In this document: positions 1-64,000 of the stretch, in pieces
How the letters are laid out: every line of letters begins with the position of its first letter
Numbering within the stretch: the stretch's first letter is position 1
Source: Escherichia phage EscoHU1
Reading direction: 5' to 3' (one strand)
Length of the DNA: 64,000 bases
Sequence record: NC_133119.1
The notes under the pieces: model-generated
Seen by the model: only the letters and a program-made list of their open reading frames with translations
Database searches by the model: none
Told to the model about the DNA's origin: nothing
Translations under genes and position numbers: made by a program

Positions 1-318
1 TAAAATCTCTCCATTCTAAAGCCAATGAAGTAAGGTGCATTACATGGAACATGCTTAAGATCTTTAAGAGTAATTTTACGTCCTAAGCGTCGTTCCATAC
101 AAGTGAAACATAGAACAATATCTTTGGGCTGCTCTTTTCTTATCTGATCCCATACCCAATCTTCAACCATACACATTTCATGGTATTGTTCACAGTCTCG
201 ACAATAATGACACTGATGTTCTGGTACTTTTTGATTTTTAATACACAGTTCAGTAAAGCGTTTTCCTGCTCTGCCAGACATTTCTGATATTGTTTCTAGA
301 ACTTTGTTAATATTCATA
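1..318 (-). CDS. hypothetical Cys-rich (zinc-finger-like) protein, partial; 3' end lies beyond window start
   Basis: Hand translation of minus strand from ATG at 316-318 (MNINKVLETISEMSG...CHYCRDCEQYH...CFTCMERRLGRK) runs open to position 1; CxxC pairs. Confidence 0.4.
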
Positions 319-336
319 ACAAATTCCTTTAAATTG

Positions 337-412
337 GTTGACCGTCTGGGATTCGAACCCAGAACCTACGAGGTAAAAGCTCGGTACTCTTATCCAGTTG
401 AGTTAACGGTCA
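337..412 (-). tRNA. tRNA-Lys (anticodon UUU)
   Basis: Minus-strand cloverleaf: acceptor TTGACCG/CGGTCAA, T-arm CTGGG-TTCGAAT-CCCAG, anticodon loop CTTTTAC. Confidence 0.55.
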
Positions 413-600
413 ATTTAATACATGTATACTTCTTTAATAGAGTAGACTTTCAAGTAAGGATGATTAATACCAAATTCCGCCATCACTTCGTTTTCATCTT
501 TACCGTAGTGCGCTAGTGGATACTTCTTACGATCTTTGCTAGAACGTAAATCACTTACCTTTAAACGAAATAATTTCATTTCGAAATCCTTCTATTAAAT

Positions 601-678
601 TGGAAGCGGGTGCAGGAATCGAACCTACCTCTTTCTAGCTTATGAGACTAGCGATCTCTACCAGAGATCTAACCCGCA
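601..678 (-). tRNA. tRNA-Met (anticodon CAU; 1:72 unpaired, could be initiator-like)
   Basis: T-loop TTCGATT, anticodon stem CTAGT/GCTAG with loop CTCATAA, acceptor GCGGGT/ACCCGC with position 1 unpaired, encoded CCA. Confidence 0.5.
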
Positions 679-684
679 ATTATT

Positions 685-761
685 TGGTCTCCAATGAAGG
701 ACTCGAACCTTCAACCCCACCGCCCCAAACGGTGTACTCTAGCCAATTGAGCTAATCGGAG
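685..761 (-). tRNA. tRNA-Pro (anticodon UGG)
   Basis: Acceptor CTCCGAT/ATTGGAG, anticodon stem CACCG/CGGTG with loop TTTGGGG, T-arm GAAGG-TTCGAGT-CCTTC, CCA. Confidence 0.6.
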
Positions 762-978
762 AATATTCTTTGTTAACTCACTTTATAAAATATATTATAC
801 AGACATTTAAGTATAATAGCAAATGAGTTTTTAATAAATTTACTTATTGCGTAGGCCACCTGGAGGGTTCAAGCCCCACGGCTGACAAAGAAGTTTGCGA
901 GACTTCTCTTAAATGCCAGAATAGACCCGCCGATCTATCGGAACCTACTCGATAAGTAAACTTTCATTTACTTACTTA

Positions 979-1365
979 TTATGTGCTGTGTATTTCTCGA
1001 TGACAATTCGCACACACTAAAATACATTTCTGTAATTCTTCTCTCAGCTTATCCCTGGAAATACCAGAGGATCTGAATTGACTAATATTATAGTCTTTTG
1101 AGTTTTCATCAATATGATGAAAATCCAGAGCTTGTTTGCATTTATTATACCCACAAATAGAACATTCTAATATAGGGAAGTATTCTGCAATAATAGAATC
1201 AACAGTTTCACGTCTTTTTGCATTTTCGCTAATCTTACATGTTGGCTTCCACTTTTGTTTACCCGAGGGATATATTCCATTAGTATAGAAATATTCCTTG
1301 GTTAGTGGGTGTTCCACACCACAGTTTTTACAAAACTTGTATTCCATAGCTCCTCGAACAGTCAA
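979..1365 (-). CDS. HNH homing endonuclease
   Basis: 128 aa ORF with N-terminal CxxC zinc motifs and C-terminal HH...N...CANCH HNH signature; sits between tRNA genes. Confidence 0.7.
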   Translation of the reverse strand: MTVRGAMEYKFCKNCGVEHPLTKEYFYTNGIYPSGKQKWKPTCKISENAKRRETVDSIIAEYFPILECSICGYNKCKQALDFHHIDENSKDYNISQFRSSGISRDKLREELQKCILVCANCHREIHST

Positions 1366-1491
1366 TCTAGGCAGGACTTGAACCTGCTATCACTTGTGCG
1401 GATTTACGAGAACCATTCTTTCACTCGAATCGAACGAGCTTCTACCCTCGGCAAGCTGGTGCCCCCTCTCCACCACGCTAGAATGTTTATT

Positions 1492-1567
1492 TGGTACACC
1501 CACTAGGACTTGAACCTAGAACCCTCCGCTTAAGAGGCGGTAGCTCTAACCATTGAGCTATGGATGT
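1492..1567 (-). tRNA. tRNA, anticodon read as CUU (Lys); tentative
   Basis: T-arm CTAGG-TTCAAGT-CCTAG, acceptor ACATCCA/TGGGTGT with one G-U, loop CTCTTAA, encoded CCA. Confidence 0.45.
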
Positions 1568-1570
1568 ATA

Positions 1571-1660
1571 TTAGTCCATTGTACATCTACAAAAGAAACC
1601 CCATTTACCGCAGTGTGGACACTGTCCTCCAGAGTTTCTAGCAAAGGATTTGAACTTCAT
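1571..1660 (-). CDS. small Cys-rich peptide (about 29 aa), hypothetical
   Basis: Below ORF-track size cutoff; hand translation MKFKSFARNSGGQCPHCGKWGFFCRCTMD with AAGGAG RBS 7 nt upstream. Confidence 0.3.
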   Translation of the reverse strand: MKFKSFARNSGGQCPHCGKWGFFCRCTMD

Positions 1661-1678
1661 TCAACACTCCTTTAAAGT

Positions 1679-1755
1679 TGGCGCGACCGATGGGATTCGA
1701 ACCCACATTCTCTCCCGTGACAGGGGAGTACCATTACCAAGCCAGCCCCGATCGC
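1679..1755 (-). tRNA. tRNA-Asp (anticodon GUC)
   Basis: Acceptor GCGATCG/CGGTCGC, anticodon stem CTCCC/GGGAG with loop CTGTCAC, T-arm GTGGG-TTCGAAT-CCCAT, CCA. Confidence 0.6.
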
Positions 1756-1764
1756 ATAATTTGT

Positions 1765-1950
1765 TTACTCAGCTTTGAGTTTTTCGATAGCTTCCTTAAC
1801 CTCTTTTAGAGCTTCACGACGTGCATTCTGTTGCTGCATATCTTGTATTAACGTCAGTTTTTGGTTTTCAATTTCTTGATCCCAGACCTTAATATTATTA
1901 ATTAGATTATCACGATCAGCTTCTAGTCGAGCAATTGCACGAGTTGTCAT
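1765..1950 (-). CDS. hypothetical coiled-coil protein
   Basis: 61 aa ORF between tRNAs, charged heptad-like sequence. Confidence 0.45.
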   Translation of the reverse strand: MTTRAIARLEADRDNLINNIKVWDQEIENQKLTLIQDMQQQNARREALKEVKEAIEKLKAE

Positions 1951-1977
1951 ATCTATTTCCTCAGTTGTTAATGAAAT

Positions 1978-2060
1978 TGGCGGGCCGTGTAGGATTCGAA
2001 CCTACGTTGTCTTTCGACATGGATTAACAGTCCACCGCCAAACCGCTTGGCTAACGACCC
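1978..2060 (-). tRNA. tRNA with anticodon GUU (Asn) and an unusually long variable arm
   Basis: Acceptor GGGTCGT/ACGGCCC, D-stem GCCA/TGGC, anticodon stem GTGGA/TCCAT with loop CTGTTAA, variable GTCGAAAGAC mini-hairpin, T-arm GTAGG-TTCGAAT-CCTAC, CCA. Confidence 0.45.
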
Positions 2061-2067
2061 TAAAATT

Positions 2068-2143
2068 TGGACGACCGCATGAGATTCGAACTCACATAAG
2101 GAGGTTTTGCAGGCCTCCGCCTAAGCCATTCAGCCAACGGTCG
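2068..2143 (-). tRNA. tRNA, anticodon read as GCA (Cys); tentative
   Basis: Acceptor CGACCGT/GCGGTCG, T-arm GTGAG-TTCGAAT-CTCAT, loop CTGCAAA, CCA. Confidence 0.45.
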
Positions 2144-2321
2144 ATTTATCTTGTTTTTCGAGATCAACGAACTCTAAATCGTTGAAGTCTCCTAGAGTAC
2201 GGGAGTAATAACCGTCTCCAGCATCATAGCCTGATTTACCACACTTACACATCTTAAACTCACGTAGACGTGTAAAGATATGTTCAGAGCCACAACACTT
2301 AAATTTAACTAACTTTTTCAT
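2130..2321 (-). CDS. hypothetical zinc-ribbon protein
   Basis: 63 aa ORF with CC...H...C.C cysteine pattern. Confidence 0.45.
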   Translation of the reverse strand: MKKLVKFKCCGSEHIFTRLREFKMCKCGKSGYDAGDGYYSRTLGDFNDLEFVDLEKQDKSTVG

Positions 2322-2560
2322 CCAACACGCTCCGGTAAATCTTCGAGTTTATATTGAGTAGCCACATTAGCAGCATCTAGTAACAAACCCATATGTTTAA
2401 GAATTCTAGTGATAGCCTCGCCTTCTGCTTCTTCTACAAAGCAACGTAGTTGCATGAAGTCAATACCACCATCCATACCAGAGAAAATGTTAAGTAAGCG
2501 AAGCATTACCAGCTTACGTTCTTTTAATTCTTGTTCTGTCATGTTGCTTCTCCAGTTCAA
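2318..2560 (-). CDS. hypothetical protein
   Basis: 80 aa ORF with promoter cassette immediately upstream (2572-2600). Confidence 0.45.
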   Translation of the reverse strand: MNWRSNMTEQELKERKLVMLRLLNIFSGMDGGIDFMQLRCFVEEAEGEAITRILKHMGLLLDAANVATQYKLEDLPERVG

Positions 2561-2592
2561 TTTATGTAATAATTATACAGAACTTTAAGCGG

Positions 2593-2880
2593 TTAAGCAA
2601 CTACATTTTTCAGAAATATGATGCCTTTCTTTTTCTTCTTATATTTCCATGTTAATGGATTCTGTCGATTATGAACGCTTGAGATCTTTGTCTCGTCAAA
2701 GTTCTTCAGTACCATGTAATCACAGGCCAACTGTTCCAGTGGGATGTGATCTCCGTCAAAAGCATAAACATAAGGCTGTTGACTGGCACGATAATGATAT
2801 ACTTTGTTAATTCTGCGTTTCAGTGACTTATCCGCACAGTAAATAAAGAAGTTTTCAGGATGCATCAGCATCTCCTTCAA
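2593..2880 (-). CDS. hypothetical protein
   Basis: 95 aa ORF in minus-strand early region. Confidence 0.45.
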   Translation of the reverse strand: MKEMLMHPENFFIYCADKSLKRRINKVYHYRASQQPYVYAFDGDHIPLEQLACDYMVLKNFDETKISSVHNRQNPLTWKYKKKKKGIIFLKNVVA

Positions 2881-2883
2881 ATT

Positions 2884-2958
2884 GGTGCACCCCGTTGGTA
2901 ACGATCCAACCTCTCAAGCTCTTCAGGCAAGCGCTAATCCATCTCAGCTAAAGGTGCA
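2884..2958 (-). tRNA. tRNA-like sequence with non-canonical T-loop; anticodon unresolved (possibly GAA)
   Basis: Acceptor GCACCTT/GGGGTGC plus CCA and T-stem GTTGG/CCAAC, but T-loop ATCGTTA and weak anticodon stem. Confidence 0.3.
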
Positions 2959-2963
2959 AATAT

Positions 2964-3041
2964 TGGCAAACCTACTAGGACTCGAACCTAGACCGTACGG
3001 TTTTGGAGACCGACATGCTGTCCAGTAACACTCTAGGGATG
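2964..3041 (-). tRNA. tRNA, anticodon loop CTCCAAA (Trp, CCA); acceptor pairing not verified
   Basis: T-arm CTAGG-TTCGAGT-CCTAG and anticodon arm CGGT-CTCCAAA-ACCG resemble tRNA-Trp; 5' acceptor strand could not be paired by eye. Confidence 0.35.
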
Positions 3042-3048
3042 CAGAAAT

Positions 3049-3125
3049 TGGCGTCCTGTGCGGGGATCGAACCCGCAAATCCTACCTTGAAAGGGTAGTG
3101 ACTTTACCAGTTTGTCTAACAGGAC
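3049..3125 (-). tRNA. tRNA-Glu (anticodon UUC)
   Basis: Perfect acceptor GTCCTGT/ACAGGAC, anticodon stem CTACC/GGTAG with loop CTTTCAA, T-arm GCGGG-TTCGATC-CCCGC, CCA. Confidence 0.65.
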
Positions 3126-3132
3126 TTAAATT

Positions 3133-3223
3133 TGGTGTTGGATGATGGAGTCGAACCACCCGAGACCCTTCCGAGTCGGCAGATTTACAGTCTGCTTCGC
3201 TACCTCTACGATACTAATCCAAC
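3133..3223 (-). tRNA. tRNA-Tyr (anticodon GUA), long variable arm
   Basis: Acceptor GTTGGAT/ATCCAAC, anticodon stem GCAGA/TCTGC with loop CTGTAAA, long variable arm, T-loop TTCGACT, CCA. Confidence 0.55.
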
Positions 3224-3413
3224 ATATTTGAATGAAAAGTAAGTCGGTTAAACTCAAGGTGGAATATTTCAGGAAATCCTGACTTTACCCCTAAAAGCAA
3301 CTCGCTTAGTTACTTCTCATTCAGATATGTTTTCCAAATTAGATAACTATTATACCAAGTTTTGAAGGACTGAGCAAGTCAAATTTTAAAGAACTTGCTC
3401 AGTGCTATATCAG

Positions 3414-3689
3414 TTACTCGAAGCTAGGAGTGACACTCAGTTTGAATGGAAGCTCGAACACTTCTTCATAATCATCATTGAGCGTAATTACACGACCTTC
3501 TAGCTTAGTCATGGTGATTTCGATATCAGCCCTTGCATCAGGAGCCATACCAGCTTCCACACATTTAGCTTTGACTTCCGGCAGAAGTTCTACATCGTAG
3601 AAATAAAGCCATTCAATCTCACCCTCCCAGCCACCCCAGGATTTACAAACAGCACTTTCAACACCAGTTGCAGTAACACGTTTTGACAT
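3414..3689 (-). CDS. hypothetical protein
   Basis: 91 aa ORF, promoter cassette at 3720-3749. Confidence 0.5.
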   Translation of the reverse strand: MSKRVTATGVESAVCKSWGGWEGEIEWLYFYDVELLPEVKAKCVEAGMAPDARADIEITMTKLEGRVITLNDDYEEVFELPFKLSVTPSFE

Positions 3690-3719
3690 TCGTTAACCCC
3701 TTCATCAATTTATATAACT

Positions 3720-3749
3720 ATTATATCAGAAATCTTAAGTAAAAAGCAA
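3720..3749 (-). promoter_or_regulatory. T5-type early promoter (-35 TTGCTT, -10 TATAAT)
   Basis: Reverse complement gives TTGCTT, 18-nt spacer, TATAAT, followed by the conserved AT-rich leader. Confidence 0.5.
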
Positions 3750-3779
3750 GTACATTTTTAAAATTTCTGCTTGGAGGAG

Positions 3780-4052
3780 TTAAACTCCTGATTCTTCAGC
3801 CAGATCAAGCCCAACCAACGTGATTGCCATAATAGCTGCGCCATGTTCTTTCTCTCCTAGCTCTTTGGCTTGAGTGAGAATATTGAGGAATTGCTTTTGA
3901 AAATCTGCAACTTCTTCTGTCATGCCTGCTTCAGCAATAATTCCTTTCAGCATAAAGCGTTGTGCTGTAATTTCAGGATTAGCCATTTGTTTTCTCCAGT
4001 TATTTAGAATGTAAGCCAAACTTAGGATCATAGCGATCGTAAGTCGTACCAT
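3780..4052 (-). CDS. hypothetical protein
   Basis: 90 aa ORF. Confidence 0.45.
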   Translation of the reverse strand: MVRLTIAMILSLAYILNNWRKQMANPEITAQRFMLKGIIAEAGMTEEVADFQKQFLNILTQAKELGEKEHGAAIMAITLVGLDLAEESGV

Positions 4053-4136
4053 TAGTTGAAGCCTTGATGCTATGAAAACGACAGTACATAAATTTACGTA
4101 GTGCTTTCTTAATAGCTTTCATTTTATTTCCTTAAT

Positions 4137-4214
4137 TTGGTAGGGGTGGTGGGATTCGAACCCACAAAACCCGAATTTTAAGTCCGGTACCTATGCCAAT
4201 TCGATTACACCCCC
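4137..4214 (-). tRNA. tRNA with anticodon UAA (Leu-type anticodon) but short variable loop
   Basis: Acceptor GGGGGTG/CACCCCT, anticodon stem CCGGA/TTCGG with loop CTTAAAA, 5-nt variable loop, T-arm GTGGG-TTCGAAT-CCCAC, CCA. Confidence 0.45.
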
Positions 4215-4223
4215 ATGTAATCT

Positions 4224-4571
4224 TTAGAGTTCGTAACCCTGAATATATCGAGCAAAACCAGTAATCTCGAACTGAATTGCCCATGCTACTTCCATATGCT
4301 CAATCTTACTAAAATGAGCGTCAGACTGTTCTAGGAAATAACGAGAGATTATAGGGAACTCAATGTCAAAATCTTCCTTATCCATACCATAGAAGAAGTT
4401 TCCAGAAATATTACGAACTTCACGAAAGAAATCCTCAATCTGAAAATCCATCAGAGGATAAGTATATTCCTCTTTGCTATCATCCGTTTGGAAGAAGCGG
4501 AAATGCACAAGGCAAGAGCCAATCAGATTTACTGCTGGAGTAGTGTAAATATCCATGTTAACCTCGATCAA
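4224..4571 (-). CDS. hypothetical protein
   Basis: 115 aa ORF. Confidence 0.5.
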   Translation of the reverse strand: MIEVNMDIYTTPAVNLIGSCLVHFRFFQTDDSKEEYTYPLMDFQIEDFFREVRNISGNFFYGMDKEDFDIEFPIISRYFLEQSDAHFSKIEHMEVAWAIQFEITGFARYIQGYEL

Positions 4572-4743
4572 TATCTAGAGAAATTCCAAATTCTGGATTA
4601 ATACCAGAACCATTACATGCTGCACATTCCCACTCTTCAAAACGCATATCGCCAGGTTCAGCATCATTAATAGTACCTGTTCCATGGCAGTGAGCACACA
4701 TGCACTCTTCTAGTTCTTGTTTAAGCTCTTGAAACTTAGACAT
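4558..4743 (-). CDS. hypothetical zinc-ribbon protein
   Basis: 61 aa ORF with two CxxC pairs (CAHCHG...CAAC). Confidence 0.5.
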   Translation of the reverse strand: MSKFQELKQELEECMCAHCHGTGTINDAEPGDMRFEEWECAACNGSGINPEFGISLDIDRG

Positions 4744-4760
4744 ATAGTCTCCTAGTTAAT

Positions 4761-4838
4761 TGGTGGCTCCCGGAGGATTCGAACCTACCTACCTTTCGCT
4801 TATGAGGCGACGGCTCATACCAAATGAGCTTGAGAACC
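4761..4838 (-). tRNA. tRNA with anticodon CAU (Met or lysidine-Ile)
   Basis: Acceptor GGTTCTC/GGGAGCC with G-U pairs, anticodon loop CTCATAA, T-loop TTCGAAT, CCA. Confidence 0.5.
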
Positions 4839-4843
4839 AAATT

Positions 4844-4937
4844 TGGAGGAAGATGCCAGACTCGAACTGGCACACCGTGTCTCCACAGCTACTGGCTGTT
4901 TAGCAAACAGCTCCCTTACCTTTAGGGTTAATCTTCC
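4844..4937 (-). tRNA. tRNA-Ser (anticodon GCU), type II
   Basis: Acceptor GGAAGAT/ATCTTCC, anticodon stem GCTGT/ACAGC with loop TTGCTAA, long variable arm, T-arm GCCAG-TTCGAGT-CTGGC, CCA. Confidence 0.55.
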
Positions 4938-4951
4938 AAATTTATGAATAT

Positions 4952-4980
4952 ATTATATTAGAAATTTAGCTTCATGGCAA
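4952..4980 (-). promoter_or_regulatory. T5-type promoter positioned to transcribe the downstream tRNA cluster
   Basis: Reverse complement TTGCCA-17-TATAAT; predicted start about 8 nt upstream of the tRNA-Ser 5' end. Confidence 0.5.
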
Positions 4981-5431
4981 GAAAATTTTTCAAGTTTTCT
5001 GTATTCATTTCATCTAAATCCATGAGGGAAGTAAACCCATTTAGTTTTTTAGCAAACTTCTCACCAGCAGAATCATTATCGCCTACGGCTACTACTTTAA
5101 AAGGTTGTAATTTTAGCTGCTTTAGCAATGCTTTGCTAGGGGAAGATCCTAGCATTGCTAGTGCGGGATATCCCGCGTTGTGTAGTGCCACAGCTTTAAA
5201 TACAGATTCTGCAACTAATACTAGGTCTTCATTACCTGTAAGAGTTTCTAAACCCCATAGACATTGAGTAGAAGAATGCGTAAAATATTTAGCTTCAGAA
5301 GGACATTTTCCATGACCTTTAGCTGCACTAGGGTTATATGTTTGATATCCACGTAACATGCCAGAGAAATCATACAGTGGAACTGTTAACCATCCATGTG
5401 GAGAGCCAACAGTGATACTTACCACTATCAA
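4958..5431 (-). CDS. Toprim-like domain protein; start unresolved (possible frameshift with upstream 34-codon ORF)
   Basis: 157 aa ORF with VLVAES...VVAVGDNDSAGEKFAKKL (Toprim-like E and DxD motifs); first codon in frame is TTG with no RBS; an RBS-preceded ATG ORF at 5369-5473 overlaps in another frame. Confidence 0.45.
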   Translation of the reverse strand: MIVVSITVGSPHGWLTVPLYDFSGMLRGYQTYNPSAAKGHGKCPSEAKYFTHSSTQCLWGLETLTGNEDLVLVAESVFKAVALHNAGYPALAMLGSSPSKALLKQLKLQPFKVVAVGDNDSAGEKFAKKLNGFTSLMDLDEMNTENLKNFLAMKLNF

Positions 5432-5505
5432 AGCCCCTAGATAAAAGATGTTGTTTTAACTCGTCAACAGTCATATATGACTCCTATCTATAATTTATAG
5501 AATAT

Positions 5506-5534
5506 ATTATATAGAAAATTTCGGCATTAAGCAA
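5506..5534 (-). promoter_or_regulatory. T5-type early promoter
   Basis: Reverse complement TTGCTT-17-TATAAT. Confidence 0.5.
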
Positions 5535-5542
5535 GTGAAATT

Positions 5543-5839
5543 TTACTGAACACTGCACTGATACACTTGTTTGATACGTGTCACTGACTTCTTAGTTGGA
5601 TTGATAGAAGAACCTTGCCACCAACGTGATTCTGAGCTGAGAACAGCACCAGGAACAGCTTGTTCTTTTGGCAGAACAATATCAAAACATTGCTCACCCA
5701 TATTATCTTTAATGTGTGACCAAATATCCAAAGTAAATCGTTCTAACTTATTACAAACCTGAACTTGACAAAGTTCCTGTTGCGGAGCAGCAAATACAGA
5801 AGTAGATACTAGAGTCAATGCAAGTACAATGCGTTTCAT
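5543..5839 (-). CDS. secreted/periplasmic Cys-containing protein, hypothetical
   Basis: 98 aa ORF with N-terminal signal peptide MKRIVLALTLVSTSVFAAP and several cysteines. Confidence 0.5.
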   Translation of the reverse strand: MKRIVLALTLVSTSVFAAPQQELCQVQVCNKLERFTLDIWSHIKDNMGEQCFDIVLPKEQAVPGAVLSSESRWWQGSSINPTKKSVTRIKQVYQCSVQ

Positions 5840-5869
5840 GTTTGATTCCTCTCTCGAATTTATAAATAT

Positions 5870-5898
5870 ATTATACAGAAATTTTCTATATTAAGCAA
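5870..5898 (-). promoter_or_regulatory. T5-type early promoter
   Basis: Reverse complement TTGCTT-17-TATAAT followed by AAGGAG-type RBS; GC hairpin terminator (5905-5935) just upstream on the transcript. Confidence 0.5.
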
Positions 5899-5945
5899 GT
5901 GAAAATTTCTGTATAATAGCCCTCGCTTAGAGGGCTATAACTACT

Positions 5946-6638
5946 TTATTTGTTAACGCGTACAAAGTATCCTTTATAGGCTCCAAGAATGGAGTTACCT
6001 AAGAATACTAGCCACATTGCTAGGATTGCATAAGATGCACCTGTAGATTGAGCAGTTACAAGCCAAATGTATACAGTACCAATGTTAATAGCAATCCAGA
6101 TCAGCCATTGTTCAGCATATTGCTTGACCATAAGCCACATAGCAATCACACTACCAACCGCAGTAAATGCATCGAGCATCGGGAATGGATCAGCTGTAGT
6201 AGCAAGGAAGCTACCGTAACCTAAAGTAGCTACTGCTAGAACCCCTAGAGTCAGCAAAGCTTGGGCTTTAGTCAGAATCTTAGTTGGAACATCTGGCAGA
6301 TTACTTGGCTTATTTTTATGCCATAAGTACATTCCGTAGAACTGCATAGGAACGTAGTACAATAGGTTTAATGCTGCGTTACCATAAAGATCTGCATTTA
6401 AAGCTGTAATACCATAGGTAAGAACACCAACTAAGCCCCAAATATAGTTGGAAACGCGTCCTTTTGCAACCAAAATAACACAAACTACGTTGGTTATCGC
6501 AGTAGCCCAATCTAGAGGTGTACCATTATAGTTAGCTAAACTAATGAAGGCAACCGCTATGAACAGCCACAGATATTCCAGAGGTTTCCAGTTTTTAAAG
6601 TCATTTACGAGATAGTTAGTCATATTAAAACTCTCCAA
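5946..6638 (-). CDS. pnuC: nicotinamide riboside transporter PnuC-like membrane protein
   Basis: About 230 aa, multi-pass hydrophobic protein with W/Y-rich helices resembling PnuC; overlaps and follows the NadR-like gene. Confidence 0.65.
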   Translation of the reverse strand: MESFNMTNYLVNDFKNWKPLEYLWLFIAVAFISLANYNGTPLDWATAITNVVCVILVAKGRVSNYIWGLVGVLTYGITALNADLYGNAALNLLYYVPMQFYGMYLWHKNKPSNLPDVPTKILTKAQALLTLGVLAVATLGYGSFLATTADPFPMLDAFTAVGSVIAMWLMVKQYAEQWLIWIAINIGTVYIWLVTAQSTGASYAILAMWLVFLGNSILGAYKGYFVRVNK

Positions 6639-7680
6639 CGTTAAAGTGATGAATCAGCCAGTCTACTGCGTTTACTGCTTCGTCCATACGAACTTTGTAG
6701 TCCGGGGAGTCGATGTAAACAGTACGCCCTTCAGGGAACTGATTTGGAAATTCTTTCTTCATCTGCTCGAACAGTTCAGAAGTAATTGAACGATCGGAGT
6801 TAATACGTAAACCATCATCTACCCACTTGACAGTAGGCGCTAGAACAATTACTAAATCGTAATGTTCTTCTTTTGCAATTGCTGTAACCACAGGGTTCTT
6901 ACGATGTTCATAAAGTCTGTGGTAGAACTCAGTAATAAAAGCATTTGTATCCACAAACATGATCTTATTTGCAGTACGTTCTGCTTCAAATTCTAGCTCT
7001 TTGTGTCTGAACGCAATTTTACTATAATCTTCGCTGGTAAGCAGATTTTCGTTACCAACTAGATCAACTTCACAATACGTTCGGCCATATTCTTCTACCC
7101 ACGAAGTGTTGTATAGCTTCGCAAGGTATTTTGTTAAAGTAGTCTTTCCCGAGCTTTCAGTCCCAATGATTACAACCTTACGCACGTAATCTTTACGAAC
7201 TACGCTAGGAAGAAACTCCCAATACTTCATAAGATCATTACGAATCATTGTAGCTGAGATTGGAACACGAGTCCGATCAGAATCTACAATATAATGACCA
7301 AACTTCGGCAGATATTTCTTATATTCTGCATCATAGTCTAGTTCGCTAGAGAAAATGGTGATCTCAGGCAAATGTCCATAATTTTCATTAAGGATTCTAG
7401 CATATTCCGGCCAACCATTCGGATATTCAGGAATATCATCTTCAATAATGTACTCTACCGAAACGTGCTCAATATCCGCGTAAGTTTGTTCTAACCAACG
7501 AAGTCGATTCTTTAACTGTAATACTTCCTGATCACGTGTGTTCTGCTTATCCAGCCAACGATTATCATGACTAACTACAACAATAACTCGTTCACACATA
7601 GTTGCTGCTGTGTTTATTAGGTTAATATGACCACGCGTTAATGGTGCGAACTTACCAATTACTAGACCAGTCTTAATCAT
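6625..7680 (-). CDS. nadR: NadR-like bifunctional NMN adenylyltransferase / ribosylnicotinamide kinase
   Basis: N-terminal GKFAPLTRGH (nucleotidyltransferase HxGH-type motif) and central P-loop GTESSGKTT; start taken at MIKTGLVIGKF with RBS. Confidence 0.7.
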   Translation of the reverse strand: MIKTGLVIGKFAPLTRGHINLINTAATMCERVIVVVSHDNRWLDKQNTRDQEVLQLKNRLRWLEQTYADIEHVSVEYIIEDDIPEYPNGWPEYARILNENYGHLPEITIFSSELDYDAEYKKYLPKFGHYIVDSDRTRVPISATMIRNDLMKYWEFLPSVVRKDYVRKVVIIGTESSGKTTLTKYLAKLYNTSWVEEYGRTYCEVDLVGNENLLTSEDYSKIAFRHKELEFEAERTANKIMFVDTNAFITEFYHRLYEHRKNPVVTAIAKEEHYDLVIVLAPTVKWVDDGLRINSDRSITSELFEQMKKEFPNQFPEGRTVYIDSPDYKVRMDEAVNAVDWLIHHFNVGEF

Positions 7681-7710
7681 ATTTGATTCCTCTCTCAAAT
7701 TTATAAATAT

Positions 7711-7739
7711 ATTATACAGAGAATTTAGCATTCAAGCAA
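7711..7739 (-). promoter_or_regulatory. T5-type early promoter upstream of the NadR-like gene
   Basis: Reverse complement TTGCTT-17-TATAAT with conserved leader ...CATAAATTTGAGAGAGG. Confidence 0.5.
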
Positions 7740-7855
7740 TCGAATTTTTTAACTTTTTAGAGGAAAATCGCAGGGCACTTAAGGGTAGCAGATGAGTGGT
7801 GAGGACCAGAAATTGTTACCCCAATAAAAATCCGGGGGCAATTTTTAAAGACCCC

Positions 7856-7884
7856 TTGACATTTTCGCTGGGATAGGATAAAGT
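7856..7884 (+). promoter_or_regulatory. sigma70-like promoter (TTGACA-17-TAAAGT) for the plus-strand islet
   Basis: TTGACATTTTCGCTG motif, nearly identical to the promoter at 37111. Confidence 0.4.
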
Positions 7885-7945
7885 ATATGTTATGGATGAG
7901 TGATCAAAGAGACACACATTTTCTATATACTAGGAGGTGTCAAAA

Positions 7946-8974
7946 ATGACAGAAGAAGTAGCTAAGAAACCTGAATCTCTAAGTGAAGTAGCAGCAGAAC
8001 TGCATCGTCACGAAGAATCAGACAAGAAAAAGTGGGAAAAGCTTAAAGCTCAAGAGCGAGCTGACGAGCATCATTATCATCATCACCATCATGAACACTA
8101 TGAGGAAGATGATGAAGACGACGAAGAAGAAGATGAACATGAACATCATGGTTATCACAAATATGGAGAAAGAAAAATGCAAGAACCAGTAAACGTATTC
8201 ACTAACGGCTTCCCTGGCCTGATGGGTGGTTACCCAGCTAACGCAGGTGCTTTCGGTGGAGAAGGTATGGGTCTATTCGGAGCTATCCTAATCGGTGCTC
8301 TATTAACAGGCGGATTCGGTGGATTTGGTGGATTTGGCGGACGTGGAGCAGGTGCTGTGGCTGAATTAACTGGTGTAGAAACTGTTCTGAGTAACCAAAA
8401 TACGTCAAGTATCCTATCTGCAATCAATACTGCTCGTACTGAAGCTAACCAGGGAACTGGTGCTGTTCTAAGCGCAGTAAATGGTGTAGGTGCTGCAGGT
8501 GCTGCTAGCACTCAGCAGATTCTGACTTCTCTGTACGGTACTGGTGCTAACCTGTCCAATCAGATCTGTCAGGAAACTCGTAGCGTTATTCAGGGTCAGT
8601 TTGACCTGTCTCGCCAGATCGATCAGTCCTTCGCGGCTAACCAGATCGCTCGTGCTCAAGACAAGTTTGATGCTGCTCAGATCGCTTTCCAGCAGACTAT
8701 TCAGACTAACAACCAGTTCGCTGCTGTAGCTGCACAGGCGTGCGCTAACCAGAACGCTCTGGAACGTCAGATCGCTGAATGTTGCTGTGAACTTCAGACT
8801 GCAATCGCTGGTGTAACTACTGCGCGTATTCAGGATGAATTAGATGAATGCCGTCTGCGTGAAGCAATCGCTGCAGGTAATGGTGCTAATGGTCAGGTAA
8901 TCAACCAAATCGCTGTAAGTCTTGGTGCTATCACTCAGACTCTAGCTGGTCTGCAGGCTAAACTGCCGGCTTAA
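7946..8974 (+). CDS. low-complexity protein: His/acidic N-terminus, glycine-zipper hydrophobic segment, Ala/Gln-rich C-terminus with Cys cluster
   Basis: ATG at 7946 with AGGAGG RBS (ORF track starts at GTG 7937); HHYHHHHHEHYEEDDEDDEEEDEHEHH, GLFGAILIGALLTGGFGGFGGFGG, C-terminal AECCCE; host-like codon usage. Confidence 0.55.
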   Translation: MTEEVAKKPESLSEVAAELHRHEESDKKKWEKLKAQERADEHHYHHHHHEHYEEDDEDDEEEDEHEHHGYHKYGERKMQEPVNVFTNGFPGLMGGYPANAGAFGGEGMGLFGAILIGALLTGGFGGFGGFGGRGAGAVAELTGVETVLSNQNTSSILSAINTARTEANQGTGAVLSAVNGVGAAGAASTQQILTSLYGTGANLSNQICQETRSVIQGQFDLSRQIDQSFAANQIARAQDKFDAAQIAFQQTIQTNNQFAAVAAQACANQNALERQIAECCCELQTAIAGVTTARIQDELDECRLREAIAAGNGANGQVINQIAVSLGAITQTLAGLQAKLPA

Positions 8975-8996
8975 TAATTAAGGGGAGGAGCCCATT

Positions 8997-9431
8997 ATGA
9001 GTAAATATGGTTTTGTGAACAACGGATTTAATCAACAAATGGGCTCCCAGCAGCCCGTTCCGGGTCTAGATAACCCTTACTTACAACAGTTGCAACAGCG
9101 TTTGGCAGAAGCACAAAATATGCAACAGCAGTTCCAACAACCTGGAACTGCTAACCCTATGCAGATGATGCAACAGCAAATGGTAGGGCAGCCGCAAATG
9201 CCTCAACAAATGCAGCCTCAGATGCAGCAAATGCAACAAATGCCTCAACAGCAGCAAGTTCAACAACTCCAACATCCGCAGGTATCTGCGGAAGGACAGG
9301 CTGTTCTAGCCCTTTTCGAAGACTTCGCTAAAACAGAGGATGGGAAGCAACTTGTATCGCTTATGGGTAAGTTTAACAGCTTCTGTCAGAGTCAGGTTGC
9401 AAAAGCTCAGAATGGGGGTAATAACTCCTAA
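8997..9431 (+). CDS. Gln/Met-rich low-complexity protein
   Basis: 144 aa, GGAGG RBS, long Q/M/P-rich tract (QQQMVGQPQMPQQMQPQMQQMQQMPQQQQ). Confidence 0.5.
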   Translation: MSKYGFVNNGFNQQMGSQQPVPGLDNPYLQQLQQRLAEAQNMQQQFQQPGTANPMQMMQQQMVGQPQMPQQMQPQMQQMQQMPQQQQVQQLQHPQVSAEGQAVLALFEDFAKTEDGKQLVSLMGKFNSFCQSQVAKAQNGGNNS

Positions 9432-9440
9432 GGAGAAATT

Positions 9441-9635
9441 ATGTGTTGTAGAAAACCTGTGTCATGCTGTCCTATGCCTGTAGCACGTTGTTGCTCTCCA
9501 GCAATGTTTACACAAATACCGGTGTTCAATCCCTTTGCCTTTAAGCCTACTCTTATCCTGCCCCCTAGAGTAGATTTTCAGTCAAGATTGGTCTCCCGTA
9601 TGGGTGGTTGCTGTACACCGAGAGTATGGTTCTAA
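9441..9635 (+). CDS. small Cys-rich protein
   Basis: 64 aa ORF with GGAGA RBS, CC pairs at both ends (MCCRKPVSCCP...GGCCTP). Confidence 0.4.
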   Translation: MCCRKPVSCCPMPVARCCSPAMFTQIPVFNPFAFKPTLILPPRVDFQSRLVSRMGGCCTPRVWF

Positions 9636-9647
9636 ACCAAAAAACAA

Positions 9648-9682
9648 AAGCCCCTACGTCTTTTGACTAGGGGCTTTCTTGT
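9648..9682. terminator. bidirectional intrinsic terminator
   Basis: GC hairpin AGCCCCTA...TAGGGGCT flanked by A-run upstream and T-run downstream, between convergent genes. Confidence 0.55.
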
Positions 9683-10213
9683 TTATAAATTTAAGTAATC
9701 TAGAGAAGGTATCACACCATCAAATTCTTCTAGGATAGCAAACTCTCCAGCAAATTCTTTCCTCATTTCGTTAGCTTTTGCTATCGCACTTCCAAGATCT
9801 TCGTAACCAAAAGATCCTCCTGATCTTTTAATACCTTCCTTATCTCTTATTAATACTCTCCATTTTTGCCTGTTCTTCTCCCAGCATACATTAGCATACC
9901 CAGACTTAGACTTTAATTTCTTATTTCTTTGATTTTGAGAATCTGTAGATTCTCTTAGATTGTCCCATGCATTATTATTTCTAATCCTATCTTTATGATC
10001 GACCATGCTAGGTAGGTATCCTTTTACATAAAGGAATGCTAGAACATGGGCTAAGTACATTTTTCCAGAGATCTGAATTCTGATATATCCATCAGATGTT
10101 AGGCTTCCCGCAATGCTGCCGGCCTTCTTGTTTCCTCTACTAACCTTATATGTAAACAATCCAGTTTCTTGATCATAGTCAAAAAGCTCTTTCAATTTTT
10201 CTTGAGTTAACAT
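9683..10213 (-). CDS. HNH homing endonuclease with AP2-type DNA-binding domain
   Basis: 176 aa; N-terminal HNH_3-like region (YIRIQISGKMYLAHVLAF...VDHKDRIRNNNAWDNLRE) and C-terminal AP2-like region (GYANVCWEKNRQKWRVLIRDKEG). Confidence 0.7.
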   Translation of the reverse strand: MLTQEKLKELFDYDQETGLFTYKVSRGNKKAGSIAGSLTSDGYIRIQISGKMYLAHVLAFLYVKGYLPSMVDHKDRIRNNNAWDNLRESTDSQNQRNKKLKSKSGYANVCWEKNRQKWRVLIRDKEGIKRSGGSFGYEDLGSAIAKANEMRKEFAGEFAILEEFDGVIPSLDYLNL

Positions 10214-10229
10214 AAGTTCCTTAAATACA

Positions 10230-10263
10230 GAAAAGCCCTGCGCTCTCCAGGGAACGCAGGGCT
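10230..10263 (-). terminator. intrinsic terminator downstream of the SPFH gene
   Basis: Hairpin GCCCTGCG...CGCAGGGC followed by a T-run on the minus strand. Confidence 0.5.
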
Positions 10264-10287
10264 TACTTCAGAGATTACATGCTGGTA

Positions 10288-11235
10288 TTACTTATTACGC
10301 ATATCCATGATCATCTGGCCATCGTAACCAGTTCCCACTACTGTTTGCGGTACACCACCTTGGTATTTTTCAGCACGAAGCATTTCAACTTCCAGCTGCT
10401 TCCAACGAATCATTTCAGGAGTAATGGTACGTTGCAGAGCGGCGTTAGCTTCAGCTTCTTTCTTAGCTGCGTACAGTTTAGCATCTGCGTCACGTTCGTT
10501 AGCTACTGCCATGTTTTCACGAGCAGAGCGATCTGCTTCAGCTTGCTTAACTTTCTGCTGTGCTTCTTGTTCAACACGAGCCAGTTCAGCTTTTGCTGCG
10601 TTAACTTGTTCTTCACGAACTTTTGTGTTCTGTACCTGTTCCATAATTACCGGTGGCAGAGTAATATCCTGAAGGAATACTTGCTTAACGGTGTAACCAT
10701 AAGGGCGCGCATACTCTTCTACTTCTTGCTGAATAGCAGTTTGCAGTTGAGCCTGAATCTTAGCGTCGAACAGATCTTGTGCTTTTGGTACAGACTTACC
10801 AAACTCACGAATCGTAGATAGCATCTTCTCTTCAACGTATTTGTTAAGAGCTTGATCCTGAGTACCTGCGTTAACACGGTTCATAGGAGCTTTAGCTCCA
10901 TCAAACTGTAACATAACGGTAATGTCAACAGTAGACTTAAACTTATCCTGGCTAGGAACCTGAAGTTTATCCAGTTTCATAGAAATATCTTTCGTACTAA
11001 AAGTATCAAAAGAGGCTAATGGGTTAACAATATGGAAGCCTGGCAATACAGGATTCGGGCTAACTTTACCCAGGAAAGTTTGAGTCTTAACAGTACCATC
11101 CTGAACAACTGTATAGGAATTGAGAGCCAGAATAAGAGCACCAAGACCAACAGCAGCACCAACACCCCAACGTTTAATAGTACGAATTACTTTTTGCTCA
11201 GAAGTCAGTTCTTTAGTGTTTTTAGTAAACATATA
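10288..11235 (-). CDS. SPFH/band-7 (HflC/HflK/prohibitin-like) membrane protein
   Basis: N-terminal transmembrane helix then band-7-like domain and long coiled-coil tail; start taken at MFTKNTKEL because the longer ORF would overlap tRNA-Arg. Confidence 0.6.
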   Translation of the reverse strand, partial: YMFTKNTKELTSEQKVIRTIKRWGVGAAVGLGALILALNSYTVVQDGTVKTQTFLGKVSPNPVLPGFHIVNPLASFDTFSTKDISMKLDKLQVPSQDKFKSTVDITVMLQFDGAKAPMNRVNAGTQDQALNKYVEEKMLSTIREFGKSVPKAQDLFDAKIQAQLQTAIQQEVEEYARPYGYTVKQVFLQDITLPPVIMEQVQNTKVREEQVNAAKAELARVEQEAQQKVKQAEADRSARENMAVANERDADAKLYAAKKEAEANAALQRTITPEMIRWKQLEVEMLRAEKYQGGVPQTVVGTGYDGQMIMDMRNK

Positions 11236-11265
11236 TTTCCTTTGTTTAGTTACAGTTAATAAAAT

Positions 11266-11340
11266 TGGCCGAGGTGACAGGATTCGAACCTGCATAAAGG
11301 AATTTAGAAGACTCCTGCCTATCCCTTAGACTACACCCCG
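11266..11340 (-). tRNA. tRNA-Arg (anticodon UCU)
   Basis: Acceptor CGGGGTG/CACCTCG, anticodon stem GGAGT/ATTCC with loop CTTCTAA, T-arm GCAGG-TTCGAAT-CCTGT, CCA. Confidence 0.55.
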
Positions 11341-12192
11341 TTTAGGTATTTTTAAGAACTCTCGTAAAAGTCCATAAAAATACCCGACGGTAGGTAGGGT
11401 CAGCCCCCTCAGATTAAGCTCTGCAGCCCTTCCGTCAGACAATATCTTCCAGTTTAAGTCAGGGTGACTTTGTGGTTATGTTCTCCGTATGTGAAGAACT
11501 CGGTTAGGCTTAGGTCATGACTCCCAGCCTGCTGCTGCCGCTCAACAGGAATTATCGCGAATTACCTGTACTATTGGGCACCATTAGTGACATCTCTCAT
11601 GTCAGCATTTCCCACTCTCATATTCACGCGGTCTGTTAGAATCGCACCTCCGATTTTCGATGCGAAGCTGGATGCCTAGTCTCTAGGTTAAACGGGGCAC
11701 ACACTAGGCAGTGATCCCGAGTTCCGAGTTTGGTTGAGGCCGTCAGGTTTCCTCGTGGTTTAGCTGTTTCGATTCTAACCTAATACTGATCAGGCGGTGT
11801 ACCTCCTGAACCGTCATAGTATGTACTACAGCAGCGAATGCTTATCCGGTATAAGCCCGAGTTATCTGATTCTTTCCGACCGCAGGATTCGAACCTGCAT
11901 CTTCCACCAGTTACGGTTTGATATTACCGTTTATACTAGGACGGCAGTGTTATCACATAAGTCAGTTCGACACCCCACTAACATAAACTAGAGAAGAGTT
12001 TACGAGATTTCGGGACAGCTCCCGAGTTTTCCGCAGATTTTCAGTTCCCTATCAATAGCAATAAGCGTTAGCTCGTAGCCTCTCTCAGAGTACTTACTAG
12101 TCTCCAACTCACCGACTCTATTCAGTGGAATAGCTATCCTAGTAGGAATCACTAAACTCACTCAGCGTAATCGGCTCGCTGTTCTCTAATTT
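11341..12192 (-). ncRNA. candidate long structured non-coding transcript / tRNA leader
   Basis: About 850 nt with no ORF over 64 codons on either strand, visibly higher GC than flanking DNA, directly downstream of a consensus promoter (12201-12229) and upstream of tRNA-Arg; contains a tRNA-like T-arm at about 11880-11896. Confidence 0.35.
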
Positions 12193-12200
12193 ATGAATCT

Positions 12201-12229
12201 ATTATACAGAATTTTGAAGCGTTTAGCAA
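12201..12229 (-). promoter_or_regulatory. T5-type promoter driving the ORF-free region
   Basis: Reverse complement TTGCTA-17-TATAAT; no ORF downstream. Confidence 0.5.
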
Positions 12230-12237
12230 ATCAATTT

Positions 12238-12681
12238 TTAATTAAATTCGCCAGCAACCTGAGCAGCAATGCCACCATCGTAACGACCAGGAAACTCTTC
12301 CTTAATCGCTTTCATCAGCATACCCTTTGTAATCCCAGGATTCAACTTAACTAATTCTGCAAAGTATTTGCGAATCTCAGAATCAGATAACTGAGGCGGC
12401 AGATACTGTTGTAGCCATTTGTTCAGTATATATTCATACTGAGCAGACTGCAAGCTATAATTATCAAGGTCTTGACCGTGAAGTTTAGCTTTCGTCTGAT
12501 TAATGCTTTTCAGTTGAGCTTTTAGATAAGATACAAACTGTTCAGAAGTAATGAAGTCTTTATCAACACGCTGAAGATCTCCGATTATGGTCTGGTAGCT
12601 TTTAGCTACTTCTTTATCAGAACCATCAACCTTAGATTCCTGCAAAGCCCTACGCAAAACATCTAGAATATTCTCTTCCAT
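12238..12681 (-). CDS. GatB/YqeY-domain protein
   Basis: 147 aa; LNKWLQQYLPPQLSDSEIRKYFAEL...GMLMKAIKEEFPGRYDGGIAAQV resembles the YqeY/GatB C-terminal domain (EYLP.QLS...GR.DG). Confidence 0.5.
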   Translation of the reverse strand: MEENILDVLRRALQESKVDGSDKEVAKSYQTIIGDLQRVDKDFITSEQFVSYLKAQLKSINQTKAKLHGQDLDNYSLQSAQYEYILNKWLQQYLPPQLSDSEIRKYFAELVKLNPGITKGMLMKAIKEEFPGRYDGGIAAQVAGEFN

Positions 12682-12850
12682 TATTTAATTCCCAGTGCTT
12701 GGTTAAAAGATTGTTCTGTCATAACTGCCGAGACTTTGGCGAAATCAAACTTCTTAGGGTTTGTAGTAATTTCAGCAACGTTAGTAGTTTTAACTGTTTT
12801 CGTAGTACGGATACCACGAGTATTAACACCAATAATTACAACTGATTTCA
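12681..12850 (-). CDS. small hypothetical protein (about 55 aa)
   Basis: Hand-translated ORF MKSVVIIGVNTRGIRTTK... with GAGAGGAAG RBS; below ORF-track cutoff. Confidence 0.35.
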
Positions 12851-12882
12851 TATTTCGCTTCCTCTCATTAATTTATGAAAGT

Positions 12883-12911
12883 ATTATACAGAAATTTAAG
12901 TCTTTAAGCAA
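12883..12911 (-). promoter_or_regulatory. T5-type early promoter
   Basis: Reverse complement TTGCTT-17-TATAAT. Confidence 0.5.
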
Positions 12912-12919
12912 TCGAATTT

Positions 12920-13369
12920 TTAAGTTTTCTTAACCACAGGCTTATAGAACGTATGACCTTGAATCTTCGTTGTTTTCTTAAACTTCTTTGTCCAGTACGG
13001 TTTATCTTTACCACTATGAAAGTATAACGCTCCATGTGTTGGATCTTGTGGTAAATCAACGTAGTATATCACTCTAGCTAAATTCTTAGCAACTTGCCAA
13101 GCCTCATCGGTTTTATCAACTTTTGGTCTCTTGGCCACCCAAGAGAACTGGTTAGACTGATATACTACTTTACAGTAAGAATCAGGAAAAGTACCAGAGT
13201 TAACACGGTTTTTAGTAACCTGTGCAACTGCGATCATTCCTTTAGTGCCCTCACCTCGTGCTTCGAAGTAGATGTTTTTTGCAATGCAATCAATCTGCTT
13301 TGAGTCGTAGGTCGCATGACTATTGAAGCTATAGGTTAGGGCAGCTATTAAAAGCAAAGCTGCCTTCAT
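12920..13369 (-). CDS. SleB-family cell-wall hydrolase with signal peptide
   Basis: Signal peptide MKAALLLIAALTYSFNSHA then NIYFEARGE...IAVAQVTKNRV...YCKVVYQSNQFSW (SleB/Hydrolase_2 hallmark); start at MKAALL with GGAG RBS. Confidence 0.6.
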   Translation of the reverse strand: MKAALLLIAALTYSFNSHATYDSKQIDCIAKNIYFEARGEGTKGMIAVAQVTKNRVNSGTFPDSYCKVVYQSNQFSWVAKRPKVDKTDEAWQVAKNLARVIYYVDLPQDPTHGALYFHSGKDKPYWTKKFKKTTKIQGHTFYKPVVKKT

Positions 13370-13374
13370 TTTAT

Positions 13375-13692
13375 TTACTCCGGCCAATCGTACTCAATAC
13401 GATTAGGGCTTTCTTGATACCCTTCGTCTAGGAGATCATTACGCATGGTCTCTTTAGCTACTGGGTTCGAGGTTACTAGTACCACTTTCTTGGGTCTCTG
13501 ACCAAATTCTAGGAGTAAACGAAGAATTTGATAACCTTCCATACCATCTACAGCCAGATCGTTATCCATATAAACGAAATGACCGGTGGTATCGGTTTTA
13601 TTCAGAAACTCAACAGCGGCTTCGGGGGTTCGAATGATAATGTCCATTCCATGAAGGTTACGCACATCATCAATCAGAATATGAAAAATCAT
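13375..13692 (-). CDS. hypothetical protein, receiver-like fold suspected
   Basis: 105 aa ORF; alternating hydrophobic strands and acidic residues (ILIDDV...YMDNDL...VVLVTSNP). Confidence 0.4.
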   Translation of the reverse strand: MIFHILIDDVRNLHGMDIIIRTPEAAVEFLNKTDTTGHFVYMDNDLAVDGMEGYQILRLLLEFGQRPKKVVLVTSNPVAKETMRNDLLDEGYQESPNRIEYDWPE

Positions 13693-13722
13693 AATAGCCT
13701 CGTCTCATCAATTTAAAAATAT

Positions 13723-13751
13723 ATTATACAGAAAACTAAACTAATTAGCAA
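13723..13751 (-). promoter_or_regulatory. T5-type early promoter
   Basis: Reverse complement TTGCTA-17-TATAAT, RBS and ATG of the 13692 gene follow. Confidence 0.5.
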
Positions 13752-14131
13752 ATACATTTTTAAATTGAGAGACTAGTAAACCGATAAACAGCCTAGAGGC
13801 GCCACAGGCCATATCTTATGAGCCATGTACCTTTGATCTAGGGTTTGAATCATCAACGAATACTTTGCATCTTTTAGCTTTAGAAGGTTAGAAGTTTGAG
13901 TTCTTTTAACTTTTCAGCTTTCATACTTGAGCGTTGATCTTTGAAGTTGTGTTGGTACTACCAACGACCGTTTTTACAGTTCAGCTTAAGAGGCTGGTGT
14001 AATAAACATAATCTCCAATAGATTATACTTTATAGTATGGTCAGCGGTCTTATTTAACCTCGTATTTCAACCGCTGCTGCGAGGTAAGATGCTTGGGCTT
14101 TCGTCTACCGATTTACTAGTCTTTTAAATTA

Positions 14132-14770
14132 TTACTCTACTTCGATGAAAGTAGAGGCGTTGGACTCAGACAGAACAAAGTCAACGTTAGTTGCAAAGTC
14201 CTGGTATTCTTCGTCGTGTTGCTTGATCAGCTTTTCTAGCTCCAGCGGATCGATCAGGAACGGAGTGTTCTTGAGTTCCAGCAGGTTAAGCTGCATCTTA
14301 ACTTCATCCTCGGAAGTCTTCTTGTCGCGGGTAGCCATGGTATCCTGCAGACGCTCATACTTGGCGTCAAACTGAGCCTTCTGAGTGTTAAACTTAACAG
14401 TAGCAGCATGGAACTGCTTACGCATGTTAGCCAGCAACTGAGCTTTGAGTTCCATAGAACGCTTAGCTTCGATTGCTTCCGCAACAGTCATAGAGCGAGA
14501 ACCGATCTCTACAACAGTTTCAGCATTGCTCTTGATCAGCGCTGCTTTCAGATGATCACGCTGGGTCATCATATCCAGCAGAGACTGGAAATCAGTTTTA
14601 ATACGAGTAGACAGAGCATCTACTTCGATTGCAGCACCAACGACAACTTGATTCTTGTCTTTACCTTCACCAACAGCAATCAAAAGCTGTTGTTCAGTAG
14701 CTTTACGGATTTTAGCTTCCAGAGACTTGATAGTTGCCAGAGCACGAGTTTTAGAGATACGAGTAGACAT
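14132..14770 (-). CDS. hypothetical helical protein
   Basis: 212 aa ORF with host-like codon usage suggesting high expression. Confidence 0.5.
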   Translation of the reverse strand: MSTRISKTRALATIKSLEAKIRKATEQQLLIAVGEGKDKNQVVVGAAIEVDALSTRIKTDFQSLLDMMTQRDHLKAALIKSNAETVVEIGSRSMTVAEAIEAKRSMELKAQLLANMRKQFHAATVKFNTQKAQFDAKYERLQDTMATRDKKTSEDEVKMQLNLLELKNTPFLIDPLELEKLIKQHDEEYQDFATNVDFVLSESNASTFIEVE

Positions 14771-14824
14771 TATTTGCTTCCTTATATGAAGTTTGAGATT
14801 TGAATTTGTTTTAAAAACGGTCTA

Positions 14825-15007
14825 TTACAGACCGATTGCCAGCAGAGTGCGCAGAACAGTATCAGAACTGTTATCAATATTCGGATTGGCGCGATTCAGT
14901 ACGTTAAAGATTTTCTGGATGCCGGACTGACGTTCAGCCATATGACGCAGACCCAGGTTACGTTTTGCTACTTTACCATTTTTACGGACGTTTTTAGATA
15001 CTGGCAT
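14825..15007 (-). CDS. small basic protein, hypothetical
   Basis: 60 aa ORF, Lys/Arg-rich N-terminus. Confidence 0.45.
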   Translation of the reverse strand: MPVSKNVRKNGKVAKRNLGLRHMAERQSGIQKIFNVLNRANPNIDNSSDTVLRTLLAIGL

Positions 15008-15047
15008 AATTGTTTTCCTTTTGTTGTTCTCTCAAATTTATGAATAT

Positions 15048-15076
15048 ATTATACAGGATTTTGGAGCTGAAAGCAA
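15048..15076 (-). promoter_or_regulatory. T5-type early promoter
   Basis: Reverse complement TTGCTT-17-TATAAT. Confidence 0.5.
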
Positions 15077-15077
15077 A

Positions 15078-15779
15078 TCAAATTTTGATTTTTTCGATCA
15101 TGACGGCTACACAATAACTTTCAACTAAAGCATCGAATGCTGGATCATGCTTCACAGGATAGATTCCATAACGAATGGTGTCCATCTTTTCCATTTTAGC
15201 TTTTGCCCAGCTAGCACCTTCGGCTTCTAGATCTTTATAGCTATAACCAGCTTGCATCCACTGATTACGGAAAGATCGAACGTTACCTAAGTTCCAGAAT
15301 TTCCACGGAACTATTTCTTCATGGGTTCCGGCATGGAACGTATTTGCAGAGTAGATTGTCATATCAAACTCTGGGCCATTGCCGTAATACAGAGCATTAT
15401 CTCCTAGAGACAATTCCATAATGTTCTGAGCCATAGAGAAGGCAGCATAATTAGAGCCTACGTCATTAGTGCAGTGATGCTTACCATCACGGAAGGCAAT
15501 CAGTTTAGGATTACGACCATTTAGAGCCTCCATAATATGGAGCGCAGATGGACTGTTTTTAGCTTGATCCATCCAGAATGCAATAGTAGAGGCAGTTACC
15601 TTAGCACCCGCATTAAGCTGATCTTGAACGTCTAGAGTAACGAATACCAGATCAGGATCTTTATCAATTCCGTGCATCGCTACAAAAGCGAAAGAAGGCA
15701 TTGCAATATGAGTAGTACCGCAATTTCCTGGAGTACCTAGAGATTCAATGTCCAGCATACCAAAGGGCTTGAATTTCAT
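15078..15779 (-). CDS. DnaQ-like (DEDDh) 3'-5' exonuclease, putative
   Basis: 233 aa; N-terminal LDIESLG (Exo I D-x-E) and C-terminal H-x4-D (VKHDPAFDAL). Confidence 0.45.
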   Translation of the reverse strand: MKFKPFGMLDIESLGTPGNCGTTHIAMPSFAFVAMHGIDKDPDLVFVTLDVQDQLNAGAKVTASTIAFWMDQAKNSPSALHIMEALNGRNPKLIAFRDGKHHCTNDVGSNYAAFSMAQNIMELSLGDNALYYGNGPEFDMTIYSANTFHAGTHEEIVPWKFWNLGNVRSFRNQWMQAGYSYKDLEAEGASWAKAKMEKMDTIRYGIYPVKHDPAFDALVESYCVAVMIEKIKI

Positions 15780-15809
15780 AATTATGTCCTTTATTGTTGT
15801 AGAAAGCTA

Positions 15810-16022
15810 TTAAAGAGCTGTCTCTTTAATAGAATCCCACTGTTTGGGGTCTTTCAGAGGAAGTTCCTCTTCTTCAAACAGGTCTGTTCCATTTTCGTTA
15901 ACATCCCAGTTTTCTTCCATGATCTCTTCTAGAAGCTCATGTTTAGAAAGACGAGTGTAGTCTCTAGCAGATTTATGAGTGCTAGCACGATTAAAATCAT
16001 TCTTTGCAACGAAGTTACGCAT
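15810..16022 (-). CDS. hypothetical protein
   Basis: 70 aa ORF. Confidence 0.45.
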   Translation of the reverse strand: MRNFVAKNDFNRASTHKSARDYTRLSKHELLEEIMEENWDVNENGTDLFEEEELPLKDPKQWDSIKETAL

Positions 16023-16028
16023 AGTTTC

Positions 16029-16052
16029 TCCAAATAAGAGGGGCTTTCGCCC
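16029..16052 (-). terminator. stable hairpin, likely terminator or RNA-stabilising element
   Basis: GGGGGCGAAAGCCCC hairpin immediately downstream of gene 16064-16279. Confidence 0.4.
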
Positions 16053-16063
16053 CCTGATTTAAA

Positions 16064-16279
16064 TTACTTGCCCAGCAGTTTAAGGATATTTTCCTTAATA
16101 GTTTGAGCAGATTTTTCACTCTTATTGGTTTCAGCCAGTTTCAGAGCGAGTTCTTCCTGCTGTTTCTGAATATCAGCAGCAGTTTTCTGGTCAGCTTCAA
16201 TACGAGCTTGAAGTTCATCAGTAATAGTGGTAAAGGAAGCAACGATTTCAGTAACGGAACGTGGTTTCTTAGAGAACAT
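16064..16279 (-). CDS. hypothetical coiled-coil protein
   Basis: 71 aa ORF. Confidence 0.45.
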   Translation of the reverse strand: MFSKKPRSVTEIVASFTTITDELQARIEADQKTAADIQKQQEELALKLAETNKSEKSAQTIKENILKLLGK

Positions 16280-16311
16280 AAAAATATCCTTAATTAGTCA
16301 GAGAAAGAGTT

Positions 16312-16335
16312 AATATATGGGGCTTTCGCCCCATT
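16312..16335 (-). terminator. stable hairpin, likely terminator or RNA-stabilising element
   Basis: Same GGGGCGAAAGCCCC hairpin as at 16029, downstream of gene 16341-16856. Confidence 0.4.
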
Positions 16336-16340
16336 AATCA

Positions 16341-16856
16341 TTACTTCGCTTTACGCTTACGAGCAGGTTTAGCGGATTTACGCTCAGAAGCACCAGTAAA
16401 CTTAATACCGATACCATAGCACAGAGCGCGAACGTTGTCACGGCTATACTCTACACCGAAAATATTCGGTTTAACGGAGCCAAACTGTCCACGGGATTCA
16501 CGCATTACGTCAGCCATTGGCTTACGCTTCTGATTGACTGCTTTTTCATAGTCTTTCAGAGCCATACCGTTGCGGGCGAACATCTCAGCACCGCCGTTAA
16601 AGCTCAGAGTTACTGGTACAGACTTATGACCTTCACCTTTTATGAACACAACCTGCTTAGCAGTTGCGCGAGTAGAGTTCTTGGCCTTCGGCTTCTGGCG
16701 AACCGGAGCCGGAGACTTCAGGGCAGTCTGAGCCTGAGCATCAGTAGGATGCTTACGCAGATGACGTTCCAGACGAGTCTTACGATTGGCTTCGGTCTGA
16801 GTGAAAGTTTTAACTGCCGGAGCTGCCTGAGTTTTTGCGTTTTTCTGCTTAGCCAT
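16341..16856 (-). CDS. basic protein, putative nucleic-acid binding
   Basis: 171 aa, Lys/Arg/Ala-rich termini. Confidence 0.45.
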   Translation of the reverse strand: MAKQKNAKTQAAPAVKTFTQTEANRKTRLERHLRKHPTDAQAQTALKSPAPVRQKPKAKNSTRATAKQVVFIKGEGHKSVPVTLSFNGGAEMFARNGMALKDYEKAVNQKRKPMADVMRESRGQFGSVKPNIFGVEYSRDNVRALCYGIGIKFTGASERKSAKPARKRKAK

Positions 16857-16894
16857 TATTTGTTTTCCTTTTTGTTGATCAATTTATGAGATAT

Positions 16895-16923
16895 ATTATA
16901 CGAAATTTTGAAGCGTTTAGCAA
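16895..16923 (-). promoter_or_regulatory. T5-type early promoter
   Basis: Reverse complement TTGCTA-17-TATAAT. Confidence 0.5.
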
Positions 16924-16939
16924 ATGAATTTTTTAAAAA

Positions 16940-17218
16940 TTATCTGCCGATCATCTTAGCTTGTTCCTCACTGGAAACGTACTGATAACCACCCTTGTTA
17001 TATGCAGGAGCAGTACACAGTTTCTTGCGCTCAATTTCTTCTTGAGCTTTGCGTTCCCTTTCGGCTAATTCTTCATCTAGGTAAACTAGACGTTGCTCCG
17101 GAGGTGGTGGAAGCCTAGTTTCTGGCTCACCAATATTTGCCTTTCTGATCTGACGCGGAGATTGTGCGCGTTTTCTCAAAGGTTTAAATCCTAATGAGTT
17201 TGAGTTGTAAATTCGCAT
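16940..17218 (-). CDS. hypothetical protein
   Basis: 92 aa ORF. Confidence 0.45.
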   Translation of the reverse strand: MRIYNSNSLGFKPLRKRAQSPRQIRKANIGEPETRLPPPPEQRLVYLDEELAERERKAQEEIERKKLCTAPAYNKGGYQYVSSEEQAKMIGR

Positions 17219-17245
17219 AAAGCCCTCCTCACTTTCAATACGAAT

Positions 17246-17274
17246 ATTATACTAAATTCGAGGGCTTTAAGCAA
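17246..17274 (-). promoter_or_regulatory. T5-type early promoter
   Basis: Reverse complement TTGCTT-17-TATAAT. Confidence 0.5.
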
Positions 17275-17294
17275 GTGAATTTTTAAATTATTTA

Positions 17295-17771
17295 TTACAT
17301 CTCAGCAAGTTCTTGCTCAGTAATTACAGTATTGCATAGAGCATCAACTTCTTCGTTACCACGAATACCTGAGTGACCTTTAACCTTAACAAAGGTTGGG
17401 TTAGTATCATGGAAATTAATATACTGTTGAGTTAGTTTAAACGCTTCTTGCCAGAGTTCTAGATTAAGAGGAGTTTCACCATCTCCTTTCTTCCATCCTT
17501 TCTTCTGCCAAGACCACATCCAGCTTTCCATACCATTTTTGCAGTAAGCAGAATCAGTGTAGATAATTACTGGACGATTATCTTTCTTAGTAGACCAACG
17601 AAGAACTTCAACAATTGCAGTAAGTTCCATTTCGTTATTAGTAGTTTTATGGCTGAAGCCAGATTTAGAGCCAATACGATCATCATTATCATTATAGACA
17701 ACGAATCCCCACGCACCTAAACCAGGATTGCCCTTACATGCACCATCTGTATATATGTGGAAAACCGACAT
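17295..17771 (-). CDS. rnhA: ribonuclease H (RNase HI)
   Basis: YTDGACKGNPG...ELTAI...IYTDS.Y...KVKGHSG..GNEEVD motifs. Confidence 0.75.
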   Translation of the reverse strand: MSVFHIYTDGACKGNPGLGAWGFVVYNDNDDRIGSKSGFSHKTTNNEMELTAIVEVLRWSTKKDNRPVIIYTDSAYCKNGMESWMWSWQKKGWKKGDGETPLNLELWQEAFKLTQQYINFHDTNPTFVKVKGHSGIRGNEEVDALCNTVITEQELAEM

Positions 17772-18040
17772 TATTTGCTCCAATCAATTTCAAGCCAAAA
17801 ACCTTCACGCTGCTCATACTTAGCTTCCACAACATAACCTAGTTTGCTAAGTTTTTGCATGACGCTATTTCTAGCATTTTCTGAATATTCAGTCAATCCC
17901 TGGATGTGACAGTTAAATTCTTTATCTTTGATGGCTTTGTCAATCTCTACGGCAATAAGTGACTCTAAGTCAATTACTTCCTTTTTAATACTAGCAATAG
18001 TATTTTGTTTTGCTTCTAAAGCAGATAAAAGAATAGACAT
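17771..18040 (-). CDS. hypothetical protein
   Basis: 89 aa ORF, start overlapping rnhA stop. Confidence 0.5.
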   Translation of the reverse strand: MSILLSALEAKQNTIASIKKEVIDLESLIAVEIDKAIKDKEFNCHIQGLTEYSENARNSVMQKLSKLGYVVEAKYEQREGFWLEIDWSK

Positions 18041-18336
18041 TATTTTTCACCTTCTATAATGACCCTAGTCGCTGGTGGAACTGGCGGCATAGGTGGGATA
18101 CGTGGATGACCTCTCTGTGCATCATTTGGTGCTCTTGGTGGTTCAAGTCTAATTGCCCTTAATTCCTTTTCTAGGAATTGTTCTAACGCCCGTTCTATGA
18201 AATGATCGAAAGGTAAATGGTAATACTGAGACAGAGCTAAGAACCTGCGTTCTTGACTTTGTGTTAAATAAACTTTCTTTTTAAAGAGTCCCATAAGTGT
18301 CTCCAATTTATAAAATATATTATATTTTAATTTCAC
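18040..18336 (-). CDS. hypothetical protein
   Basis: 98 aa ORF with promoter cassette at 18319-18347. Confidence 0.45.
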   Translation of the reverse strand: MKLKYNIFYKLETLMGLFKKKVYLTQSQERRFLALSQYYHLPFDHFIERALEQFLEKELRAIRLEPPRAPNDAQRGHPRIPPMPPVPPATRVIIEGEK

Positions 18337-18347
18337 TCAGTAAGCAA
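18319..18347 (-). promoter_or_regulatory. T5-type early promoter
   Basis: Reverse complement TTGCTT-17-TATAAT. Confidence 0.5.
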
Positions 18348-18386
18348 ATGAAATTTAAATATAATAGCCCCGAAGGGCTATTTGAA

Positions 18387-19241
18387 TTAGACTGTGAATG
18401 GGTATGCAATAGCAGGATGGTGTTCATAGCCACGAACAGTAAAATCATCTTTATTTACCCACGTTAATACATCATCCAAAGTTTGGATATTTGGATTGAT
18501 TTCTAAAGTAGGAGATGCAAAAGGTTCACGATCGAATTGCTTGTGTTCCAGCAGAACATTATACTGATCTTCATAGATATGAAGATTAATAATCTTTTGA
18601 CGAGCAATACCTGGCTTAAGACCTGTAATCTGTGCCATAATAGCTAGAAGTGCATAGCATTGCACCATATTAAATACTTGGCCCAGCAAGAAATCATTAG
18701 ACCTCTGGAAAGAGTTTAGGTATAGTGTATCACCTAAAATAGAGAATTGATGGGTATGCATACACGGACGTAGGCATCCTTTACGAAATTCCCCAGGGTT
18801 CCAAAAAGTTAAAATTTCTCCACGATCGTCAATCCCTCTTTTCAAATTATGATAGACTTTGGCTAACTGATCAAATACCATACCATCAGAATTAGTCCAA
18901 TGACGTCCTTGAACACCATAGACTCGTCCCATATCATCCTCGCCTTTACGGAATGGATTACCTAGCCAGGCAATATTTTCATTTGCATTAGCATTCCATG
19001 TATTAACACCAATAGCGCGGAATTGTGCTGCTGAGTCGTACCCACGGAGATATCCGATCATTTCCATTATTGCTTGTTTAGCAAATGCTTTACGAGTAGT
19101 TACTAGCGGCAGTTCTCCTGCTCCTACGTTAAAGGTAAAGTCTGCATCAATAATGGTTAGGCAACGAACCCCTGTTCTAGGATTCGTTACCCATACACCC
19201 TCTTCAAGAATACGTTTTCCAGTTTCAATATATTGCTTCAT
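18387..19241 (-). CDS. thyA: thymidylate synthase
   Basis: MKQY...RTG...LVTT...[10 protein letters not shown]...QRS.D..LG..FN ThyA signature blocks. Confidence 0.8.
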
Positions 19242-19768
19242 TTAAATATCACCAATTCTTGTAAGAATGAAAGCGTTTTATCTGCATTCTGTCCTGCCAC
19301 ATAGTCCATTCTAGTTGCCATTGAATTAGTTAAAGTAATATGATGATGCAGATGTACATCAGCAGATAATGGTGTGGCTGAAGTAATAGTAGAGATATAC
19401 GCCATATCTAGATGATTTTTGACATACATTTCAAGAAGCAGAGTTGCTCCCCCTAATACTACAGTTACCTCTTCCTTGAGAAAATCAGGCAGACGGTATC
19501 CAATGTTGCTTATGCGTGTAGCTGATCTTATAGAGTTCGGTAGTGGTCTATTTGCATAAATAAATAGGTCAGAATCTCCTAGTATTCTTTTTTGCAGAGT
19601 CTCAGGGAATGCTAACCAAGTTCCTGCTCCTACAATAATATTGTCAGGTGCCAGAGAATCCAATGTAGCATAGAAGATATCTAGTTCTTCTTTGAAAGAA
19701 CCCCAGGGGAGCTTACCATTGAGGCCGAACTCCCCATTCGGCCCAGTTGCATAGATTGCTGTTATCAT
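19238..19768 (-). CDS. folA: dihydrofolate reductase
   Basis: N-terminal [27 protein letters not shown] motif, about 176 aa, directly upstream of thyA. Confidence 0.7.
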
Positions 19769-20913
19769 TAGAACATATCCTCAAATTCGTTGCCAAGATC
19801 TTTCAGAGTATCAGCAGAGGTTTCAGTTACTTGACCTACACGGTACGCTGCACCAATCTGAATCTCTTGTGGAGCAGGTTGTAAAGATGTAGTATCCAAC
19901 CAGTTCATAATCCACGGAATAGGGTTCTTAGTAATTACAGGTAAGTGGCTTGGCCATTCTACACCAATGTGCATAAATGCGTTACGTCCTACAAAGTAAA
20001 GGTATTCTTCAAGCAATTCTGCGTTCAAACCAATCAGACTGCGGCCTTTAAAGATAAAGTGGCCCCATTCAATCTCAGTTTTCAGAGTTTTTAGGAGTTG
20101 TGCTGGTGCTTTAGCTAATGCTTCATCTACCAGATCTTTATCAAACTGCTGGAACATAATCTGGATGATAGCTTTAGACATTTGAGTATGTAGAGCTTCA
20201 TCTTTAGCGATTAATTGCAGGTTCTTAGCAATACCTTGCAGAATATCGTTCTCTGCTAGAGCAAAGGTACATGCAAAGGATGCGTAGAACTGCATTGCTT
20301 CCAGACCGTAGATTGCAAAGTAAGCATCTAACAGCTTAGCCTGAGTTTCACGTTTAACTTCAGGGAACTCAGTTTCTGGATAAGTATTATCACCACGATG
20401 ATCACGTACTGCAAGGAAATACTGACCTAACAGATACAATTCATCAAACAGTTCAACAGAATCTGCGATACGTGCAAATGCTTCTTGGTTTTTAGTTACA
20501 GAATCAATAAATTCTGCTGGATCAGTCAGAACGTTACGAATAATATTACTATACGCACGGCTGTGCAGATCTTCGAAGTAGCTCCACTGCTTGAGCATAC
20601 CCTCCAATTCAGGACGGCTTACAAGCGGCATAATAGCTGCTTCAGGAGCACGGCTAATGAAAGAATCTGTTTGGGTCTGCCATGCTAAGTTCAGGAGAGT
20701 AATTTCCTGAATATCACGCGGGAGGTTTGGCCATTGTTTCTTATCGGCTTCCAGACTGATTTCAGTTTCAGTCCAAAATTGAGAACGTTGCAGAAGTGCT
20801 AGACGCTCAAGTTCAGGATGTGCTACACGAACGTAATCTGCGATACCAAGAGAATCGCCCAGGAAAAGGTCAGCGTTAGTATGATCCCAATTCAGGTTTA
20901 GTAAAGTAGTCAT
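19768..20913 (-). CDS. nrdB: ribonucleotide reductase beta subunit (class Ia)
   Basis: 381 aa with di-iron ligand blocks (E..H) and radical tyrosine region. Confidence 0.8.
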   Translation of the reverse strand: MTTLLNLNWDHTNADLFLGDSLGIADYVRVAHPELERLALLQRSQFWTETEISLEADKKQWPNLPRDIQEITLLNLAWQTQTDSFISRAPEAAIMPLVSRPELEGMLKQWSYFEDLHSRAYSNIIRNVLTDPAEFIDSVTKNQEAFARIADSVELFDELYLLGQYFLAVRDHRGDNTYPETEFPEVKRETQAKLLDAYFAIYGLEAMQFYASFACTFALAENDILQGIAKNLQLIAKDEALHTQMSKAIIQIMFQQFDKDLVDEALAKAPAQLLKTLKTEIEWGHFIFKGRSLIGLNAELLEEYLYFVGRNAFMHIGVEWPSHLPVITKNPIPWIMNWLDTTSLQPAPQEIQIGAAYRVGQVTETSADTLKDLGNEFEDMF

Positions 20914-20944
20914 TGATTTTCCTCTTTCTCACTATTTCAGGAAT

Positions 20945-20973
20945 ATTATAGCAAATCTGGTAGCGATTAGCAA
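20945..20973 (-). promoter_or_regulatory. T5-type early promoter upstream of nrdB
   Basis: Reverse complement TTGCTA-17-TATAAT. Confidence 0.5.
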
Positions 20974-20984
20974 GTAAAATTTCA

Positions 20985-21012
20985 AAGAAAAAGGAGACCC
21001 GAAGATCTCCTT
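20985..21012 (-). terminator. intrinsic terminator downstream of nrdA
   Basis: Minus-strand hairpin GGAGATC-TTCG-GGTCTCC followed by TTTTTCTTT. Confidence 0.5.
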
Positions 21013-21019
21013 GTTTTTA

Positions 21020-23350
21020 TTATAACTGACAGCCTCCTGATGCACAGCCTACTGCTTCTTCACCAGCTCCACCACCATTTTCAGTATTAAAATTAGCATA
21101 ATACCAAGTTTTTATACCATACTTAACAGCGATCATGAAGTCACGAACTACTACTGGGCCTGGAATGATTTCATTCTCGAATTTAGAGTAGTCATAATAC
21201 GACTGGAAGCTTGAAGACTGATTCAGGAACTTCTGGTAAACAGCATTCCACTTAATATACTCTACCCTATCAATGTCATAAGCCAGTTTATAGCTCATTA
21301 ATGTATCCCAATCAGTTGCACCTGGAGCAATTGCAATTACTTTATTCACTGCACTACCCTTGATAGATACAATCTTACGAGGCGGTTCAATAGAGTTAGT
21401 AACACCTAGCAGTACAGAGGAACTTTCACCCGGCATCTGAGCAGTCAGAACGGAGTTACGCATACCATATTTCAGGATATCTGCACGTAGAGATTCCCAA
21501 TCCATTTCTAGATCTACAGTTACCAGTTCATCAACAGTTTTCTTGTACGTGTCGATTACCAGAGTTCCTTGTGAAGGCTTAGTACGATTAAACCAGTCAC
21601 ATGCACCTTGTTCTTTAGCCAGACGTACAGAGGCTTTATGCAGGAAGTAGGACAGCTTTTCAGCTTCACGGTGAATCCAGTTACGGGCTTCAACACCTTC
21701 GTAAGCCAAACCTTCTGCTGCCATTGCACCTGCTGCGTTCATCAGGCCAATACCAACGTTTCGACGTTTCTTAGCCGTGTATTCCATAGTTGGGAATGGG
21801 TAATCCTGAATCTCGATGATTGTATCAACGAATTTCAGAAGAATGTAGCAAGTTTTCTCCCATTCAGCCAGAGATTCCATACGACCTAGTACAACACCAC
21901 CTAAGTTACACAGAGATACTTCACCAATATCTTCTGGACGCATATCGTCTAACTGATCTTGGGTCTTATACAGCTCCGTAATGTGATGGAATGGACGGGT
22001 TGGCTGAGTAATTTCAACACAAAGGTTGGTCATACGAATCGGGTCAAGGAAGTTACCATGACGGTTAGATTCACCAATGTGATGAGCATACATACGCCCT
22101 GTTTCCATACGGATACGTAACCAAGTATCTAGGATTTCTTTTGCAGAGATTCTAGGAGCTGCTGGAATTGTTTTTCCTTCGTGGTCGATCTTTGTAAGAG
22201 ATGCCACACGTTTCTCCGCTGCCACGTAGATTTCTTCAAACTTAGCCTCATCTTCTCCATAAAACGCTTCATGAACTTCTGGTGCGTAGAAGTAGGACAT
22301 TAGCGTAATATCTTCGTTTTTCAGGTAACGTTTTAACAGAAGGTTGTTAAAGCTCAGAGAGTAATCCATCTTATCGATTTTATTCTCGTCTGTAGCACGT
22401 TGCTGCTTAACCTGCATCAACTGAATGATTTCAGGATCGAAGTATGGGTAAGACACAGTAGCAGAACCACCACGGGTTTGCTGAGTGTTAGCTTTTACTG
22501 ATCGGTCAATGTGTCGATAATATGGCAGTTTTCCGGAATGCGGGAATGCCCCATTTCGCACCGGATCAGCAATTGATCGGCTTTCAAGATGATACCCGAT
22601 TCCCGCTCTGGCCGCGACCATTTTGAATACGATGTGCTCGGCTGTGTCGATGCTGTCCAGTGTGTCAGTGGAATCCACGAGGCAGCAACTAGCAAATCCA
22701 CGGTCACTAGAGCGCAGACCAACCAGTGGCGGCGTAGGAACGTTGATTTTGTGGAGTGACATTGCGTTGTAGAGGTCGATTGCATCTAGGATTGTCCAGT
22801 TAGGTTGAGATAACATCGCCATTGCCATACCCATGTAGGCAAACTGCGGGGTTTCATAAATTTCACCAGTTGCAATATTACGACGGGAATACTTGTCGAA
22901 GAACTGTTTCAGTCCACCACTAGTGAATAAACGATCGCGATCATGATCAATAACTTGGTTCAGAGCGTCAAACTGATCATCGCTAATCCATGCACTCATG
23001 TCTTCCCAAGCGCCGACACGAACCATATGATCGTGGAAGAAACGCAGAGAAGGAGGTTCAAAGGAATCATATAGGCGTTTACGCATCTGCGCAAGACGTA
23101 ATTCCTTTGCTACAGTATCATATGCTGGGTTGTCTTTGATAAGACCTTCAGCGGCTTTAATTAACACATCTTGGAGTGTATCGGAGTCTACAACACCTTT
23201 GGGCAGATTTTTCAGGGCAGCCATAACTACGGCAGACCAACTTACGTCAGTATCTTTACATGCCCACGCAGCCCAATCATTGAGTTTTTCAGGAGCAAAG
23301 TCCTGAACAGTACCGTCACGTTTAATTACTTTTTCGATACGATGGCTCAT
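21020..23350 (-). CDS. nrdA: ribonucleotide reductase alpha subunit (class Ia)
   Basis: ATP-cone N-terminus (VIKRDGTVQDF), catalytic Cys/Asn/Glu blocks, C-terminal CxxGxC; start at MSHRIEK with AAGGAAAG RBS and promoter at 23389-23417. Confidence 0.85.
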   Translation of the reverse strand: MSHRIEKVIKRDGTVQDFAPEKLNDWAAWACKDTDVSWSAVVMAALKNLPKGVVDSDTLQDVLIKAAEGLIKDNPAYDTVAKELRLAQMRKRLYDSFEPPSLRFFHDHMVRVGAWEDMSAWISDDQFDALNQVIDHDRDRLFTSGGLKQFFDKYSRRNIATGEIYETPQFAYMGMAMAMLSQPNWTILDAIDLYNAMSLHKINVPTPPLVGLRSSDRGFASCCLVDSTDTLDSIDTAEHIVFKMVAARAGIGYHLESRSIADPVRNGAFPHSGKLPYYRHIDRSVKANTQQTRGGSATVSYPYFDPEIIQLMQVKQQRATDENKIDKMDYSLSFNNLLLKRYLKNEDITLMSYFYAPEVHEAFYGEDEAKFEEIYVAAEKRVASLTKIDHEGKTIPAAPRISAKEILDTWLRIRMETGRMYAHHIGESNRHGNFLDPIRMTNLCVEITQPTRPFHHITELYKTQDQLDDMRPEDIGEVSLCNLGGVVLGRMESLAEWEKTCYILLKFVDTIIEIQDYPFPTMEYTAKKRRNVGIGLMNAAGAMAAEGLAYEGVEARNWIHREAEKLSYFLHKASVRLAKEQGACDWFNRTKPSQGTLVIDTYKKTVDELVTVDLEMDWESLRADILKYGMRNSVLTAQMPGESSSVLLGVTNSIEPPRKIVSIKGSAVNKVIAIAPGATDWDTLMSYKLAYDIDRVEYIKWNAVYQKFLNQSSSFQSYYDYSKFENEIIPGPVVVRDFMIAVKYGIKTWYYANFNTENGGGAGEEAVGCASGGCQL

Positions 23351-23388
23351 TTGGCTTTCCTTTTTGTAGTTATCAGGATTTAGGAAAT

Positions 23389-23417
23389 AGTTTACTTTAT
23401 TCTCAGTCATTTGGCAA
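23389..23417 (-). promoter_or_regulatory. promoter upstream of nrdA (TTGCCA-17-TAAACT)
   Basis: Reverse complement shows AT-rich UP-like tract, TTGCCA, 17-nt spacer, TAAACT. Confidence 0.45.
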
Positions 23418-23471
23418 ATAAAATTTTCTGATAGAAAAGGCCCAAGTATTTTCATACCCAGGCCTTCTATA

Positions 23472-23714
23472 TTACCAGTCTAGTTTTTCGGCTTGATTAA
23501 TTACTTTTGCTTTCGCATTTGCCCTCAAAAGAATATCTACTGATGTTGAAAGTTCATTATAATTAAAAGGCCGATTTGGATTAGAGGCTACAATTTTCCA
23601 CGCTAGGGTAGTCTTAGGACTTTCTTCCCCTTCCTTACGTGTAATCATATTAGCAGCACTCAGTGAAGTACGGTGGATCTTAGTTTTGCGGTGCAGATGT
23701 ACGACGTTTCCCAT
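23472..23714 (-). CDS. hypothetical protein
   Basis: 80 aa ORF between phoH and nrdA. Confidence 0.4.
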   Translation of the reverse strand: MGNVVHLHRKTKIHRTSLSAANMITRKEGEESPKTTLAWKIVASNPNRPFNYNELSTSVDILLRANAKAKVINQAEKLDW

Positions 23715-23715
23715 A

Positions 23716-24477
23716 TTACACCTTCCCCATATCCTTAAAGATATCGTAGAATGCTTTAGACTCTGGTGAGCGAACGTTGTCGATCAGTTCGATCATAGAG
23801 AAAGGGGAGTTTTCGTACTTCTCATAGACTTCCATAAGAAGTGCTAGACCTGAATCACCCTTGATGTCTTTCTGAGCTATATCCCCACAGATAATTAAAC
23901 GACAATCTTGTCCTACACGAGTCAAGAGACAGACCATTGCTTCAACGGAGATATTCTGAGCTTCATCGACAATTACATAGGAGTTGTTGAAAGTTCGGCC
24001 ACGGGCGTGTTCGATAGCCAGGAATTTGATTTTCTGACGTTCGACATATCCTTTGTAGGCGTGATCACCGATTGCCCATTTCATGCCATCGGCTATTGGT
24101 TCCAACCAAGGCTCTAGCTTTTCTGCTAGATCACCTGGGAGCATACCAAGAGATTTACCTAGAGGTTCGTTCGGACGCACGAGGATCACTTGCTCAATAT
24201 CTGAGTGAATGTCTACGAGTTCCTGAGCTGCAAGAACGGATGGGATAAAGGTTTTACCAGTACCTGGTTCACCGATACCCACAGTCACTGTGTTATTCTT
24301 GATCATATTGATATATGATTTTTGCTCACAGTTTTTACCAACTAGGGATTTAGCAACTGGATTGGCATAATCACCAGAGAAATCTGCTTGAATTACGTTA
24401 CTCTCGTACTTGTTGCCACGCTTTCTTGAACCATTGCGGTTCTCTCTTTTTTGACGTGCTTTTCCCATAAATAACAC
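23716..24477 (-). CDS. phoH: PhoH-like ATPase
   Basis: Walker A GEPGTGKTF and Walker B VIVDEAQN in a 253 aa protein. Confidence 0.8.
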   Translation of the reverse strand: MLFMGKARQKRENRNGSRKRGNKYESNVIQADFSGDYANPVAKSLVGKNCEQKSYINMIKNNTVTVGIGEPGTGKTFIPSVLAAQELVDIHSDIEQVILVRPNEPLGKSLGMLPGDLAEKLEPWLEPIADGMKWAIGDHAYKGYVERQKIKFLAIEHARGRTFNNSYVIVDEAQNISVEAMVCLLTRVGQDCRLIICGDIAQKDIKGDSGLALLMEVYEKYENSPFSMIELIDNVRSPESKAFYDIFKDMGKV

Positions 24478-24541
24478 TCCTATAGTGTACTTCGCTAACA
24501 GAGGATCAACAAAAAGATCTTGTTTATCAACTTACAAATAT

Positions 24542-24570
24542 ATTATACCAATATATGTGGTAGAAAGCAA
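24542..24570 (-). promoter_or_regulatory. T5-type early promoter upstream of phoH
   Basis: Reverse complement TTGCTT-17-TATAAT. Confidence 0.5.
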
Positions 24571-24682
24571 CTACAATTTTAAATAAGCCTATGATATTGC
24601 ATTTAAATAAAAAATTTGCTTGCTTTTATTGGGAAATGTATGGTACTAGATAATCATTTTATATCGCGTACACGGGGGCGTG

Positions 24683-24711
24683 ATTATACTATTTTTAGTA
24701 GAGGTTGGCAA
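24683..24711 (-). promoter_or_regulatory. second leftward promoter in the divergent region (TTGCCA-17-TATAAT)
   Basis: Reverse complement TTGCCA, 17-nt spacer, TATAAT. Confidence 0.45.
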
Positions 24712-24772
24712 ATAAAATTTTTTGACTCAGATCAATTTACAGAATGTTATAGTAAAATATTGTTGACATCCG

Positions 24773-24801
24773 CCTTCGAATGAGTTATAATAGTAGTCTT
24801 A
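24773..24801 (+). promoter_or_regulatory. consensus sigma70 promoter upstream of nrdD
   Basis: TTGACA, 17-nt spacer, TATAAT, then AAGGAGAG RBS and ATG at 24821. Confidence 0.6.
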
Positions 24802-24820
24802 GTTAGAGAAGGAGAGTATA

Positions 24821-26695
24821 ATGAATCGCAATGAAGAACTAAAGTATAAAGGAATGCAGTCCTTGATTAGAAACTGCAAAGAAATTATCGAAGGATCAGC
24901 AGATGAAGAGCTACTCTTTAATAATGCGAACAAACCAAGTGAACGTTTCCCTACACAAAGGGATATGCTTGCAGGGGAATTGAGTAAATATCTGATTCTG
25001 GAAGAAATGCCAATCCAGATTCGAAATGCTCACATGATTGGTGATATTCACTTCCATGATGCTGATTACGCTGCGTTAGGTATGACTAACTGTTGCCTGG
25101 TTGCTTTGGAAGATATGTTGAAGAATGGTATGAAGGTTGGTAATGCTGAAATCAGTACACCAAACTCTATTACTACTGCGGCTGCTATCACAGCTCAGAT
25201 TATCACTCAGGTTAGCTCCCATCAATATGGTGGTACTTCTGTAGACCGATTAGATGAAGTACTGGCTCCTTATGTTCGTAAGTCTTATGATAAGAATCAT
25301 GCGTTTGCAAAGCGTTGGACTAAGGATGAAGCCAAAGCATCTGTAATGGCTACGGAAATGACTGAGAAAGAAGTTTACGATGCCTGTCAAGGTCTAGAGT
25401 ATGAAATCAATACGATGTTCAACTCTAATGGTCAGAGTCCATTTATTACCTTTGGTTTTGGTCTAGGAACTTCCTGGGAAGCACGTCTTGTACAGAAAGC
25501 AATCTTAGAAGTGCGTATGGATGGTTTGGGTATCAATAAACGTACAGCTATCTTTCCTAAACTGGTATTTGTTTTGCGTGATGGCGTAAATATGAAACCT
25601 GGTGATGTTAACTATGATATCAAGAAGTTAGCTATGAAATGTACTGCTGAACGTATATATCCTGACTACATCAGTTATGATAAGGTTGTAGAAGTTACGG
25701 GAGACTACAAAGTCTCTATGGGCTGTCGTTCATTCCTGGCTGCTGCGGAAGATGGTGAAACTTCTGGTCGTAACAACTTAGGCGTTGTTTCCGTAAACCT
25801 TCCTCGAATCGCTATCGAAGCGGAAGGAAATATTGATATATTCTTCGATCTGCTTGAGCTGCGTGTGGATACCGCGTTAAAAGCATTGGAGTGGAGGGTT
25901 GATCGCTTAAAATACATTCAAGCTAAAGCTGCGCCCATCCTCTATATGTCAGGAGCCTTTGGATTACGTCTGGGGCCAGATGAATATGTATTTGATCATT
26001 TCTACAAGCGTGCTTCTGTATCTCTAGGATATATTGGTTGCCACGAAATGTTGCAGCTCATGTTTGGTAAAGATGTAGATACAATGTCTGAGTCTTGTAC
26101 CAAGTTCGTTCAACGTGTGCTACAATATATGCGTGATCGTGCTGATCAGAAGAAGGAAGAGACTCAACTAGGGTATAGTCTGTATGCTACACCATCTGAA
26201 TCTCTATGTGATCGCTTCTGTCGCCTAGACCGTGAGTATTTCCCAGAGCATGAAGATATTCTGGCTAAAGGATATTACACTAATTCCCATCACCTTGATG
26301 TGGAACGTAAGGTTGCTCCAAATGTGAAGTTTGATTATGAGTCTAACTTTACTCCTATTGCTTCTGGTGGGTGCATTTCCTATGTGGAATTACCGGATAT
26401 GAAACGATTCCCTGATGCACTGGAATGGGTTATTAACTATGCTGCAAGTAAAGTTCATTACTTCGGTATTAATACTCCAGTAGACTCTTGTGGGGAATGT
26501 GGGTTCTTGGGTGAAACTATAGCTTCTGAGGATGGTTTCAAATGCCCAATTTGTGGCAATCATGATCCTGAGACTCTTGAGGTAACTCGTCGAGTTTGTG
26601 GATATCTTGGAAATCCAGGTGCTCGTCCATTTAACCCAGGTAAACAACATGAGGTTATGGGTCGAGTGAAACATCAGGACATTCGCGCTAAATAA
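24821..26695 (+). CDS. nrdD: anaerobic ribonucleoside-triphosphate reductase (class III)
   Basis: 624 aa; C-terminal zinc ribbon CPICG and glycyl-radical motif RVCGYLG. Confidence 0.85.
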   Translation: MNRNEELKYKGMQSLIRNCKEIIEGSADEELLFNNANKPSERFPTQRDMLAGELSKYLILEEMPIQIRNAHMIGDIHFHDADYAALGMTNCCLVALEDMLKNGMKVGNAEISTPNSITTAAAITAQIITQVSSHQYGGTSVDRLDEVLAPYVRKSYDKNHAFAKRWTKDEAKASVMATEMTEKEVYDACQGLEYEINTMFNSNGQSPFITFGFGLGTSWEARLVQKAILEVRMDGLGINKRTAIFPKLVFVLRDGVNMKPGDVNYDIKKLAMKCTAERIYPDYISYDKVVEVTGDYKVSMGCRSFLAAAEDGETSGRNNLGVVSVNLPRIAIEAEGNIDIFFDLLELRVDTALKALEWRVDRLKYIQAKAAPILYMSGAFGLRLGPDEYVFDHFYKRASVSLGYIGCHEMLQLMFGKDVDTMSESCTKFVQRVLQYMRDRADQKKEETQLGYSLYATPSESLCDRFCRLDREYFPEHEDILAKGYYTNSHHLDVERKVAPNVKFDYESNFTPIASGGCISYVELPDMKRFPDALEWVINYAASKVHYFGINTPVDSCGECGFLGETIASEDGFKCPICGNHDPETLEVTRRVCGYLGNPGARPFNPGKQHEVMGRVKHQDIRAK

Positions 26696-26699
26696 TGAA

Positions 26700-26735
26700 T
26701 CAGCCAGGTTGCTAGTCGACCTGGCTTTTATTTTA
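26700..26735 (+). terminator. intrinsic terminator after nrdD
   Basis: Hairpin AGCCAGGT...ACCTGGCT followed by TTTTATTTTATTT. Confidence 0.6.
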
Positions 26736-26736
26736 T

Positions 26737-26765
26737 TTGCTTTCGAGCTAAAACTTATGTATAAT
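26737..26765 (+). promoter_or_regulatory. T5-type early promoter
   Basis: TTGCTT-17-TATAAT then ...TTTATAAATTTGAGAGGAG leader and ATG at 26794. Confidence 0.55.
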
Positions 26766-26793
26766 TGATTTATAAATTTGAGAGGAGAAAGCT

Positions 26794-27075
26794 ATGAGCG
26801 AATTGCTTCCGAAAGTAGATGTTTCCCATCTTGGAGAGCCTAGTGAAGAACGTAAGGCTCTAGATTGGTTGGGCGGATTTGATTATCGTCGTGTTGTTGC
26901 AACATGGAATGATAAGAAAGTTAAGAAGTTTCGGATACATTATGTAGGTAAAGACAAGTGGCTCTGGATTGATTATGAAGAATCGAAGGGGTCTACTAAG
27001 GCTGTGAAAATTTATCGTATGTATGGGTATTATTATGCTCACTGTGATAAGAATGAATTTACAGTACAGAACTAA
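26794..27075 (+). CDS. hypothetical protein
   Basis: 93 aa ORF with GAGAGGAG RBS. Confidence 0.5.
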   Translation: MSELLPKVDVSHLGEPSEERKALDWLGGFDYRRVVATWNDKKVKKFRIHYVGKDKWLWIDYEESKGSTKAVKIYRMYGYYYAHCDKNEFTVQN

Positions 27076-27084
27076 GGAACAAGA

Positions 27085-27288
27085 ATGAAAAACGTAAAAC
27101 ATCTTAAGTATCGCTTAATTTACAACGGACGTATGGAAACAGAAGATCTAGCTCAGCTAGCGATCAATTCAGATGAAGTTACAGTTCGTGCTTTGTCCAT
27201 CGAGAAGCTGCGTGCTTCTTACGAAAATCGTATTATGGAATTGGAGGAAAAACTTTATGGACTTCTTGAATCAGAATCTAAAAAGTAA
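27085..27288 (+). CDS. hypothetical protein
   Basis: 67 aa ORF, AAGGAACAAG RBS. Confidence 0.4.
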   Translation: MKNVKHLKYRLIYNGRMETEDLAQLAINSDEVTVRALSIEKLRASYENRIMELEEKLYGLLESESKK

Positions 27289-27451
27289 TTTAGAAAATAT
27301 GCTTATGGAGCAGTGGAATGCTGGGTATAATGCTGGAGTAGCTACCTGTATTGCTGGTTTGGATATGCTTATTAAGCAAGAGAAGGTTCGCCCAGAAGAA
27401 GCAATTCTGCTCCAAAATATCATCGAAGGATTCAAGCAAGGAATCGTATAA
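27257..27451 (+). CDS. hypothetical protein
   Basis: Internal ATG at 27257 with GGAGGA RBS; the longer track ORF from 27173 would overlap the previous gene. Confidence 0.4.
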   Translation: MDFLNQNLKSNLENMLMEQWNAGYNAGVATCIAGLDMLIKQEKVRPEEAILLQNIIEGFKQGIV

Positions 27452-28302
27452 TGCGTAGACTAATCGTTGTTAGTGGTGCAGGTTTGAGTGTAGATAGTGG
27501 TGTTCGTGCTTTCCGTACTGATACTGCTAGTGGGAAATCCTTGTGGGATGAGTACGATCTAGAGGAAGTATGTAGCTTGCCTAACTTTGAAGCTGGCTTC
27601 CGTCGCTTCTGTGGTGAAGATGACCCTAACTACTTCAGTGCTCGTTTCCCTGGCATTGATGAAGATGGTAACGATCTGTATCTCAAGACTCATGAGTTCT
27701 ACAACATGCGTCGTCAGGAATTACAGACTGTTGAGCCTAACATTGCCCATCTGCGAATTGCAGAATGGTTCCAGCGTTATGGTGCGGATAGCGTGAAGAA
27801 CTTCACTACTAACGTTGATGACCTTCTGGAACGTGCTGGTATCCCTCGTGATGAAATCATTCACGCTCACGGGTACTTGAAAGAGGTGATCTATCGTCAG
27901 GGTCGCAACCAAATCATCGAAGATGTTGGGTATACTGCGATTGCCCCTGAGGATTACGAATGGGTAAAACCAAACGTAACATTCTTTGGTGAGACGGCTC
28001 CGTGGTATATGGGTCAGATTAACCTGTTTGATACACTTACTAGCAATGATATGGTTATTGTAGTAGGTTGTAGCAACCAAGTAATCGACTTCAACTGGGA
28101 GCTATTTCCTGCTGTATGTCGTGGAACTAAGATGATGGTTGTTAACCCACAAGTTCGTTATGACGAACAGCTTGAGTATGAGAAACGTGGTGTTACTGTA
28201 TGGCGTGCTGGAGCTGCCGAAGTTTTTGGTAACAAACAATTCATTGGCCAAGTTGAAGCTTTTATGGAAGGAACTATTTATGCACCAGAAAAGCATAGGT
28301 GA
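27451..28302 (+). CDS. Sir2-family (sirtuin-like) NAD-dependent protein
   Basis: GAGLSVDSGVRAFRT (sirtuin NAD-binding motif), catalytic-type HG (IIHAHGY), FFGE block; no Zn-ribbon cysteines. Confidence 0.55.
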   Translation: MRRLIVVSGAGLSVDSGVRAFRTDTASGKSLWDEYDLEEVCSLPNFEAGFRRFCGEDDPNYFSARFPGIDEDGNDLYLKTHEFYNMRRQELQTVEPNIAHLRIAEWFQRYGADSVKNFTTNVDDLLERAGIPRDEIIHAHGYLKEVIYRQGRNQIIEDVGYTAIAPEDYEWVKPNVTFFGETAPWYMGQINLFDTLTSNDMVIVVGCSNQVIDFNWELFPAVCRGTKMMVVNPQVRYDEQLEYEKRGVTVWRAGAAEVFGNKQFIGQVEAFMEGTIYAPEKHR

Positions 28303-28442
28303 TCTTTTAGTATGGCCGGACGGTAGTTGGTGCTACCGTTTCGAATTTGCTACCGATGACTTCTCATGGAAGAGTGATGATTTCTGTGTTATCTACGAAG
28401 ATACAGCAGAATGGAAAGAATTCCTGATTAAGGAGGGAGAAT

Positions 28443-28628
28443 ATGGTGAAGAAGATTTTTAAGGGTATCTGGAAAGGTCTAGTATGGTTTGTCAACCTAA
28501 TTGGTGTGATTACCATTTATTCTCTGTTCCTATCTGTTATATGGGGTAAAGGTGAACTGAAGGTTCCAGTTCCTTTTACTGATGAAGTTAAAGTCTGGAC
28601 GTGGGATGCTACTGGTGGAAATAAGTAA
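28443..28628 (+). CDS. small membrane protein
   Basis: 61 aa ORF with one hydrophobic helix (WFVNLIGVITIYSLFLSVIW), GGAG RBS. Confidence 0.4.
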   Translation: MVKKIFKGIWKGLVWFVNLIGVITIYSLFLSVIWGKGELKVPVPFTDEVKVWTWDATGGNK

Positions 28629-29121
28629 TACTCCTGTGATTTTCCTGGATATTGATGGGGTGCTCAATTCGAGCATCTCTCACCATCATGCCCCAGATAA
28701 TGAAAAGCTGTTCTTTGGCAGTGATTGGGTTTATAAACCATTACTCCAGGCTTTTCAGAACTTCCTTAAACCTTCTCCAATAATGATTGTTGGGGTATCT
28801 TCATGGTTTTCTGTACGAAACGAGATGGAGAACGTTCAGATTATGACCGGGCTCGGTTTGATCGATCGTTTCCTTGGTACAACAGATTTTACTGGAGGTG
28901 GTTTATCTCGAGGTAATTCTGTCTTACGTTTCGTAGAAAAACATAAGCTCAAGCATTGGTGCGTCCTAGATGATGCTGGTGCTATGATGTACCAATTTCC
29001 TACTGTTATTGTAAATGGCAGGACTGGAATAAACCTTCAAGATTTAAATGCTATCAGCTATATGCTGGAATTTAGTCCAGATCTTGAAATGTGTAAGGCT
29101 CTTCAGAAACTTAAGGTATAA
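28606..29121 (+). CDS. HAD-superfamily hydrolase-like protein
   Basis: FLDIDGVLN (HAD motif I DxDG) and VLDDAG; start at internal ATG 28606. Confidence 0.45.
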   Translation: MLLVEISNTPVIFLDIDGVLNSSISHHHAPDNEKLFFGSDWVYKPLLQAFQNFLKPSPIMIVGVSSWFSVRNEMENVQIMTGLGLIDRFLGTTDFTGGGLSRGNSVLRFVEKHKLKHWCVLDDAGAMMYQFPTVIVNGRTGINLQDLNAISYMLEFSPDLEMCKALQKLKV

Positions 29122-29159
29122 GCATGTTCAATAATATTTTCATGAAAGAGGTAAATCCT

Positions 29160-29552
29160 ATGCTTCTCAACTTCTGGTGCTCTCTCCCTAATGGTATGTA
29201 TAATGAAACCATCAATCTGCTCAAGATTTGGTGTGAGAATAACGATATCTTCTTATCCTTTAAAGGCCCGCTAGAGGAAGCTCCGTGTATTGGAGTTAGC
29301 GTGGATTTAGGGGAGGGAGTAGAAGAGATTGTAGACTGGAAAGAACTCGATGAAATGGGTCTGGTTTTTGCCTTGAACCATAAGCTGTTTATGCCTGCAA
29401 ATCACCGTCTTATTGTAAATTATCGCACTGGTGAAGCTCCTGCTTTCCAGGTAAATGAACGTGAGGGCTGGTCATATTCGCCCGAGGAAGTAAATGAGGG
29501 GATTCAGAAACTTCGTCGTTTCGGATATATGATCCCAGGTTTAACTGCTTAA
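29160..29552 (+). CDS. hypothetical protein, paralog A of a tandem pair
   Basis: AAGAGG RBS then ATG 29160; C-terminal half aligns with next gene (W.EL..MGL..ALN...F.P......TGE.P...V....W.Y.......L.R.G...PGL). Confidence 0.5.
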   Translation: MLLNFWCSLPNGMYNETINLLKIWCENNDIFLSFKGPLEEAPCIGVSVDLGEGVEEIVDWKELDEMGLVFALNHKLFMPANHRLIVNYRTGEAPAFQVNEREGWSYSPEEVNEGIQKLRRFGYMIPGLTA

Positions 29553-29561
29553 GGAGGCAGA

Positions 29562-29957
29562 ATGGAACAAGTATTTTGGCGTCAGATAGATCCTAGTTTG
29601 GTAGAGCGTGCTGAGGGGCTCCTTGCACGTTGGTTGGGGGTTGACAAGGTTAGTGTAACATTTCCGTTTACTTCTGTAACAGACCCTAGTGTAGGTGTCT
29701 TTGTGGACGAAAATGAAGATGATGGTTGGGAAGCTGACTGGAATGAATTGTCCAGCATGGGCTTGATTGTTGCCCTCAACTTCTCTATATTCCATCCACG
29801 TGGCTTAGCCATTACACGTGACCCCGAAACTGGTGAATCCCCTTATCTTTTGCAAGTAGAAGATGATATTTGGGAGTACACCGAAGATATTCTCGAAGAA
29901 GCTAAAGGTCAATTAAATCGCATTGGAATCTATGTCCCAGGCCTAAATGATGATTGA
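29562..29957 (+). CDS. hypothetical protein, paralog B of a tandem pair
   Basis: 131 aa; clear similarity to the preceding ORF; AAGGAGG RBS. Confidence 0.5.
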   Translation: MEQVFWRQIDPSLVERAEGLLARWLGVDKVSVTFPFTSVTDPSVGVFVDENEDDGWEADWNELSSMGLIVALNFSIFHPRGLAITRDPETGESPYLLQVEDDIWEYTEDILEEAKGQLNRIGIYVPGLNDD

Positions 29958-30048
29958 TTTTCATTAGCTCAATCCTGATTACCGAGTCAAAATGACTCGG
30001 TTTTCTCTGTGCTCAAGGACACTGATAGCACCTTCGGAAAAATTTTAC

Positions 30049-30077
30049 TTGCAGGATGCTCAAAATCTTGATATAAT
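30049..30077 (+). promoter_or_regulatory. T5-type promoter (TTGCAG-17-TATAAT) heading a long leader
   Basis: Same cassette architecture as other early promoters; no ORF for about 490 nt downstream. Confidence 0.45.
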
Positions 30078-30573
30078 ATTTATATTGAATTGAGAGACAT
30101 TAGTAAAAATTGATTTTGCTAATTTTTCTTGTTTACAATCCGCAATACGGAACAGTTAGGCTGCCCCATTAAGGGTTGTTTTAACTATTACTAGTGTTTA
30201 TACTGCATTAGTTAATTATCAATTAAGTGATCTGCGTACCCTGAATTCGGAAAGGTAAATCCAAACCGTGCATATTTAGCTCGTTATATAGGCAGAGTTT
30301 TATATGGGGGTGCGAACGAAAAGAGCAGCGAATGGTGACACGTCCAGTAGCCACCTACCAATAGGATAGTGAGGGCAATCAGAATCGGCTTAGCGGCCAA
30401 TGACCTAGGTTCTGATCTGGATAAGAGTTAAGAGAGCGCAGCACTGAGGTATGATAACTTATTCATACTGCTTGATGATGATTAATGTTTGTGTAAATGG
30501 TAGTAATAGTTGTTCTATTCTTCTGAATAGTCCTAAAGAAAGATATCCGAATAACCAACATAGGAGTATTGTT
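30078..30573 (+). other. long ORF-free 5' leader, candidate structured RNA or replication-associated element
   Basis: About 500 nt between promoter and the GTG start at 30574; GC-elevated core at about 30150-30450. Confidence 0.3.
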
Positions 30574-33363
30574 GTGTTCTCAATCCTACAAGGTCACGCA
30601 GGATTTTCCAGAGATAAAGCCACTGGCATCTGGAAAGAGATCAAAGTGGAAGATTACACCTTTGCAAAGCGATTCTCTAAAGAGCATCCAGAAGGTAAAC
30701 CAGCTTCCATGCCCTTCAAATTTGATGTACTTGAAGAACTTGACCCGCAAAACCTTGCTGAAATGTTACCTATCATGCGTCGTCTTACCAAAGACCCGCA
30801 TATTGTAGCTATTCGTGGTAAATGTTTAGCCCCAAAAGATAATGTGCGTCGTACCAGGGGAAACTTTAACGTATCCAATCCTAGTCATATTATTGCTATG
30901 GACGTGGATGGTATTGTAGATACTGGTGGTTATGACAAGTTTAATCTTGTTGGCATGGCACGTCATATTATTAAGATGTTGAATAGTATTAGCGAGGATA
31001 TGTTTCCTCTTGATGCAGGGTTTATTGCCCATGCATCGTCTTCGGCTGGATTAAAACCAGGTATCCGAATGCACTTAATGCTAGAATCTAATGTCAAGGT
31101 AACGCAGGGACAGTTAAAGTTCTTATTTACATCTATCAATGACAGTAGTAAGCAAAAGTATGGCTTTGATATTGCTGACTTAGCTTATTATTCTTCTGTT
31201 CAGCTTCACTATTTTGCAGATCCCTTATTTGATGATGGTATAGTCGATCCGTTTAAAGCGGAGAATAAACCACGTCTTGTATATGTTAAGGGTTCGAAGG
31301 TGAATCTACCTAATAACCTAGTTGACTTTGAAACAACTAGAGGTGAGTTTAAAGAAGAGTTCTACTCCTTACTTGATCAAATTAAAGGCAAGAAGGCTGC
31401 ATCTGATAAAGTGGAAGAAACCATCAGCGAACTAGAAGAAGCTGAGGATGGAGTGTACCTGCGTATTATCCCAAAACTTTATCACAGAGCGTTAGAAGAT
31501 GGTGTTGACTTTACGTGGTTAGAACGTGAGATTAAACCAGCTTTATCTGAGTATATTGCGACTAAAGATAATAGTCGTAATATTCAAGATTACTTTAATA
31601 ACGGTCGTAAGCAGGCTCTCAAAGCCTTTGTAAATAACTCCAAACGTGAGATTCCACCAAACTTAAAAGGTGTACCATTAAAACGTCTAGACACAGATTC
31701 TCCACCAGAAGTTCCGTACCTGAAAATTAACATTGTACCCCCAAAAGGACATTTAACATTTGTTAAGGCAAGTCTTGGTACGGGTAAAACTACAGCAGTA
31801 ACTAAGTGGCTAGATGCAGGTGTTCTTCCAGGAAACTTTATTGCAATCACAAATACTAGGGCACTTGTATCTTCTAACGCGAAGAAATTCGGTGCTGGTC
31901 AGTATGATAAGTCAGTTGATATGCTGAACTTCAAACGTGGTGCCATTGATCGTATGTCTTCAACTATTCACTCTATCCATAAGTTCAAGAGCTTTGTGGG
32001 TCAGATTGATACGATCTTTATTGATGAATGTGACGCAGTAATGAATGATCTGTTATTCGCTCCGGTTGTTAAAAACCGTCGTGAATGTATTCAGGTTCTT
32101 CGTGATATCCTTATTACTGCTAAAACTGTTATCTTATCCGATGGTGATATCAGTGCAGAAACGATTGAAGCCTATGGTTCTTTGATTGATTTTGATAAAC
32201 CAGTCGCATTTTATAATCACCACCGTAAAATGCTGGCGAAAGCTCATGCTTATGAATTCCCTGATGAATCCAGTATTTGGGTTGCACTTCAAACATCTTT
32301 AGAGATGGGGGAGAAATCAATCCTAGTATCTGACTGTGGCCCGGATGAACTGAATGAGAAGGGAATGGCATTACGTCGTAATACTGGTGCGTTAGTTAAA
32401 GAAATTCACTCAAACTCTACGTCTGATGTAGATATCCGACGTATTCTGGATTATACAACTAATGAGCTAATTGATCAACAGATTGATTGTTTATTATGTA
32501 GTCCATCTGTAACGAGTGGTGTTGACTTTAACTATTTTGATAACGTATTCGTAATCACTAGAACCTCAAACCAAGCGCCAAACATGCGTTTTCAAGCAAT
32601 CAGGCGCGACCGTGGTGCTCAGAACATTTATTATTTTATTGATAAATCTACGAGTGGATTCTCTGCGGGTTCCGAGCAATATAATATTGACGAGGGTTGG
32701 ATTGAGTTAGCTCAGCAACTGTACGCACGCCGTCGTGAGCTGGAATCTAGAAACTATACCAGTACTTTGCGTTATTATCTTCTCGATCAAGGTGCAACTA
32801 TTGATATCTTCAGTGAAAGCTGGGGGACTATCGAAGGTGCAGGCAAAGAGTATACAGAAGAGCGAATCAAAGCTATTCTGCACTCAACTCCTGAATATTG
32901 CGCACCACGTCATGCAGATGCCTATGAAGCCAAGTTACTTCTGGTTCGCTATTATCATCTGGATTCTATTAAAGATGTAACAGTGGAACACGTTGAACAG
33001 TATATCAAGGATAAACCGAATGATAGAGCTGCATTTTTCCATAAGATGCACGAGATGTTCTGGGAAGATATCAAGAAGTGTTCAAACGTAACAATCAAAC
33101 CTTTTATTGAAGCTCTTAAGAATAAGAAGAAGGATTTCTTCCTTAAGACAGGTCAGAGTGCTAACCCAAAATATGCTCGTATGTATCTTGGCATGATGGG
33201 TATCGGTAAAGATCTGGATACGGAAAAGATTGTGGACTGGTACAGAACTTACTGTAAGATCGAATGTATGCCGATTCCAGTTAAGTTTATGACAGATGAA
33301 GAACGTCAGATGCATGAGGAAGCTCTTGCTGAATTGGGAGCTAGAAATGACAGTGAAGAATAA
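30574..33363 (+). CDS. large P-loop NTPase, putative replication initiation / origin-binding helicase-like protein
   Basis: GTG start with AGGAG RBS; N-terminal primase-like region (IIAMDVDGIV), Walker A GTGKTT, Walker B-like IFIDECD. Confidence 0.45.
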   Translation: MFSILQGHAGFSRDKATGIWKEIKVEDYTFAKRFSKEHPEGKPASMPFKFDVLEELDPQNLAEMLPIMRRLTKDPHIVAIRGKCLAPKDNVRRTRGNFNVSNPSHIIAMDVDGIVDTGGYDKFNLVGMARHIIKMLNSISEDMFPLDAGFIAHASSSAGLKPGIRMHLMLESNVKVTQGQLKFLFTSINDSSKQKYGFDIADLAYYSSVQLHYFADPLFDDGIVDPFKAENKPRLVYVKGSKVNLPNNLVDFETTRGEFKEEFYSLLDQIKGKKAASDKVEETISELEEAEDGVYLRIIPKLYHRALEDGVDFTWLEREIKPALSEYIATKDNSRNIQDYFNNGRKQALKAFVNNSKREIPPNLKGVPLKRLDTDSPPEVPYLKINIVPPKGHLTFVKASLGTGKTTAVTKWLDAGVLPGNFIAITNTRALVSSNAKKFGAGQYDKSVDMLNFKRGAIDRMSSTIHSIHKFKSFVGQIDTIFIDECDAVMNDLLFAPVVKNRRECIQVLRDILITAKTVILSDGDISAETIEAYGSLIDFDKPVAFYNHHRKMLAKAHAYEFPDESSIWVALQTSLEMGEKSILVSDCGPDELNEKGMALRRNTGALVKEIHSNSTSDVDIRRILDYTTNELIDQQIDCLLCSPSVTSGVDFNYFDNVFVITRTSNQAPNMRFQAIRRDRGAQNIYYFIDKSTSGFSAGSEQYNIDEGWIELAQQLYARRRELESRNYTSTLRYYLLDQGATIDIFSESWGTIEGAGKEYTEERIKAILHSTPEYCAPRHADAYEAKLLLVRYYHLDSIKDVTVEHVEQYIKDKPNDRAAFFHKMHEMFWEDIKKCSNVTIKPFIEALKNKKKDFFLKTGQSANPKYARMYLGMMGIGKDLDTEKIVDWYRTYCKIECMPIPVKFMTDEERQMHEEALAELGARNDSEE

Positions 33364-33580
33364 AAAGTGGGAGACAAGGAAGTTTCCCGTAAAAGAACGT
33401 AAAACTTCTGTTTACGATACTGCGGAGAAACTATGTAGGGTTGTACCACCTCGTCTCGCTGGTATCCCTAATGTCTCCATATGGTTACTTAAACAACGGA
33501 AGACTCGTGTGTCTCTTCGCATTGGCTTTGAGTTAGATAAAGTCTATGCTGAGCTTGCTTCTTTGCTCAAAGAATCGTAA
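33348..33580 (+). CDS. hypothetical protein
   Basis: Internal ATG overlapping end of previous gene; 77 aa basic protein. Confidence 0.35.
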
Positions 33581-33588
33581 AAATTTAT

Positions 33589-33617
33589 TTGCTTTCAGGA
33601 AAAATTTTCTGTATAAT
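33589..33617 (+). promoter_or_regulatory. T5-type early promoter
   Basis: TTGCTT-17-TATAAT then ...ATTCATAAATTTGAGAGAGGAG and ATG 33649. Confidence 0.55.
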
Positions 33618-33648
33618 AGATTCATAAATTTGAGAGAGGAGTTTAAAT

Positions 33649-34353
33649 ATGGCTGGTTCTCGTAGAAAGAAACTTATTCATGAAATCCCTGATGAAACCT
33701 TTAAAAAGGTTATTGAACATCTGGAGAATGGTGGTACTAAGAAAGCAGCATGTGAAATGCTCGGTGTTTCTTCTAACCCAACTATGGAACGAATGATCGA
33801 AGAATGGAGAGATCGTCAGGTTCAGGTTGCGGAAATGAAAAAGAAGAAGCGCGGAACACTGATTGAAGGTGTTGAGCTTGCAAACGTAATTGAACAGTAT
33901 CTTTCTGGTGATTCTTTTGAAGAAATCGCCGATCGTAACTATCGTTCTGTAGCGATGATTAAATCTGTTCTGGAACGTTATGGTGCTCTGCTTCGCTTAA
34001 ACGATATTGTTGATCCATTGAATCCTCCGTTGATTCCTGATGATGCAATGGCAGAAGAATTTGAAGTTGGTGAACTTGTTTGGGTTCCTGGCTACCAGTG
34101 TATTGGTGAAATCAAGAAAGCAATGACTAATCCAGTTGGTTGTTATCGTGTTTGGTTGTTATCAGAAGGTAAACAACAGAACGTTCACTATATGCACTAC
34201 GAATTAGCTTCTGTTAAACATCTGGAAAAGCTGGGAGTTGATGTTAAAGCTCTAGGCTTTAAGTGGAGTCGTGAAGAAGTTATCACATTGGTTAATGAAG
34301 CTGTTAAAGCTGCCTTGAAACTCGATAAAGAGAAAGGAAAACGCCGTGAGTAA
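33649..34353 (+). CDS. putative DNA-binding protein (helix-turn-helix)
   Basis: 234 aa; N-terminal HTH-like segment (GGTKKAACEMLGVSSNPTMERM). Confidence 0.45.
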   Translation: MAGSRRKKLIHEIPDETFKKVIEHLENGGTKKAACEMLGVSSNPTMERMIEEWRDRQVQVAEMKKKKRGTLIEGVELANVIEQYLSGDSFEEIADRNYRSVAMIKSVLERYGALLRLNDIVDPLNPPLIPDDAMAEEFEVGELVWVPGYQCIGEIKKAMTNPVGCYRVWLLSEGKQQNVHYMHYELASVKHLEKLGVDVKALGFKWSREEVITLVNEAVKAALKLDKEKGKRRE

Positions 34354-34600
34354 ACTAACTGATCTGTTAAAAGCTGGAGACGTAAAATATCTCCAGCGAG
34401 ATAGCTGGGAAAATAATGCCTATTCTACCACTATTATCAAAGTAGATGTTGATAATAATGACATCATAGAATTTACTTGGTGGTGGTCTAAAGATGGGCG
34501 TACTAAACTCACGCTAGACGATGCATCGTGGAAAACCACTGAGCTAACTCTAGACGAAGCTCTGGCCGACGATTGGGAGATCGTTGAACTAGATGTGTAG
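34346..34600 (+). CDS. hypothetical protein
   Basis: 84 aa ORF overlapping previous stop. Confidence 0.45.
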   Translation: MSKLTDLLKAGDVKYLQRDSWENNAYSTTIIKVDVDNNDIIEFTWWWSKDGRTKLTLDDASWKTTELTLDEALADDWEIVELDV

Positions 34601-34620
34601 CAGTTACTGAAAAATTTCAG

Positions 34621-34649
34621 TTGCTTAATCCTGTAATTCTTGATATAAT
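34621..34649 (+). promoter_or_regulatory. T5-type early promoter
   Basis: TTGCTT-17-TATAAT. Confidence 0.55.
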
Positions 34650-34707
34650 ATTCTCATAGTTTGAAAGAACTATTCTGTTTAATTCTTAATTAAGGAAATC
34701 GAAAAAT

Positions 34708-35118
34708 ATGACTACTCCAACTCAGTGGACTGATGAACTGTTCGAAAAAATGTCTTCCGACTACGTTGCTCGTATGGAGCAATTCCCAGAAGATGAGCGT
34801 CCGGGCGTTAGCATGGAAATTGTTAGCGAAATTGCTCAGGAAAATGGTGTAACTCCGAACGGTTTCCGTATGAAGCTGACCAAAGCAGGTCTGTATATCA
34901 AGAAAGCTGCTGGCTCTACTTCTAAATCAAGCGCATCTACTGGAGAAAAAGCTTCTGGTGGTTCTCGTACTTCCAAAGCTCAGGCTCACTCCGATCTTCG
35001 CTCTGCATTCTCTGATGCTGGCTTAGCACCGGACTTCCTGGACGACACGATCATCGACAAGCTGACCGGTAAAGCAGCTGCTCATCTGGCAGAAGCTATC
35101 AGAGCTATTACTAAGTAA
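34708..35118 (+). CDS. hypothetical protein
   Basis: 136 aa, host-like codon usage. Confidence 0.5.
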   Translation: MTTPTQWTDELFEKMSSDYVARMEQFPEDERPGVSMEIVSEIAQENGVTPNGFRMKLTKAGLYIKKAAGSTSKSSASTGEKASGGSRTSKAQAHSDLRSAFSDAGLAPDFLDDTIIDKLTGKAAAHLAEAIRAITK

Positions 35119-35154
35119 TTCTTAGATAAATCCACCAACACAAGGAATACAGTT

Positions 35155-35451
35155 ATGAATAAAGCTGAAATTATTGCTCAATGCGAAAAATTTGGTGAGT
35201 TTTATCTTCATTACGAAAAACTTCGTCAGAAAGGAACCACGTACCTTCAGGGTACTATGGAATTTGATCCAGCTCAGGATAAATACCTGGCTGAGCGTAT
35301 TAAACGTGAGCGCATCCGTAAGCCGAAAGAAGATGAAATCCTCGTTTTCTCTCGTACTAATGATAGCTTCCGTTTCATTCCTGTTGCGAAAGTTCGCCGT
35401 GTGACGAGCCTCCAGTCAGAGTTAGATCGTGCTTCTCCAGTAGGCCGATAA
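35155..35451 (+). CDS. hypothetical protein
   Basis: 98 aa ORF followed by hairpin terminator. Confidence 0.45.
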   Translation: MNKAEIIAQCEKFGEFYLHYEKLRQKGTTYLQGTMEFDPAQDKYLAERIKRERIRKPKEDEILVFSRTNDSFRFIPVAKVRRVTSLQSELDRASPVGR

Positions 35452-35459
35452 GAAACCAA

Positions 35460-35485
35460 TTAGCCCCTATATGGGGCTTTTTGTG
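35460..35485 (+). terminator. intrinsic terminator
   Basis: Hairpin AGCCCC-TATAT-GGGGCT followed by TTTTTG. Confidence 0.55.
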
Positions 35486-35501
35486 TATTTGGGATATGTA
35501 A

Positions 35502-35810
35502 ATGAGCGATCAAGTAAATCAAAACTATGAAGGACACGTTGACGACCAGTCCATCATGCTTTGGGAGAAGGAGGGGGAACAAGTAAGACTAACCGTATCT
35601 GAATTTCGTGGGAATCTATACATGGGAATTCGTTACTGGCTCCAAGATATTACTGGAGAGTGGTTTCCAACGAAATCCGGCTTCTCTTTTCCTTATACCC
35701 TAGAAACTACATCACAGCTATTCTACGCTTTTACGCAAATCCTCAGCGAATCTGAGGTCTTGCATGAAGTACAGAAACGAGCTGAAGAACTCAAAGCCAA
35801 GAATGCCTAG
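35502..35810 (+). CDS. PC4-like ssDNA-binding protein
   Basis: 102 aa; beta-rich core LTVSEFRGNLYMGIRYW...FPTKSGFSF resembling the PC4/p15 fold. Confidence 0.5.
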   Translation: MSDQVNQNYEGHVDDQSIMLWEKEGEQVRLTVSEFRGNLYMGIRYWLQDITGEWFPTKSGFSFPYTLETTSQLFYAFTQILSESEVLHEVQKRAEELKAKNA

Positions 35811-35827
35811 TTCTTGGCTTTTTCTTT
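35794..35827 (+). terminator. intrinsic terminator
   Basis: Hairpin AAGCCAAGAA...TTCTTGGCTT followed by TTTCTTT. Confidence 0.5.
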
Positions 35828-35837
35828 ATAAATGTAC

Positions 35838-35866
35838 TTGCTTTCGACTCAGTTTTCATATATAAT
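35838..35866 (+). promoter_or_regulatory. T5-type early promoter
   Basis: TTGCTT-17-TATAAT then ...TTTATATAAATTGATGAGAGG. Confidence 0.55.
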
Positions 35867-35877
35867 ATTTATATAAA

Positions 35878-36096
35878 TTGATGAGAGGATCAATTATGGC
35901 AATGACAATAACACTTCCAAAGATTCAAGCAAAACTTAATTTGCTCTCCATAGCAAGAATCAATTACCAGGATAGTATCGGCACTCCAAACCAGAAAGCG
36001 TACAAAGATGCGTGGTTGAAAGAAGCTGCTGATTTAGCTGGTATGGCTGCGCAGTATAGTAAAGAACTCAAAATGGAAATCGCAGATGATGAATAA
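35878..36096 (+). CDS. hypothetical protein
   Basis: 72 aa ORF. Confidence 0.4.
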   Translation: MMRGSIMAMTITLPKIQAKLNLLSIARINYQDSIGTPNQKAYKDAWLKEAADLAGMAAQYSKELKMEIADDE

Positions 36097-37060
36097 TGTA
36101 AAAGACTTTATTAAACGTTGTCAAGAAGCGTACTACCAGGGAATGAGTCTTATTTCCGATGAAGAATATGATCGTCTGATTAAAAGATTCCCACTAGAGG
36201 AAGAAATCGGACCGAAAGGTGATATCCCTCATTTGTATCGTATGTATTCTTTGCAGAAAGTCTATTACGATCGTGGTGATAAAGCTCCATTCAACCCACT
36301 TGGTCAGGTTGAAACTGATAAGTTAGATGGTTGTGCGATTTCTCTATTATATATTAATGGTGAGTTTGTTCAAGCGTTAACTCGTGGTAACGGTATTCTA
36401 GGGAATGATGTAACGCATAATGTTAAAATGCTGAACATCCCCAAAACTATTTCCCAAAAAGTACCAACTCAAATCACTGGTGAAGTTCTCATTACTAAAG
36501 AAGTAGAGAACAAACGTAACTATGCTTCTGGTGCTATTAACCTGAAAGATAGTGATGATTTCATGCAACGTATTGGTGAAGGTGGTTTAATCTTCGTTGC
36601 ATATGGTATCCAGTGTTCAGCGGAAACAGTCGGTATTACAGAAGCCTATTTAAAAGATATGCTTTGGCTAGAGAATGAGAACTTCTTGACAGTTATTAAT
36701 GTTCGTTCCTTCTTTAAATGGATTCCGACAGATGGTAAAGTTGTTCGCATTAACGACAACAATAAATTCTTCCGTGAAGGTTGGACTAATAAATTTCCTC
36801 GTGGTGCATTTGCTATTAAAGAGGATGAAGAAGGCGAAATTACCACACTTGTTAAAGTTGAATGGCAAGTAGGGGCTTCTGGTAAAGTAACTCCAGTTGG
36901 TTATTTCGAACCGGTGATTATTGATGATGCCACAATCGTTAAAGCAACTCTTAATAACGTTGATTATATTAACGCTCTCGATTTAGAGATCGGTTGCCAG
37001 ATTCGAGTGATTCGTGCTGGTGGTGTAATCCCTTGTATAGTAGAGCGAGTATACGACTAA
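36086..37060 (+). CDS. NAD-dependent DNA ligase, N-terminal adenylation/OB portion
   Basis: Adenylation motif TDKLDGCAIS (KxDG) and motif-III-like block. Confidence 0.7.
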   Translation: MMNNVKDFIKRCQEAYYQGMSLISDEEYDRLIKRFPLEEEIGPKGDIPHLYRMYSLQKVYYDRGDKAPFNPLGQVETDKLDGCAISLLYINGEFVQALTRGNGILGNDVTHNVKMLNIPKTISQKVPTQITGEVLITKEVENKRNYASGAINLKDSDDFMQRIGEGGLIFVAYGIQCSAETVGITEAYLKDMLWLENENFLTVINVRSFFKWIPTDGKVVRINDNNKFFREGWTNKFPRGAFAIKEDEEGEITTLVKVEWQVGASGKVTPVGYFEPVIIDDATIVKATLNNVDYINALDLEIGCQIRVIRAGGVIPCIVERVYD

Positions 37061-37110
37061 TTCGTAACCCTTTGCTACCCGTTTACCATGTCGGAATTAT
37101 AAAGTGGTTA

Positions 37111-37139
37111 TTGACATTTTCGCCGCTTAGGTATATACT
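37111..37139 (+). promoter_or_regulatory. sigma70-like promoter (TTGACA-17-TATACT)
   Basis: TTGACATTTTCGCCG block shared with the promoter at 7856. Confidence 0.45.
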
Positions 37140-37203
37140 ATTATCATTCAGTTGAGGGATAGAAAGTTATGGCGAGGGTAAGCAAAGTTAGTTAAAATTG
37201 TAG

Positions 37204-37232
37204 TTGCTAAATGCTTAAATACTTGCTATAAT
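37204..37232 (+). promoter_or_regulatory. T5-type early promoter
   Basis: TTGCTA-17-TATAAT then ...TTTATATAAATTGATAAGGAAG and ATG 37263. Confidence 0.5.
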
Positions 37233-37262
37233 ATTTATATAAATTGATAAGGAAGAAATTTG

Positions 37263-38042
37263 ATGAAAATCGAAATTCCAACACAATGTCCCTCTTGTGG
37301 TTCTAAGCTAGATCTTGTCAACGGGCAATTATTCTGTAGGAATAAGTCCAACTGTCCAGCGCAATCAAGTAAGTTAATCGAGAACTTCTGCACAAAAATG
37401 AAGTTAAAGGGCTTTGGCCCGAAAACTATTGAGAAGCTGGAACTGACTAAGATCTCAGAACTGTTTTACCTGACCGAAGAAGATTTGGTCGGAGCTGTGG
37501 GTAGCAAGGTTGCCGCTAAGTTGATTAGCGAGTTAAATACTAAGGTTCGCGGAGACATTGACTTTGGTTCGGTTCTCGGTTCTTTAGGAATTCCTCTTAT
37601 TGGAGAGGTTGCAGCAAAGAAACTGTCCCAAAATTGCACTAGCTTCCACGATGTGAAGGCTGACGGCAAGGCTGGAGAAAATTACAAAACCTGGCTAAAT
37701 TCCCCACAAGGCAAGGATGTTATTGAATTACCATGGAAATTCTCAACTGGTATTCGAGGTACTAAAGCTGATATCATCATTACGGATGATTTAGTTGCCC
37801 AGCCAAATGGAATCACGATCTGTATTACCGGATCTTTGCAAGATTTTGCAAATCGAACGGATGCAACAAACTATTTAGAAAGTCTAGGATATACGGTTAA
37901 GAAATCCGTTACCAAAGACGTCAAATACCTAATCTGTGAGGATGAATCAAAACGTTCTTCCTCATCTTATAAGAAAGCCGAAACGAATGGGATAGAAATC
38001 CTGTCGATTAAAGAACTATTGGAGAAAAATAATAATGTCTAA
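37263..38042 (+). CDS. NAD-dependent DNA ligase, C-terminal zinc-finger/HhH/BRCT portion
   Basis: C4 zinc finger CPSCGSKLD...CRNKSNCP, helix-hairpin-helix-like GFGPKTIEKL, C-terminal BRCT-like region. Confidence 0.65.
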   Translation: MKIEIPTQCPSCGSKLDLVNGQLFCRNKSNCPAQSSKLIENFCTKMKLKGFGPKTIEKLELTKISELFYLTEEDLVGAVGSKVAAKLISELNTKVRGDIDFGSVLGSLGIPLIGEVAAKKLSQNCTSFHDVKADGKAGENYKTWLNSPQGKDVIELPWKFSTGIRGTKADIIITDDLVAQPNGITICITGSLQDFANRTDATNYLESLGYTVKKSVTKDVKYLICEDESKRSSSSYKKAETNGIEILSIKELLEKNNNV

Positions 38043-38802
38043 ACTGAACTGGAACGTAGAAGGTGTAACCGAGTCTCTGAAAGCAAAAGCCACTGCTCTG
38101 GGTGTTGCTGTAATCTCTCAAGAACAAGTAGCTGCTATCGCTGCTGAACTGGCTACCGAGACTGGTAAAGACGTTACCGCTCGCTCTGTTGGCTCTAAGC
38201 TGCGTAAAGAAGGTTTCGAAGTACAGAAAGCTAACGAAGTACAGAAATCCCCGTGGACTCCTGAGCAGGAAGCTGAACTAGTTGATTTCCTGAACGCTCA
38301 TGCTGGTCAGTATACTTACGCTGAAATCGCTGCTGCTGTAGCTGGTGGTCAGTTCGGTGCTAAGCAGGTACAGGGTAAGATCCTGAGTCTGGAAATGACC
38401 ACTTCTGTTAAGCCAACTGAAAAAGCTGCTGCTGTTCGTTCCTTCACTCCGGACGAAGAAACTGACTTCGTTAATCAGGTTGTTGCTGGTGCTACTATTG
38501 AAGCTATCGCTGCTCACTTCGGTCGCAATATTAAGCAGATCCGTGGTAAAGCTCTGAGCCTGCTTCGTGAAGGTCGTATCGCTGCTATGCCGGTACAGGA
38601 AACTTCAAGTGCTAAAACTCGTGAAGATCTGTTAGAAGGTCTGGATCTGGCTAACATGACTGTTGCTGAGATCGCTGAGAAAACTGGTAAGTCTGAGCGC
38701 GGTGTTAAGTCTATGCTGTCTCGTCGTGGTCTGGTTGCTAAGGACTATGATGGTGCCGCTAAGCGTGCTAAACTGGATGCAAAAGCTGCGGCTGCTGAAT
38801 AA
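38035..38802 (+). CDS. hypothetical protein with three to four internal HTH-like repeats
   Basis: Repeated about 60-aa unit (..AEIAAA..G....KQ..GK.LSL..); strongly biased host-like codon usage. Confidence 0.45.
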   Translation: MSKLNWNVEGVTESLKAKATALGVAVISQEQVAAIAAELATETGKDVTARSVGSKLRKEGFEVQKANEVQKSPWTPEQEAELVDFLNAHAGQYTYAEIAAAVAGGQFGAKQVQGKILSLEMTTSVKPTEKAAAVRSFTPDEETDFVNQVVAGATIEAIAAHFGRNIKQIRGKALSLLREGRIAAMPVQETSSAKTREDLLEGLDLANMTVAEIAEKTGKSERGVKSMLSRRGLVAKDYDGAAKRAKLDAKAAAAE

Positions 38803-38817
38803 TCTGGTAAATTAAAC

Positions 38818-38852
38818 CTAAGGGGAGGGGGCTATGCTCCTTCCCCTTTTTG
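38818..38852 (+). terminator. intrinsic terminator
   Basis: Hairpin AAGGGGAGG...CCTTCCCCTT followed by TTTTG. Confidence 0.55.
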
Positions 38853-38884
38853 CATTTAGAAGGCACGAAAGCGTGCAAAGGAGA

Positions 38885-40357
38885 ATGACCTTGTTTAACG
38901 TGCAAGCTGTAGTGTTGAAGATGCTTCTCGCTTCTGAACAGAAGCAAATAGCATTGGAAACATTCTCAAAACTGCATAAAGATCATTTTAATGACGCTTT
39001 CTCCTCAATTTACCAAGCCGTCCAGAATTATTATAAGAAATATAACGCAATGCCGTCCATTGACGCACTGATGCTTGAGGCCAATAGGAACGCCCGCCTT
39101 TCTCAAGCTCTTGTCGTCTTAGCTAACACTCAAATTCCAGAAGTGAGCATGGAACAGGCGCTTGAAGTCCTAGAAGCCGAATATACACAGGATCTATTCC
39201 TGAAACTTCTAGAAACAGACGTGCTTCAAGATTTAACAATGCTGGATCAGGGAGAAATTCTCAACCGAGTTGCCTCCCTTCACTTAAAATTAGAAGAGAA
39301 AGTAACGAATACTGGAAAGGTATTCAACGCAGACACAATGCGTATTTTCCAGAGAGAAGAAGATACCAAACTGAACTTGATCGCTCTTGGTATTTGTAAT
39401 GAGTTCGACGCTCAAATTGGTTTAGCTCGCACAGAAACGTTACTGCTTGGTGGTTGGCGTGGTACTGGTAAATCCATTATCTGTTCAAACATACAGGTTC
39501 AGCAATATTTGAATGGAGACATTGCTCCATACTTCTCAATTGAGATGAAAGAGCACGAAGTGTTTAGACGTAATCTGGCTATGTTAGCTGGAGTATCTGC
39601 ATTAGCAATGCGTAATAACACTCTTGAAGGTGCTGCTCTGTTGAGATTAGCCAGAACTAGGGCTAGGATGTTTAATGGGGGTGAAGAGCTTTTCGATAAC
39701 TTCGTTAAGCAATACACTATGGCTAAAATGAGTGACTTCTATGATATGGAAAGTAAACTCCTTGAAGGCTATGAGCTTCACACTCCTATGATCATCGTTT
39801 ACGATCCTGAACTGTCTATTACGACGGTTGACGTAGAATTAAATAAACTAGTTGCTAAATATGGTGATAAGGTTACTGTAGCTCTTCTAGACTATATTAA
39901 CCAAACAAGACTTCCAGATTCAAAGACCATTGATATGTATGACTGGAAAGAACAGATGGTTGTTAGTTCATCTTTCAAATCTATCTGCCAGAAACATAAC
40001 GTGGCTGGTGTTGCCCCTTACCAGATTGACCAAGATGGTAGAACGCGTATGTCTAAAGGGATTCTTGATTCCGCAGATATGGCTGCTAATCTTAATGCTG
40101 CAAAAGCTGATAACGGTCAAGGTGCTATTATGTTTGACTTCGTTAAGACTCGTTCCTCTGATAGCGTGAAGTTTATGCCTAAGATGAACTGGGAAACTCT
40201 GCGAATGGATAACACTACCAACCTAGCAATGGAAGATATTGCGCAAATGGAAGCTGAGTTCGTTATTCCGATTGAAAAGGATAAACCAGCTCAACCTAAA
40301 CGTGCTAAGAAAGACAAAGCTGAAAATTCAACAGGTGAACAGGCCAGCGATATATGA
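38885..40357 (+). CDS. DnaB-like replicative helicase (RecA-fold ATPase)
   Basis: Walker A LGGWRGTGKS and FSIEMK (DnaB H1a-like); start placed after the terminator hairpin. Confidence 0.5.
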   Translation: MTLFNVQAVVLKMLLASEQKQIALETFSKLHKDHFNDAFSSIYQAVQNYYKKYNAMPSIDALMLEANRNARLSQALVVLANTQIPEVSMEQALEVLEAEYTQDLFLKLLETDVLQDLTMLDQGEILNRVASLHLKLEEKVTNTGKVFNADTMRIFQREEDTKLNLIALGICNEFDAQIGLARTETLLLGGWRGTGKSIICSNIQVQQYLNGDIAPYFSIEMKEHEVFRRNLAMLAGVSALAMRNNTLEGAALLRLARTRARMFNGGEELFDNFVKQYTMAKMSDFYDMESKLLEGYELHTPMIIVYDPELSITTVDVELNKLVAKYGDKVTVALLDYINQTRLPDSKTIDMYDWKEQMVVSSSFKSICQKHNVAGVAPYQIDQDGRTRMSKGILDSADMAANLNAAKADNGQGAIMFDFVKTRSSDSVKFMPKMNWETLRMDNTTNLAMEDIAQMEAEFVIPIEKDKPAQPKRAKKDKAENSTGEQASDI

Positions 40358-41244
40358 GTAGAATAACAGAACTACTTGATCTGAAAGGCATTGAATACAA
40401 AGACACAGGTGGGGACATCCTCATCTGTTGTCTCAATCCAGATCATGATGATAAACATCCAAGCTTGCGTATTGATCCTGAATCAGGTATTATGCATTGC
40501 TTGAGCTGTGGCTTCGGTAGAGGAATACCGAGCATTTACCATTATTTTAATGAGACTCAGTACAGACAGTCACCAAGATTGTCACAAGTACGTAAAAAGA
40601 TTTCAGAGATTAGGAATGGATCTACGAATCTTGCAATTCCTGAATCTGCTTACCTTTTCGAAGGTGATTTCCGAGGTATCAGTTCTAAGACCTTGAAGAA
40701 ATATTTTGCTTTCCAACATCAAGCAGACTGGGAAGGCAGAATTGTATTCCCAATAACAGATGCTGTTGGACGCAATATCCTATTTCTGGGACGTTCTATA
40801 AACAGTTCTGCCCCTCCTAAATACTTAGTAAAACCAAAACAAGTTTCACCACCGATTTTCCCTGTACGATATAATACACCAGTTCTTGTTCTAGTTGAAG
40901 GTATCTTTGATATGTTAAATCTAGAAGATAACGGTGTGGATTATGCTTCTTGCTGCTTTGGTACACATCAGTTTACATCTGATAACATTGCTGATAAGTT
41001 CAGTCCTTACATTATTGCTGGAGTAAGAGTAGTTGTTATCTTGCTAGATAATGATGCCTCTGGTAATAAAGCTGCCCAAGCACTAGCGAAGCTAATTCGT
41101 ACAAAAACACGTTTAACACCTGTAGTTGGTAACTTCCTTCTTCCAGAAGGCAAAGACCCAGGTGACTTAAATAAAGAAGAGATCGATATGTTGGCTCAAC
41201 GTATTGAAATTTTAGTTGCCGAATCGCTCAAAGATTTGGTATAA
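40354..41244 (+). CDS. DnaG-like DNA primase
   Basis: Zinc-binding CHC2-type motif (CLNPDHDDKHPS...HCLSCG) and Toprim region (VLVEGIFD...LDNDASG). Confidence 0.65.
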   Translation: MSRITELLDLKGIEYKDTGGDILICCLNPDHDDKHPSLRIDPESGIMHCLSCGFGRGIPSIYHYFNETQYRQSPRLSQVRKKISEIRNGSTNLAIPESAYLFEGDFRGISSKTLKKYFAFQHQADWEGRIVFPITDAVGRNILFLGRSINSSAPPKYLVKPKQVSPPIFPVRYNTPVLVLVEGIFDMLNLEDNGVDYASCCFGTHQFTSDNIADKFSPYIIAGVRVVVILLDNDASGNKAAQALAKLIRTKTRLTPVVGNFLLPEGKDPGDLNKEEIDMLAQRIEILVAESLKDLV

Positions 41245-41306
41245 TATATTGGTAAGTTAGAGAAGAAACACTGAAGTTATACTTACTTACCAAAAGGAGA
41301 CTAAAT

Positions 41307-43874
41307 TTGAAAATTGCAGTAGTTGATAAAGCTCTAAATAACACTCGTTATGATAAACACTTCCAGCTCTATGGTGAGGAAGTCGATGTATTCCACATGT
41401 GTAACGAGAAGTTATCTGGCCGTTTGCTGAAAAAGCATATTACAATCGGAACTCCAGATAACCCGTTCGATCCGAACGATTACGATTTTGTTGTGCTAGT
41501 TGGTGCTGAACCTTTCCTGTATTTCGCAGGTAAGAAAGGTATTGGTGATTATACTGGTAAACGTGTAGAGCATGGCGGCTATGCCAACTGGATTGCAAGT
41601 ATTAGTCCAGCTCAGTTACACTTTAAACCTGAAATGAAACCAGTTTTCGATGCAACTGTAGAAAGTATTCACGATATTATTAATGGTCGTGAGAAGATTG
41701 CAAAAGCTGGTGATTATCGTCCCATTACTGATCCAGATGAAGCGGAAGAATACATTAAGATGGTGTATAACATGGTTATCGGACCTATCGCATTCGACTC
41801 CGAAACCTCAGCTTTATACGCTCGTGATGGTTATCTGCTTGGTGTTTCTATGTCTCACCAAGAGTATCAGGGTGTTTATATTGACTCTGACAGCATCACC
41901 GAAGTAGCTGTACATTATCTCCAGAAAATTCTGGATAGCAAGAATCATCAGATCGTTTTCCATAACTTGAAGTTCGATATGCACTTTTACTCCTATCATC
42001 TAGGACTCTCCTTTGAGAAAGCACATAAAGAGCGTAGACTTCATGATACCATGTTACAACACTATGTTCTCGATGAACGTCGTGGTACTCACGGCTTGAA
42101 ATCTCTGGCTATGAAGTATACTGACATGGGCGATTACGACTTTGAACTGGATAAGTTCAAGGATGATTATTGCAAGGCACATAAGATCAAAAAAGAGGAT
42201 TTCAGCTATGATCTGATTCCATTTGATATTATGTGGCCATATGCTGCAAAGGATACCGATGCTACTCTGCGTCTGCATAACTTCTTCTTATCGAAAATTG
42301 AGAAGAATGAAAAACTTTGCAGTCTATACTATGATGTTCTAATGCCTGGTTGTGTATTCCTGCAACGTGTTGAAGATCGTGGTGTACCGATTTCTGTTGA
42401 TCGCTTGAAAGAAGCTCAGTATCAATTAACTCATAACCTGAACAAGGCTCGTGAGAAGCTGTATACTTATCCAGAAGTCGTTCAGCTAGAGAAAGATCAG
42501 AATGAAGCGTTTAACCCGAACTCTGTTAAGCAACTTCGTGTTCTTCTGTTTGATTATGTTGGTTTGACTCCAACAGGTAAACTGACGGATACAGGTGCAG
42601 ATTCTACAAACGCAGAAGCTCTGAACGAACTAGCTACTCAGCACCCGATTGCTAAAACTCTGCTAGAGATTCGTAAGCTGACTAAGCTGATCTCTACTTA
42701 TGTTGAGAAGATTCTTCTGAGCATCGATGCAGATGGTTGCATTCGTACTGGCTTCCACGAACACATGACTACTTCTGGTCGTCTGAGTTCTTCTGGTAAG
42801 CTGAACCTGCAACAGTTACCACGTGATGAATCTATTATCAAGGGTTGTGTAGTAGCTCCTCCTGGATATCGTGTAATCGCATGGGACTTAACAACTGCGG
42901 AAGTTTATTACGCTGCTGTACTGTCTGGTGACAGAAACATGCAACAAGTATTTATCAACATGAAGAATGAGCCGGATAAATACCCTGACTTCCACTCAAA
43001 CATCGCACACATGGTATTTAAACTGACCTGTGAACCACGTGATGTTAAAAAGCTGTTCCCAGCTCTGCGTCAGGCTGCTAAGGCAATTACCTTCGGTATT
43101 CTGTATGGTTCTGGCCCAGCGAAAGTAGCTCATTCTGTTAACGAAGCTCTTCTGGAACAGGCTGCTAAGACAGGCGAACCGTTTGTTGAATGTACCGTTG
43201 CAGATGCTAAGGACTATATCGAAACTTACTTCGGTCAGTTCCCTCAGCTTAAGCGTTGGATTGATAAGTGCCACGATCAGATCAAGAACTTTGGATTCAT
43301 CTATAGTCACTTTGGTCGTAAGCGTCGTCTGCACAACATCCATTCCGAAGATCGTGGTGTTCAGGGTGAAGAAATCCGTTCTGGATTTAACGCAATCATT
43401 CAGTCTGCATCTTCTGATAGCCTGTTGTTAGGTGCTATTGATGCTGATGAAGAAATCCTGTCACTGGGTCTAGGAAAAGAGATGAAGATCGTCATGTTGG
43501 TTCACGACTCCGTGGTTGCCATTGTACGTGAAGATCTGATCGATCAGTATAACGAGATTCTGATTCGTAGCATCCAGAAGGATCGTGGTATTAGTATCCC
43601 TGGCTGCCCAATCGGTATTGATTCTGATTCTGAGAAAGGTGGTTCTCGTGACTACTCTTGTGGTAAGATGAAGAAACAGCACCCATCAATCGCTTGTATT
43701 GATGATGATGAGTATACTCGTTATGTTAAGGGTGTATTACTCGATGCAGATTTCGAGTATAAGAAGTTAGCTGCAATGGATAAAGAGCATCCAGACCACA
43801 GCAAGTACAAGGATGATAAGTTTATTGCTGTATGTAAAGATCTGGATAATGTGAAAAGGATTTTAGGTGCTTGA
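41307..43874 (+). CDS. DNA polymerase (family A) with 3'-5' exonuclease domain
   Basis: 855 aa; exo motif AFDSETS and Pol A blocks (RQAAKAITFGILYGSG, VHDS); TTG start with AAGGAGA RBS. Confidence 0.85.
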   Translation: MKIAVVDKALNNTRYDKHFQLYGEEVDVFHMCNEKLSGRLLKKHITIGTPDNPFDPNDYDFVVLVGAEPFLYFAGKKGIGDYTGKRVEHGGYANWIASISPAQLHFKPEMKPVFDATVESIHDIINGREKIAKAGDYRPITDPDEAEEYIKMVYNMVIGPIAFDSETSALYARDGYLLGVSMSHQEYQGVYIDSDSITEVAVHYLQKILDSKNHQIVFHNLKFDMHFYSYHLGLSFEKAHKERRLHDTMLQHYVLDERRGTHGLKSLAMKYTDMGDYDFELDKFKDDYCKAHKIKKEDFSYDLIPFDIMWPYAAKDTDATLRLHNFFLSKIEKNEKLCSLYYDVLMPGCVFLQRVEDRGVPISVDRLKEAQYQLTHNLNKAREKLYTYPEVVQLEKDQNEAFNPNSVKQLRVLLFDYVGLTPTGKLTDTGADSTNAEALNELATQHPIAKTLLEIRKLTKLISTYVEKILLSIDADGCIRTGFHEHMTTSGRLSSSGKLNLQQLPRDESIIKGCVVAPPGYRVIAWDLTTAEVYYAAVLSGDRNMQQVFINMKNEPDKYPDFHSNIAHMVFKLTCEPRDVKKLFPALRQAAKAITFGILYGSGPAKVAHSVNEALLEQAAKTGEPFVECTVADAKDYIETYFGQFPQLKRWIDKCHDQIKNFGFIYSHFGRKRRLHNIHSEDRGVQGEEIRSGFNAIIQSASSDSLLLGAIDADEEILSLGLGKEMKIVMLVHDSVVAIVREDLIDQYNEILIRSIQKDRGISIPGCPIGIDSDSEKGGSRDYSCGKMKKQHPSIACIDDDEYTRYVKGVLLDADFEYKKLAAMDKEHPDHSKYKDDKFIAVCKDLDNVKRILGA

Positions 43875-44364
43875 TTTCAAATTGCCCGTATATGCTTTAC
43901 GGGCGTTTGTATCAATTGAGCAGGAAGGTGATTATTCCATAATTACAACAAGGTATAATAAATATGTGTTAGATAACAGGGAGTTGCCTGGCACATTCTC
44001 TCAACGTAGGTTAGCCTTATTTGAGAAGCGGAAAGAATTACCTTATAAGCTCTATCCTATTCGTGGTAGAATATCAATGTTGTCCCAATTAGTTGGGTCA
44101 AAGCGTAGCCAGTTCATAGATTCTGATGGAAATCTCATTAACTGGAAGAAAACTACGTTCTATGATGTTATCACATCTAAAGTTCTGCATTCTGCAAGAA
44201 TTTATAATGGAAAGTATCAATGCTATGTGGCTAAAGTCCCGTATCCATTCGTGCTATCCTATGTTCCAGCTTATATAAGCTATATTCTGGTAAATAATAG
44301 CCCTGTTATTTATCAAGTCCATCAAGAGGAGCCTGAAATTCCTAGACTTAGAATAAAATTATGA
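43867..44364 (+). CDS. hypothetical protein
   Basis: 165 aa ORF between polymerase and helicase genes. Confidence 0.45.
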   Translation: MLDFKLPVYALRAFVSIEQEGDYSIITTRYNKYVLDNRELPGTFSQRRLALFEKRKELPYKLYPIRGRISMLSQLVGSKRSQFIDSDGNLINWKKTTFYDVITSKVLHSARIYNGKYQCYVAKVPYPFVLSYVPAYISYILVNNSPVIYQVHQEEPEIPRLRIKL

Positions 44365-45713
44365 AGGTTGTTATATCTAATAAAGCCTATTTCAAGCCCG
44401 ATGATGAACTCTGGGATTACTGTAGTAAACAAACCACTTATCACATCGAGACAATGACTAGTAAATACCCTATTATGTATAAGAATAGTGGTGTTGTTGC
44501 TAAAGAGATTAAGTGGATTCCCATTACGCGTCTAGATTTACTAGATGCTAAGGGAGTAAAATACGAATTAGTTGACAAACGCACGTTAGCTCCGGTAGAA
44601 ATACCAGAACCTCAGTTCAAGCTACGTGAGGAAGATCAGCTTCCTATATATGAAGAGTGCGATGATACTTGTATTATCAATGGTAAGCCTGGATTTGGTA
44701 AAACTATCCTAGCTCTAGCTCTTGCATATAAGTTTGGCCAGAAAACTCTGGTAATCTGCACTAACACATCCATTCGTGAAATGTGGGCTGCAGAAGTTCG
44801 TAAATGGTTTGGATTCGAGCCGGGTATTATAGGTTCTGGAAAGTATAACATTGATCCACCAATCGTGGTCAGTAATATACAAACAGTGAACAAACATGCG
44901 AATAATCTTTCTAAGGTATTCGGTACTGTTATAGTTGATGAAGTTCACCACTGTGTAGCTACAACTTTCACTAATTTCCTAGAGATCTCATGTGCTCGCT
45001 ACAAGATCGGTCTATCAGGTACATTAAAACGTAAAGATGGGCTACAAGTTATGTTCAAAGACTTCTTTGGATATAAGATCTTTAGTCCTCCGGTTAATAA
45101 TACTGTTCCACCCACAATCCATAGGTACTCCGTGCCTGTAGAATTATCAGGAAACCAGAACGTACCGTGGGCACTACGTGCTAATGATGTATATAATCAT
45201 CCTGAATATCGGGAAACTATTATAAACCTAGCACATTTATATGTGTCTATGGGGCATAAGGTTCTCTTTGTAAGTGATAGGACGGAACTAATCCAAACAA
45301 TATTAGAAGCTCTCGCACAACGTGGTGTTACAACCTATGAGATTATAGGTGCAACTCCTTTGGATGACCGATTGAGAATCCAGAAAGATGTAGCGGAGGG
45401 CGGACCCTGTGTGCTTGCAGCAGCTCAGAGTATCTTCTCAGAAGGTATTTCTCTTAACGAGCTGTCTTGTTTAATAATGGGAAGTCTCATTAATAATGAA
45501 TCTCTCATAGAACAGTTAGCAGGCCGCGTTCAACGTATTGTTGACGGAAAGCTAGATCCGATTGTTGTAGATTTAATTATGAAAGGAGGTACTGGTTTAA
45601 GACAGGCTTCTGGACGTATGGCCGTGTATCGCAATAATGCGTGGAAAACTATTACTATGACTCCGGAGAAAGCAGTACAATTAGCTAAAATTGCATTTGG
45701 CAACTGCTCATAA
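44361..45713 (+). CDS. SF2 DNA helicase (T5 D10-like)
   Basis: 450 aa; Walker A GKPGFGKT, DExH box VDEVHH, C-terminal helicase motifs. Confidence 0.7.
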   Translation: MKVVISNKAYFKPDDELWDYCSKQTTYHIETMTSKYPIMYKNSGVVAKEIKWIPITRLDLLDAKGVKYELVDKRTLAPVEIPEPQFKLREEDQLPIYEECDDTCIINGKPGFGKTILALALAYKFGQKTLVICTNTSIREMWAAEVRKWFGFEPGIIGSGKYNIDPPIVVSNIQTVNKHANNLSKVFGTVIVDEVHHCVATTFTNFLEISCARYKIGLSGTLKRKDGLQVMFKDFFGYKIFSPPVNNTVPPTIHRYSVPVELSGNQNVPWALRANDVYNHPEYRETIINLAHLYVSMGHKVLFVSDRTELIQTILEALAQRGVTTYEIIGATPLDDRLRIQKDVAEGGPCVLAAAQSIFSEGISLNELSCLIMGSLINNESLIEQLAGRVQRIVDGKLDPIVVDLIMKGGTGLRQASGRMAVYRNNAWKTITMTPEKAVQLAKIAFGNCS

Positions 45714-45796
45714 TTATTGTATAATATACACATAAATTTGAGAGAGAAAGTTTCGGATTGATAAGAAAGTCCGAAGCAGAAAAATAAAAATTGTAC

Positions 45797-45826
45797 TTGT
45801 CAAATCCTCCCGATTTAATGTATAAT
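45797..45826 (+). promoter_or_regulatory. T5-type promoter (TTGTCA-18-TATAAT)
   Basis: Followed by ...CATAAATTGATGAGAGAC and ATG 45854. Confidence 0.5.
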
Positions 45827-45853
45827 ATATACATAAATTGATGAGAGACAAAA

Positions 45854-46216
45854 ATGAAATTCTTTGATTACGAGAGAATTTACCTCTTAGCTAGAGGAAA
45901 CTCCGACCTGATTGTCAAGCTATTTAATAGAATGCTTGCAGAGCCTGATGCTCACCAGTTACTGGTCGGTTCTTCATTCATCTTGAATGAATCAACTATT
46001 GTTGATAACCCTTACAAATTGTCTAATAGACAACTGGCAGAATATCTAGGAATTCTAAGTCTACGAAATTATGCCGAATATAAGTTTACAAACGATCCGA
46101 GTTTGGACATGCAATATGTCCCCATATGGATACCACGTTCTGTAATCGACACTAACCCACTAATTGCAATCAATAAATCGAAGATAATCTTTAAAGAGGA
46201 AATAAAATATGGCTAA
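45854..46216 (+). CDS. hypothetical protein
   Basis: 120 aa ORF. Confidence 0.45.
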   Translation: MKFFDYERIYLLARGNSDLIVKLFNRMLAEPDAHQLLVGSSFILNESTIVDNPYKLSNRQLAEYLGILSLRNYAEYKFTNDPSLDMQYVPIWIPRSVIDTNPLIAINKSKIIFKEEIKYG

Positions 46217-46982
46217 GTCTTGGGGCGAAACTACTGGCGGTTCTAACGATAAAATCGACTTCCTGAAATTCAACAACGGTGTAACTCGTGTTCGTATCGT
46301 TTCTGGTGTTCTTCCACGTTATGTCTACTGGCTGACTAACAAAGATGGTAATGCAGCTCCGTTTGAGTGCCTGCGTTTCAACCGTACTAAAGAGAGCTTC
46401 GTTCGCGGTAAAGCTGACCCGATTCACGAAATGGGCTTCTTCGAGAAAGAGCTGGACAAAGATGGTAATCGTGTTCCGCTGAAACCGAAGAAAAACTACA
46501 TCGCTTTCGTTATCGACCGTTCTGATAACAAACTGAAAGTTATGGAAGTTAAAGCTACGATCCTGAAAGGCATCCAGTCTATCATGAAGCAGCTGAAACT
46601 GTCCGACCCGTTCGATATCGATATTTCTATCGAAAAGAAAGGTAAAGGCTTCGATACTGAGTACGATGTACAGCAGATCGCAGCAATGCAGTTCCAGATG
46701 GCTCTGAAAGATCCTACTAGCGCAGAAGCTAAACTGCACGCCGCAGATGCCGATATCCTCGGTGAAGCTATGTGTGATGATACTGGTGAGTTCATCAAGT
46801 TTGAAAAAGTTCCTTCTCTGGAAGAAACCTACCCGGTTCCGTCCTACGAAGAGCAGAAAGAAGCTATTCTCGCCTTCATGGAAGGTCGTGAGAAGCAAGA
46901 CGGCGGTGACGCTAAGTCTGGTGGTGATGCTGGTTCTCAGAAAGGCATCGACGCTGAAGCTGCTAGCGATCTGGACGACTAA
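46209..46982 (+). CDS. hypothetical replication/recombination protein with acidic C-terminal tail (D11-position)
   Basis: 257 aa, host-like codon usage, Gly/Asp-rich acidic tail (DGGDAKSGGDAGS...SDLDD); function not assigned. Confidence 0.45.
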   Translation: MAKSWGETTGGSNDKIDFLKFNNGVTRVRIVSGVLPRYVYWLTNKDGNAAPFECLRFNRTKESFVRGKADPIHEMGFFEKELDKDGNRVPLKPKKNYIAFVIDRSDNKLKVMEVKATILKGIQSIMKQLKLSDPFDIDISIEKKGKGFDTEYDVQQIAAMQFQMALKDPTSAEAKLHAADADILGEAMCDDTGEFIKFEKVPSLEETYPVPSYEEQKEAILAFMEGREKQDGGDAKSGGDAGSQKGIDAEAASDLDD

Positions 46983-46990
46983 TAAACCAA

Positions 46991-47016
46991 GGGGAGCTAC
47001 GGCTCCCTTTCTTTTT
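46991..47016 (+). terminator. intrinsic terminator
   Basis: Hairpin GGGAGC-TACG-GCTCCC followed by TTTCTTTTT. Confidence 0.55.
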
Positions 47017-47021
47017 AACTT

Positions 47022-47999
47022 ATGAGAATACTATTTAGTGCTGATCATCATATCAAATTAGGACAAGATAAAGTTCCAAAGGAATGGCAGAAGCGTCGCT
47101 TCCTGATGCTAGGAGAACGGTTAAATGACATATTCCATAATCATAACTGTGATCTGCATATTGCTGGTGGTGATATTCTTGATGTTGCCGACCCATCGTC
47201 GGAAGAAATAGAACTTCTTGAACAGTTCATGTCAAGACTTGACCATTCAGGCAAGATCTTCACTGGGAACCATGAAATGTTAACTAAAACTATTTCATGT
47301 CTGTATCATTATGCAGGAGTTATTAATAAAGTAACAAACGGAAATTGGGAAGTCATTACTAAACCATATCGTTCTCCTGAATTTGATATTATCCCTTATG
47401 ATGAAATCCACAAACCAAAGTGGAAACCATCTGAGTCAAAACTATGTTTCACGCATGTTCGTGGTGAAATCCCTCCACATGTAAAACCAGAGATTGATCT
47501 AACGAGGTATAACTGTTATGACACTGTAATTGCTGGCGATTTACATTCTTATACTAATAGTCAAACTGTTGGTTCTACTAGACTTCTTTATCCAGGATCT
47601 CCATTAACTACATCGTTCCATAGAGAACGAACAAAAGGTACAAATGGTTGTTTTATCATTGATACCGACACATTAAAAGTAGAATGGATTGAACTTGGTG
47701 ACTTACCACAACTGATTCGTAAAACAATCGGAGTTGGTGAGGAAATGGAGCCTAGTGACTATGACCGTGTAATTTATGAAGTCACTGGTGACGTCGTTCA
47801 GTTAAAGTCTATTAAAGATTCTGATCTCTTAGATAAAAAGATTAACCATCGAGTTACTAAAGATGCTAAGTTAAATCTTGTTGATCTTGATATGTTAGGC
47901 GAGCTTGAGCTTTACTTCCGTGAAGTTGAAAAGCTGTCTCAAGACGACATTGATAGAATCTTGGCTAGAGCTGCTAAATATGTCAAAGATTATAATTAA
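47022..47999 (+). CDS. sbcD: SbcD/Mre11-like nuclease
   Basis: Calcineurin-like phosphoesterase motifs DHH, GGDILD, GNHE. Confidence 0.75.
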   Translation: MRILFSADHHIKLGQDKVPKEWQKRRFLMLGERLNDIFHNHNCDLHIAGGDILDVADPSSEEIELLEQFMSRLDHSGKIFTGNHEMLTKTISCLYHYAGVINKVTNGNWEVITKPYRSPEFDIIPYDEIHKPKWKPSESKLCFTHVRGEIPPHVKPEIDLTRYNCYDTVIAGDLHSYTNSQTVGSTRLLYPGSPLTTSFHRERTKGTNGCFIIDTDTLKVEWIELGDLPQLIRKTIGVGEEMEPSDYDRVIYEVTGDVVQLKSIKDSDLLDKKINHRVTKDAKLNLVDLDMLGELELYFREVEKLSQDDIDRILARAAKYVKDYN

Positions 48000-49818
48000 G
48001 ACACTAAAATTCAGCAACGTTATGTCTTACGGTAAGGATATCGTAATTCATTTCGATAAGAATCCAGTTACTCAGTTAATCGGAGGAAACGGTCTAGGGA
48101 AGTCCACTATTGCTACTGTTATTGAGGAATTGTTTTATAACAAGAACTCACGTGGTATCAAGAAGGACGCCCTATTCTCTTGGGGTTCTCCGAAGAAAGA
48201 GTATGATATGCATGCTTACTTCTCGAAAGATGAAGATGAGTATGAATTGCATAAAGTAGTTAAATCAACTGCTAAGGTTACACTGATTAAGAATGGAGAA
48301 GATATCAGTGGACACACAGCAACTCAAACGTACAAGATGATTGAAGAGATTATGGGTGGTGACTTCCAAACATTCACTAAACTAATCTATCAATCTGTTG
48401 GTTCCAATCTAGACTTCCTCAAAGCAACTGATGCAACACGTAAAGCTTTTCTTGTTAATCTGTTCAATCAGGAACAGTATAAAGAGATGTCAGAAACTAT
48501 TAAGGCTGATCGTAAAGAAGTGGCAAGTACGTTAAGTAACTTGCAAGGCCAGATGGCCGTAATTACGAAGATCCTCAATGGAAAAGGTAATCTCGGAAGT
48601 TTACAGGAGCCAGTTGAAGTTCCAGAATTTGATGAAGAACCGTTAGCACAAGAACTTACTGAATCGAAAATTAAGGCGGCATTAGCCAAGTCACAAGAGG
48701 CTAATATTACTAAACTCCGTAATTTGGACAAAGCTGTACAAGTTGCCGAACAATCTTTCGAGCCTTTCAAAAATTTCCCTGCGCCCACTGACCAATCTGA
48801 AGAGATCTCAAGTGTTACGCGTGACTTAACGATTGTTACCTCACGTGCGGGAGAAGTCAAGAAACGTTATCAGAAGTTTAAGCAAGAGGCTTCAAATACT
48901 GAATGTCCTACTTGTGGTACGCATCTTGATACAACTGCTGCTCAAAAAGCAATGGATATGGCTAGAACAGAATATGATCCTCTGTTTAAAGAGAAACAAT
49001 CTCTCGAAGCTACATTGGAGCAGTTAAAGAAAGAACAACTCGAGTACGCTGCGTATACTAGAGCTAAGGATGCTTTAGATAAGGCAGTAGCAGCTAGAGA
49101 CGAGTTCAAAAATTCAATGAGTGATGCTTCTTTTGAAGAACTCAATGTGCAGATCCTACAGGTGCAAATCCGACAATTAGAACAGGAAATCGCTGATGGC
49201 CGTTCTAAAGTTGCAATTGCCAAAGAGCATAATGCAAATGTCGAATTAGCCAATGCAAAATATAAAGCGAAACTAGAACAGATTGAAAAAGCTGAGGCAG
49301 AAATGTCTGAGATAACGTCCAAACTGGATGGAGTATCAGAAGCTGTTGCTGATCTTGATATTCTGATCGCTGCATTGAAAAATCTGGTAGGATATAAACT
49401 AGAGCATAGTGTGAAAGTATTTGAGGAATTGATTAATAAATATCTTTCTATTATGACTGGTGGTAAGTTCGCACTTGGATTTGAACTTGATGAAACTAAA
49501 TTACAAGTAGTAATCTTCAATGATGGAAACCGTACCAGTATGGAAAACTGCTCTACTGGTCAGCAAAGTAGAATTAACCTAGCAACTCTGTTAGCTATTC
49601 GAATGCTGTTAACATCTATTAGTAAAGTTAATATTAATCTTCTGTTCCTTGACGAAGTTATTAGCTTTATTGATACGAAAGGACTTGATACTCTCGTTGA
49701 ATTATTAAATGAGGAAGATAGTCTGAATTCTATCATTGTTTCTCATGGGCATACGCATCCATTAGCCCATAAGATTACTGTCAAAAAAGATGCAGAAGGA
49801 TTTTCCTACTTAGAATAA
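47980..49818 (+). CDS. sbcC: SbcC/Rad50-like ATPase
   Basis: N-terminal Walker A GGNGLGKST, long central coiled coil, C-terminal LLFLDEV (Walker B); start at ATG 47980 overlapping sbcD. Confidence 0.7.
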   Translation: MSKIIIKTLKFSNVMSYGKDIVIHFDKNPVTQLIGGNGLGKSTIATVIEELFYNKNSRGIKKDALFSWGSPKKEYDMHAYFSKDEDEYELHKVVKSTAKVTLIKNGEDISGHTATQTYKMIEEIMGGDFQTFTKLIYQSVGSNLDFLKATDATRKAFLVNLFNQEQYKEMSETIKADRKEVASTLSNLQGQMAVITKILNGKGNLGSLQEPVEVPEFDEEPLAQELTESKIKAALAKSQEANITKLRNLDKAVQVAEQSFEPFKNFPAPTDQSEEISSVTRDLTIVTSRAGEVKKRYQKFKQEASNTECPTCGTHLDTTAAQKAMDMARTEYDPLFKEKQSLEATLEQLKKEQLEYAAYTRAKDALDKAVAARDEFKNSMSDASFEELNVQILQVQIRQLEQEIADGRSKVAIAKEHNANVELANAKYKAKLEQIEKAEAEMSEITSKLDGVSEAVADLDILIAALKNLVGYKLEHSVKVFEELINKYLSIMTGGKFALGFELDETKLQVVIFNDGNRTSMENCSTGQQSRINLATLLAIRMLLTSISKVNINLLFLDEVISFIDTKGLDTLVELLNEEDSLNSIIVSHGHTHPLAHKITVKKDAEGFSYLE

Positions 49819-49821
49819 AAT

Positions 49822-50304
49822 ATGGCCGTAGATAGTAGAGAGAAAGGTAAACGTGGTGAATATCAGGTAAGAGATATACTACGTGAACGTACAGGTCTTG
49901 AGTGGGAACGTGTTCCAGGTTCTGGTGCTTTTGGCCAGAGCCATGGACTGAAGGGTGACATCTACCTTCCACCACAAAGCGGACACATTAGTAAATACTG
50001 CTTCGAAGTTAAGTGGTATAAAGATGATAACATATCAAGTAATTTATTTAACGTTGGTGAATCCACTCTAGAGAAGTGGTGGCAGCAGTGTTCCCGTGAA
50101 GGTGAACAGATGAACTCCAAACCAGCCTTAATATTCAAGAAAGACAGAGGACAGTGGTTAATTGCTTTGGATAGCTCAGACCCTATGGTCGACAACTTAA
50201 TGAGTCGTACCCATATGGTGTTAAATAAGAAAGACATGGAAATCGTAATCGGGTTATTCGAACCGTGGTTACATCACGCATCTGTTGAGGACTTAATTAA
50301 ATAA
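49822..50304 (+). CDS. hypothetical protein (D14-position), possible PD-(D/E)xK nuclease fold
   Basis: 160 aa ORF between sbcC-like and flap endonuclease genes. Confidence 0.4.
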   Translation: MAVDSREKGKRGEYQVRDILRERTGLEWERVPGSGAFGQSHGLKGDIYLPPQSGHISKYCFEVKWYKDDNISSNLFNVGESTLEKWWQQCSREGEQMNSKPALIFKKDRGQWLIALDSSDPMVDNLMSRTHMVLNKKDMEIVIGLFEPWLHHASVEDLIK

Positions 50305-51179
50305 TGAGTAAATCCTGGGGAAAATTTATTGAAGAGGAAGAAGCTGAGCTGGCTTCTCGTCGCAACCTAATGATTGTTGATGGAACTAACTTAGGCTTCC
50401 GCTTCAAACATAATAATAGTAAGAAACCCTTCGCTTCAAGTTATGTTTCTACAATTCAATCTCTCGCAAAATCCTACTCAGCTAGAACTACAATCGTTCT
50501 CGGTGATAAAGGAAAGTCTGTATTCCGTTTAGAGCATCTTCCTGATTATAAGGGCAACCGTGATGAAAAGTATGCTCAACGTACAGAAGAAGAGAAAGCA
50601 CTAGATGAACAGTTCTTCGAGTATCTTCGTGATGCTTTCGAGTTGTGTGAAACCACATTCCCAACTTTCACTATTCGTGGTGTAGAAGCAGACGATATGG
50701 CAGCTTATATTGTTAAGCTCATTGGTCATTTATATGATCACGTTTGGCTGATCTCTACTGATGGTGACTGGGATACTCTATTAACTGATCGAGTTTCTCG
50801 CTTCTCCTTCACCACACGTCGTGAGTACCATCTTCGTGATATGTATGAACATCATAACGTTGACGATGTAGATCAGTTTATCTCTCTGAAAGCAATTATG
50901 GGAGATCTTGGTGATAACATCCGTGGTGTTGAAGGCATCGGTGCAAAACGTGGTTATAATATTATCCGTGAATTTGGTAATGTTCTGGATATTATTGATC
51001 AACTCCCTCTGCCTGGGAAACAGAAATATATACAGAATCTGAACGCATCGGAGGAGTTGCTTTTCCGAAATCTGATTCTGGTTGATTTACCGACCTATTG
51101 TGTAGATGCTATTGCTGCTGTGGGTCAAGACGTATTAGATAAGTTTACGAAAGATATTTTGGAGATCGCAGGACAATGA
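50304..51179 (+). CDS. fen: 5'-3' exonuclease / flap endonuclease (T5 D15-type)
   Basis: 291 aa; N-terminal acidic site (MIVDGTNL), central ADDM, C-terminal H3TH block (GIGAKRG). Confidence 0.85.
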   Translation: MSKSWGKFIEEEEAELASRRNLMIVDGTNLGFRFKHNNSKKPFASSYVSTIQSLAKSYSARTTIVLGDKGKSVFRLEHLPDYKGNRDEKYAQRTEEEKALDEQFFEYLRDAFELCETTFPTFTIRGVEADDMAAYIVKLIGHLYDHVWLISTDGDWDTLLTDRVSRFSFTTRREYHLRDMYEHHNVDDVDQFISLKAIMGDLGDNIRGVEGIGAKRGYNIIREFGNVLDIIDQLPLPGKQKYIQNLNASEELLFRNLILVDLPTYCVDAIAAVGQDVLDKFTKDILEIAGQ

Positions 51180-51622
51180 TTAAAATTAAACTAACTCATC
51201 CAGATTGCATGCCAAAGATTGGTTCTGATGATGCCGCAGGTATGGATCTGCGTGCATTCTTCGGTACTAACCTTGCAGCAGATTTACGTGCTATTGCACC
51301 AGGCAAATCCCTTATGATTGACACCGGTGTCGCGGTGGAAATTCCGCGAGGTTGGTTTGGTTTGGTAGTTCCTCGCAGCTCTTTAGGTAAGCGTAAACTG
51401 ATGATCGCAAATACCGCAGGAGTGATCGATTCAGACTACCGTGGTACTATTAAGATGAACCTTTATAACTATGGTTCTGAAATGCAAACTCTGGAGAATT
51501 TCGAAAGACTTTGTCAGCTAGTGGTACTACCACACTACTCAACCCATCATTTTGAAATTGTTGACGAACTAGAGGAGACTGATCGTGGAGAAGGCGGCTT
51601 TGGAAGCTCAGGAAGTAAGTAA
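51176..51622 (+). CDS. dut: dUTPase
   Basis: 148 aa; VIDSDYRGTIK and C-terminal GGFGSSG dUTPase motifs. Confidence 0.85.
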   Translation: MIKIKLTHPDCMPKIGSDDAAGMDLRAFFGTNLAADLRAIAPGKSLMIDTGVAVEIPRGWFGLVVPRSSLGKRKLMIANTAGVIDSDYRGTIKMNLYNYGSEMQTLENFERLCQLVVLPHYSTHHFEIVDELEETDRGEGGFGSSGSK

Positions 51623-51638
51623 TTTTGCTGATCCTAAT

Positions 51639-51851
51639 ATGATAGGATCATTTGAACATCCCGCTACGTATCATCATGTTATGGTAGCAGAACCGGATGT
51701 GAATAACGTAGTTCTTAAGGTAGATCGTGAAGGCAATGTAATCCAGTGGGATGAAAAGGCTTTTGTCGAACTATGTAGCAATTCAGAAGATCCTACTCTT
51801 CGAGCTATGTTAGCAGTGTTTAACTTAGGTGTTATTGCAGGTAGCAGATAA
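51639..51851 (+). CDS. hypothetical protein
   Basis: Internal ATG of an 88-codon ORF after the dut stop; about 70 aa. Confidence 0.35.
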   Translation: MIGSFEHPATYHHVMVAEPDVNNVVLKVDREGNVIQWDEKAFVELCSNSEDPTLRAMLAVFNLGVIAGSR

Positions 51852-51856
51852 TAATA

Positions 51857-51892
51857 AACCCCAGTGGATTGTCCACTGGGGTTTTCTTTTAT
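51857..51892. terminator. bidirectional intrinsic terminator between convergent early and late units
   Basis: Hairpin AAACCCCAGTGG...CCACTGGGGTTT with A/T runs on both sides. Confidence 0.6.
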
Positions 51893-53976
51893 TTAGCAAG
51901 AAGTTGTTTTACCAATTCCTTGAGTTCATCAATTTCTTGCTGCTGCTTCTCAACCACTTCGTTAAGCTCGTTAAAAGCATTAACTAGCAAAGCGTTTACA
52001 CCAGCATGAGATACGCCGAGCATACTATCTTCTTTTTGTGGTTCGATCTTATATACTGCCTCTGGAAGAACAGCCTGTACATCCTGGGCTATAACACCAG
52101 CTTCAATGTTATAGGTAGTATCTTTTTCCTCTTTAAGGGTACTTCTCTTATAATATGTATAGCCTACCAGAGATTTAACCTTATCGCGAGCATTCTCAAT
52201 TTCCTTGAGGTTGGCTTTCATGCGTATGTCAGAAGTACTTACCCATTGACCTGCAGCAGCAGTACCACCACTATCAAAGCGATATTCAGCACCTTTACAG
52301 TATAAGCTAAGCTGTGCACCACCAGCAGCCCATAGCACAGCATCCATACCAGATACCCAATCCACACCCCATTTAACACTTTTCCATATAGCGTACGCTG
52401 CATCCGTAGCTTCATGCTCTACTAGCACTCCACAAGGTCTATCTCTCCAAGCAGTAAATGCCCCTCCTTTAATAGTACCACCTACTAAGCTTCCAGCACC
52501 ACCATCTGCTATACCCATACTTTTGAAGGTAGCTCGATCCCGTATTGGATCAGCTATTAAACCAAATGCCCCATGTACTTGTTGCCAAACACCCCAAGTA
52601 CCACTATCCATTGTACGTGTGCAGATAGAACTTTTCCAAGCACCTGTAAATAACGTAGCCCTTTGAGTTCTATAATTTGGATCAGGGTGGACCAAAGTTT
52701 CTAGAAAGAACCAAGCATCTTCTAATCCTGGGATTTGTTGGAAAGGGCGTACGCCTACAATATTAGAGCCAGGAGAAGGAGGAACTGTTAAGGTTGAATT
52801 AAAGTCTATACTGTCAATATTAAAACCTCCTGGATATCTTCCAGATATAGACTGTAGCAAGCCCCACTCACTTAATTCTAGATTTCTTCTAGCCTGAGCA
52901 GCTGAATTAGCCCCGGTACCTCCACTAGCTATTCCTAGCGGTATTTCCTGATTAGTTTCTAGATTGTAAGCTCCCCAAACCCCATCTGCTATTCTAAATA
53001 TCTTCTTAGCATCAGGACTACTCATTCTAGTATCTAGGGCAGTCTGACTAAATCTATTAATACCAAATTTAGTTTTAGCCCCTTCTATAGAATTAGCCCC
53101 TGTACCACCATTAGCAACTGGTACAGTAGACTGTGAATTGAATTGCTCTTGCCAACCTTTCCAATTACCAGTACCATCCAGAACGTTAGTCCAAGTACTT
53201 CCAGATAATCCAGTGGCTTTTAACATACCATACTGAGCAGCACCATTAATATCCACACCATGGCAATGGAAGTTATATGTCCACCATCCTTCAGTAACTG
53301 GAGGAATATGTGTAACACCATCTCCAGAAGAGTAGTATCCACTTTGTCCAGCGATTGCGATATAATTTAGAACATTCTCCCCATTAGGTATTACTTCAGC
53401 TAAGGCGCCAACTGGAACATTAAGATTTTTTCTTGCAGCTTTTGGAGTAGTTCCTCCAGTACCACCAAATGCAACTTTTAATGCTTGTACAGCCGCAGTA
53501 GAACTCTCAATTAAACCAAAATCTCCGCTATCATATATAAATAAAGAATATTTCTCATTGGGAGATACAATAAAAGTTCCATTACTCTGCTGACGAAGGC
53601 GTTCAACTTGTAAGGCCTTCTTAGCACCATCTAATGTAGTAGCACCAGTACCACCTTGAGAAATTTTAATAGCTTTAGTAAGTGCATTTAATTCTGTAAT
53701 ATCGTTATTAGCACCTTTAGCAGCTTTAGTATTTAAAGTAGTATTAATACCACCTAACGCAGTGTTGATATTACCAATTGATTCGTTAATACTATTGATA
53801 GATGCATCGGTAGCAGCTTTATCAGTATTATACTTTGAAATTTGTAGATATTTAGAAGTTAGCACAACAGCACCAGCTTCTCCGTCAATAGAGAAAACGC
53901 CGGCAACCGCGGCGTCTCTATTAACTACAACATAGGGGGCCATAGCCCCACTTTTTGGCATTAAATTACGTGACAT
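51889..53976 (-). CDS. tail fibre protein with C-terminal intramolecular chaperone domain (second L-shaped-fibre-like gene)
   Basis: 695 aa; Gly/Thr/Ala-rich shaft, C-terminal S74-type chaperone signature (...TSDIRMKANLKEI...VGYTYYKR...) and coiled-coil tail. Confidence 0.65.
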   Translation of the reverse strand: MSRNLMPKSGAMAPYVVVNRDAAVAGVFSIDGEAGAVVLTSKYLQISKYNTDKAATDASINSINESIGNINTALGGINTTLNTKAAKGANNDITELNALTKAIKISQGGTGATTLDGAKKALQVERLRQQSNGTFIVSPNEKYSLFIYDSGDFGLIESSTAAVQALKVAFGGTGGTTPKAARKNLNVPVGALAEVIPNGENVLNYIAIAGQSGYYSSGDGVTHIPPVTEGWWTYNFHCHGVDINGAAQYGMLKATGLSGSTWTNVLDGTGNWKGWQEQFNSQSTVPVANGGTGANSIEGAKTKFGINRFSQTALDTRMSSPDAKKIFRIADGVWGAYNLETNQEIPLGIASGGTGANSAAQARRNLELSEWGLLQSISGRYPGGFNIDSIDFNSTLTVPPSPGSNIVGVRPFQQIPGLEDAWFFLETLVHPDPNYRTQRATLFTGAWKSSICTRTMDSGTWGVWQQVHGAFGLIADPIRDRATFKSMGIADGGAGSLVGGTIKGGAFTAWRDRPCGVLVEHEATDAAYAIWKSVKWGVDWVSGMDAVLWAAGGAQLSLYCKGAEYRFDSGGTAAAGQWVSTSDIRMKANLKEIENARDKVKSLVGYTYYKRSTLKEEKDTTYNIEAGVIAQDVQAVLPEAVYKIEPQKEDSMLGVSHAGVNALLVNAFNELNEVVEKQQQEIDELKELVKQLLAK

Positions 53977-54018
53977 TAACTAGTACCTTTATAAGGGGGC
54001 TAGGCCCCTACTGTATTA

Positions 54019-57000
54019 TCATAGTGACGTTAAAGATGTAACAGCTTGCTTAAGTTGTTCTAACTCTTGCTCCAGTTTATTCATCTTATTACCCATATAA
54101 ACCATTGCACACGCCATATCTGTTAGAATAACATTACTATCAAGAGCAAGTGTGTCATCATTTCTGTCAGTTTCAATCTGGCGATCAATGTATTCCTCAC
54201 CATTTTCATCAACCCCGATCACATCCTCAAATACTGGTGAACCTGGGACAAGTTTCACATATTGCGGATCGATTTTTAACAGGTCTTGAGCTATCAGGCC
54301 AAAACGCTGAATATCAGATCCATTGTATTTGAACATCGTTGGCAACCATTGCATTACTCGATCATAACTTTCCTTTCCATCTGTGTAAACAATTTCTTTC
54401 TTTAAGTCACGATCAGATGTTGGGTTTTTTGCAAAGTCATAACCAACCCCCCACATATCTCCGGGCGAGTTTGCCCATGTTGAGAAAGTACCATTTACGT
54501 TAAACTCAAATCCTCTATGTTTATCGTTATCACCTAACAGCTTGAGTATTGTCCTGGACCATCCTTGGGCACCAGGGGATAACATACCAATTGCGAAACG
54601 TATGTTATAACCATTTGGGGTTGAAGTACCCCCAGCAACTACCGGACTAAATGACCCGTCGTTATTTACAGTGGAGATAGTGTTATAAGGAATTGCATTT
54701 CCTGATTGTGATGCTTCTATACCCCATCCATGATTATTGTAAAGAGCACCTGCATTGACCGCCCTGGTTTGTAAGTAACCTTGCGGATAGAAATCAAAAT
54801 CAGTACCATCAATTCCAGGACTATAAACTCTTAGGCGATGACATTTAATCTTGTCTGAACCAGATCTAACAGCCCCGGATAATGACATATCATTATACCA
54901 GTTATACCTAGTAAAGTTAGCCCAATCATCCAAAGGAACACTAGCCCCGGCATAAAGTTGGAGATTGTTTTGCTCACCCCCTTCCATTGTAAAACTATAA
55001 TTAGCACCAATTTTTATTTTCTGAGCACTAAATTGACCATTTTCGTCAAATTGGTAGAAAGCTGTTTTATCGGCGGTTGAGTTTGTAGTCCTTATTGTTG
55101 TTTTCGCTACACCAGATTGAAGTTCGTTGTAAATAGAGGAATACGAAATTAAGTTTCTAGAAGCATCGTGGTTCCTCATATAAAACAGCCCAGAATTGAA
55201 TCCATTATATAAGCTAGCGGCAACCTGAGCAAAGGTAGGTGTATTAACTTCGCCTAATTCTATGTTAGCCCTTGCATCTGCTGCATTCGTCGCCCCTGTA
55301 CCACCATTATTAATAGCTAGAATTCCTTGGGTATCATTATTTAAATCAGGCTTATTTGCAGAACCGTATAGAATATTAGTATGGATAGTAGGATTTTCAC
55401 CATCTAATTGATTATCATTTATAGTCCCGACAAAAACAATACCACTAGAGTATTGGGGGCAAATAAATGAGTGAGTATCCGCAGTTTTAGAATAAAATCC
55501 TGCAGAATACGATGGTAGTCCACCTATTCCTGTGTCATTTCTATAGTAGCCAGAACCAAAAGCTCTCATAGCTTTAAAAAGAGATACTAAATCAGGCTCG
55601 TTTAAAGTGAGTCCTGCACCACCTAAGCCAAAAGCACCACGAAGTAAAACCTCACCATTAATGCCATCCCAAACATTCTTAGTAACAACGTTACCTAGAG
55701 AAATATTACCACTCTCGTCTGGGCGAATAGTTCCGTTAACCATTGCTACATAAGGAAGTTTAATAGCTCCGGTATCATCAGCAGGACCAATTCCATTCAC
55801 AGTAGTGATATAGGGAATTTGCTCTTTAATTGCGCCAGCATCTTCCTCTCCCTTAGTTGGAGCGCGGAATGCTTGCCCTTGCATCATATCTGGTAAACGG
55901 AACGTCGTAGATCCATCACCAGTGGAGAAGTAAAGAGTTGCACCAGCTTGCCATTGTTCTTCAGTAACAGAAGGGATTAAGCCAGCCTCAATAGCTTCCC
56001 AAGTATCTGGATAATCTACACGAAGAACTTCACGACCATCAGCAGGAAGAACACCAGGGTAGCCAACACCTGAATCTTTATCATAAGGGAACCAAGTAAC
56101 TTCACCCAGCCATAAAGAGGGGTTACCCCCAGGAAGAGTAATCTGTACGTTACCTGCGTCATCTGCATGAACGTTATTGATTGATACGAGTTTCTGTTCA
56201 ATTTCTACTAATTCTAGGACAGGAGCCTCAGCAGTACCAGCAACCTTATACCAACCATATTTTGAATCAGTTTGGTTCCAGACTAGAATCTTTTCACCCA
56301 GAACACGATTTGCAACATCTGCATCAGCTTCTGCTTTTGTCTTATAAACTTTGATGAAACCAGATATATCTTCTTTATCCAGCTTGCTATCTACAATCTG
56401 AGCTGCGCGATCGGCTTCAGCCTTAGCACGATTTGCCTCAGTAGTAGCATCTACAGCCTTATCTCCTGCTTCTACAGCAGAACCAGCCGCATTAGTTTCT
56501 GATTCTTTAGCATTTAATTCTGATTGTTTAGCGGAAGCAGCATGTTCTCCAGCAGTTGTAGCAGCAGCTTCTGCACCTGCTTTTGCTGTTTCAGCACCAG
56601 TCTTAGCAGTTTCTGCAGCTGTCTGAGCTTGTTGAGCCGCAGTTTTAGCTTGTTCGGCAAGTCTACGACTGGTCTCCGCATTTTGAGCAGCTAATTCAGC
56701 AGAATTCCTGAATCCTTTAGATTCTTCCGCCGATGTAGCGGATGCTTCAGCACTCTTTTGTGACAGACCAGCTTGTCTCTCAGCTTCCGCAGCAGATTCC
56801 GCAGATTGAGTTGCAGATGTTTCAGAAGAAGTAGCATAAATTGCAGCTAGGTTCTCCGAGTCCTTAGCATTTGTTTCAGATTCTTTTGCTGCAATTTCGG
56901 AATCTTTTGCTGCCGCAGCAGAAGCAGCAGAGGCTTCTACAGCAGCAGTTAATTCACTAGCAGTAATAGAACTAATAGAATTACCTAAAACTACTGTATA

Positions 57001-57081
57001 TTTAGGATACTTACTAGCAGTAGTTGTAGTGTCATCTATGTTCAGAATCTGCTGTACAATAATTTTAGTTTTAAGTGCCAT
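54019..57081 (-). CDS. ltf: L-shaped tail fibre protein with C-terminal intramolecular chaperone domain
   Basis: 1020 aa; N-terminal Ala/Glu-rich coiled region, beta-rich shaft, C-terminal chaperone/autocleavage region (DRDLKKEIVYTDGKESYDRVMQWLP) and terminal coiled coil. Confidence 0.7.
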   Translation of the reverse strand: MALKTKIIVQQILNIDDTTTTASKYPKYTVVLGNSISSITASELTAAVEASAASAAAAKDSEIAAKESETNAKDSENLAAIYATSSETSATQSAESAAEAERQAGLSQKSAEASATSAEESKGFRNSAELAAQNAETSRRLAEQAKTAAQQAQTAAETAKTGAETAKAGAEAAATTAGEHAASAKQSELNAKESETNAAGSAVEAGDKAVDATTEANRAKAEADRAAQIVDSKLDKEDISGFIKVYKTKAEADADVANRVLGEKILVWNQTDSKYGWYKVAGTAEAPVLELVEIEQKLVSINNVHADDAGNVQITLPGGNPSLWLGEVTWFPYDKDSGVGYPGVLPADGREVLRVDYPDTWEAIEAGLIPSVTEEQWQAGATLYFSTGDGSTTFRLPDMMQGQAFRAPTKGEEDAGAIKEQIPYITTVNGIGPADDTGAIKLPYVAMVNGTIRPDESGNISLGNVVTKNVWDGINGEVLLRGAFGLGGAGLTLNEPDLVSLFKAMRAFGSGYYRNDTGIGGLPSYSAGFYSKTADTHSFICPQYSSGIVFVGTINDNQLDGENPTIHTNILYGSANKPDLNNDTQGILAINNGGTGATNAADARANIELGEVNTPTFAQVAASLYNGFNSGLFYMRNHDASRNLISYSSIYNELQSGVAKTTIRTTNSTADKTAFYQFDENGQFSAQKIKIGANYSFTMEGGEQNNLQLYAGASVPLDDWANFTRYNWYNDMSLSGAVRSGSDKIKCHRLRVYSPGIDGTDFDFYPQGYLQTRAVNAGALYNNHGWGIEASQSGNAIPYNTISTVNNDGSFSPVVAGGTSTPNGYNIRFAIGMLSPGAQGWSRTILKLLGDNDKHRGFEFNVNGTFSTWANSPGDMWGVGYDFAKNPTSDRDLKKEIVYTDGKESYDRVMQWLPTMFKYNGSDIQRFGLIAQDLLKIDPQYVKLVPGSPVFEDVIGVDENGEEYIDRQIETDRNDDTLALDSNVILTDMACAMVYMGNKMNKLEQELEQLKQAVTSLTSL

Positions 57082-57503
57082 TATTGAGTTACTCCATCGC
57101 TGATGTATACTTTACCTTCCATAATACGGAAAGAACTGACTTCAGAGCCAATTACATCACGAGTCATTAGGATATCATAATAACCAGCAAAACGTTGTCT
57201 TGGGTTATACTTATCACGTTCTTTAGATGCTTTTTCACCAATATTAGTAACGTCTGCAACGGAAAGACTAATTGCAGCAGCACCTTGAGCAGCATCAATA
57301 ACACGAGTTTTAAAGTTAGCTAGAACCTCGGCGTTCTCATCTAAACTAGATTTAATAGTTCCTCGGAGTGAATACCCCGTCAAATTAACAGGAACTTCTG
57401 TTGGTGGATATACACTATCATCAACATCCATAAATTGCATGATAAGACCATAAGGTACTTTTTCATCAACAACAATATCAATAACTCGGTTTTCTGTACT
57501 CAT
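57081..57503 (-). CDS. tail collar protein (T5 p132-like)
   Basis: 140 aa ORF immediately upstream of the fibre gene; size and position match T5 p132. Confidence 0.45.
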
Positions 57504-57508
57504 TATAA

Positions 57509-59566
57509 TTACCTTATATGGATATACCCACTATTTAGGTCTATCTTCATCTTGTAGTATGCTTCAGGATTCCCTGATAATGCAGCATTTCTATCGTAGA
57601 TTATATTAACACCGATTTGCGATAAGAAGGCATTTCCTGCCACAATCTTATCCGCAGTAACAGTTCCATTAACAATCATATTGCCATGAAGAACCATTGC
57701 AGGGTTAATCCATCCAGCCCCGTTCCATTGACGGGTAAATGCTGTTTGTGGAGCATTACTGTTAAATTGTGTTAGAACATCGTATTTAACCGGAGGTTTT
57801 CCAAAGTTATTTTGAAAGAATGCATTAGCCTGTCCATCATCCCAACCACCTAATCCAGGAATACCCATGGAGTACATCCCAGGACCACGCTGTCCATCAT
57901 GTCCTATAGTACCTTCAGTACCACTCCACTGAACTACATCAGACCAGCTAGTACCTTCAAGAAGTTTGTTAGTAACTGGATCAAGTGTACCTGTAGTCGC
58001 ATAGATATTTTGTGTCATATCTGTACGGTTAGGTGGAGTTTTTGACCAACCAGGAGGCGGATAATCTTGTTCTAGCGGTTTGGCCGGTAAAGATGTTGCT
58101 AACTTATAAACAAATACTGTTTGTTTACCTTGTAAACCAGTCCCAATATCTACGTCACCATTTGGCGTTCCAATTACTACACCACTAGAGATACGCAGAG
58201 TAGTACCATCATAACGTATCCATTGTGTAGCATTACCAATGTCTAATTTAGCTTTGGCAGAGGTATTATCCATACCCATCCAAATACCAGAGTTATTATC
58301 TCCCCAAGATTTACCTTGAGTGTAAATTGCTGGATTATCTTTACCAGACAAGTTAGTCATAATAAAGTTTGCAGCATTAATATCTCTAGTAATTACTTTA
58401 CCATCAACGTTAACCACACGATTTATAGGATCGAAAGAGATAGGTGCTTTTCCTTCTTCATCTAGCAGACCAATGTTAATAGCACCAGTAGCTGCATCAA
58501 TTAAGAATGTCTGTCTCCAGATTTCTCCATCTTTCATACTACCCTTAATAAAGGCGTAGTTAACATCAATACCCGTCTCATTGACAAAGCTATTGTCTAG
58601 GGGAGTATCTTCATTCAGAATAAATGTTACAGGAGCTGATTCTGTTATATCTTGTTTGTTTGGTCCCCAGGCAATTGATGATACCTTAAAAGTATGGTCA
58701 ACTTTCCATGGGAATGATATAATCGTTGCAGCTCTAGCAGCGCCCACGTTTATCTTTTGAGCTTTAGCCCATCCGGTTTTAGCGTATTCCTCGGAGTTTA
58801 TATAAGTAACCAAGAACTCACGAACGTTAGCACCAGCACCACGTTCCCAGTTCCACTCAATTCTAACATCATATCGTTCTTTACCATCAGCAATTCGTGC
58901 AGCTTTAAAAACAATATCGATAGGTGCAGTAGGAGGAACAAAGTTATAGGCTACAGTTAGAATATTAGGGAACTCATAGTATCCAGAAGAATCAACTGTA
59001 ATACCATCAGGCATAGTTACTTGACCAGATATTCTGATCTTATAATCTCCGATAGGAACTCCACCAAATTTAATAGTAGAACCTAAAGCCCCAATGTAAT
59101 ACTTAGTCCAAGGACTATCTTCAGTAGCTGTACTTTTCAACTCAATAGTACAGTAACTTGCTTCACCAGTTGTTTCCACAACAACTATCGGTGCGCCTAC
59201 CCCAACATCCACGGGTTCTGACTCAGATCTTGCTGTAACAATTATTGGCTTCTCTTTTGTTTTAAAGTTAGTTTCATTAGAGAGGTTAATACCAATTTTT
59301 GCATTTAAAAGTTCTGAGTCAATAATTGAGTCATAAAAAGCTCCCTGAACCTGATAGGTAGTTGAGGGAGTTAAATTATTGATCATAACAAAGAAAGTGT
59401 CGATTCCAGTGAAATCTCTTCTATCCACTTCTTCGCCAAGTTTAAGCCAGAATGATCTACCGATAACATCGTAGTCGGTATAGATAGAATGCTGGATATA
59501 CGCCATCGTATATCCAGTCATAATACTATTTAAGACCATCTTGGCTGGTGCATTATTCGAAATCAT
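57509..59566 (-). CDS. baseplate / central fibre protein (T5 pb4-like)
   Basis: 685 aa beta-rich protein between the hub and collar genes. Confidence 0.55.
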
Positions 59567-62416
59567 TTAAATAGATGCCCAATCCACAGATTGCTCGCCA
59601 TTATCACCTTCTGCTCTTATACGGAAGCGTAACTTCCTATTAATACCCAGAGCATCCTCGTTATGAAGAGCGTAGTCTGCCTTATTGTATATCAGTAGAT
59701 AATCGTAGACATACTGATCTTCAATTCGTACACTTCTTAATAAACGATCTAGGTTATCGTAGATTTCGAGAGTGTAGAAGATTCCATCAATGATATCTTC
59801 TTCTGGAATTCTATCCCAGGCCAACTTAACATCTGGTCCCACAAACTCCGATGCATCTCCTGAGGCTGTATTAGTAACCCTGAAGTTACTAACGACGCTT
59901 AAGTTTTTAGCAGAGTTAAGTTCTACCGATAATGTTACAGGAGAACTTCGTCTACCATTAATATCTACAGCTCTAATCTCAAAGACTGCTAAACCAGCAG
60001 GTTCTCCAATAATTTCTTGGATCATTCGTAGATTTGGATTAGTTTCTAGTTGCTGTACGATATAAGGATCAGCATGTCCTGAGTGAACGATGGAGTAATA
60101 AACAACATTATTAGTTAAGCTAGGAAACCAAGATAACTCACCATTCTTACCAATAGATCCTACTTGTCCACCCGGTGTTGGTGTATACATAAAGTCTCTA
60201 GGAGGCAGTACGTTATTACTAACATCAGGAATATCGTTACCACTATTATCAACCTGCTCGGAGTTAATGAATACATCCTCACCATACTCTTGCAGTGTAA
60301 TATTAATCTTACCTTCTCTAGAGTTTTCAACTTCATCAACTAGGAAGTATTTCTTATCCCAACCATAACGATCATATGTAAAAGCAATCGGATCGTTAGG
60401 CTCAATGCCTATGAAATGATATGGTAATGAGAATGTGAGAGTTCGTGAGTAACGAGACTTTTTCAGTTCTCTATCTGCAAAGCTACGTGCAGTATAGTAG
60501 TTAGTAATGTTTGCAAAAGAAAGCTGAAGTTTTTTATCTAACCCTTTATCTTGTTCTTTAAATATAGAGTTAAAGAATGTAATGGAGTTAGTTTTCCAGC
60601 TTAATGCGGGATCTAATATAGAGGCTTGTACTGAGTTGAATTTATTTCTACCAGTAGTATCTGATAGCTCCAGATCACCATAGGTATCTAAGAAGTCAAT
60701 CTCCAATGGAGTACTCGAGAACTTCTCAACAGTTATTCTATACTGGCCAGATAAGTTGTTGATAGCACCACCATAAGACTCTATTAATCCCTGCACGTTT
60801 TTAAATACTGACTCAGAGGTATCGAGAATAGTATTCATTTGAACTATTTGTCTATTCTCTCCTACAGCATCAGTCCAACCAACGTATCTCCAATAGGGTT
60901 GCCAAGAAACCTGGTAGGATTCATCAATGATATCCAGAATAGCTGCTTCTTGAATTAATTGCTGGAGAGGGAACTGATCAATAGTGATATTAGCACCGTA
61001 GCGGTCAGAGGTTAGGTAGTCCAGAGTTTGCCAGATACCATTTAAGCTAGTCTTATCAGCAGTTACTCTACCATCTGAATGATAGATCTTAATCTTCTTA
61101 CCTTGAACTTCAGCGCTAACTTCTGGAATTTCTGTTCTGTTTTCATTAATAGTAAAGCGAACAATAGCATAAGCAGTATCTAACAGTTTATAACGAGAGT
61201 CCCAGTATTCCGGTCCATTCTCATTCATGTTCTGTAGATAGAAACCTTTCTCTTTTGCAATGTTAACTAGAACATCAGCAGCAGATTGATCAGCCTTACC
61301 ATGATAAGTCCAGATACGGATATCTCCATTACCATCATTATACTTATATTCCTGTCCATGAACAGAAGGTTCAGAGCTTGGTTGACCAGAAGCAATACGT
61401 TGCATGGTATCACCAGCTACTTTCTTAGTACCAAAGCAAGTACGAGACTTACTATCATTAGGATCAATACAGATCATTGGTACATCACCAAAGTAGAAAT
61501 CTAGGAATCCATCAATCTCACCCTCACAGAAGGCGTACACTACATATACGATATTAGGGTTATGCAGTTCAGTATCTGCAAATACTGGGATTCCAGGAAT
61601 TTTCTGAACTCCATATACTACTGGCAGGAATTTAGCAGCTAAGTTAAAATCAAGATCTACTTCCTTAGTTACAGTCTCATAGTATTTCTTTAGACTATAG
61701 CTTCTAGAAAGACCAAATAACTTTTTCTTAGATTGTAACTTATAACGTTCTTCCTGAACCTGATACTTAGCAAGAATAGAAATACTCTTGTTAGCGTGGA
61801 AGAACCCGTAGTCTTCTTGATATTCAGGTCGCTTAGCACCATTAGACGGAACTAATTGGCCGGCAACAATCTCAAGCCCTCTATGGTCAGCATCATCTGT
61901 GAAACGTCCATTTACTCTATCAAAGTCATAGAATTGGTTTGAACAGTTCCATGTAATAACGGATGTACTAACTCCGGAAGTACCAATGTTATCCTTAATA
62001 CCACCACCAGTAATTTTACCACGGAAGTAAAGTAAAGGACCATTAGTGTCTGGATCTACAGGAAGAATGTTACCTTCTTCATCAATAACCGCTTGATGGA
62101 TTGAAATAGATCTATCTAGGAAGGATACACCATTTTGGACTAGTTTTAATACTTCATCCTCAGCAGTACCTGTGATAGTAAAAGAAAGGCTACCAATGGA
62201 AAGTTTTCTATTTTGTTTATGTGTTGTTATAGACTTAACTTTACCGGATGTGTAAAGAATACCATTATAAATTACATCCCTAAAATAGTCTGTAAGATAA
62301 ATGTACGCAGAACTTGATCCGGTAGAGCTTGGCAATTCAAGAGTAATAAGGCATGCAGTTTTTATTTTATTATTGGTTCTTAGATACTCTCTTGCACTGT
62401 CAAGAATTTTCTTCAT
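59567..62416 (-). CDS. baseplate hub protein (T5 pb3-like)
   Basis: 949 aa protein directly downstream of the Dit-like gene. Confidence 0.6.
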   Translation of the reverse strand: MKKILDSAREYLRTNNKIKTACLITLELPSSTGSSSAYIYLTDYFRDVIYNGILYTSGKVKSITTHKQNRKLSIGSLSFTITGTAEDEVLKLVQNGVSFLDRSISIHQAVIDEEGNILPVDPDTNGPLLYFRGKITGGGIKDNIGTSGVSTSVITWNCSNQFYDFDRVNGRFTDDADHRGLEIVAGQLVPSNGAKRPEYQEDYGFFHANKSISILAKYQVQEERYKLQSKKKLFGLSRSYSLKKYYETVTKEVDLDFNLAAKFLPVVYGVQKIPGIPVFADTELHNPNIVYVVYAFCEGEIDGFLDFYFGDVPMICIDPNDSKSRTCFGTKKVAGDTMQRIASGQPSSEPSVHGQEYKYNDGNGDIRIWTYHGKADQSAADVLVNIAKEKGFYLQNMNENGPEYWDSRYKLLDTAYAIVRFTINENRTEIPEVSAEVQGKKIKIYHSDGRVTADKTSLNGIWQTLDYLTSDRYGANITIDQFPLQQLIQEAAILDIIDESYQVSWQPYWRYVGWTDAVGENRQIVQMNTILDTSESVFKNVQGLIESYGGAINNLSGQYRITVEKFSSTPLEIDFLDTYGDLELSDTTGRNKFNSVQASILDPALSWKTNSITFFNSIFKEQDKGLDKKLQLSFANITNYYTARSFADRELKKSRYSRTLTFSLPYHFIGIEPNDPIAFTYDRYGWDKKYFLVDEVENSREGKINITLQEYGEDVFINSEQVDNSGNDIPDVSNNVLPPRDFMYTPTPGGQVGSIGKNGELSWFPSLTNNVVYYSIVHSGHADPYIVQQLETNPNLRMIQEIIGEPAGLAVFEIRAVDINGRRSSPVTLSVELNSAKNLSVVSNFRVTNTASGDASEFVGPDVKLAWDRIPEEDIIDGIFYTLEIYDNLDRLLRSVRIEDQYVYDYLLIYNKADYALHNEDALGINRKLRFRIRAEGDNGEQSVDWASI

Positions 62417-63027
62417 AGACTTTCCCTCAAGGAAAGTGAAATACCAGTATATGTACCATTGCTATTTAACGTAGAGCCGAAGCTGTCTCCGTTCATTAAT
62501 TTAGTTCTAAATAGAATACCATTAAATACCGGTTTCTCACTACCCGTAGTAGTAATGAATAGATCAGGGTAAACACTTATATTCCAAGTATTTCCTGCTG
62601 TGTTGATAGAGGTGATTTTGTACACTTTTGGATGGTTGGACAATTTAAATAAATCACCTGGTTTAGGCAGTCCACGAAGTGTACCCTTAGTGTCCATAAT
62701 AACTGTTGAACCTTTTTGTCCAGCAGGAATATTTACAGCACTAGTATCACCATGAACTCGGAAAGCTTCATATTGTGGTAATAACACATCAATATAGCTA
62801 CCTGTTCTTTTATAATCTAGAATGAATGAGTCTAATTTAGCAAATTCATCTGGGAATAATTCTGGATAAGAGATATTAATACCCCAATATTGAGCAGACA
62901 CCTTAACCTCCCTAACTTTACCATTAGGTAATTCATCACGAATCATAGGGTCATTGTCTACTAAGTTAACGCTTTCAAAACCTAACCCTGATAGCTCTGG
63001 GTTCGTGTATGGGTCTGGTAGTCTCAT
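62413..63027 (-). CDS. distal tail protein (Dit, T5 pb9-like)
   Basis: 204 aa ORF between tape-measure and hub genes. Confidence 0.5.
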   Translation of the reverse strand: MRLPDPYTNPELSGLGFESVNLVDNDPMIRDELPNGKVREVKVSAQYWGINISYPELFPDEFAKLDSFILDYKRTGSYIDVLLPQYEAFRVHGDTSAVNIPAGQKGSTVIMDTKGTLRGLPKPGDLFKLSNHPKVYKITSINTAGNTWNISVYPDLFITTTGSEKPVFNGILFRTKLMNGDSFGSTLNSNGTYTGISLSLRESL

Positions 63028-63135
63028 AGTTAATTTCTCCTCTTAATAACAATATTATAATAGTATTGGAAAATTTTATCAAGAAATTTTTATTTTTCCA
63101 TAAAGAAAAGGAGGACATAAAGTCCTCCTCCAGTA

Positions 63136-64000
63136 TTAAGAATTACCAAGTGATTTCAGGGTGGTTCCATTCTCATTAAGAGCCTGTTCCACGGCATCCC
63201 TGAAAGCAGCACTGTTGCTCGAAGCAAAGTCTCGGAAGCTAGCCGCATCCATCGTACTAATGTTCAACACAATAGGTCTACCCGATGTACCCTTTGAAGA
63301 TCCTTTGAGTTCATCAGTAGGAGTAGCCTTCATCGGAACCATAGGAGTGATTACTTCGGTACCATGCTCACCCATCTGGTAACTAACTCCAGGATACATA
63401 TTACCACCTTCTGCACGAGGTACGAAAGAGTTAGCATTACCAATCCCTTGATCTCCTCGAATATAAGAAAGTTCGCCTGCATTAGCCGACATAGAAACGT
63501 CTACGTTCTTCTGGCGCTCTCCAAGAGTTAAGTAACCAGCTGTCTCAGCACCAGAGTCTCCAATAGAAGACATACCAGATGCAGAGGATGCTTGAGCAAG
63601 AGCCATAGCACCTGCTAAACCAGCCGCAACCATCAGAGGAATAGAGAATGGATACGGAACAGCTGTTGCTGCTTGCATCACCGCTACTGCTGTCTGGATA
63701 ATGATTTGCTTCTTAGCTGCATCTTGCTGGATCTTGAGCTTTTCAGCCTCTAACTTCTTGATCTTAGCTTTGGATTGCTCAGATTTACCATCACGTTTCT
63801 GTTCTGCTGCAATAGCTGCATCAATAGCACTTACCTGTTGACCAACACTATACTGAATCATTGAAGACACAGTTTGCATACCAGCCGCTACTAGAGAAGT
63901 GGTATCCAGAGATCCTTGTGAGAACTGGATCATAGCGTTAGTTAGGTTACCCATGCTTTGTGCTACAGCGGTTGCTTCGGAGTTCAGTTCAGACAGCTTA
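63136..64000 (-). CDS. tape measure protein, C-terminal part (partial; gene continues beyond window end)
   Basis: Reading frame open to the window edge; Ala/Gln-rich helical segment and hydrophobic Ala/Gly-rich stretch; position upstream of Dit. Confidence 0.5.
   Translation of the reverse strand, partial: KLSELNSEATAVAQSMGNLTNAMIQFSQGSLDTTSLVAAGMQTVSSMIQYSVGQQVSAIDAAIAAEQKRDGKSEQSKAKIKKLEAEKLKIQQDAAKKQIIIQTAVAVMQAATAVPYPFSIPLMVAAGLAGAMALAQASSASGMSSIGDSGAETAGYLTLGERQKNVDVSMSANAGELSYIRGDQGIGNANSFVPRAEGGNMYPGVSYQMGEHGTEVITPMVPMKATPTDELKGSSKGTSGRPIVLNISTMDAASFRDFASSNSAAFRDAVEQALNENGTTLKSLGNS

What the first reader, a model, noticed from the sequence alone, without database searches (positions are those of the whole stretch)
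27451..28302. Sir2-like protein in an NAD+-centred gene set
The product has the sirtuin NAD-binding motif GAGxSxxSGxxxFR (GAGLSVDSGVRAFRT), a catalytic-type His (IIHAHGY) and an FGE block, but lacks the usual zinc-ribbon cysteines. Its substrate cannot be inferred. A divergent phage sirtuin (deacylase or ADP-ribosyltransferase) alongside NAD+ salvage genes and an NAD-dependent ligase points to deliberate control of the NAD+ pool.
Basis: partly seen in the sequence, partly recalled or inferred. Interest (0 to 1): 0.55.

Follow-up and report, generated by a model that had tools for sequence, protein, structure and literature searches.

The report
Zinc-less phage sirtuin paired with phosphatase
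This is a real but already-annotated sirtuin gene of a T5-like phage; its conserved partner is an RNA-repair-type phosphatase rather than the NAD+ salvage genes 20 kb away, and its substrate has never been tested.

Summary
It passes Pfam SIR2 (77.7 bits, cut-off 24). It matches phage family phrog_2162 at full length (E 8e-107). Its confident AlphaFold model is closest to E. coli CobB and other class III sirtuins.

The window is a T5-like phage (Epseptimavirus, about 98% identical to Salmonella phage Stitch). This gene is labelled "Sir2-like" in hundreds of records. Both the "Zn-less phage sirtuin plus NAD+ salvage" idea (2016) and a rival RNA-repair idea (2022) are published. I found no experiment on either.

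The "NAD+-centred gene set" is weak here. PnuC/NadR (the characterised NARP3 counter-defence pair) lie 20 kb upstream on the other strand, and the NAD+ ligase is 8 kb downstream. The conserved partner is a HAD_SAK_2 phosphatase two genes downstream. In other phage lineages the orthologue sits beside RNA ligase 1, a polynucleotide kinase, cREC and Nudix genes.

My best reading (confidence 0.4) is an NAD+-consuming accessory enzyme working with RNA-end or phospho-ADP-ribose processing enzymes. A CobB-like protein deacylase remains a serious rival (0.3). Knock-down of the T5 orthologues showed no fitness effect on a laboratory host.

The parts
27451..28302 (+). Zn-less class-III-derived sirtuin (283 aa), a member of phage family phrog_2162 and orthologue of T5 gene T5.102
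   Evidence: ORF and motifs. Pfam SIR2 77.7 bits. phrog_2162 E 8e-107. AF2 pLDDT 88.8 with CobB as top fold match. Invariant catalytic residues.
28606..29121 (+). HAD_SAK_2 capless HAD phosphatase (171 aa; the mechanical ORF starts at 28582), the conserved partner of the sirtuin and orthologue of T5.105
   Evidence: Pfam PF18143 E 3.8e-19. DxDGV motif plus invariant D122-D123. AF2 pLDDT 94.7. Lies 0-460 bp downstream of the sirtuin in 31 of 35 T5-like loci. Gene order is inverted but linkage is kept in L067 and L068.
28280..28462 (+). Small ORF (60 aa, phrog_5116) between the sirtuin and HAD; variable among T5-like phages
   Evidence: Absent where HAD abuts the sirtuin (distance 0 in L039, L042, L044, L045).
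28443..28628 (+). Small hydrophobic ORF (61 aa, phrog_11166) between the sirtuin and HAD
   Evidence: No counterpart in T5.
26794..27451 (+). Three small ORFs upstream of the sirtuin (26794-27075, 27085-27288, 27257-27451; phrog_7953, 5236, 5827), function unknown
   Evidence: Only the middle one is conserved in T5.
29124..29957 (+). Two paralogous DUF7415 genes (29124-29552, 29562-29957) that close the cluster
   Evidence: Pfam PF24187 E 2.6e-35 and 4.2e-28. Present in all 33 T5-like loci that were scored.
26702..26726 (+). Terminator-like hairpin after nrdD, the upstream boundary of the sirtuin cluster
   Evidence: 10-bp stem, 6 GC pairs, T-run.
29981..30001 (+). Terminator-like hairpin, the downstream boundary of the sirtuin cluster
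   Evidence: 9-bp stem plus T-run. A terminator is annotated at the same place in phage Stitch.
5946..7731 (-). PnuC-like transporter (5946-6638) and NadR-like NMNAT/NR kinase (6625-7731), the NARP3 NAD+ reconstitution pair. Context only; not part of the sirtuin unit.
   Evidence: Pfam NMN_transporter E 1.9e-43; AAA_28 plus CTP_transf_like. phrog_1880 and phrog_3462. Function shown for the Bas30 orthologues in PMC13464706.
36086..38042 (+). Split NAD-dependent DNA ligase (36086-37060, 37260-38042). Context only.
   Evidence: Annotated in Stitch at the equivalent positions. 95-96% identical to the T5-like counterparts.

Best explanation
The gene encodes a catalytically competent sirtuin that derives from the CobB-like class III branch. 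It has lost the zinc-binding cysteines and changed three substrate-facing positions. It belongs to a compact subfamily, found so far in phage records and metagenome contigs, that moves between phage families.

It works as an accessory early function together with the HAD_SAK_2 phosphatase encoded two genes downstream. It does not work with the distant NAD+ salvage genes.

Most likely mechanism (inferred, not shown):
- The enzyme uses NAD+ as a co-substrate to remove an anionic blocking group from damaged RNA. The published proposal is a 2'-phosphate, removed the way Tpt1/KptA does it.
- A substrate oxygen attacks C1'' of NAD+ and nicotinamide leaves.
- The His140-activated ribose 2''-OH then resolves the adduct to a phosphorylated ADP-ribose.
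- The HAD either trims RNA terminal phosphates or dephosphorylates that ADP-ribose product.
- Where a phage also has an NAD+ reconstitution pathway, ADP-ribose and nicotinamide can be turned back into NAD+.

Shown here: fold, intact NAD+ pocket and catalytic residues, loss of the Zn cysteines, conserved linkage to HAD and to RNA-end-processing genes, and dispensability in the laboratory. Inferred: the substrate and the chemistry.
For: Active enzyme:
- G9-A-G, S13, S16, F21, R22, N121, D123, H140, F179-G-E181, G206, S208 and N232 are invariant or nearly so in 57 close and 62 wider homologues.
- The model is confident and sirtuin-like.

Anionic substrate:
- Y84 and R87 align with CobB Y92 and R95. 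The mapping is anchored by the Y92A, I131C and V187Y mutant chains 6rxs and 6rxm.
- They are kept in 62/62 and 60/62 sequences.
- In SIRT5 and CobB this pair binds the carboxylate of succinyl-lysine (established knowledge).

Shifted substrate site:
- The Gln of QNID becomes Thr120 in 58/62 sequences. CobB V219-Y220-P221 becomes V-I-N/D, with Pro in only 3/62.
- Thr120 co-occurs with loss of the Zn cysteines among 142 representative relatives: 33/40 against 8/85, odds ratio 45.

Not a CobB equivalog: 35-88 bits against cut-offs of 221-395.

Gene context:
- HAD_SAK_2 is adjacent in 31/35 T5-like loci. It stays linked with inverted order in L067 and L068.
- It is lost together with the sirtuin in one deletion in phage DT57C.
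- rV5- and PVP-SE1-like phages have Rnl1, cREC, sirtuin plus a kinase and a metallophosphoesterase.
- A jumbo Asteriusvirus has sirtuin, Nudix, cREC.
- A 607-kb contig has Rnl1 two genes upstream.
- In all, 11 of 20 independent lineages have such neighbours.
- A T5-like contig (L016) carries a PVP-SE1-type allele next to HAD. The same enzyme therefore serves different partner sets.

Accessory role: T5.102 and T5.105 are scored 'Not Fit' in the CRISPRi-ART screen (PMC11879866 supplements).

Prior work: the same prediction was made in PMC9503650, section 3.7.3.
Against: - There is no biochemical evidence for any member.
- The protein is acidic (pI 4.8, clade median 5.3), like CobB, with no shift towards a nucleic-acid-binding charge.
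- This 64-kb window has no RNA ligase, polynucleotide kinase, cREC, Nudix or metallophosphoesterase. A repair pathway here would need host enzymes.
- 7 of 20 lineages show neither partner class, including the ~150-kb myoviruses whose sirtuin is closest to this one among non-T5-like phages (60% identity).
- The 'RNA repair' meaning of HAD_SAK_2 and cREC is itself a computational prediction from the same laboratory.
- The HAD fold search does not separate polynucleotide phosphatases from sugar-phosphate phosphatases.
- In Serratia phage ChuuTotoro, HAD_SAK_2 sits in a Prs/Nampt-type operon with no sirtuin within 28 kb.
- Phage early regions pack nucleotide-metabolism genes together, so adjacency is weaker evidence than in bacteria.
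- The CRISPRi-ART screen also scored some replication genes 'Not Fit', so it is not very sensitive.
Confidence: 0.4

Rival explanations
1. It is a CobB-like NAD+-dependent protein lysine deacylase, possibly with a preference for acidic acyl groups such as succinyl. It removes acyl marks from host or phage proteins during infection. The published suggestion is activation of acetyl-CoA synthetase.
For: - The closest sequence and fold relatives are all protein deacylases: CobB, Sir2-Af1/Af2, SIRT5.
- The catalytic His, the FGE loop and the class III Y-x-x-R pair are all kept.
- The three-stranded sheet of the small domain persists in the model without zinc.
- Its acidic pI resembles CobB.
- Proposed for the Vibrio phage homologues in PMC5107563.
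Against: - It scores far below every NCBIfam CobB-type cut-off.
- The peptide-stapling V-Y-P loop has lost its proline in 59/62 sequences, and the QNID Gln is replaced.
- No lysine acetyltransferase or acyl-metabolism gene is linked to it.
- The linked genes are RNA-end or phospho-sugar enzymes.
- The 2016 proposal rested on homology modelling only.
Confidence: 0.3
2. It is an ADP-ribosyltransferase that modifies a host or phage macromolecule (protein, RNA or DNA) to take over or protect a process, in the manner of SirTM or the T4 Alt/Mod enzymes.
For: - Some sirtuins are primarily ADP-ribosyltransferases (established knowledge; reviewed in PMC9503650).
- The altered substrate loop and Zn loss indicate a non-canonical substrate.
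- The dispensable, fast-diverging, horizontally swapped allele pattern is typical of host-interaction genes.
Against: - There is no linked Macro or other ADP-ribose-removing gene, which is the hallmark of SirTM-type systems.
- The catalytic His, which is needed for the second chemical step rather than for simple transfer, is invariant.
- The Y-x-x-R pair is not explained.
Confidence: 0.15
3. It acts on the NAD+ pool or on NAD+-derived small molecules. It could be an NADase, a regulator of NAD+ level, or an enzyme that converts defence-generated ADP-ribose derivatives, with the HAD dephosphorylating phospho-ADP-ribose so that it can be recycled.
For: - Phages with this sirtuin often carry an NAD+ reconstitution pathway. 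NARP3 is in this window. Prs/Nampt-type pairs lie 1.5-6.6 kb away in PVP-SE1-like and other loci. 5 of 20 lineages have such genes within 7 kb.
- HAD_SAK_2 heads a Prs/Nampt-type operon in ChuuTotoro. That is the position taken by the Macro-domain ADPR-1''-phosphate phosphatase Adpp in NARP1-AP operons (10.64898/2026.01.28.702374).
Against: - A phage-encoded NADase would oppose the phage's own NAD+ reconstitution genes and its NAD+-dependent ligase.
- There is no match to any defence-type Sir2 NADase model.
- In T5-like phages the sirtuin-HAD pair is about twice as widespread as NARP3, and it is present in T5 itself, whose record appears among the HAD matches. Whether T5 lacks the NadR-like gene was not checked.
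- NARP3 is 20 kb away on the other strand.
- None of the NARP papers reports a sirtuin component.
Confidence: 0.1

Closest known systems
E. coli CobB and other class III sirtuins (SIRT5, Sir2-Af1)
   Same: - Best sequence and structure match: E 1.7e-16; Foldseek E about 1e-15, TM 0.82.
- Same GAGxSxxSG...FR, N-x-D, catalytic His and FGE motifs.
- Same Y-x-x-R anion-binding pair (Y84/R87 = CobB Y92/R95).
   Different: - No Zn-ribbon cysteines.
- The Gln of QNID is Thr.
- V-Y-P becomes V-I-D (N in most relatives), and GTS becomes GCS.
- A variable insert of about 30 residues in the helical module.
- Scores far below the CobB equivalog cut-offs.
- Encoded by a virulent phage next to a phosphatase.
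Phage sirtuin clade of Iyer et al. 2022 (PMC9503650, section 3.7.3), neighbourhood type 3 typified by Escherichia phage SP15; PHROG phrog_2162; T5 gene T5.102
   Same: - Same family (phrog_2162, E 8e-107).
- Same genome position between nrdD and the replication genes.
- Same HAD 'Swiss army knife' partner.
   Different: - This allele is only 51-52% identical to the T5/SP15 allele, while the flanking genes are 89-97% identical.
- Two extra small ORFs separate the sirtuin from HAD.
Tpt1/KptA RNA 2'-phosphotransferase
   Same: It is the proposed functional analogue. It is NAD+-consuming, releases nicotinamide, uses two-step chemistry through a 1''-adduct resolved by the ribose 2''-OH, and is linked to RNA ligases and end-healing enzymes.
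   Different: It has an unrelated fold and no sequence similarity. Nothing here tests the activity. The resemblance is mechanistic reasoning plus gene context only.
Defence-associated Sir2 NADases (ThsA, DSR1/2, SIR2-HerA, SIR2-pAgo)
   Same: Sirtuin superfamily, usually without a Zn ribbon, at the centre of the phage-host NAD+ conflict.
   Different: - No PADLOC model matches.
- It matches Pfam SIR2 (PF02146); no other Pfam family was reported.
- It is a single-domain protein with no sensor domain.
- It is encoded by the phage rather than the host.
NARP3 (PnuC + NadR-like; Bas30_87/86) and NARP1-AP (Adps + Namat + Macro phosphatase Adpp)
   Same: They are in the same genome (NARP3) or the same neighbourhoods in other phages (Prs/Nampt-type pairs). 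The logic of a phosphatase feeding ADP-ribose into NAD+ rebuilding may apply to HAD_SAK_2.
   Different: The sirtuin is not part of any characterised NARP operon. NARP3 is 20 kb away on the opposite strand. Adpp is a Macro domain, not a HAD.

Membership tests
Sirtuin superfamily (Pfam SIR2, PF02146) | Profile match above the curated cut-off | tested here: met
   77.7 bits against a cut-off of 24, E 1.4e-21.
Sirtuin superfamily (Pfam SIR2, PF02146) | Rossmann fold plus small domain of sirtuins | tested here: met
   AF2 pLDDT 88.8, pTM 0.87. The top 50 Foldseek PDB hits are all sirtuins, led by CobB at TM 0.82.
Sirtuin superfamily (Pfam SIR2, PF02146) | NAD+-pocket and catalytic residues (GAGxS, F-R, N-x-D, His, FGE, GxS, C-terminal N) | tested here: met
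   All present, and invariant or nearly so in 57 and 62 homologues.
Sirtuin superfamily (Pfam SIR2, PF02146) | NAD+-dependent catalysis | not testable with these tools
   Needs an enzyme assay.
CobB-type NAD+-dependent protein deacylase (NCBIfam equivalogs NF040867, NF001755 and others) | Score above the equivalog cut-off | tested here: not met
   35-88 bits against cut-offs of 221-395.
CobB-type NAD+-dependent protein deacylase | Four-cysteine Zn ribbon in the small domain | tested here: not met
   No Cys in residues 141-176. CobB has 4 in the aligned stretch.
CobB-type NAD+-dependent protein deacylase | Canonical substrate-site residues (QNID Gln; V-Y-P loop with Pro) | tested here: not met
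   T120 replaces Gln. V211-I212-D213 replaces V-Y-P. Pro occurs in 3 of 62 clade members.
CobB-type NAD+-dependent protein deacylase | Class III Y-x-x-R pair | tested here: met
   Y84 and R87 align with CobB Y92 and R95; kept in 62/62 and 60/62.
CobB-type NAD+-dependent protein deacylase | Deacylation of acyl-lysine | not testable with these tools
   Needs peptide or protein assays.
Phage sirtuin clade (phrog_2162; Iyer 2022 RNA-repair-associated clade) | Full-length match to the phage family profile | tested here: met
   E 7.8e-107, residues 1-278 on profile positions 10-275 of 277.
Phage sirtuin clade (phrog_2162; Iyer 2022 RNA-repair-associated clade) | Conserved neighbourhood with RNA-end-processing genes (type 3: standalone SAK-type HAD) | tested here: met
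   HAD_SAK_2 at 28606-29121, E 3.8e-19. Adjacent in 31/35 T5-like loci.
Phage sirtuin clade (phrog_2162; Iyer 2022 RNA-repair-associated clade) | No adjacent Macro-domain gene | tested here: met
   None of the neighbours scanned gave a Macro-domain hit.
Tpt1/KptA RNA 2'-phosphotransferase | Homology to the KptA/Tpt1 fold | tested here: not met
   Only SIR2 is hit in Pfam, and the fold is a sirtuin fold. Any relation is functional analogy.
Tpt1/KptA RNA 2'-phosphotransferase | NAD+-dependent removal of RNA 2'-phosphate, giving ADP-ribose 1'',2''-cyclic phosphate | not testable with these tools
   Needs an assay with 2'-phosphorylated RNA and LC-MS of the products.
Defence-associated Sir2 NADases (ThsA, DSR, SIR2-HerA, SIR2-pAgo) | Match to a defence-system Sir2 model, with an associated sensor or partner gene | tested here: not met
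   No PADLOC hit at E <= 0.01 for the sirtuin, HAD or DUF7415 proteins. It is a single-domain protein in a virulent phage.
SirTM (Macro-linked ADP-ribosylating sirtuins) | Operon with a Macro-domain protein; catalytic His replaced | tested here: not met
   No Macro neighbour. His140 is invariant.
NARP3 NAD+ reconstitution module | Two-gene PnuC + NadR-like operon | tested here: met
   Present at 5946-7731 on the minus strand. The NadR-like protein is 98-100% identical over its full length to the counterparts in Epseptimavirus-type phages (Eps7, SpoonbillGilly). Bas30/TrudiRoth, the phage characterised in PMC13464706, is a ~98% DNA relative of this window.
NARP3 NAD+ reconstitution module | The sirtuin is a component of the module | tested here: not met
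   It is 20 kb away on the opposite strand. The paper describes two genes only. The sirtuin-HAD pair occurs in about twice as many T5-like records.

The most novel reading that the evidence does not exclude
The Zn-less 'T-N-x-D' phage sirtuins would be the first sirtuins whose physiological substrate is a phosphate group rather than an acyl-lysine. One version is an NAD+-dependent RNA 2'-phosphotransferase convergent with Tpt1/KptA. A second version is an enzyme acting on phosphorylated ADP-ribose, for example running the sirtuin nicotinamide-exchange reaction on ADPR-1''-phosphate. In both, the Y84/R87 pair would hold the phosphate and the HAD_SAK_2 phosphatase would clean up the phospho-ADP-ribose product. 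This would tie tRNA/RNA repair to the NAD+ arms race between phages and bacterial defences.
Probability: 0.3. Interest if true: 0.75.

Novelty: already known. Interest (0 to 1): 0.33.

Why it matters
Homologues of this sirtuin occur in about 2% of sequenced phage genomes (977 of 50,697 records). They include the model phage T5 and many therapy candidates, and none has been assayed. The family sits where two very active topics meet: NAD+ depletion and reconstitution in anti-phage defence, and repair of RNA cut by defence nucleases. If it proved to be a phosphate-directed sirtuin, that would extend sirtuin chemistry and add a counter-defence mechanism. As a finding from this window, however, it only re-identifies an annotated gene, and both functional hypotheses are already in print. 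The practical value here is a sharper, testable picture: pair it with the HAD gene, not with NARP3.

Tried and rejected
- **Defence-type Sir2:** rejected. No PADLOC hit.
- **CobB equivalog:** rejected on score, Zn cysteines and substrate-loop residues.
- **Sirtuin as part of NARP3:** rejected on distance, strand and distribution.
- **Second 'Sir2' annotated at 28606-29121 in RefSeq records:** a mislabel carried by phrog_18062. The protein is a HAD.
- **HAD structure to decide RNA end against small-molecule substrate:** inconclusive. It is a capless HAD with weak hits to both KdsC/MDP-1 and PNKP phosphatases. It has no solved sequence relative.
- **HAD_SAK_2 context in T4-like phages (Morganella Rgz1, Aeromonas Aes508):** uninformative. 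No sirtuin and no recognisable repair genes nearby.
- **Vibrio schizoT4-like, ~150-kb myovirus and several metagenomic lineages:** no recognisable partner genes.
- **Charge as a sign of RNA binding:** no support; the proteins are acidic.
- **Literature searches for experimental work on phage sirtuins:** only in-silico proposals found. Two functional-genomics papers were checked. HIDEN-SEQ does not mention the gene. The CRISPRi-ART supplements gave the 'Not Fit' calls.
- **Burroughs & Aravind 2016, which defined the SAK HAD family:** could not be retrieved.
- **RNA ligase, kinase, cREC, Nudix and metallophosphoesterase homologues in the whole window:** none found.
Full report
**1.

The ORF 27451-28302 on the plus strand encodes 283 residues. 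The translation carries GAGLSVDSGVRAFRT (residues 9-23), IIHAHGY (136-142) and FGE (179-181). It has four cysteines (41, 54, 207, 223). None lies in residues 141-176, the stretch that aligns with the four Zn-ribbon cysteines of E. coli CobB.

The match to sirtuins is not marginal:
- Pfam SIR2 gives 77.7 bits against a cut-off of 24.
- The phage family phrog_2162 matches end to end with E 7.8e-107.
- The best solved relative is CobB, with E 1.7e-16 for the single sequence and 5e-25 for a profile.
- An AlphaFold2 model built on 57 homologues is confident (pLDDT 88.8, pTM 0.87). It keeps a three-stranded sheet where the Zn ribbon would be.
- All of the top 50 Foldseek hits in the PDB are sirtuins. 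CobB comes first (TM 0.82 on the target), followed by Sir2-Af1 and SIRT5.

**2. Where the window comes from, and what is already known**

The region is 98% identical to T5-like siphoviruses of the genus Epseptimavirus, such as Salmonella phage Stitch. The gene is annotated 'Sir2-like protein' or 'NAD-dependent deacetylase' in most of these records. tblastn finds a homologue in 977 of 50,697 phage records. These include T5-like, rV5-like, PVP-SE1-like and Vibrio KVP40-like phages and jumbo phages.

Two papers already discuss the family:
- Skliros et al. 2016 (PMC5107563) noted the missing zinc ligands and the co-occurrence with NAD+ salvage genes. They proposed a deacetylase that activates acetyl-CoA synthetase, and they named T5 as another carrier.
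- Iyer et al. 2022 (PMC9503650, section 3.7.3) described most viral sirtuins as one clade linked to RNA-repair genes. They proposed a KptA-like removal of RNA 2'-phosphate. Their third neighbourhood type is the T5-like phage SP15, where the sirtuin sits with a 'Swiss army knife' HAD phosphatase.

I found no experimental study of any member. None of the papers on phage NAD+ reconstitution mentions a phage sirtuin.

**3. The surroundings in this window**

A 12/12 consensus promoter (24763-24791) precedes nrdD (24821-26695), and a strong terminator-like hairpin follows it (26702-26726). The sirtuin cluster comes next:
- three small ORFs of unknown function (26794-27451);
- the sirtuin;
- two small ORFs (28280-28462 and 28443-28628);
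- a 171-residue protein (28606-29121);
- two DUF7415 paralogues (29124-29957);
- a second strong hairpin (29981-30001).

The 171-residue protein is Pfam HAD_SAK_2, 'HAD domain in Swiss Army Knife RNA repair proteins' (E 3.8e-19). It has the DxDGV nucleophile motif and an invariant D122-D123 pair. RefSeq records call it a second 'Sir2' because phrog_18062 carries that label. This is a mislabel.

The NAD+ salvage genes are PnuC (5946-6638) and a NadR-like NMN adenylyltransferase/NR kinase (6625-7731). Both are on the minus strand about 20 kb upstream. They are the NARP3 pair, which has been shown to rebuild NAD+ and defeat Sir2-HerA defence (PMC13464706). The split NAD+-dependent ligase lies 8-10 kb downstream. 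The 'NAD+-centred gene set' is therefore a property of the genome, not of an operon.

**4. What travels with the sirtuin**

I collected 65 loci with up to 10 kb of flank on each side. I searched them with profiles built from the candidate partners.

- **T5-like loci.** HAD_SAK_2 lies 0-460 bp downstream on the same strand in 31 of 35. The exceptions include three contigs (L010, L011, L019) in which DUF7415 follows the sirtuin directly. Their sirtuins are 56-63% identical to this one.
- **Divergent T5-like contigs.** In two of them the order is HAD, then small ORFs, then sirtuin. Linkage survives rearrangement.
- **Phage DT57C.** One deletion has removed most of the sirtuin, the small ORFs and most of the HAD together, leaving a 90-residue 'defective' remnant.
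- **rV5-like and PVP-SE1-like myoviruses.** The orthologue (46-55% identical) sits in the operon Rnl1, cREC, sirtuin, ATP-dependent DNA ligase. A polynucleotide-kinase-type P-loop protein and a calcineurin-like phosphoesterase lie close by.
- **A jumbo Asteriusvirus.** The order is sirtuin, Nudt16-like Nudix, cREC.
- **A 607-kb viral contig.** A 35%-identical homologue has a T4-type RNA ligase two genes upstream.

Collapsing the loci into 20 lineages at 70% sirtuin identity gives this tally:
- 11 lineages have RNA-end-processing-type neighbours within 7 kb;
- 5 have Prs/Nampt-type genes, and 3 of those also have the first kind;
- 7 have neither.

Whole-collection counts point the same way. The NadR-like gene occurs at 80% identity or more in about 205 records. 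The sirtuin-adjacent HAD occurs at that level in about 434, including T5 itself.

**5. Sequence features that bear on the substrate**

Mapping to CobB is anchored by the named mutant chains 6rxs (Y92A, I131L, V187Y) and 6rxm (I131C), whose changed residues are visible in the alignments.

| Window residue(s) | CobB residue(s) |
|---|---|
| Y84, R87 | Y92, R95 |
| T120, N121, V122, D123 | Q129, N130, I131, D132 |
| H140 | H147 |
| V176 | V187 |
| F179-G-E | F190-G-E |
| V211-I212-D213 | V219-Y220-P221 |

Conservation across 62 unique sequences of 33-99% identity:
- The NAD+-pocket and catalytic residues are invariant or nearly so, which argues for an active enzyme.
- The class III Y-x-x-R pair is kept in 62/62 (Tyr) and 60/62 (Arg) sequences. 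In SIRT5 and CobB it binds the carboxylate of succinyl-lysine (established knowledge). This suggests an anionic group in the acyl pocket.
- Three substrate-facing positions have shifted. Gln becomes Thr120 in 58/62. Tyr becomes Ile212 in 58/62. Pro becomes Asn or Asp in 58/62.

A search of 1.84 billion representative proteins gives only 18 clusters at E <= 1e-30 and 316 at E <= 1e-10, so the clade is compact. Among 142 of the best representatives, Thr120 goes with loss of the Zn cysteines (33 of 40). Gln goes with their retention (77 of 85). The odds ratio is 45 and Fisher p is 5e-16, not corrected for phylogeny.

The protein scores 35-88 bits on NCBIfam CobB-type models whose cut-offs are 221-395. 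It matches no defence-system model in PADLOC. In short, it is a sirtuin, but neither a CobB equivalog nor a defence NADase.

**6. Evidence on importance and evolution**

In the CRISPRi-ART knock-down screen of T5, the sirtuin orthologue T5.102 and the HAD orthologue T5.105 are both scored 'Not Fit' on a laboratory E. coli strain (PMC11879866, supplementary files 8 and 16). The screen also scored some replication genes 'Not Fit', so its sensitivity is limited. The result still agrees with the natural deletion in DT57C: the pair is accessory.

The sirtuin is also a divergence hotspot:
- Between this phage and T5 the flanking genes are 89-97% identical (nrdD 89%, HAD 92%, origin-binding protein 94%, ligase 95%). 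The sirtuin is only 52% identical.
- It is closer to the alleles of L010/L011-type T5-like contigs (63%) and of ~150-kb myoviruses (60%).
- One T5-like contig (L016) carries a PVP-SE1-type allele next to its HAD.

The gene is therefore exchanged between phage families and keeps working beside different partner sets.

**7. The HAD partner and the NAD+ link**

The HAD model is very confident (pLDDT 94.7) and is a minimal, capless HAD. Its structural neighbours are weak and mixed. KdsC-like proteins and MDP-1 come at E about 1e-3, and the phosphatase domains of T4 and mammalian PNKP at E 0.06-0.1. The substrate class is not resolved.

In Serratia phage ChuuTotoro, a HAD_SAK_2 gene heads an operon with Prs-type and Nampt-type genes, and there is no sirtuin within 28 kb. 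A 2026 preprint shows that NARP1 operons (Adps, Namat) can carry a Macro-domain phosphatase, Adpp. Adpp converts ADPR-1''-phosphate to ADPR so that NAD+ can be rebuilt after attack by RES-type NAD+ phosphorylases (10.64898/2026.01.28.702374). By position, HAD_SAK_2 could play a similar role. This is inference.

That offers a way to reconcile the two kinds of context. A sirtuin that transfers ADP-ribose onto a phosphate would release nicotinamide and a phosphorylated ADP-ribose. cREC or 2H enzymes, HAD or Nudix could process that product. NAD+ reconstitution enzymes could recycle it.

**8. Verdict on mechanism**

My best-supported explanation (confidence 0.4) has two parts. The protein is an active, Zn-less, class-III-derived sirtuin. 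It acts with HAD_SAK_2 as an accessory NAD+-consuming module in RNA-end or phospho-ADP-ribose processing, most likely removal of an RNA 2'-phosphate as Iyer et al. proposed.

Points against:
- There is no biochemistry.
- The protein is acidic (pI 4.8, clade median 5.3), like CobB.
- This window has no RNA ligase, kinase, cREC, Nudix or phosphoesterase.
- 7 of 20 lineages have no recognisable partner.
- The meaning of HAD_SAK_2 and cREC is itself predicted rather than measured.

Rivals:
- A CobB-like lysine deacylase, perhaps preferring acidic acyl groups (0.3).
- An ADP-ribosyltransferase (0.15).
- A direct role on the NAD+ pool or on NAD+-derived small molecules (0.1).

**9. Novelty and score**

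The feature is real but already known. Near-identical genes are annotated in hundreds of genomes, the clade has been described, and both functional hypotheses are published.

What this analysis adds:
- The partner is HAD, not NARP3.
- The linkage survives inversion of gene order and joint deletion.
- The Y-x-x-R pair is universally kept while three substrate-site residues shift together with Zn loss.
- The gene is an exchange hotspot.
- Knock-down data show it is dispensable in the laboratory.

The family remains an attractive, easily testable unknown in the NAD+ and RNA-repair arms race. As a finding from this window it deserves a modest score.

Noticed in passing
window 28606-29121 (ORF from 28582): RefSeq re-annotations of T5-like phages label this HAD_SAK_2 phosphatase 'Sir2 (NAD-dependent deacetylase)' because phrog_18062, which matches only its C-terminal half, carries that name. 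The mislabel has spread to many records.
   Followed up: yes
window 27451-28302 compared with L035 (T5), L010, L016: The sirtuin is a divergence or exchange hotspot. It is 52% identical to the T5 allele while flanking genes are 89-97% identical. It is closer to the alleles of L010/L011-type T5-like contigs (63%) and of ~150-kb myoviruses (60%). One T5-like contig carries a PVP-SE1-type allele. The small ORFs on either side are also variable.
   Followed up: partly
L071 (Escherichia phage DT57C) 2468-2740: A single deletion fuses a C-terminal piece of the sirtuin to the C-terminal end of the HAD gene, leaving a 90-aa 'defective sir2'. This is a natural joint loss of both genes in a viable phage.
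   Followed up: yes
L069 / L070 (Serratia phage ChuuTotoro), HAD at L069 5001-5510: HAD_SAK_2 is the first gene of an operon with ribose-phosphate pyrophosphokinase-type and Nampt-type genes (NARP1-like by domain content), with no sirtuin within 28 kb. It occupies the position of the Macro phosphatase Adpp in NARP1-AP operons. This suggests a possible HAD-type ADPR-phosphate phosphatase.
   Followed up: partly
window 29124-29552 and 29562-29957: Two tandem DUF7415 paralogues close the sirtuin cluster in every T5-like locus examined. They follow the sirtuin directly in the lineages that lack HAD (L010, L011, L019). The T5 orthologue of the second one (T5.107) is scored 'Fit' in the CRISPRi-ART screen, unlike the sirtuin and HAD.
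   Followed up: partly
window 5946-7731 (minus strand): A PnuC-like transporter and a NadR-like enzyme lacking the HTH domain. This is the NARP3 NAD+ reconstitution pair characterised in phage Bas30 (TrudiRoth). The NadR-like gene is present at 80% identity or more in about 205 phage records.
   Followed up: yes
window 335-11340 (minus strand): Fourteen tRNA genes (two Lys, two Met, plus Pro, Asp, Asn, Cys, Trp, Glu, Tyr, Leu, Ser, Arg). A large tRNA set is relevant to tRNA-cutting host defences, and so to the RNA-repair reading of the sirtuin-HAD pair.
   Followed up: no
window 24683-24791: Back-to-back near-consensus sigma-70-type promoters. One on the plus strand at 24763-24791 scores 12/12 and lies ahead of nrdD. 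One on the minus strand at 24711-24683 scores 11/12. Together they mark a divergent early-transcription switch point.
   Followed up: no
window 28443-28628: A 61-aa ORF with a strongly hydrophobic central segment (probably a membrane peptide, phrog_11166) is inserted between the sirtuin and HAD. It has no counterpart in T5.
   Followed up: no
L064 10713-11198 and L063 8818-9723: Distant sirtuin homologues on very large viral contigs have unusual neighbours. One is a nucleoside 2-deoxyribosyltransferase-like protein directly downstream (L064). The other is an arginase-family protein between the RNA ligase and the sirtuin (L063).
   Followed up: no

What the first reader, a model, noticed from the sequence alone, without database searches (positions are those of the whole stretch)
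30049..30573. Long ORF-free leader ahead of the large P-loop NTPase gene
A promoter of the common cassette type (30049-30077) is followed by about 490 nt with no credible ORF before the GTG start at 30574. The central part (about 30150-30450) is GC-elevated relative to its surroundings. This could be a structured regulatory leader, a small RNA, or a cis-acting replication element such as an origin, given that the downstream gene looks like a replication-initiation protein.
Basis: partly seen in the sequence, partly recalled or inferred. Interest (0 to 1): 0.55.

Follow-up and report, generated by a model that had tools for sequence, protein, structure and literature searches.

The report
Unannotated large structured RNA before D2
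The "empty" 490 bases ahead of the replication helicase gene D2 of this T5-like phage encode a conserved, intricately folded RNA that matches no RNA family in Rfam and that I found annotated in no record I inspected, including the two phage T5 reference records.

Summary
A T5 early-type promoter (30049-30077) is followed by 496 nt with no conserved ORF before the GTG start of the D2 / "origin-binding" helicase gene at 30574.

The stretch is not a spacer. In T5-like phages of enterobacteria it folds, on the + strand only, into a 5' hairpin (P1), a small invariant hairpin (P2), a roughly 40-bp closing rod (P3) and a multi-helix core.
- On two alignments, 31 of 52 and 36 of 54 predicted pairs show compensatory double changes. 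91-96% of cells pair, against 34-49% when partners are slid.
- A covariance model built without this phage's sequence type finds 30224-30447 as the only hit in the 64-kb window (E 2.6e-10).
- Against T5 itself the leader is 94-100% identical, while the flanking genes are 66-90% identical.
- There is no Rfam match, no tRNA or tmRNA, no iterons and no GC-skew switch.
- The T5 reference records annotate only the promoter.

Aeromonas T5-like phages share the hallmark UUAGCG hairpin. Their element ends in a terminator-like hairpin before D2.

Verdict: a new large structured RNA family, made here as the D2 mRNA leader. Its function is unknown. An RNA-level role is well supported. An origin of replication is not supported.

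The parts
29981..30006 (+). Intrinsic terminator of the upstream operon: 9-bp hairpin at 29981-30001 followed by a T-run.
   Evidence: Conserved in relatives and annotated as a terminator in T5 and HASG4.
30038..30077 (+). Early-class sigma-70 promoter: A/T tract, -35 TTGCAG at 30049-54, TG at 30069-70, -10 TATAAT at 30072-77. Transcription is predicted to start near 30084.
   Evidence: cassette shared with about 35 other promoters in the window. The T5 homologue is annotated 'putative early promoter T5P32'. The ATATT discriminator is typical of T5 early promoters (PMC7472727). The start site is inferred, not measured.
30084..30139 (+). P1, the 5'-terminal hairpin (outer stem UUGAGAG/UUUCUUG, inner stem AUUAGUAAAA/UUUUGCUAAU).
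   Evidence: In one search, helices 1-2 are 94-97% paired, with compensatory changes in the inner stem in Klebsiella, L043 and My1 phages. The outer stem uses G-U pairs, so it is + strand specific.
30144..30170 (+). P2, a small hairpin carrying the near-invariant ACGGAACAGUUAGGCUGCC (pairs 30144-46/30168-70, 30149-50/30164-65, 30153-56/30160-63).
   Evidence: In one search, helix 3 is 100% paired. GG/CC becomes AG/CU in Klebsiella phages. CAGU/GCUG becomes CGGU/GCCG in L101.
30182..30222 (+). P3, 5' strand of the long irregular closing rod.
   Evidence: Inverted repeat I1.. In one search, helix 4 has 6 of 9 pairs with double changes, for example AACUAUUAC/GUAAUAGUU against AACUGUUAC/GUAACAGUU.
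30224..30447 (+). Core domain. It contains P4 (30227-29 and 30232-37 with 30436-44), P5 (30238-42 with 30307-11), the conserved unpaired GAGCAGCG box (about 30322-30329), P7 (30342-47 with 30417-22), P8 (30350-76) and P9.
   Evidence: Covariance model R1, built without type A sequences, hits exactly 30224-30447 on the + strand at 37.2 bits and E 2.6e-10, the only hit in the window. P4 shows six different compensated versions across lineages.
30378..30416 (+). P9, the hallmark hairpin: 9-bp outer stem (30378-86 with 30408-16), 9-nt 3' bulge, GGC/GCC stem and the invariant UUAGCG hexaloop at 30390-30395.
   Evidence: All 8 outer pairs covary (helix 10). CUUAGCGG is invariant in every enterobacterial-phage lineage. 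The same loop occurs in L045, L049 and Aeromonas phages, and never on the minus strand.
30448..30469 (+). P10 hairpin between P4 and the 3' strand of P3. In other lineages it carries a GUUGCCACCCC loop.
   Evidence: (helix 9).
30472..30512 (+). P3, 3' strand of the closing rod.
   Evidence: As for the 5' strand.
30515..30530 (+). P11 hairpin (CUAUUC/GAAUAG) followed by the invariant UCCUAAAGAAA. It is not a terminator. It may be a processing or stabilising signal.
   Evidence: Klebsiella phages have CUAUC/GAUAG. No terminator is predicted between the RNA and D2. The processing role is inference only.
30561..33363 (+). Shine-Dalgarno site AGGAG (30561-65) and the D2 gene (GTG at 30574, 929 aa). 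D2 is the T5 bipolar SF2 helicase, annotated 'replication origin binding protein'.
   Evidence: PF02399, E 5e-5; phrog_3712; PMC3632103.

Best explanation
The ORF-free stretch is the template of a conserved, highly structured RNA of about 430-450 nt, running from a start near 30084 to about 30535. It is transcribed by host RNA polymerase from a T5 early-class promoter.

Anatomy (shown). The RNA folds into a 5'-terminal hairpin (P1), a small invariant hairpin (P2) and a closing rod of about 40 bp (P3). The rod carries a branched core (P4-P9) with invariant unpaired motifs: a UUAGCG hexaloop and a GAGNAGYG box. In this phage there is no terminator and no conserved second promoter before D2, so the RNA is made as the 5' part of the D2 mRNA.

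How it works (inferred). It acts as folded RNA, not as DNA and not through a peptide. I put this RNA-level reading at about 0.9.

The role I consider most likely (about 0.45) is an autonomous RNA module. It would be a stable scaffold or partner for one or more early or replication proteins, co-transcribed with D2 and possibly cleaved off near the P11 / AU-rich segment. I favour this over a simple on/off switch for D2 translation because the apparent counterparts in Aeromonas T5-like phages and in lineage L045 are separated from D2, by a terminator-like hairpin in the first case and by a consensus promoter in the second.
For: Covariation.
- Alignment A4 (22 leaders): 96.3% of cells paired, 31 of 52 pairs with changes on both sides, 0 of 500 shuffles as high, and slid controls at 38-49% paired.
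- Core alignment A10: 91.4% paired, 36 of 54 pairs compensated.
- The picture is the same after adding type A sequences.

Strand. 96.3% of cells pair on the + strand against 75.6% on the - strand, with 21.5% G-U pairs. The + strand folds at z -3.9, the - strand at z -2.3.

Independent test. Model R1, built without type A sequences, finds only 30224-30447 in the 64-kb window, at E 2.6e-10.

Purifying selection. Against T5 the leader is 94-100% identical over 30074-30323, while neighbouring coding DNA is 66-90% identical.

Placement and tolerance.
- The element sits at the same place in Markadamsvirinae, Sugarlandvirus, My1 and other lineages.
- HNH endonuclease genes insert upstream of the promoter and leave the RNA intact.
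- An optional 89-nt module lies between P1 and P2.

Separation from D2 in relatives.
- L045 has a consensus TTGACA-18-TATAAT promoter between the element and D2.
- Aeromonas loci have a -23 to -28 kcal/mol hairpin plus a U-run before D2. They also have UUAGCG hairpins and fold at z -6.2.

Not something else. No conserved ORF. No Rfam hit at E<=10.
Against: - No transcript data were available. The start site, the 3' end, stability and processing are all inferred.
- The sequences fall into only about 7-8 lineages, so the independent compensatory events are fewer than the cell counts suggest. The consensus structures were also predicted from the same alignments (RNAalifold).
- Thermodynamic support is uneven. 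The Klebsiella-phage leader gives z -0.8 and Kamaji z +0.3.
- Homology to the Aeromonas and L045 elements rests on a short motif. The CM and nhmmer do not detect them.
- Vibrio T5-like phages have long non-coding stretches here, but there is no evidence that they are structured (z -0.4 to +1.8).
- In the T5 group itself nothing separates the RNA from D2, which fits a plain cis-acting leader equally well.
Confidence: 0.55

Rival explanations
1. Purely cis-acting regulatory leader. The folded 5' UTR would set D2 mRNA stability or translation, for example through autoregulation by D2 or another early protein, or through sensing of a metabolite.
For: - In the T5 group the RNA is contiguous with D2, with no terminator and no conserved internal promoter.
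- P1 sits at the very 5' end, like known stabiliser hairpins.
- In Markadamsvirinae, GCRAUAC or AACAGU (30142-30156) can pair with GUAUUGUU between the Shine-Dalgarno site and the GTG.
- UCCU at 30531-34 can pair with the Shine-Dalgarno site.
Against: - The pairings with the translation start region are not conserved in Klebsiella, L043 or My1 phages.
- There is no expression platform such as a terminator.
- L045 gives D2 its own consensus promoter downstream of the element, and Aeromonas phages have a terminator-like hairpin after it.
- A size of more than 400 nt with at least 11 helices exceeds most known cis-regulators.
Confidence: 0.25
2. Origin-associated transcript. Transcription from the early promoter would yield an RNA that forms an R-loop or primer, or recruits D2, to start DNA replication. 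This would resemble ColE1 RNA II or the promoter-dependent origins of T4 and T7.
For: - The element is constantly adjacent to the putative initiator D2 across the phage family.
- A strong promoter is followed by AT-rich flanks (27-29% GC) around a structured core.
- The element lies near the middle of the T5 genome, at about 59.1-59.5 kb of 121.75 kb.
- D2 can unwind duplex DNA, and the authors of that study suggest an initiator role (PMC3632103).
Against: - No origin has been mapped here.
- The GC-skew switch and the divergent promoters lie at about 24.5 kb of the window, not at 30 kb.
- There are no iterons and no DnaA-box cluster, and no antisense promoter of the RNA I type.
- Recombitron editing of T5 shows one dominant strand bias, read as replication from one genome end (PMC10055335).
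- Gene order is conserved throughout this phage family, so adjacency to D2 is weak evidence.
Confidence: 0.15
3. DNA-level element. This would be either a double-stranded origin or protein-binding region, or hairpins formed in single-stranded + strand DNA such as a primosome or primase loading site. RNA folding would then be irrelevant.
For: Covariation alone cannot tell RNA from single-stranded DNA of the same strand. P1 is an AT-rich near-palindrome.
Against: - The helices span up to about 330 nt with many G-U (G-T) pairs, so the minus strand would pair at only 75.6%. This is incompatible with cruciforms.
- The structured part begins right after a promoter.
- In Aeromonas phages the equivalent stretch ends at a terminator-like hairpin.
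- No repeats typical of binding-site arrays are present.
Confidence: 0.04
4. One or more unannotated small protein genes, as some phage records annotate here, or a decaying remnant with no function.
For: Some records-60-aa ORFs in this gap (WP85, GlastoCabaret, 70E34-1b).
Against: - No ORF is shared between lineages.
- Most use TTG or GTG starts.
- The only shared peptide fragment ('AAKP') is the reverse translation of the invariant RNA motif.
- Conservation above that of the flanking genes, with compensatory changes, rules out decay.
Confidence: 0.01

Closest known systems
ColE1-type plasmid RNA II (replication primer precursor)
   Same: RNA II is also an untranslated, multi-hairpin RNA of about 500 nt. 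It starts at a strong promoter and is placed next to the replication-initiation function, and its fold matters for function.
   Different: There is no sequence or model similarity (no Rfam hit). No antisense RNA I promoter was found. No origin is known downstream. Here the transcript continues into a protein gene. This is an analogy recalled from general knowledge, not a tested relationship.
Large structured phage-associated RNAs of unknown function (GOLLD, ROOL; also OLE and HEARO)
   Same: These are also RNAs over 400 nt with many covarying helices and invariant unpaired motifs. GOLLD and ROOL are phage- or prophage-borne and were recognised by comparative genomics alone.
   Different: None of these Rfam models matches. 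This RNA is confined to T5-like phages, sits upstream of D2 rather than near tRNA genes, and in the T5 group is fused to an mRNA.
Structured leaders of plasmid rep genes (for example R1 CopT/repA, IncB/IncI repZ pseudoknot)
   Same: They too are long folded leaders directly upstream of a replication-initiator gene.
   Different: Those are 100-200 nt and depend on an antisense RNA. No antisense promoter was found here. The start-site pairings are not conserved outside Markadamsvirinae.
Promoter-dependent phage origins (T4 oriF/oriG R-loops; T7 primary origin with phi1.1A/B)
   Same: Both have a strong promoter followed by AT-rich DNA near replication genes.
   Different: Those origins need only a short unwinding element and no large conserved RNA fold. 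No origin activity is known at this T5 site, and the recombitron data argue for an end-proximal start (PMC10055335).

Membership tests
Any Rfam 15 family (including GOLLD, ROOL, OLE, HEARO, group I/II introns, RNase P, 6S, riboswitches) | Covariance-model match at or near the family's gathering score. | tested here: not met
   There is no hit in 29900-30700 even at E<=10. The whole window gives only tRNAs. Twelve related loci give nothing relevant at E<=1.
tRNA / tmRNA | Cloverleaf or tmRNA detected by ARAGORN. | tested here: not met
   All 14 tRNAs lie at 335-11340 on the minus strand. None is in the region.
Iteron / DnaA-box type double-stranded DNA origin | Array of direct repeats (iterons) or clustered initiator boxes. 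| tested here: not met
   Only two-copy repeats of 8-16 nt at 75-100% identity. There is a single 1-mismatch DnaA box at 30416-30424.
Iteron / DnaA-box type double-stranded DNA origin | Strand-composition (GC-skew) switch at the origin. | tested here: not met
   The skew changes sign at about 24 kb, together with the switch in transcription direction. It rises steadily through 30 kb.
Iteron / DnaA-box type double-stranded DNA origin | AT-rich unwinding element. | tested here: inconclusive
   GC is 27% at 30050-30149 and 29% at 30450-30549. These segments are the promoter/P1 and part of the P3 rod, which explains them without an unwinding element.
ColE1-like RNA II primer system | Counter-transcribed antisense RNA (RNA I) promoter in the 5' part. 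| tested here: not met
   No minus-strand promoter-like site lies between 30084 and 30573. This was a consensus scan only.
ColE1-like RNA II primer system | Persistent RNA-DNA hybrid and RNase H processing at an origin. | not testable with these tools
   Needs R-loop mapping and origin mapping.
Riboswitch / attenuator-type cis-regulator | Conserved expression platform: a terminator, or a helix that sequesters the ribosome-binding site. | tested here: not met
   No terminator lies between the RNA and D2. The candidate pairings with the Shine-Dalgarno / start region are absent in Klebsiella, L043 and My1 phages.
Conserved structured RNA (generic criterion) | Compensatory base changes that keep helices, in excess of controls and on one strand. 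| tested here: met
   (0 of 500 shuffles; slid controls 33-49% paired). Strand test. Cross-type CM hit.
Small protein-coding gene | ORF conserved in position, frame and sequence. | tested here: not met

The most novel reading that the evidence does not exclude
This would be the founding member of a new class of large phage RNAs that works with the D2 primase/helicase-like initiator. It could be an RNA cofactor or scaffold, an origin-specifying or priming RNA, or a ribozyme. Its rapidly diverging yet structurally conserved core (types A and B) would set lineage specificity, much as RNA I/RNA II loops set plasmid incompatibility. It would then offer the first handle on how T5 starts DNA replication.
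Probability: 0.2. Interest if true: 0.92.

Novelty: new member of a known kind. Interest (0 to 1): 0.74.

Why it matters
T5 has been a model phage for 70 years and its relatives are widely used in phage therapy and biocontrol. Yet this element is unannotated in every record I inspected, and some records place spurious small ORFs in it.

Structured RNAs larger than 400 nt with many conserved unpaired nucleotides are rare. They have repeatedly turned out to be ribozymes or ribonucleoprotein machines.

This one sits on the mRNA of the presumed replication initiator, in a phage whose replication origin and initiation mechanism are still undefined. It therefore offers a concrete, mutable target for that open question.

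Practically, it should be annotated as an RNA feature. It can also serve as a marker that separates T5-like lineages (types A, A' and B).

Tried and rejected
Ruled out as explanations
- Rfam at gathering and at permissive thresholds, on the window and on 12 related loci: nothing.
- ARAGORN: nothing in the region.
- Small ORFs: none conserved.
- Iterons, inverted-repeat arrays, DnaA boxes and GC skew: no origin signature.

Attempts to reach distant relatives
- A sequence-only profile (nhmmer on A4) against distant loci found only L101.
- CM R1 with filters off found the L049 three-way junction weakly (E 0.004) and the L045 P9 hairpin at noise level. It found nothing in Kamaji, Aeromonas or Vibrio loci, so deep homology rests on the UUAGCG motif alone.
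- A strict two-motif DNA pattern in IMG/VR returned only T5-like contigs plus one chance match, L078.
- The metagenome scan for D2 relatives gave 10 loci, mostly close relatives. The first attempt failed for lack of a conserved stretch.
- MAFFT could not align P9 in structural register across all lineages, so no P9-only model was built.
- Vibrio-phage upstream regions were first taken for counterparts. They fold no better than shuffled sequence, so that claim is dropped.

D2 N-terminal domain (side question)
- The protein database search with this domain returned two fragments.
- No Pfam or PDB relative was found.
- The single-sequence AlphaFold model was unusable, with pLDDT 38.

Alternative helices
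- An alternative P2 (AGGCUGCCC/GGGUUGUUU), predicted from type A sequences alone, was rejected because it cannot form in L043 or My1.

Literature
- Six searches found no description of this RNA; a seventh sought Bourguignon 1976.
- The 1976 origin-mapping paper (PMC515544) is not held.

Full report
**What the window is.** The window is a T5-like phage of the genus Epseptimavirus. The region 29950-30620 is 99.9% identical to Salmonella phage LVR16A. The gene that starts at 30574 is the homologue of T5 gene D2 (T5.108). It is annotated 'replication origin binding protein' or 'DNA primase'. It has a weak Pfam match to the herpesvirus origin-binding helicase (PF02399, E 5e-5) and a full-length match to phrog_3712. 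T5 D2 has been characterised as a bipolar SF2 helicase with a proposed, unproven, initiator role (PMC3632103).

**Checking the observation.** The sequence shows the following, in order:
- a terminator hairpin at 29981-30001;
- a promoter, TTGCAG-17-TATAAT, at 30049-30077 with an extended -10 TG;
- 496 nt of leader;
- AGGAG at 30561-30565 and GTG at 30574.

The promoter belongs to the cassette that recurs about 35 times in the window (A/T tract, TTGCnn, 17 nt, TATAAT, ATATT-type discriminator, 'AAATTGAGAG'). In the other copies the cassette runs into a ribosome-binding site within about 25 nt. The two T5 reference records inspected annotate the homologous terminator and promoter ('putative early promoter T5P32'), and then nothing for about 470 nt. 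The ATATT discriminator marks T5 early promoters (PMC7472727).

The GTG start is supported by tblastn alignments that begin at residue 1 in all enterobacterial-phage genera. GC is raised to 44-52% only over 30250-30450. The flanks are 27-29% GC.

**It is not coding.** ORFs inside the leader are short and mostly start with TTG or GTG. They differ in place, frame and sequence between lineages. The one recurring peptide fragment ('AAKP', minus strand) is simply the reverse reading of an invariant RNA motif.

**The gap is conserved across the phage family.**

| Lineage | Gap upstream of D2 |
|---|---|
| Tequintavirus and Epseptimavirus | 600-720 nt |
| Klebsiella Sugarlandvirus | 598 nt |
| Pectobacterium phage My1 | 590 nt |
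| Serratia phage Kamaji | 433 nt |
| More distant members | longer stretches |

Within Markadamsvirinae the 5' 125 nt and the last 70 nt of the leader are almost invariant. The centre comes in two very different versions of the same length. Type A is this window, with a close variant A' in T5. Type B is found in DT57C, chee24 and others.

Against T5, the leader is 94-100% identical over 30074-30323, whereas the neighbouring genes are 66-90% identical. That is purifying selection on non-coding sequence.

**Structure.** The + strand folds better than shuffled sequence (z -3.9). The minus strand does less well (z -2.3).

RNAalifold on 22 leaders from five lineages predicts 52 pairs. On that structure:
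- 96.3% of cells pair, and 31 pairs carry changes on both sides;
- none of 500 shuffles reaches these values;
- sliding the partners by 1-3 columns drops pairing to 38-49% and the covarying pairs to 10-14.

A separate alignment of the core from non-type-A lineages gives 54 pairs, 36 of them compensated, with 91.4% pairing.

P4, a helix of six base pairs, alone occurs in six compensated versions:
- CUGCGU/GCGCAG
- CUGUGU/GCACAG
- CUACAC/GUGUAG
- CUACAU/GUGUAG
- CUAGAA/UUCUAG
- CUGUAU/GUACAG

G-U pairs make up 21.5% of cells. Read on the opposite strand, pairing falls to 75.6%. The folded molecule is therefore the + strand.

**An independent test of homology.** A covariance model built only from non-type-A sequences (R1) was run on the whole window. 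Its single hit is 30224-30447 on the + strand. The hit is full length, at 37.2 bits and E 2.6e-10. Adding type A sequences raises the compensated pairs to 39 of 54.

**Anatomy in window coordinates**.

| Element | Coordinates | Note |
|---|---|---|
| P1 | 30084-30139 | 5'-terminal hairpin |
| P2 | 30144-30170 | near-invariant ACGGAACAGUUAGGCUGCC |
| P3 | 30182-30222 with 30472-30512 | long irregular closing rod |
| P4 | 30227-30237 with 30436-30444 | |
| P5 | 30238-30242 with 30307-30311 | encloses two hairpins |
| GAGNAGYG box | about 30322-30329 | unpaired; reads GAGCAGCG here |
| P7 | 30342-47 with 30417-22 | three-way junction |
| P8 | 30350-76 | arm of the junction |
| P9 | 30378-86 with 30408-16 | 9-nt bulge, GGC/GCC stem, invariant UUAGCG hexaloop at 30390-95 |
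| P10 | 30448-69 | |
| P11 | 30515-30 | followed by invariant UCCUAAAGAAA |

No terminator separates the RNA from D2. The weak promoter-like site at 30428-30455 is not conserved in type B. In this phage the RNA is therefore the D2 leader.

**Natural variation respects the RNA.**
- HNH homing-endonuclease genes in SP15 and S132 sit upstream of the promoter. They replace the promoter region and leave the RNA intact.
- Fifty-one phages carry one extra 89-nt module, flanked by an 8-nt repeat, precisely between P1 and P2. It occurs in type A, A' and B backgrounds. This behaves like an expansion segment.

**Distant relatives.**
- The UUAGCG-loop hairpin recurs, on the + strand only, in lineages L045 and L049 and twice in Aeromonas T5-like phages.
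- R1 recognises the P7-P9 junction of L049 weakly (E 0.004) and nothing further afield. nhmmer also fails.
- In L045 an 820-nt gap holds a consensus promoter, a long hairpin and the motif. A second consensus promoter then lies immediately before D2.
- In the Aeromonas phages at least 1.2 kb upstream of D2 lacks credible ORFs. The stretch is 80% conserved over the first 500 nt between the two phages and shows compensated hairpins. It folds at z -6.2. It ends in a strong hairpin plus U-run before a short D2 leader.
- The Vibrio T5-like phages also have long non-coding stretches here, but they fold no better than shuffles. I make no claim for them.
- z-scores for the other leaders are -3.2 (type B), -4.1 (L043), -2.4 (My1), -2.4 (L049), -2.9 (L045), -0.8 (Klebsiella) and +0.3 (Kamaji). 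Covariation, not energy, carries the argument.

**Known families.** There is no Rfam match at E<=10 in the region or at E<=1 in twelve related loci. There is no tRNA or tmRNA. A strict two-motif pattern finds the element only in T5-like contigs of IMG/VR, plus one chance hit. Six full-text searches found no paper describing it.

**Origin hypothesis.**
- Against: no iterons; one near-DnaA box; the GC-skew switch and the divergent promoters lie at about 24.5 kb; no antisense promoter; and strand-specific pairing.
- From the literature: T5 origins have never been mapped to sequence, and recombitron editing shows one dominant strand bias, read as replication from one genome end (PMC10055335).
- Still open: an RNA-primed or RNA-assisted initiation cannot be excluded. 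Its only positive evidence is the constant adjacency to D2, in a phage family where gene order is conserved anyway.

**Interpretation.** It is well supported (about 0.9) that this is a functional structured RNA. What it does is open.
- I favour an autonomous RNA module co-transcribed with D2 (about 0.45). The apparent counterparts are uncoupled from D2 in L045 and Aeromonas phages, and the size, the branching and the invariant unpaired motifs resemble RNP or ribozyme-class RNAs more than switches.
- A pure cis-regulatory leader gets about 0.25.
- An origin-linked transcript gets about 0.15.

**Caveats.**
- There are only 7-8 independent lineages.
- The structures were predicted from the same alignments that were then counted.
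- There are no expression data.
- Deep homology rests on a motif only.

Noticed in passing
L006 (DT57C) about 973-1069; also L027, L030, L048; equivalent to an insertion after window 30123: An optional 89-nt module flanked by an 8-nt direct repeat (TTTTTCTT) sits between P1 and P2 of the RNA. It occurs in 51 T5-like phage records, always as a single copy, in type A, A' and B backgrounds. It could be an expansion segment or a one-site mobile insert.
   Followed up: partly
L005 (SP15) 513-965; L103 (S132) 448-900: HNH homing-endonuclease genes are inserted between the upstream terminator and the RNA promoter. They bring a different -35/spacer and leave the RNA intact.
   Followed up: partly
L014 1-1308 and L060 1-1306 (Aeromonas T5-like phages): At least 1.2 kb upstream of D2 has no credible ORF. 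It contains two UUAGCG-loop hairpins, a 12-13-bp long-range closing helix that covaries between the two phages, and a terminator-like hairpin. This may be a much larger relative of the RNA, or two RNAs in tandem.
   Followed up: partly
L011, L012, L013 (Vibrio T5-like phages), 700-1040 nt upstream of D2: These are long, purine-rich non-coding stretches with motifs shared between Quinn and JSF12. They fold no better than shuffled sequence, and L013 is bracketed by terminators. Their nature is unexplained.
   Followed up: partly
window 24478-24820: A divergent promoter region (minus-strand promoters up to 24711, plus-strand promoters from 24763) coincides with the only GC-skew sign change in the left half of the window. 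On composition alone it is a better origin candidate than the 30-kb site.
   Followed up: no
window 13693-14131 and 15780-16340: Two further stretches of 440-560 nt lack any ORF of 80 aa or more, outside the tRNA clusters. They were not examined for small genes or RNAs.
   Followed up: no
window 30574-31773 (D2 residues 1-400): The N-terminal 400 aa of D2 have no Pfam or PDB relative. Invariant D110-x-D112 and H167 recall the motifs of archaeo-eukaryotic primases, which may explain the 'DNA primase' annotations. This comparison is from memory and untested, because the single-sequence AlphaFold model failed (pLDDT 38).
   Followed up: partly
window 29124-29552 and 29562-29957: The two genes just upstream encode paralogous small proteins (142 and 131 aa) with shared motifs (…DW.EL..MGL..ALN…TGE.P…PGL). 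They look like a tandem duplication of unknown function.
   Followed up: no
L002 (WP85) 2038-2540; L008 1039-1442; L013 808-1432: Several GenBank records annotate 30-60-aa 'hypothetical proteins' inside this non-coding element. In the enterobacterial-phage records these are very likely annotation artefacts.
   Followed up: yes

What the first reader, a model, noticed from the sequence alone, without database searches (positions are those of the whole stretch)
36086..38042. NAD-dependent DNA ligase encoded as two separate genes split by a promoter-bearing spacer
The adenylation/OB portion (KxDG motif, 36086-37060) and the Zn-finger/HhH/BRCT portion (37263-38042) are separated by a 200-bp spacer containing two promoters (37111-37139 and 37204-37232), so the second half can be transcribed independently. 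A two-subunit NAD ligase is unusual and ties in with the NAD+ salvage genes.
Basis: partly seen in the sequence, partly recalled or inferred. Interest (0 to 1): 0.45.

Follow-up and report, generated by a model that had tools for sequence, protein, structure and literature searches.

The report
T5-type split NAD-dependent DNA ligase
The window comes from a T5-like phage, and the two-gene NAD-dependent DNA ligase with two promoters in the gap is real, but it is the ligA / P-K28b / P-K28a / ligB arrangement already annotated in phage T5 since 2005, so it is ordinary for this phage family.

Summary
ORF A (36086-37060) carries domain Ia, the adenylation domain (KLDG) and the OB fold. ORF B (37263-38042) carries the four-Cys zinc finger, HhH and BRCT. 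They are separated by a 202-bp spacer holding two strong sigma-70 promoters.

It is not new. The window is 99.5% identical to Epseptimavirus mar003J3. The reference T5 genome annotates the same string: ligA, promoter P-K28b, promoter P-K28a, ligB, D5. [quoted passage not shown] 2005. The link to NMN uptake and NAD+ synthesis genes was proposed in 2015 for phage Stitch. PDB entries 9HU3 and 9I5I hold both subunits of the orthologue from Providencia phage PR1/PSTCR5.

- The split point is the same in every Demerecviridae genus sampled and lies at the OB/zinc-finger boundary.
- Fused genes appeared only in unrelated phages, at 38% identity or less.
- Both promoters are conserved from Escherichia to Vibrio phages while the rest of the spacer diverges.
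- The spacer has no intron, homing-endonuclease or intein remnant.
- P-K28b/a plausibly drive a ligB-D5 unit.

Verdict: real, already known, low interest.

The parts
35793..35821 (+). Terminator-like hairpin (12-bp stem plus T run) that closes the upstream unit, before the ligA unit
   Evidence: sequence
35838..35866 (+). Promoter-like site TTGCTT-17-TATAAT ahead of the small ORF and ligA. It is followed by the same 18-mer (ATATTTATATAAATTGAT) that follows P-K28a. T5 annotates an unnamed promoter at the corresponding place.
   Evidence: Read from the sequence; it falls below the threshold of the scan.
35896..36096 (+). Small hypothetical ORF (66 aa from the ATG annotated in mar003J3) that overlaps the ligA start. 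T5 has no such ORF: there ligA follows the promoter directly.
36086..37060 (+). [quoted passage not shown]
37061..37262 (+). 202-bp non-coding spacer. Stops in all frames, no Rfam match, no significant secondary structure at its 5' end.
37111..37139 (+). Promoter P-K28b (TTGACA-17-TATACT), identical to T5
37204..37232 (+). Promoter P-K28a (TTGCTA-17-TATAAT with TG extended -10), identical to T5
37249..37255 (+). Ribosome-binding site AAGGAAG, 7 nt upstream of the ligB ATG
   Evidence: read from the sequence
37263..38042 (+). ligB, NAD-dependent DNA ligase subunit B: four-Cys zinc finger (C9, C12, C25, C31), HhH region and BRCT
38035..38802 (+). D5 DNA-binding protein gene. It overlaps the ligB stop by 8 nt and lies in the same predicted transcription unit.
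38820..38848 (+). Strong terminator-like hairpin (13 pairs, 8 G-C, T run) that ends the predicted ligB-D5 unit
5946..7731 (-). NAD+ supply genes: PnuC-type NMN transporter (5946-6638) and a NadR-like protein with cytidylyltransferase-like and AAA_28 kinase-type domains (6625-7731)
   Evidence: link to the ligase proposed in PMC4319617

Best explanation
This is the T5-type two-subunit NAD+-dependent DNA ligase of the phage family Demerecviridae.

LigA (324 aa) holds the NMN-binding domain Ia, the nucleotidyltransferase domain with the active-site lysine (K79 in KLDG) and the OB fold. By homology it takes AMP from NAD+ and carries out the chemistry. LigB (259 aa) holds the zinc finger, the HhH DNA-binding domain and BRCT. 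It supplies the half of the DNA clamp that a bacterial LigA has in the same chain. The two proteins associate non-covalently, on their own or on nicked DNA, to seal nicks and Okazaki fragments in the phage DNA.

The gene was cut once, at the OB/zinc-finger boundary, in an ancestor of the family. The gap is occupied by the tandem early promoters P-K28b and P-K28a. These promoters start a transcription unit of ligB plus the overlapping D5 gene, ending at the terminator at 38820-38848. ligA belongs to the preceding unit (promoter at 35838-35866). No terminator follows ligA, so read-through into ligB is also likely.

Shown here: domain content, motif conservation, split position, conservation of the promoters, and distribution across the family. 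Taken from public records: the promoter names, and the deposition of both subunits of an orthologue in one structure. Inferred: heterodimer function, the extent of the transcription units, and an excess of LigB over LigA.
For: Identity and annotation
- The window is 99.5% identical to Epseptimavirus mar003J3, and 427 phage records cover at least 80% of the region.
- The same gene and promoter string is annotated in T5 NC_005859 and in Salmonella phage S114.

Domains and motifs
- Pfam and PHROG domain assignments.
- A+B aligned to E. coli LigA gives 32% identity. Conserved residues are Y22, D32, Y35, D36 (domain Ia), K115/D117/G118 (motif I), R136, E173, R200, D285/G286, K314, R379, C408/C411/C432 and the HhH glycines G455, G489, G521.
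- A ends opposite E. coli residue ~393 and B starts opposite ~400.

One ancestral split
- All eight orthologue pairs compared end and start at the same positions.
- The two subunits diverge in step: A is 95/73/56/46/59/51/54% identical to the window, B is 96/72/55/45/55/53/54%.
- In a spread sample of 60 of 1079 tblastn records, no T5-like hit (52% identity or more) crossed the junction in one piece; all were split. Single-piece fused hits began at 38% identity or less, in unrelated phages.

Promoters
- Both are conserved across genera, including Vibrio phage Brizo. Vibrio phage JSF10 keeps only the P-K28a-like one.

Structure and biochemistry
- PDB 9HU3/9I5I contain chain A (E 8.8e-107 to LigA) and chain B 'DNA ligase subunit B' (E 9.2e-80 to LigB). 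Chain B is 100% identical to Providencia phages PR1 and PSTCR5.
- A LigN truncation made to mimic T5 LigA adenylates itself normally but cannot ligate, so the C-terminal half is needed (PMC1684257).

Transcription units
-.
Against: - No biochemical or transcript data for this phage were available here.
- I found no paper describing activity of the T5 A+B pair or describing the 9HU3 structure. The presence of both chains in one PDB entry is the only direct sign of a complex.
- Motif IV Lys290 of E. coli LigA aligns with Arg in subunit A, Arg333 aligns with Ala, and His23 of domain Ia aligns with Gln. The active site is therefore not a perfect copy.
- One of the four HhH motifs (around E. coli G553) is deleted in B.
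- The Pfam HhH score is below its cut-off: 21.6 against 27.
Confidence: 0.92

Rival explanations
1. The two proteins have separated functions. LigA is a self-sufficient minimal ligase. LigB, made from its own strong promoters together with D5, is an independent DNA-, nick- or partner-binding factor, for example at the site-specific nicks of T5-type genomes.
For: - ligB sits in a different predicted transcription unit from ligA and is translationally overlapped with D5.
- In Vibrio phages one to three other genes lie between ligA and ligB, so close linkage is not required.
Against: - The two subunits diverge at the same rate across the family.
- Both subunits of an orthologue are deposited together in one structure.
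- A LigA-like truncation of a related NAD ligase adenylates but does not ligate.
- Every family member sampled keeps both genes.
Confidence: 0.06
2. The split is the scar of a mobile element (group I intron, homing endonuclease gene or split intein), and a single polypeptide is restored by RNA or protein splicing.
For: - T5-like genomes are rich in HNH homing endonuclease genes.
- In relatives the gap accepts inserted ORFs.
Against: - No Rfam family matches 36800-37500, even at E up to 1.
- The spacer has stops in all frames and carries two conserved promoters.
- A's last residues and B's first residues abut consecutive LigA positions, with no extra intein-like sequence.
- The ORFs inserted in relatives are DprA-like or unknown. 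None matches a homing endonuclease family.
Confidence: 0.01
3. The split is a sequencing or assembly artefact, or a decaying pseudogene.
For: Fragmented ligase annotations do occur. In phage IME178 ligA itself is called as two ORFs.
Against: - The gap is 202 bp, not a frameshift.
- The same architecture is present in hundreds of independently sequenced genomes of many genera.
- Both halves keep their catalytic and structural residues.
Confidence: 0.01

Closest known systems
Phage T5 ligA (T5.116) / ligB (T5.117) with promoters P-K28b and P-K28a (NC_005859; Wang et al. 2005, Virology 332:45, as cited in PMC1684257)
   Same: - Same gene order, same split point and same spacer length (202 bp).
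- Identical sequence across both promoter cores.
- 95% (A) and 96% (B) protein identity.
- Same downstream D5 gene overlapping ligB.
   Different: The window belongs to the Epseptimavirus branch. It has an extra 66-aa ORF between the upstream promoter and ligA, and it carries PnuC and NadR-like genes that the Stitch paper says T5 lacks.
Providencia phage PR1/PSTCR5 two-subunit ligase, PDB 9HU3 and 9I5I
   Same: Orthologous A and B subunits, deposited as two chains of one entry, with 56% and 55% identity to the window proteins.
   Different: It comes from a different genus (Priunavirus). Its record annotates a terminator directly after ligA and only one promoter, although the alignment shows both promoter-like pairs. 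I found no publication for the structure.
Bacterial LigA (E. coli b2411, 671 aa; PDB 2OWO)
   Same: Same domain order Ia-NTase-OB-Zn-HhH-BRCT, with conserved NAD+/NMN-binding and catalytic residues. Identity is 32% over the concatenated A+B.
   Different: - E. coli LigA is one polypeptide.
- The phage enzyme is cut between OB and the zinc finger and is about 90 aa shorter in total (583 aa against 671).
- It has deletions in the NTase domain and lacks one HhH motif.
- K290 aligns with R, and R333 with A.
Full-length phage NAD ligases (PHROG 3869; e.g. Vibrio phage phiKT1028, Erythrobacter phage XM05)
   Same: Same family. Both A and B match the profile end to end: 9-381 and 388-654 of 656.
   Different: These are fused single genes, only 38% identical or less across the junction, and found in unrelated phage groups.

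Membership tests
NAD+-dependent DNA ligase (LigA family) | Domain Ia with the NMN-binding residues (E. coli Y22, D32, Y35, D36) | tested here: met
   All four are conserved in the alignment with E. coli LigA. Y16, Y28 and D29 are invariant across the family. H23 is replaced by Q.
NAD+-dependent DNA ligase (LigA family) | Nucleotidyltransferase motifs I (KxDG), III, IV and V | tested here: met
   K79-L-D-G, E133 (E. coli E173), D216-G217 (D285-G286) and K245 (K314) are invariant in nine sequences. Pfam PF01653 scores 84.1 bits against a cut-off of 27. E. coli K290 aligns with Arg.
NAD+-dependent DNA ligase (LigA family) | OB-fold domain of NAD ligases | tested here: met
   PF03120 scores 77.1 bits against a cut-off of 32.9. 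It aligns to residues 284-390 of PDB 2OWO.
NAD+-dependent DNA ligase (LigA family) | Four-cysteine zinc finger | tested here: met
   C9, C12, C25 and C31 of B. C9, C12 and C31 are invariant including in E. coli, and C25 is present in all eight phage sequences.
NAD+-dependent DNA ligase (LigA family) | HhH DNA-binding domain (four HhH motifs) | tested here: inconclusive
   B residues 3-122 align to LigA 402-529 (E 1.2e-11), and three HhH glycines are conserved. However, Pfam HHH_2 is below its cut-off (21.6 against 27), and the segment holding the fourth motif is deleted.
NAD+-dependent DNA ligase (LigA family) | C-terminal BRCT domain | tested here: met
   PF00533 scores 36.1 bits against a cut-off of 21.3.
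NAD+-dependent DNA ligase (LigA family) | NAD+-dependent nick-sealing activity | not testable with these tools
   Needs an enzyme assay. I found no published assay of a T5-type A+B pair.
T5-type split ligase LigA/LigB (PHROG 3359 + PHROG 3498) | Two separate ORFs cut at the OB/zinc-finger boundary | tested here: met
   phrog_3359 E 3.5e-176 over 1-325 of 325, and phrog_3498 E 6e-137 over 1-255 of 256. The ends are the same in all eight orthologue pairs.
T5-type split ligase LigA/LigB (PHROG 3359 + PHROG 3498) | Tandem promoters P-K28b and P-K28a between the genes, and D5 immediately downstream | tested here: met
   The sequence is identical to T5 across both annotated promoters. D5 overlaps ligB by 8 nt.
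T5-type split ligase LigA/LigB (PHROG 3359 + PHROG 3498) | Physical association of the two subunits | not testable with these tools
   Only indirect evidence: the orthologous chains A and B are deposited together in PDB 9HU3/9I5I.
Split-intein (trans-splicing) gene pair | Intein halves appended at the C-end of the first protein and the N-end of the second | tested here: not met
   A ends and B begins at adjacent LigA positions, with no extra residues.
Gene interrupted by a group I intron or homing endonuclease gene | Intron RNA structure or an endonuclease ORF (or its remnant) in the gap | tested here: not met
   No Rfam match at E up to 1. The only ORF of 40 aa or more touching the spacer is a 53-aa one that starts inside ligA and ends in the spacer. 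The ORFs inserted in relatives match no endonuclease family.

The most novel reading that the evidence does not exclude
Splitting the ligase lets the phage set the two halves at different levels. LigB, driven by two strong early promoters and co-translated with the DNA-binding protein D5, would be made in excess over LigA. It would then have a second job of its own, for example marking or protecting the site-specific nicks of T5-type DNA, or recruiting partners through its BRCT domain. The gap between ligA and the promoters would serve as a family-wide landing site for extra genes (DprA-like genes in Vibrio phages).
Probability: 0.1. Interest if true: 0.45.

Novelty: already known. Interest (0 to 1): 0.1.

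Why it matters
A naturally split NAD+ ligase is a useful model for how the catalytic core and the DNA-clamp half of LigA cooperate, and for how phages tune replication proteins. That point was made when T5 was sequenced, has already motivated biochemical work (the LigN truncation), and now has a deposited structure. For this window the finding only confirms that the phage is a typical member of the T5 family. The modest additions here are that the split point and the tandem promoters are conserved across the whole family, and that ligB appears to share a transcription unit with D5.

Tried and rejected
- Intron or other structured RNA in the spacer: Rfam search of 36800-37500 at E up to 1 found nothing.
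- Terminator after ligA: no terminator-like site, and the fold of 37050-37115 is no better than shuffles (z -0.65).
- Read-through or frameshift fusion: there are stops in all frames, and A and B are in different frames.
- Homing-endonuclease origin: seven ORFs found between ligA and ligB in relatives were scanned against Pfam and PHROGs. Two are DprA-like, one matches a PHROG labelled 'DNA ligase' (JSF10, 73 aa), one matches families of unknown function, and three match nothing. None matches an HNH, GIY-YIG or LAGLIDADG family.
- Papers on the 9HU3/9I5I structure, or on a 'split', 'two-subunit' or 'heterodimeric' DNA ligase: nothing beyond PMC1684257.
- Papers naming the K28a/K28b promoters: only irrelevant hits.
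- Two Python runs failed because locus files were not yet available in /data. The alignments were made with the alignment tools instead.
- Not run, because the finding was already explained: the large protein-database searches, structure prediction and fold search.
Full report
**1. What is in the sequence**

The region holds two + strand ORFs, 36086-37060 (324 aa) and 37263-38042 (259 aa), separated by 202 bp.

Pfam scores the first ORF as NAD-dependent DNA ligase adenylation domain (84.1 bits) plus NAD-ligase OB fold (77.1 bits). It scores the second as BRCT (36.1 bits), with a sub-threshold HhH match.

Against PHROGs, each ORF matches its own family end to end: phrog_3359 (E 3.5e-176) and phrog_3498 (E 6e-137). 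Both also match consecutive parts of the full-length phage NAD-ligase profile phrog_3869: A covers positions 9-381 and B covers 388-654 of 656. The two ORFs together therefore make one complete ligase with nothing lost at the cut.

The spacer has several stops in every frame, and the two ORFs are in different frames. This is not a frameshift or a read-through fusion.

**2. Motifs and the position of the cut**

I aligned the concatenated A+B to E. coli LigA (32% identity). The conserved residues are:
- the NMN-binding residues of domain Ia (Y22, D32, Y35, D36);
- motif I K115-L-D-G (K79-L-D-G in A, nt 36320-36331);
- R136, E173, R200, D285-G286, K314 and R379;
- the zinc-finger cysteines and three HhH glycines.

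A ends opposite E. coli residue ~393 and B starts opposite ~400. My own knowledge of the 2OWO structure places the OB/zinc-finger boundary at about residue 403/404.

The differences are H23 to Q, K290 to R, R333 to A, several deletions in the NTase domain, and loss of the segment with the fourth HhH motif.

**3. Where the window comes from, and what is already annotated**

The region is 99.5% identical to Escherichia phage vB_Eco_mar003J3 (Demerecviridae, Epseptimavirus). At the 'near' (megablast) setting, 459 phage records match and 427 of them cover at least 80% of the query. [quoted passage not shown]

The reference T5 genome NC_005859 annotates, in order: ligA (T5.116), promoter P-K28b, promoter P-K28a, ligB (T5.117) and D5. 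Salmonella phage S114 labels the same two sites 'T5 promoter P-K 28b-like' and 'P-K 28a-like'.

In an alignment of the spacers, the window is identical to T5 across both promoters.

From my own knowledge, these belong to the set of very strong T5 promoters characterised by Bujard's group in the 1980s. I could not retrieve that paper here.

**4. Literature**

[quoted passage not shown] 2005. Prompted by it, the authors made a LigN truncation of domain Ia, adenylation domain and OB fold. That protein adenylated itself as well as the full-length enzyme but was inactive in ligation.
- PMC3632103 lists ligA and ligB of T5 among the replication genes.
- PMC4319617 (phage Stitch, 2015) states that the A and B subunits presumably seal the nicks of the T5-type genome. 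It adds that the phage's NMN transporter and NMN adenylyltransferase 'probably aid in efficient ligation'.

The corresponding genes are in this window: PnuC at 5946-6638 and a NadR-like protein at 6625-7731, both on the - strand.

**5. Solved structure**

The PDB holds two entries, 9HU3 and 9I5I, each with two relevant chains. One is a 339-aa chain 'DNA ligase (NAD(+))' matching LigA at E 8.8e-107. The other is a 248-aa chain 'DNA ligase subunit B' matching LigB at E 9.2e-80. The B chain is 100% identical to Providencia phages PR1 and PSTCR5, which are T5-like phages of the genus Priunavirus. I found no paper for these entries.

**6. Distribution of the split**

I compared orthologue pairs from seven other phages:
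- T5;
- Klebsiella phage Sealy;
- Providencia phage PR1;
- Aeromonas phage AhSzw-1;
- Proteus phage M4H10_20;
- Vibrio phage Brizo;
- Vibrio phage JSF10.

All of them end A and begin B at the same alignment positions. The two subunits have diverged in step: A is 95/73/56/46/59/51/54% identical to the window protein, and B is 96/72/55/45/55/53/54%.

A tblastn search with a 176-aa query spanning the junction matched 1079 phage records. In a spread sample of 60, no T5-like hit (52% identity or more) crossed the junction in one piece; all were split. Single-piece fused hits began at 38% identity or less, in unrelated phages such as Vibrio phage phiKT1028, Erythrobacter phage XM05 and Citromicrobium phage RXM.

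The simplest reading is one ancient cut in an ancestor of Demerecviridae, followed by joint purifying selection on both halves.

**7. The spacer**

The alignment covers eight phages in six genera (Tequintavirus, Epseptimavirus, the unclassified Klebsiella phage Sealy, Priunavirus, Shenzhenvirus, Novosibvirus). The invariant columns are essentially TTGAC and TATA-T of the first promoter and TTGC and TTG-TATA-T of the second. Most other spacer positions vary. Vibrio phage Brizo has both promoters, and JSF10 has only the second.

The promoters are therefore under selection. The raw count of promoter-like sites in the neighbourhood would not have shown this: 22 found against 20.2 expected.

Rfam finds nothing in the spacer.

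Some relatives carry extra ORFs between the ligA stop and the promoters:
- a 64-aa ORF in Salmonella phage smaug;
- a 55-aa ORF in Proteus phage M4H10_20;
- three ORFs in Brizo and two in JSF10, one of them DprA-like in each.

None matches a homing endonuclease family. There is no support for an excised intron or endonuclease gene, nor for a split intein, because no extra residues flank the cut.

**8. Transcription logic (inferred)**

A terminator-like hairpin at 35793-35821 is followed by TTGCTT-17-TATAAT at 35838-35866, then a 66-aa ORF, then ligA. T5 annotates an unnamed promoter at the equivalent place.

No terminator-like site follows ligA, and the fold there is no better than shuffles.

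P-K28b and P-K28a precede ligB, which has a good ribosome-binding site (AAGGAAG, 37249-37255). The ligB stop overlaps the D5 start by 8 nt. A strong terminator-like hairpin follows D5 at 38820-38848.

So ligB-D5 looks like a unit with its own strong promoters, which also receives read-through from ligA. The promoters may be there as much for D5 as for ligB. A consequence would be more LigB than LigA, which is untested.

**9. Verdict**

All of it is already in the public annotation and literature for T5 and its relatives, and a structure of an orthologous pair is deposited.

Novelty: already known. Interest: low (0.1).

The one reading with some novelty that the data do not exclude is that the split serves differential dosage, or a separate role for LigB. 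I give this about 10%.

Noticed in passing
window 5946-7731 (- strand): PnuC-type NMN transporter (PF04973, E 1.9e-43) and a NadR-like protein with cytidylyltransferase-like and AAA_28 domains. This NAD+ supply pair is reported for EPS7-type phages but, according to PMC4319617, is absent from T5. The close relative mar003J3 also annotates a Sir2-like protein further along (record 26387-27211).
   Followed up: partly
window 3704-3721 (-), 35865-35882, 37231-37248, 45825-45842 (+): An 18-mer, ATATTTATATAAATTGAT (up to 2 mismatches), occurs four times against 0.05 expected. At the two sites I read, it starts within the -10 hexamer of a promoter. It may be a conserved initial-transcribed or 5'-UTR element of T5-type early promoters.
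   Followed up: partly
window 40354-40357 (junction of helicase 38834-40357 and primase 40354-41244); compare L001 10555-11085 and L008 9615-10148: In this window the D6 helicase and primase genes abut directly. T5 and mar003J3 carry an HNH endonuclease gene (hegJ, P-TflX) between them. This is a presence/absence polymorphism of a homing endonuclease gene.
   Followed up: no
L012 1268-1462; L006 2076-2243; L004 2091-3309; L005 2084-2916: The stretch between the ligA stop and promoter P-K28b accepts inserted genes in relatives: small unknown ORFs in Salmonella phage smaug and Proteus phage M4H10_20, and DprA-like genes plus others in Vibrio phages. In the Proteus phage the DprA gene sits immediately upstream of ligA instead.
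   Followed up: partly
L013 201-1171 (Escherichia phage IME178): ligA itself is annotated as two ORFs (200 aa and 120 aa) in this Tequintavirus. It is probably a frameshift or a sequencing error. A 'DNA ligase (x3)' annotation also appears for Salmonella phage GSW6.
   Followed up: no
window 35896-36096: A 66-aa hypothetical ORF lies between the upstream promoter and ligA and overlaps the ligA start by 11 nt. T5 has no ORF here: ligA follows the promoter directly.
   Followed up: no
window 37263-38042 (LigB residues ~130-175): Compared with E. coli LigA, the segment holding the fourth HhH motif (around G553) is missing in LigB of the enterobacterial T5-like phages. The Vibrio phage orthologues keep a few more residues there.
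   Followed up: no
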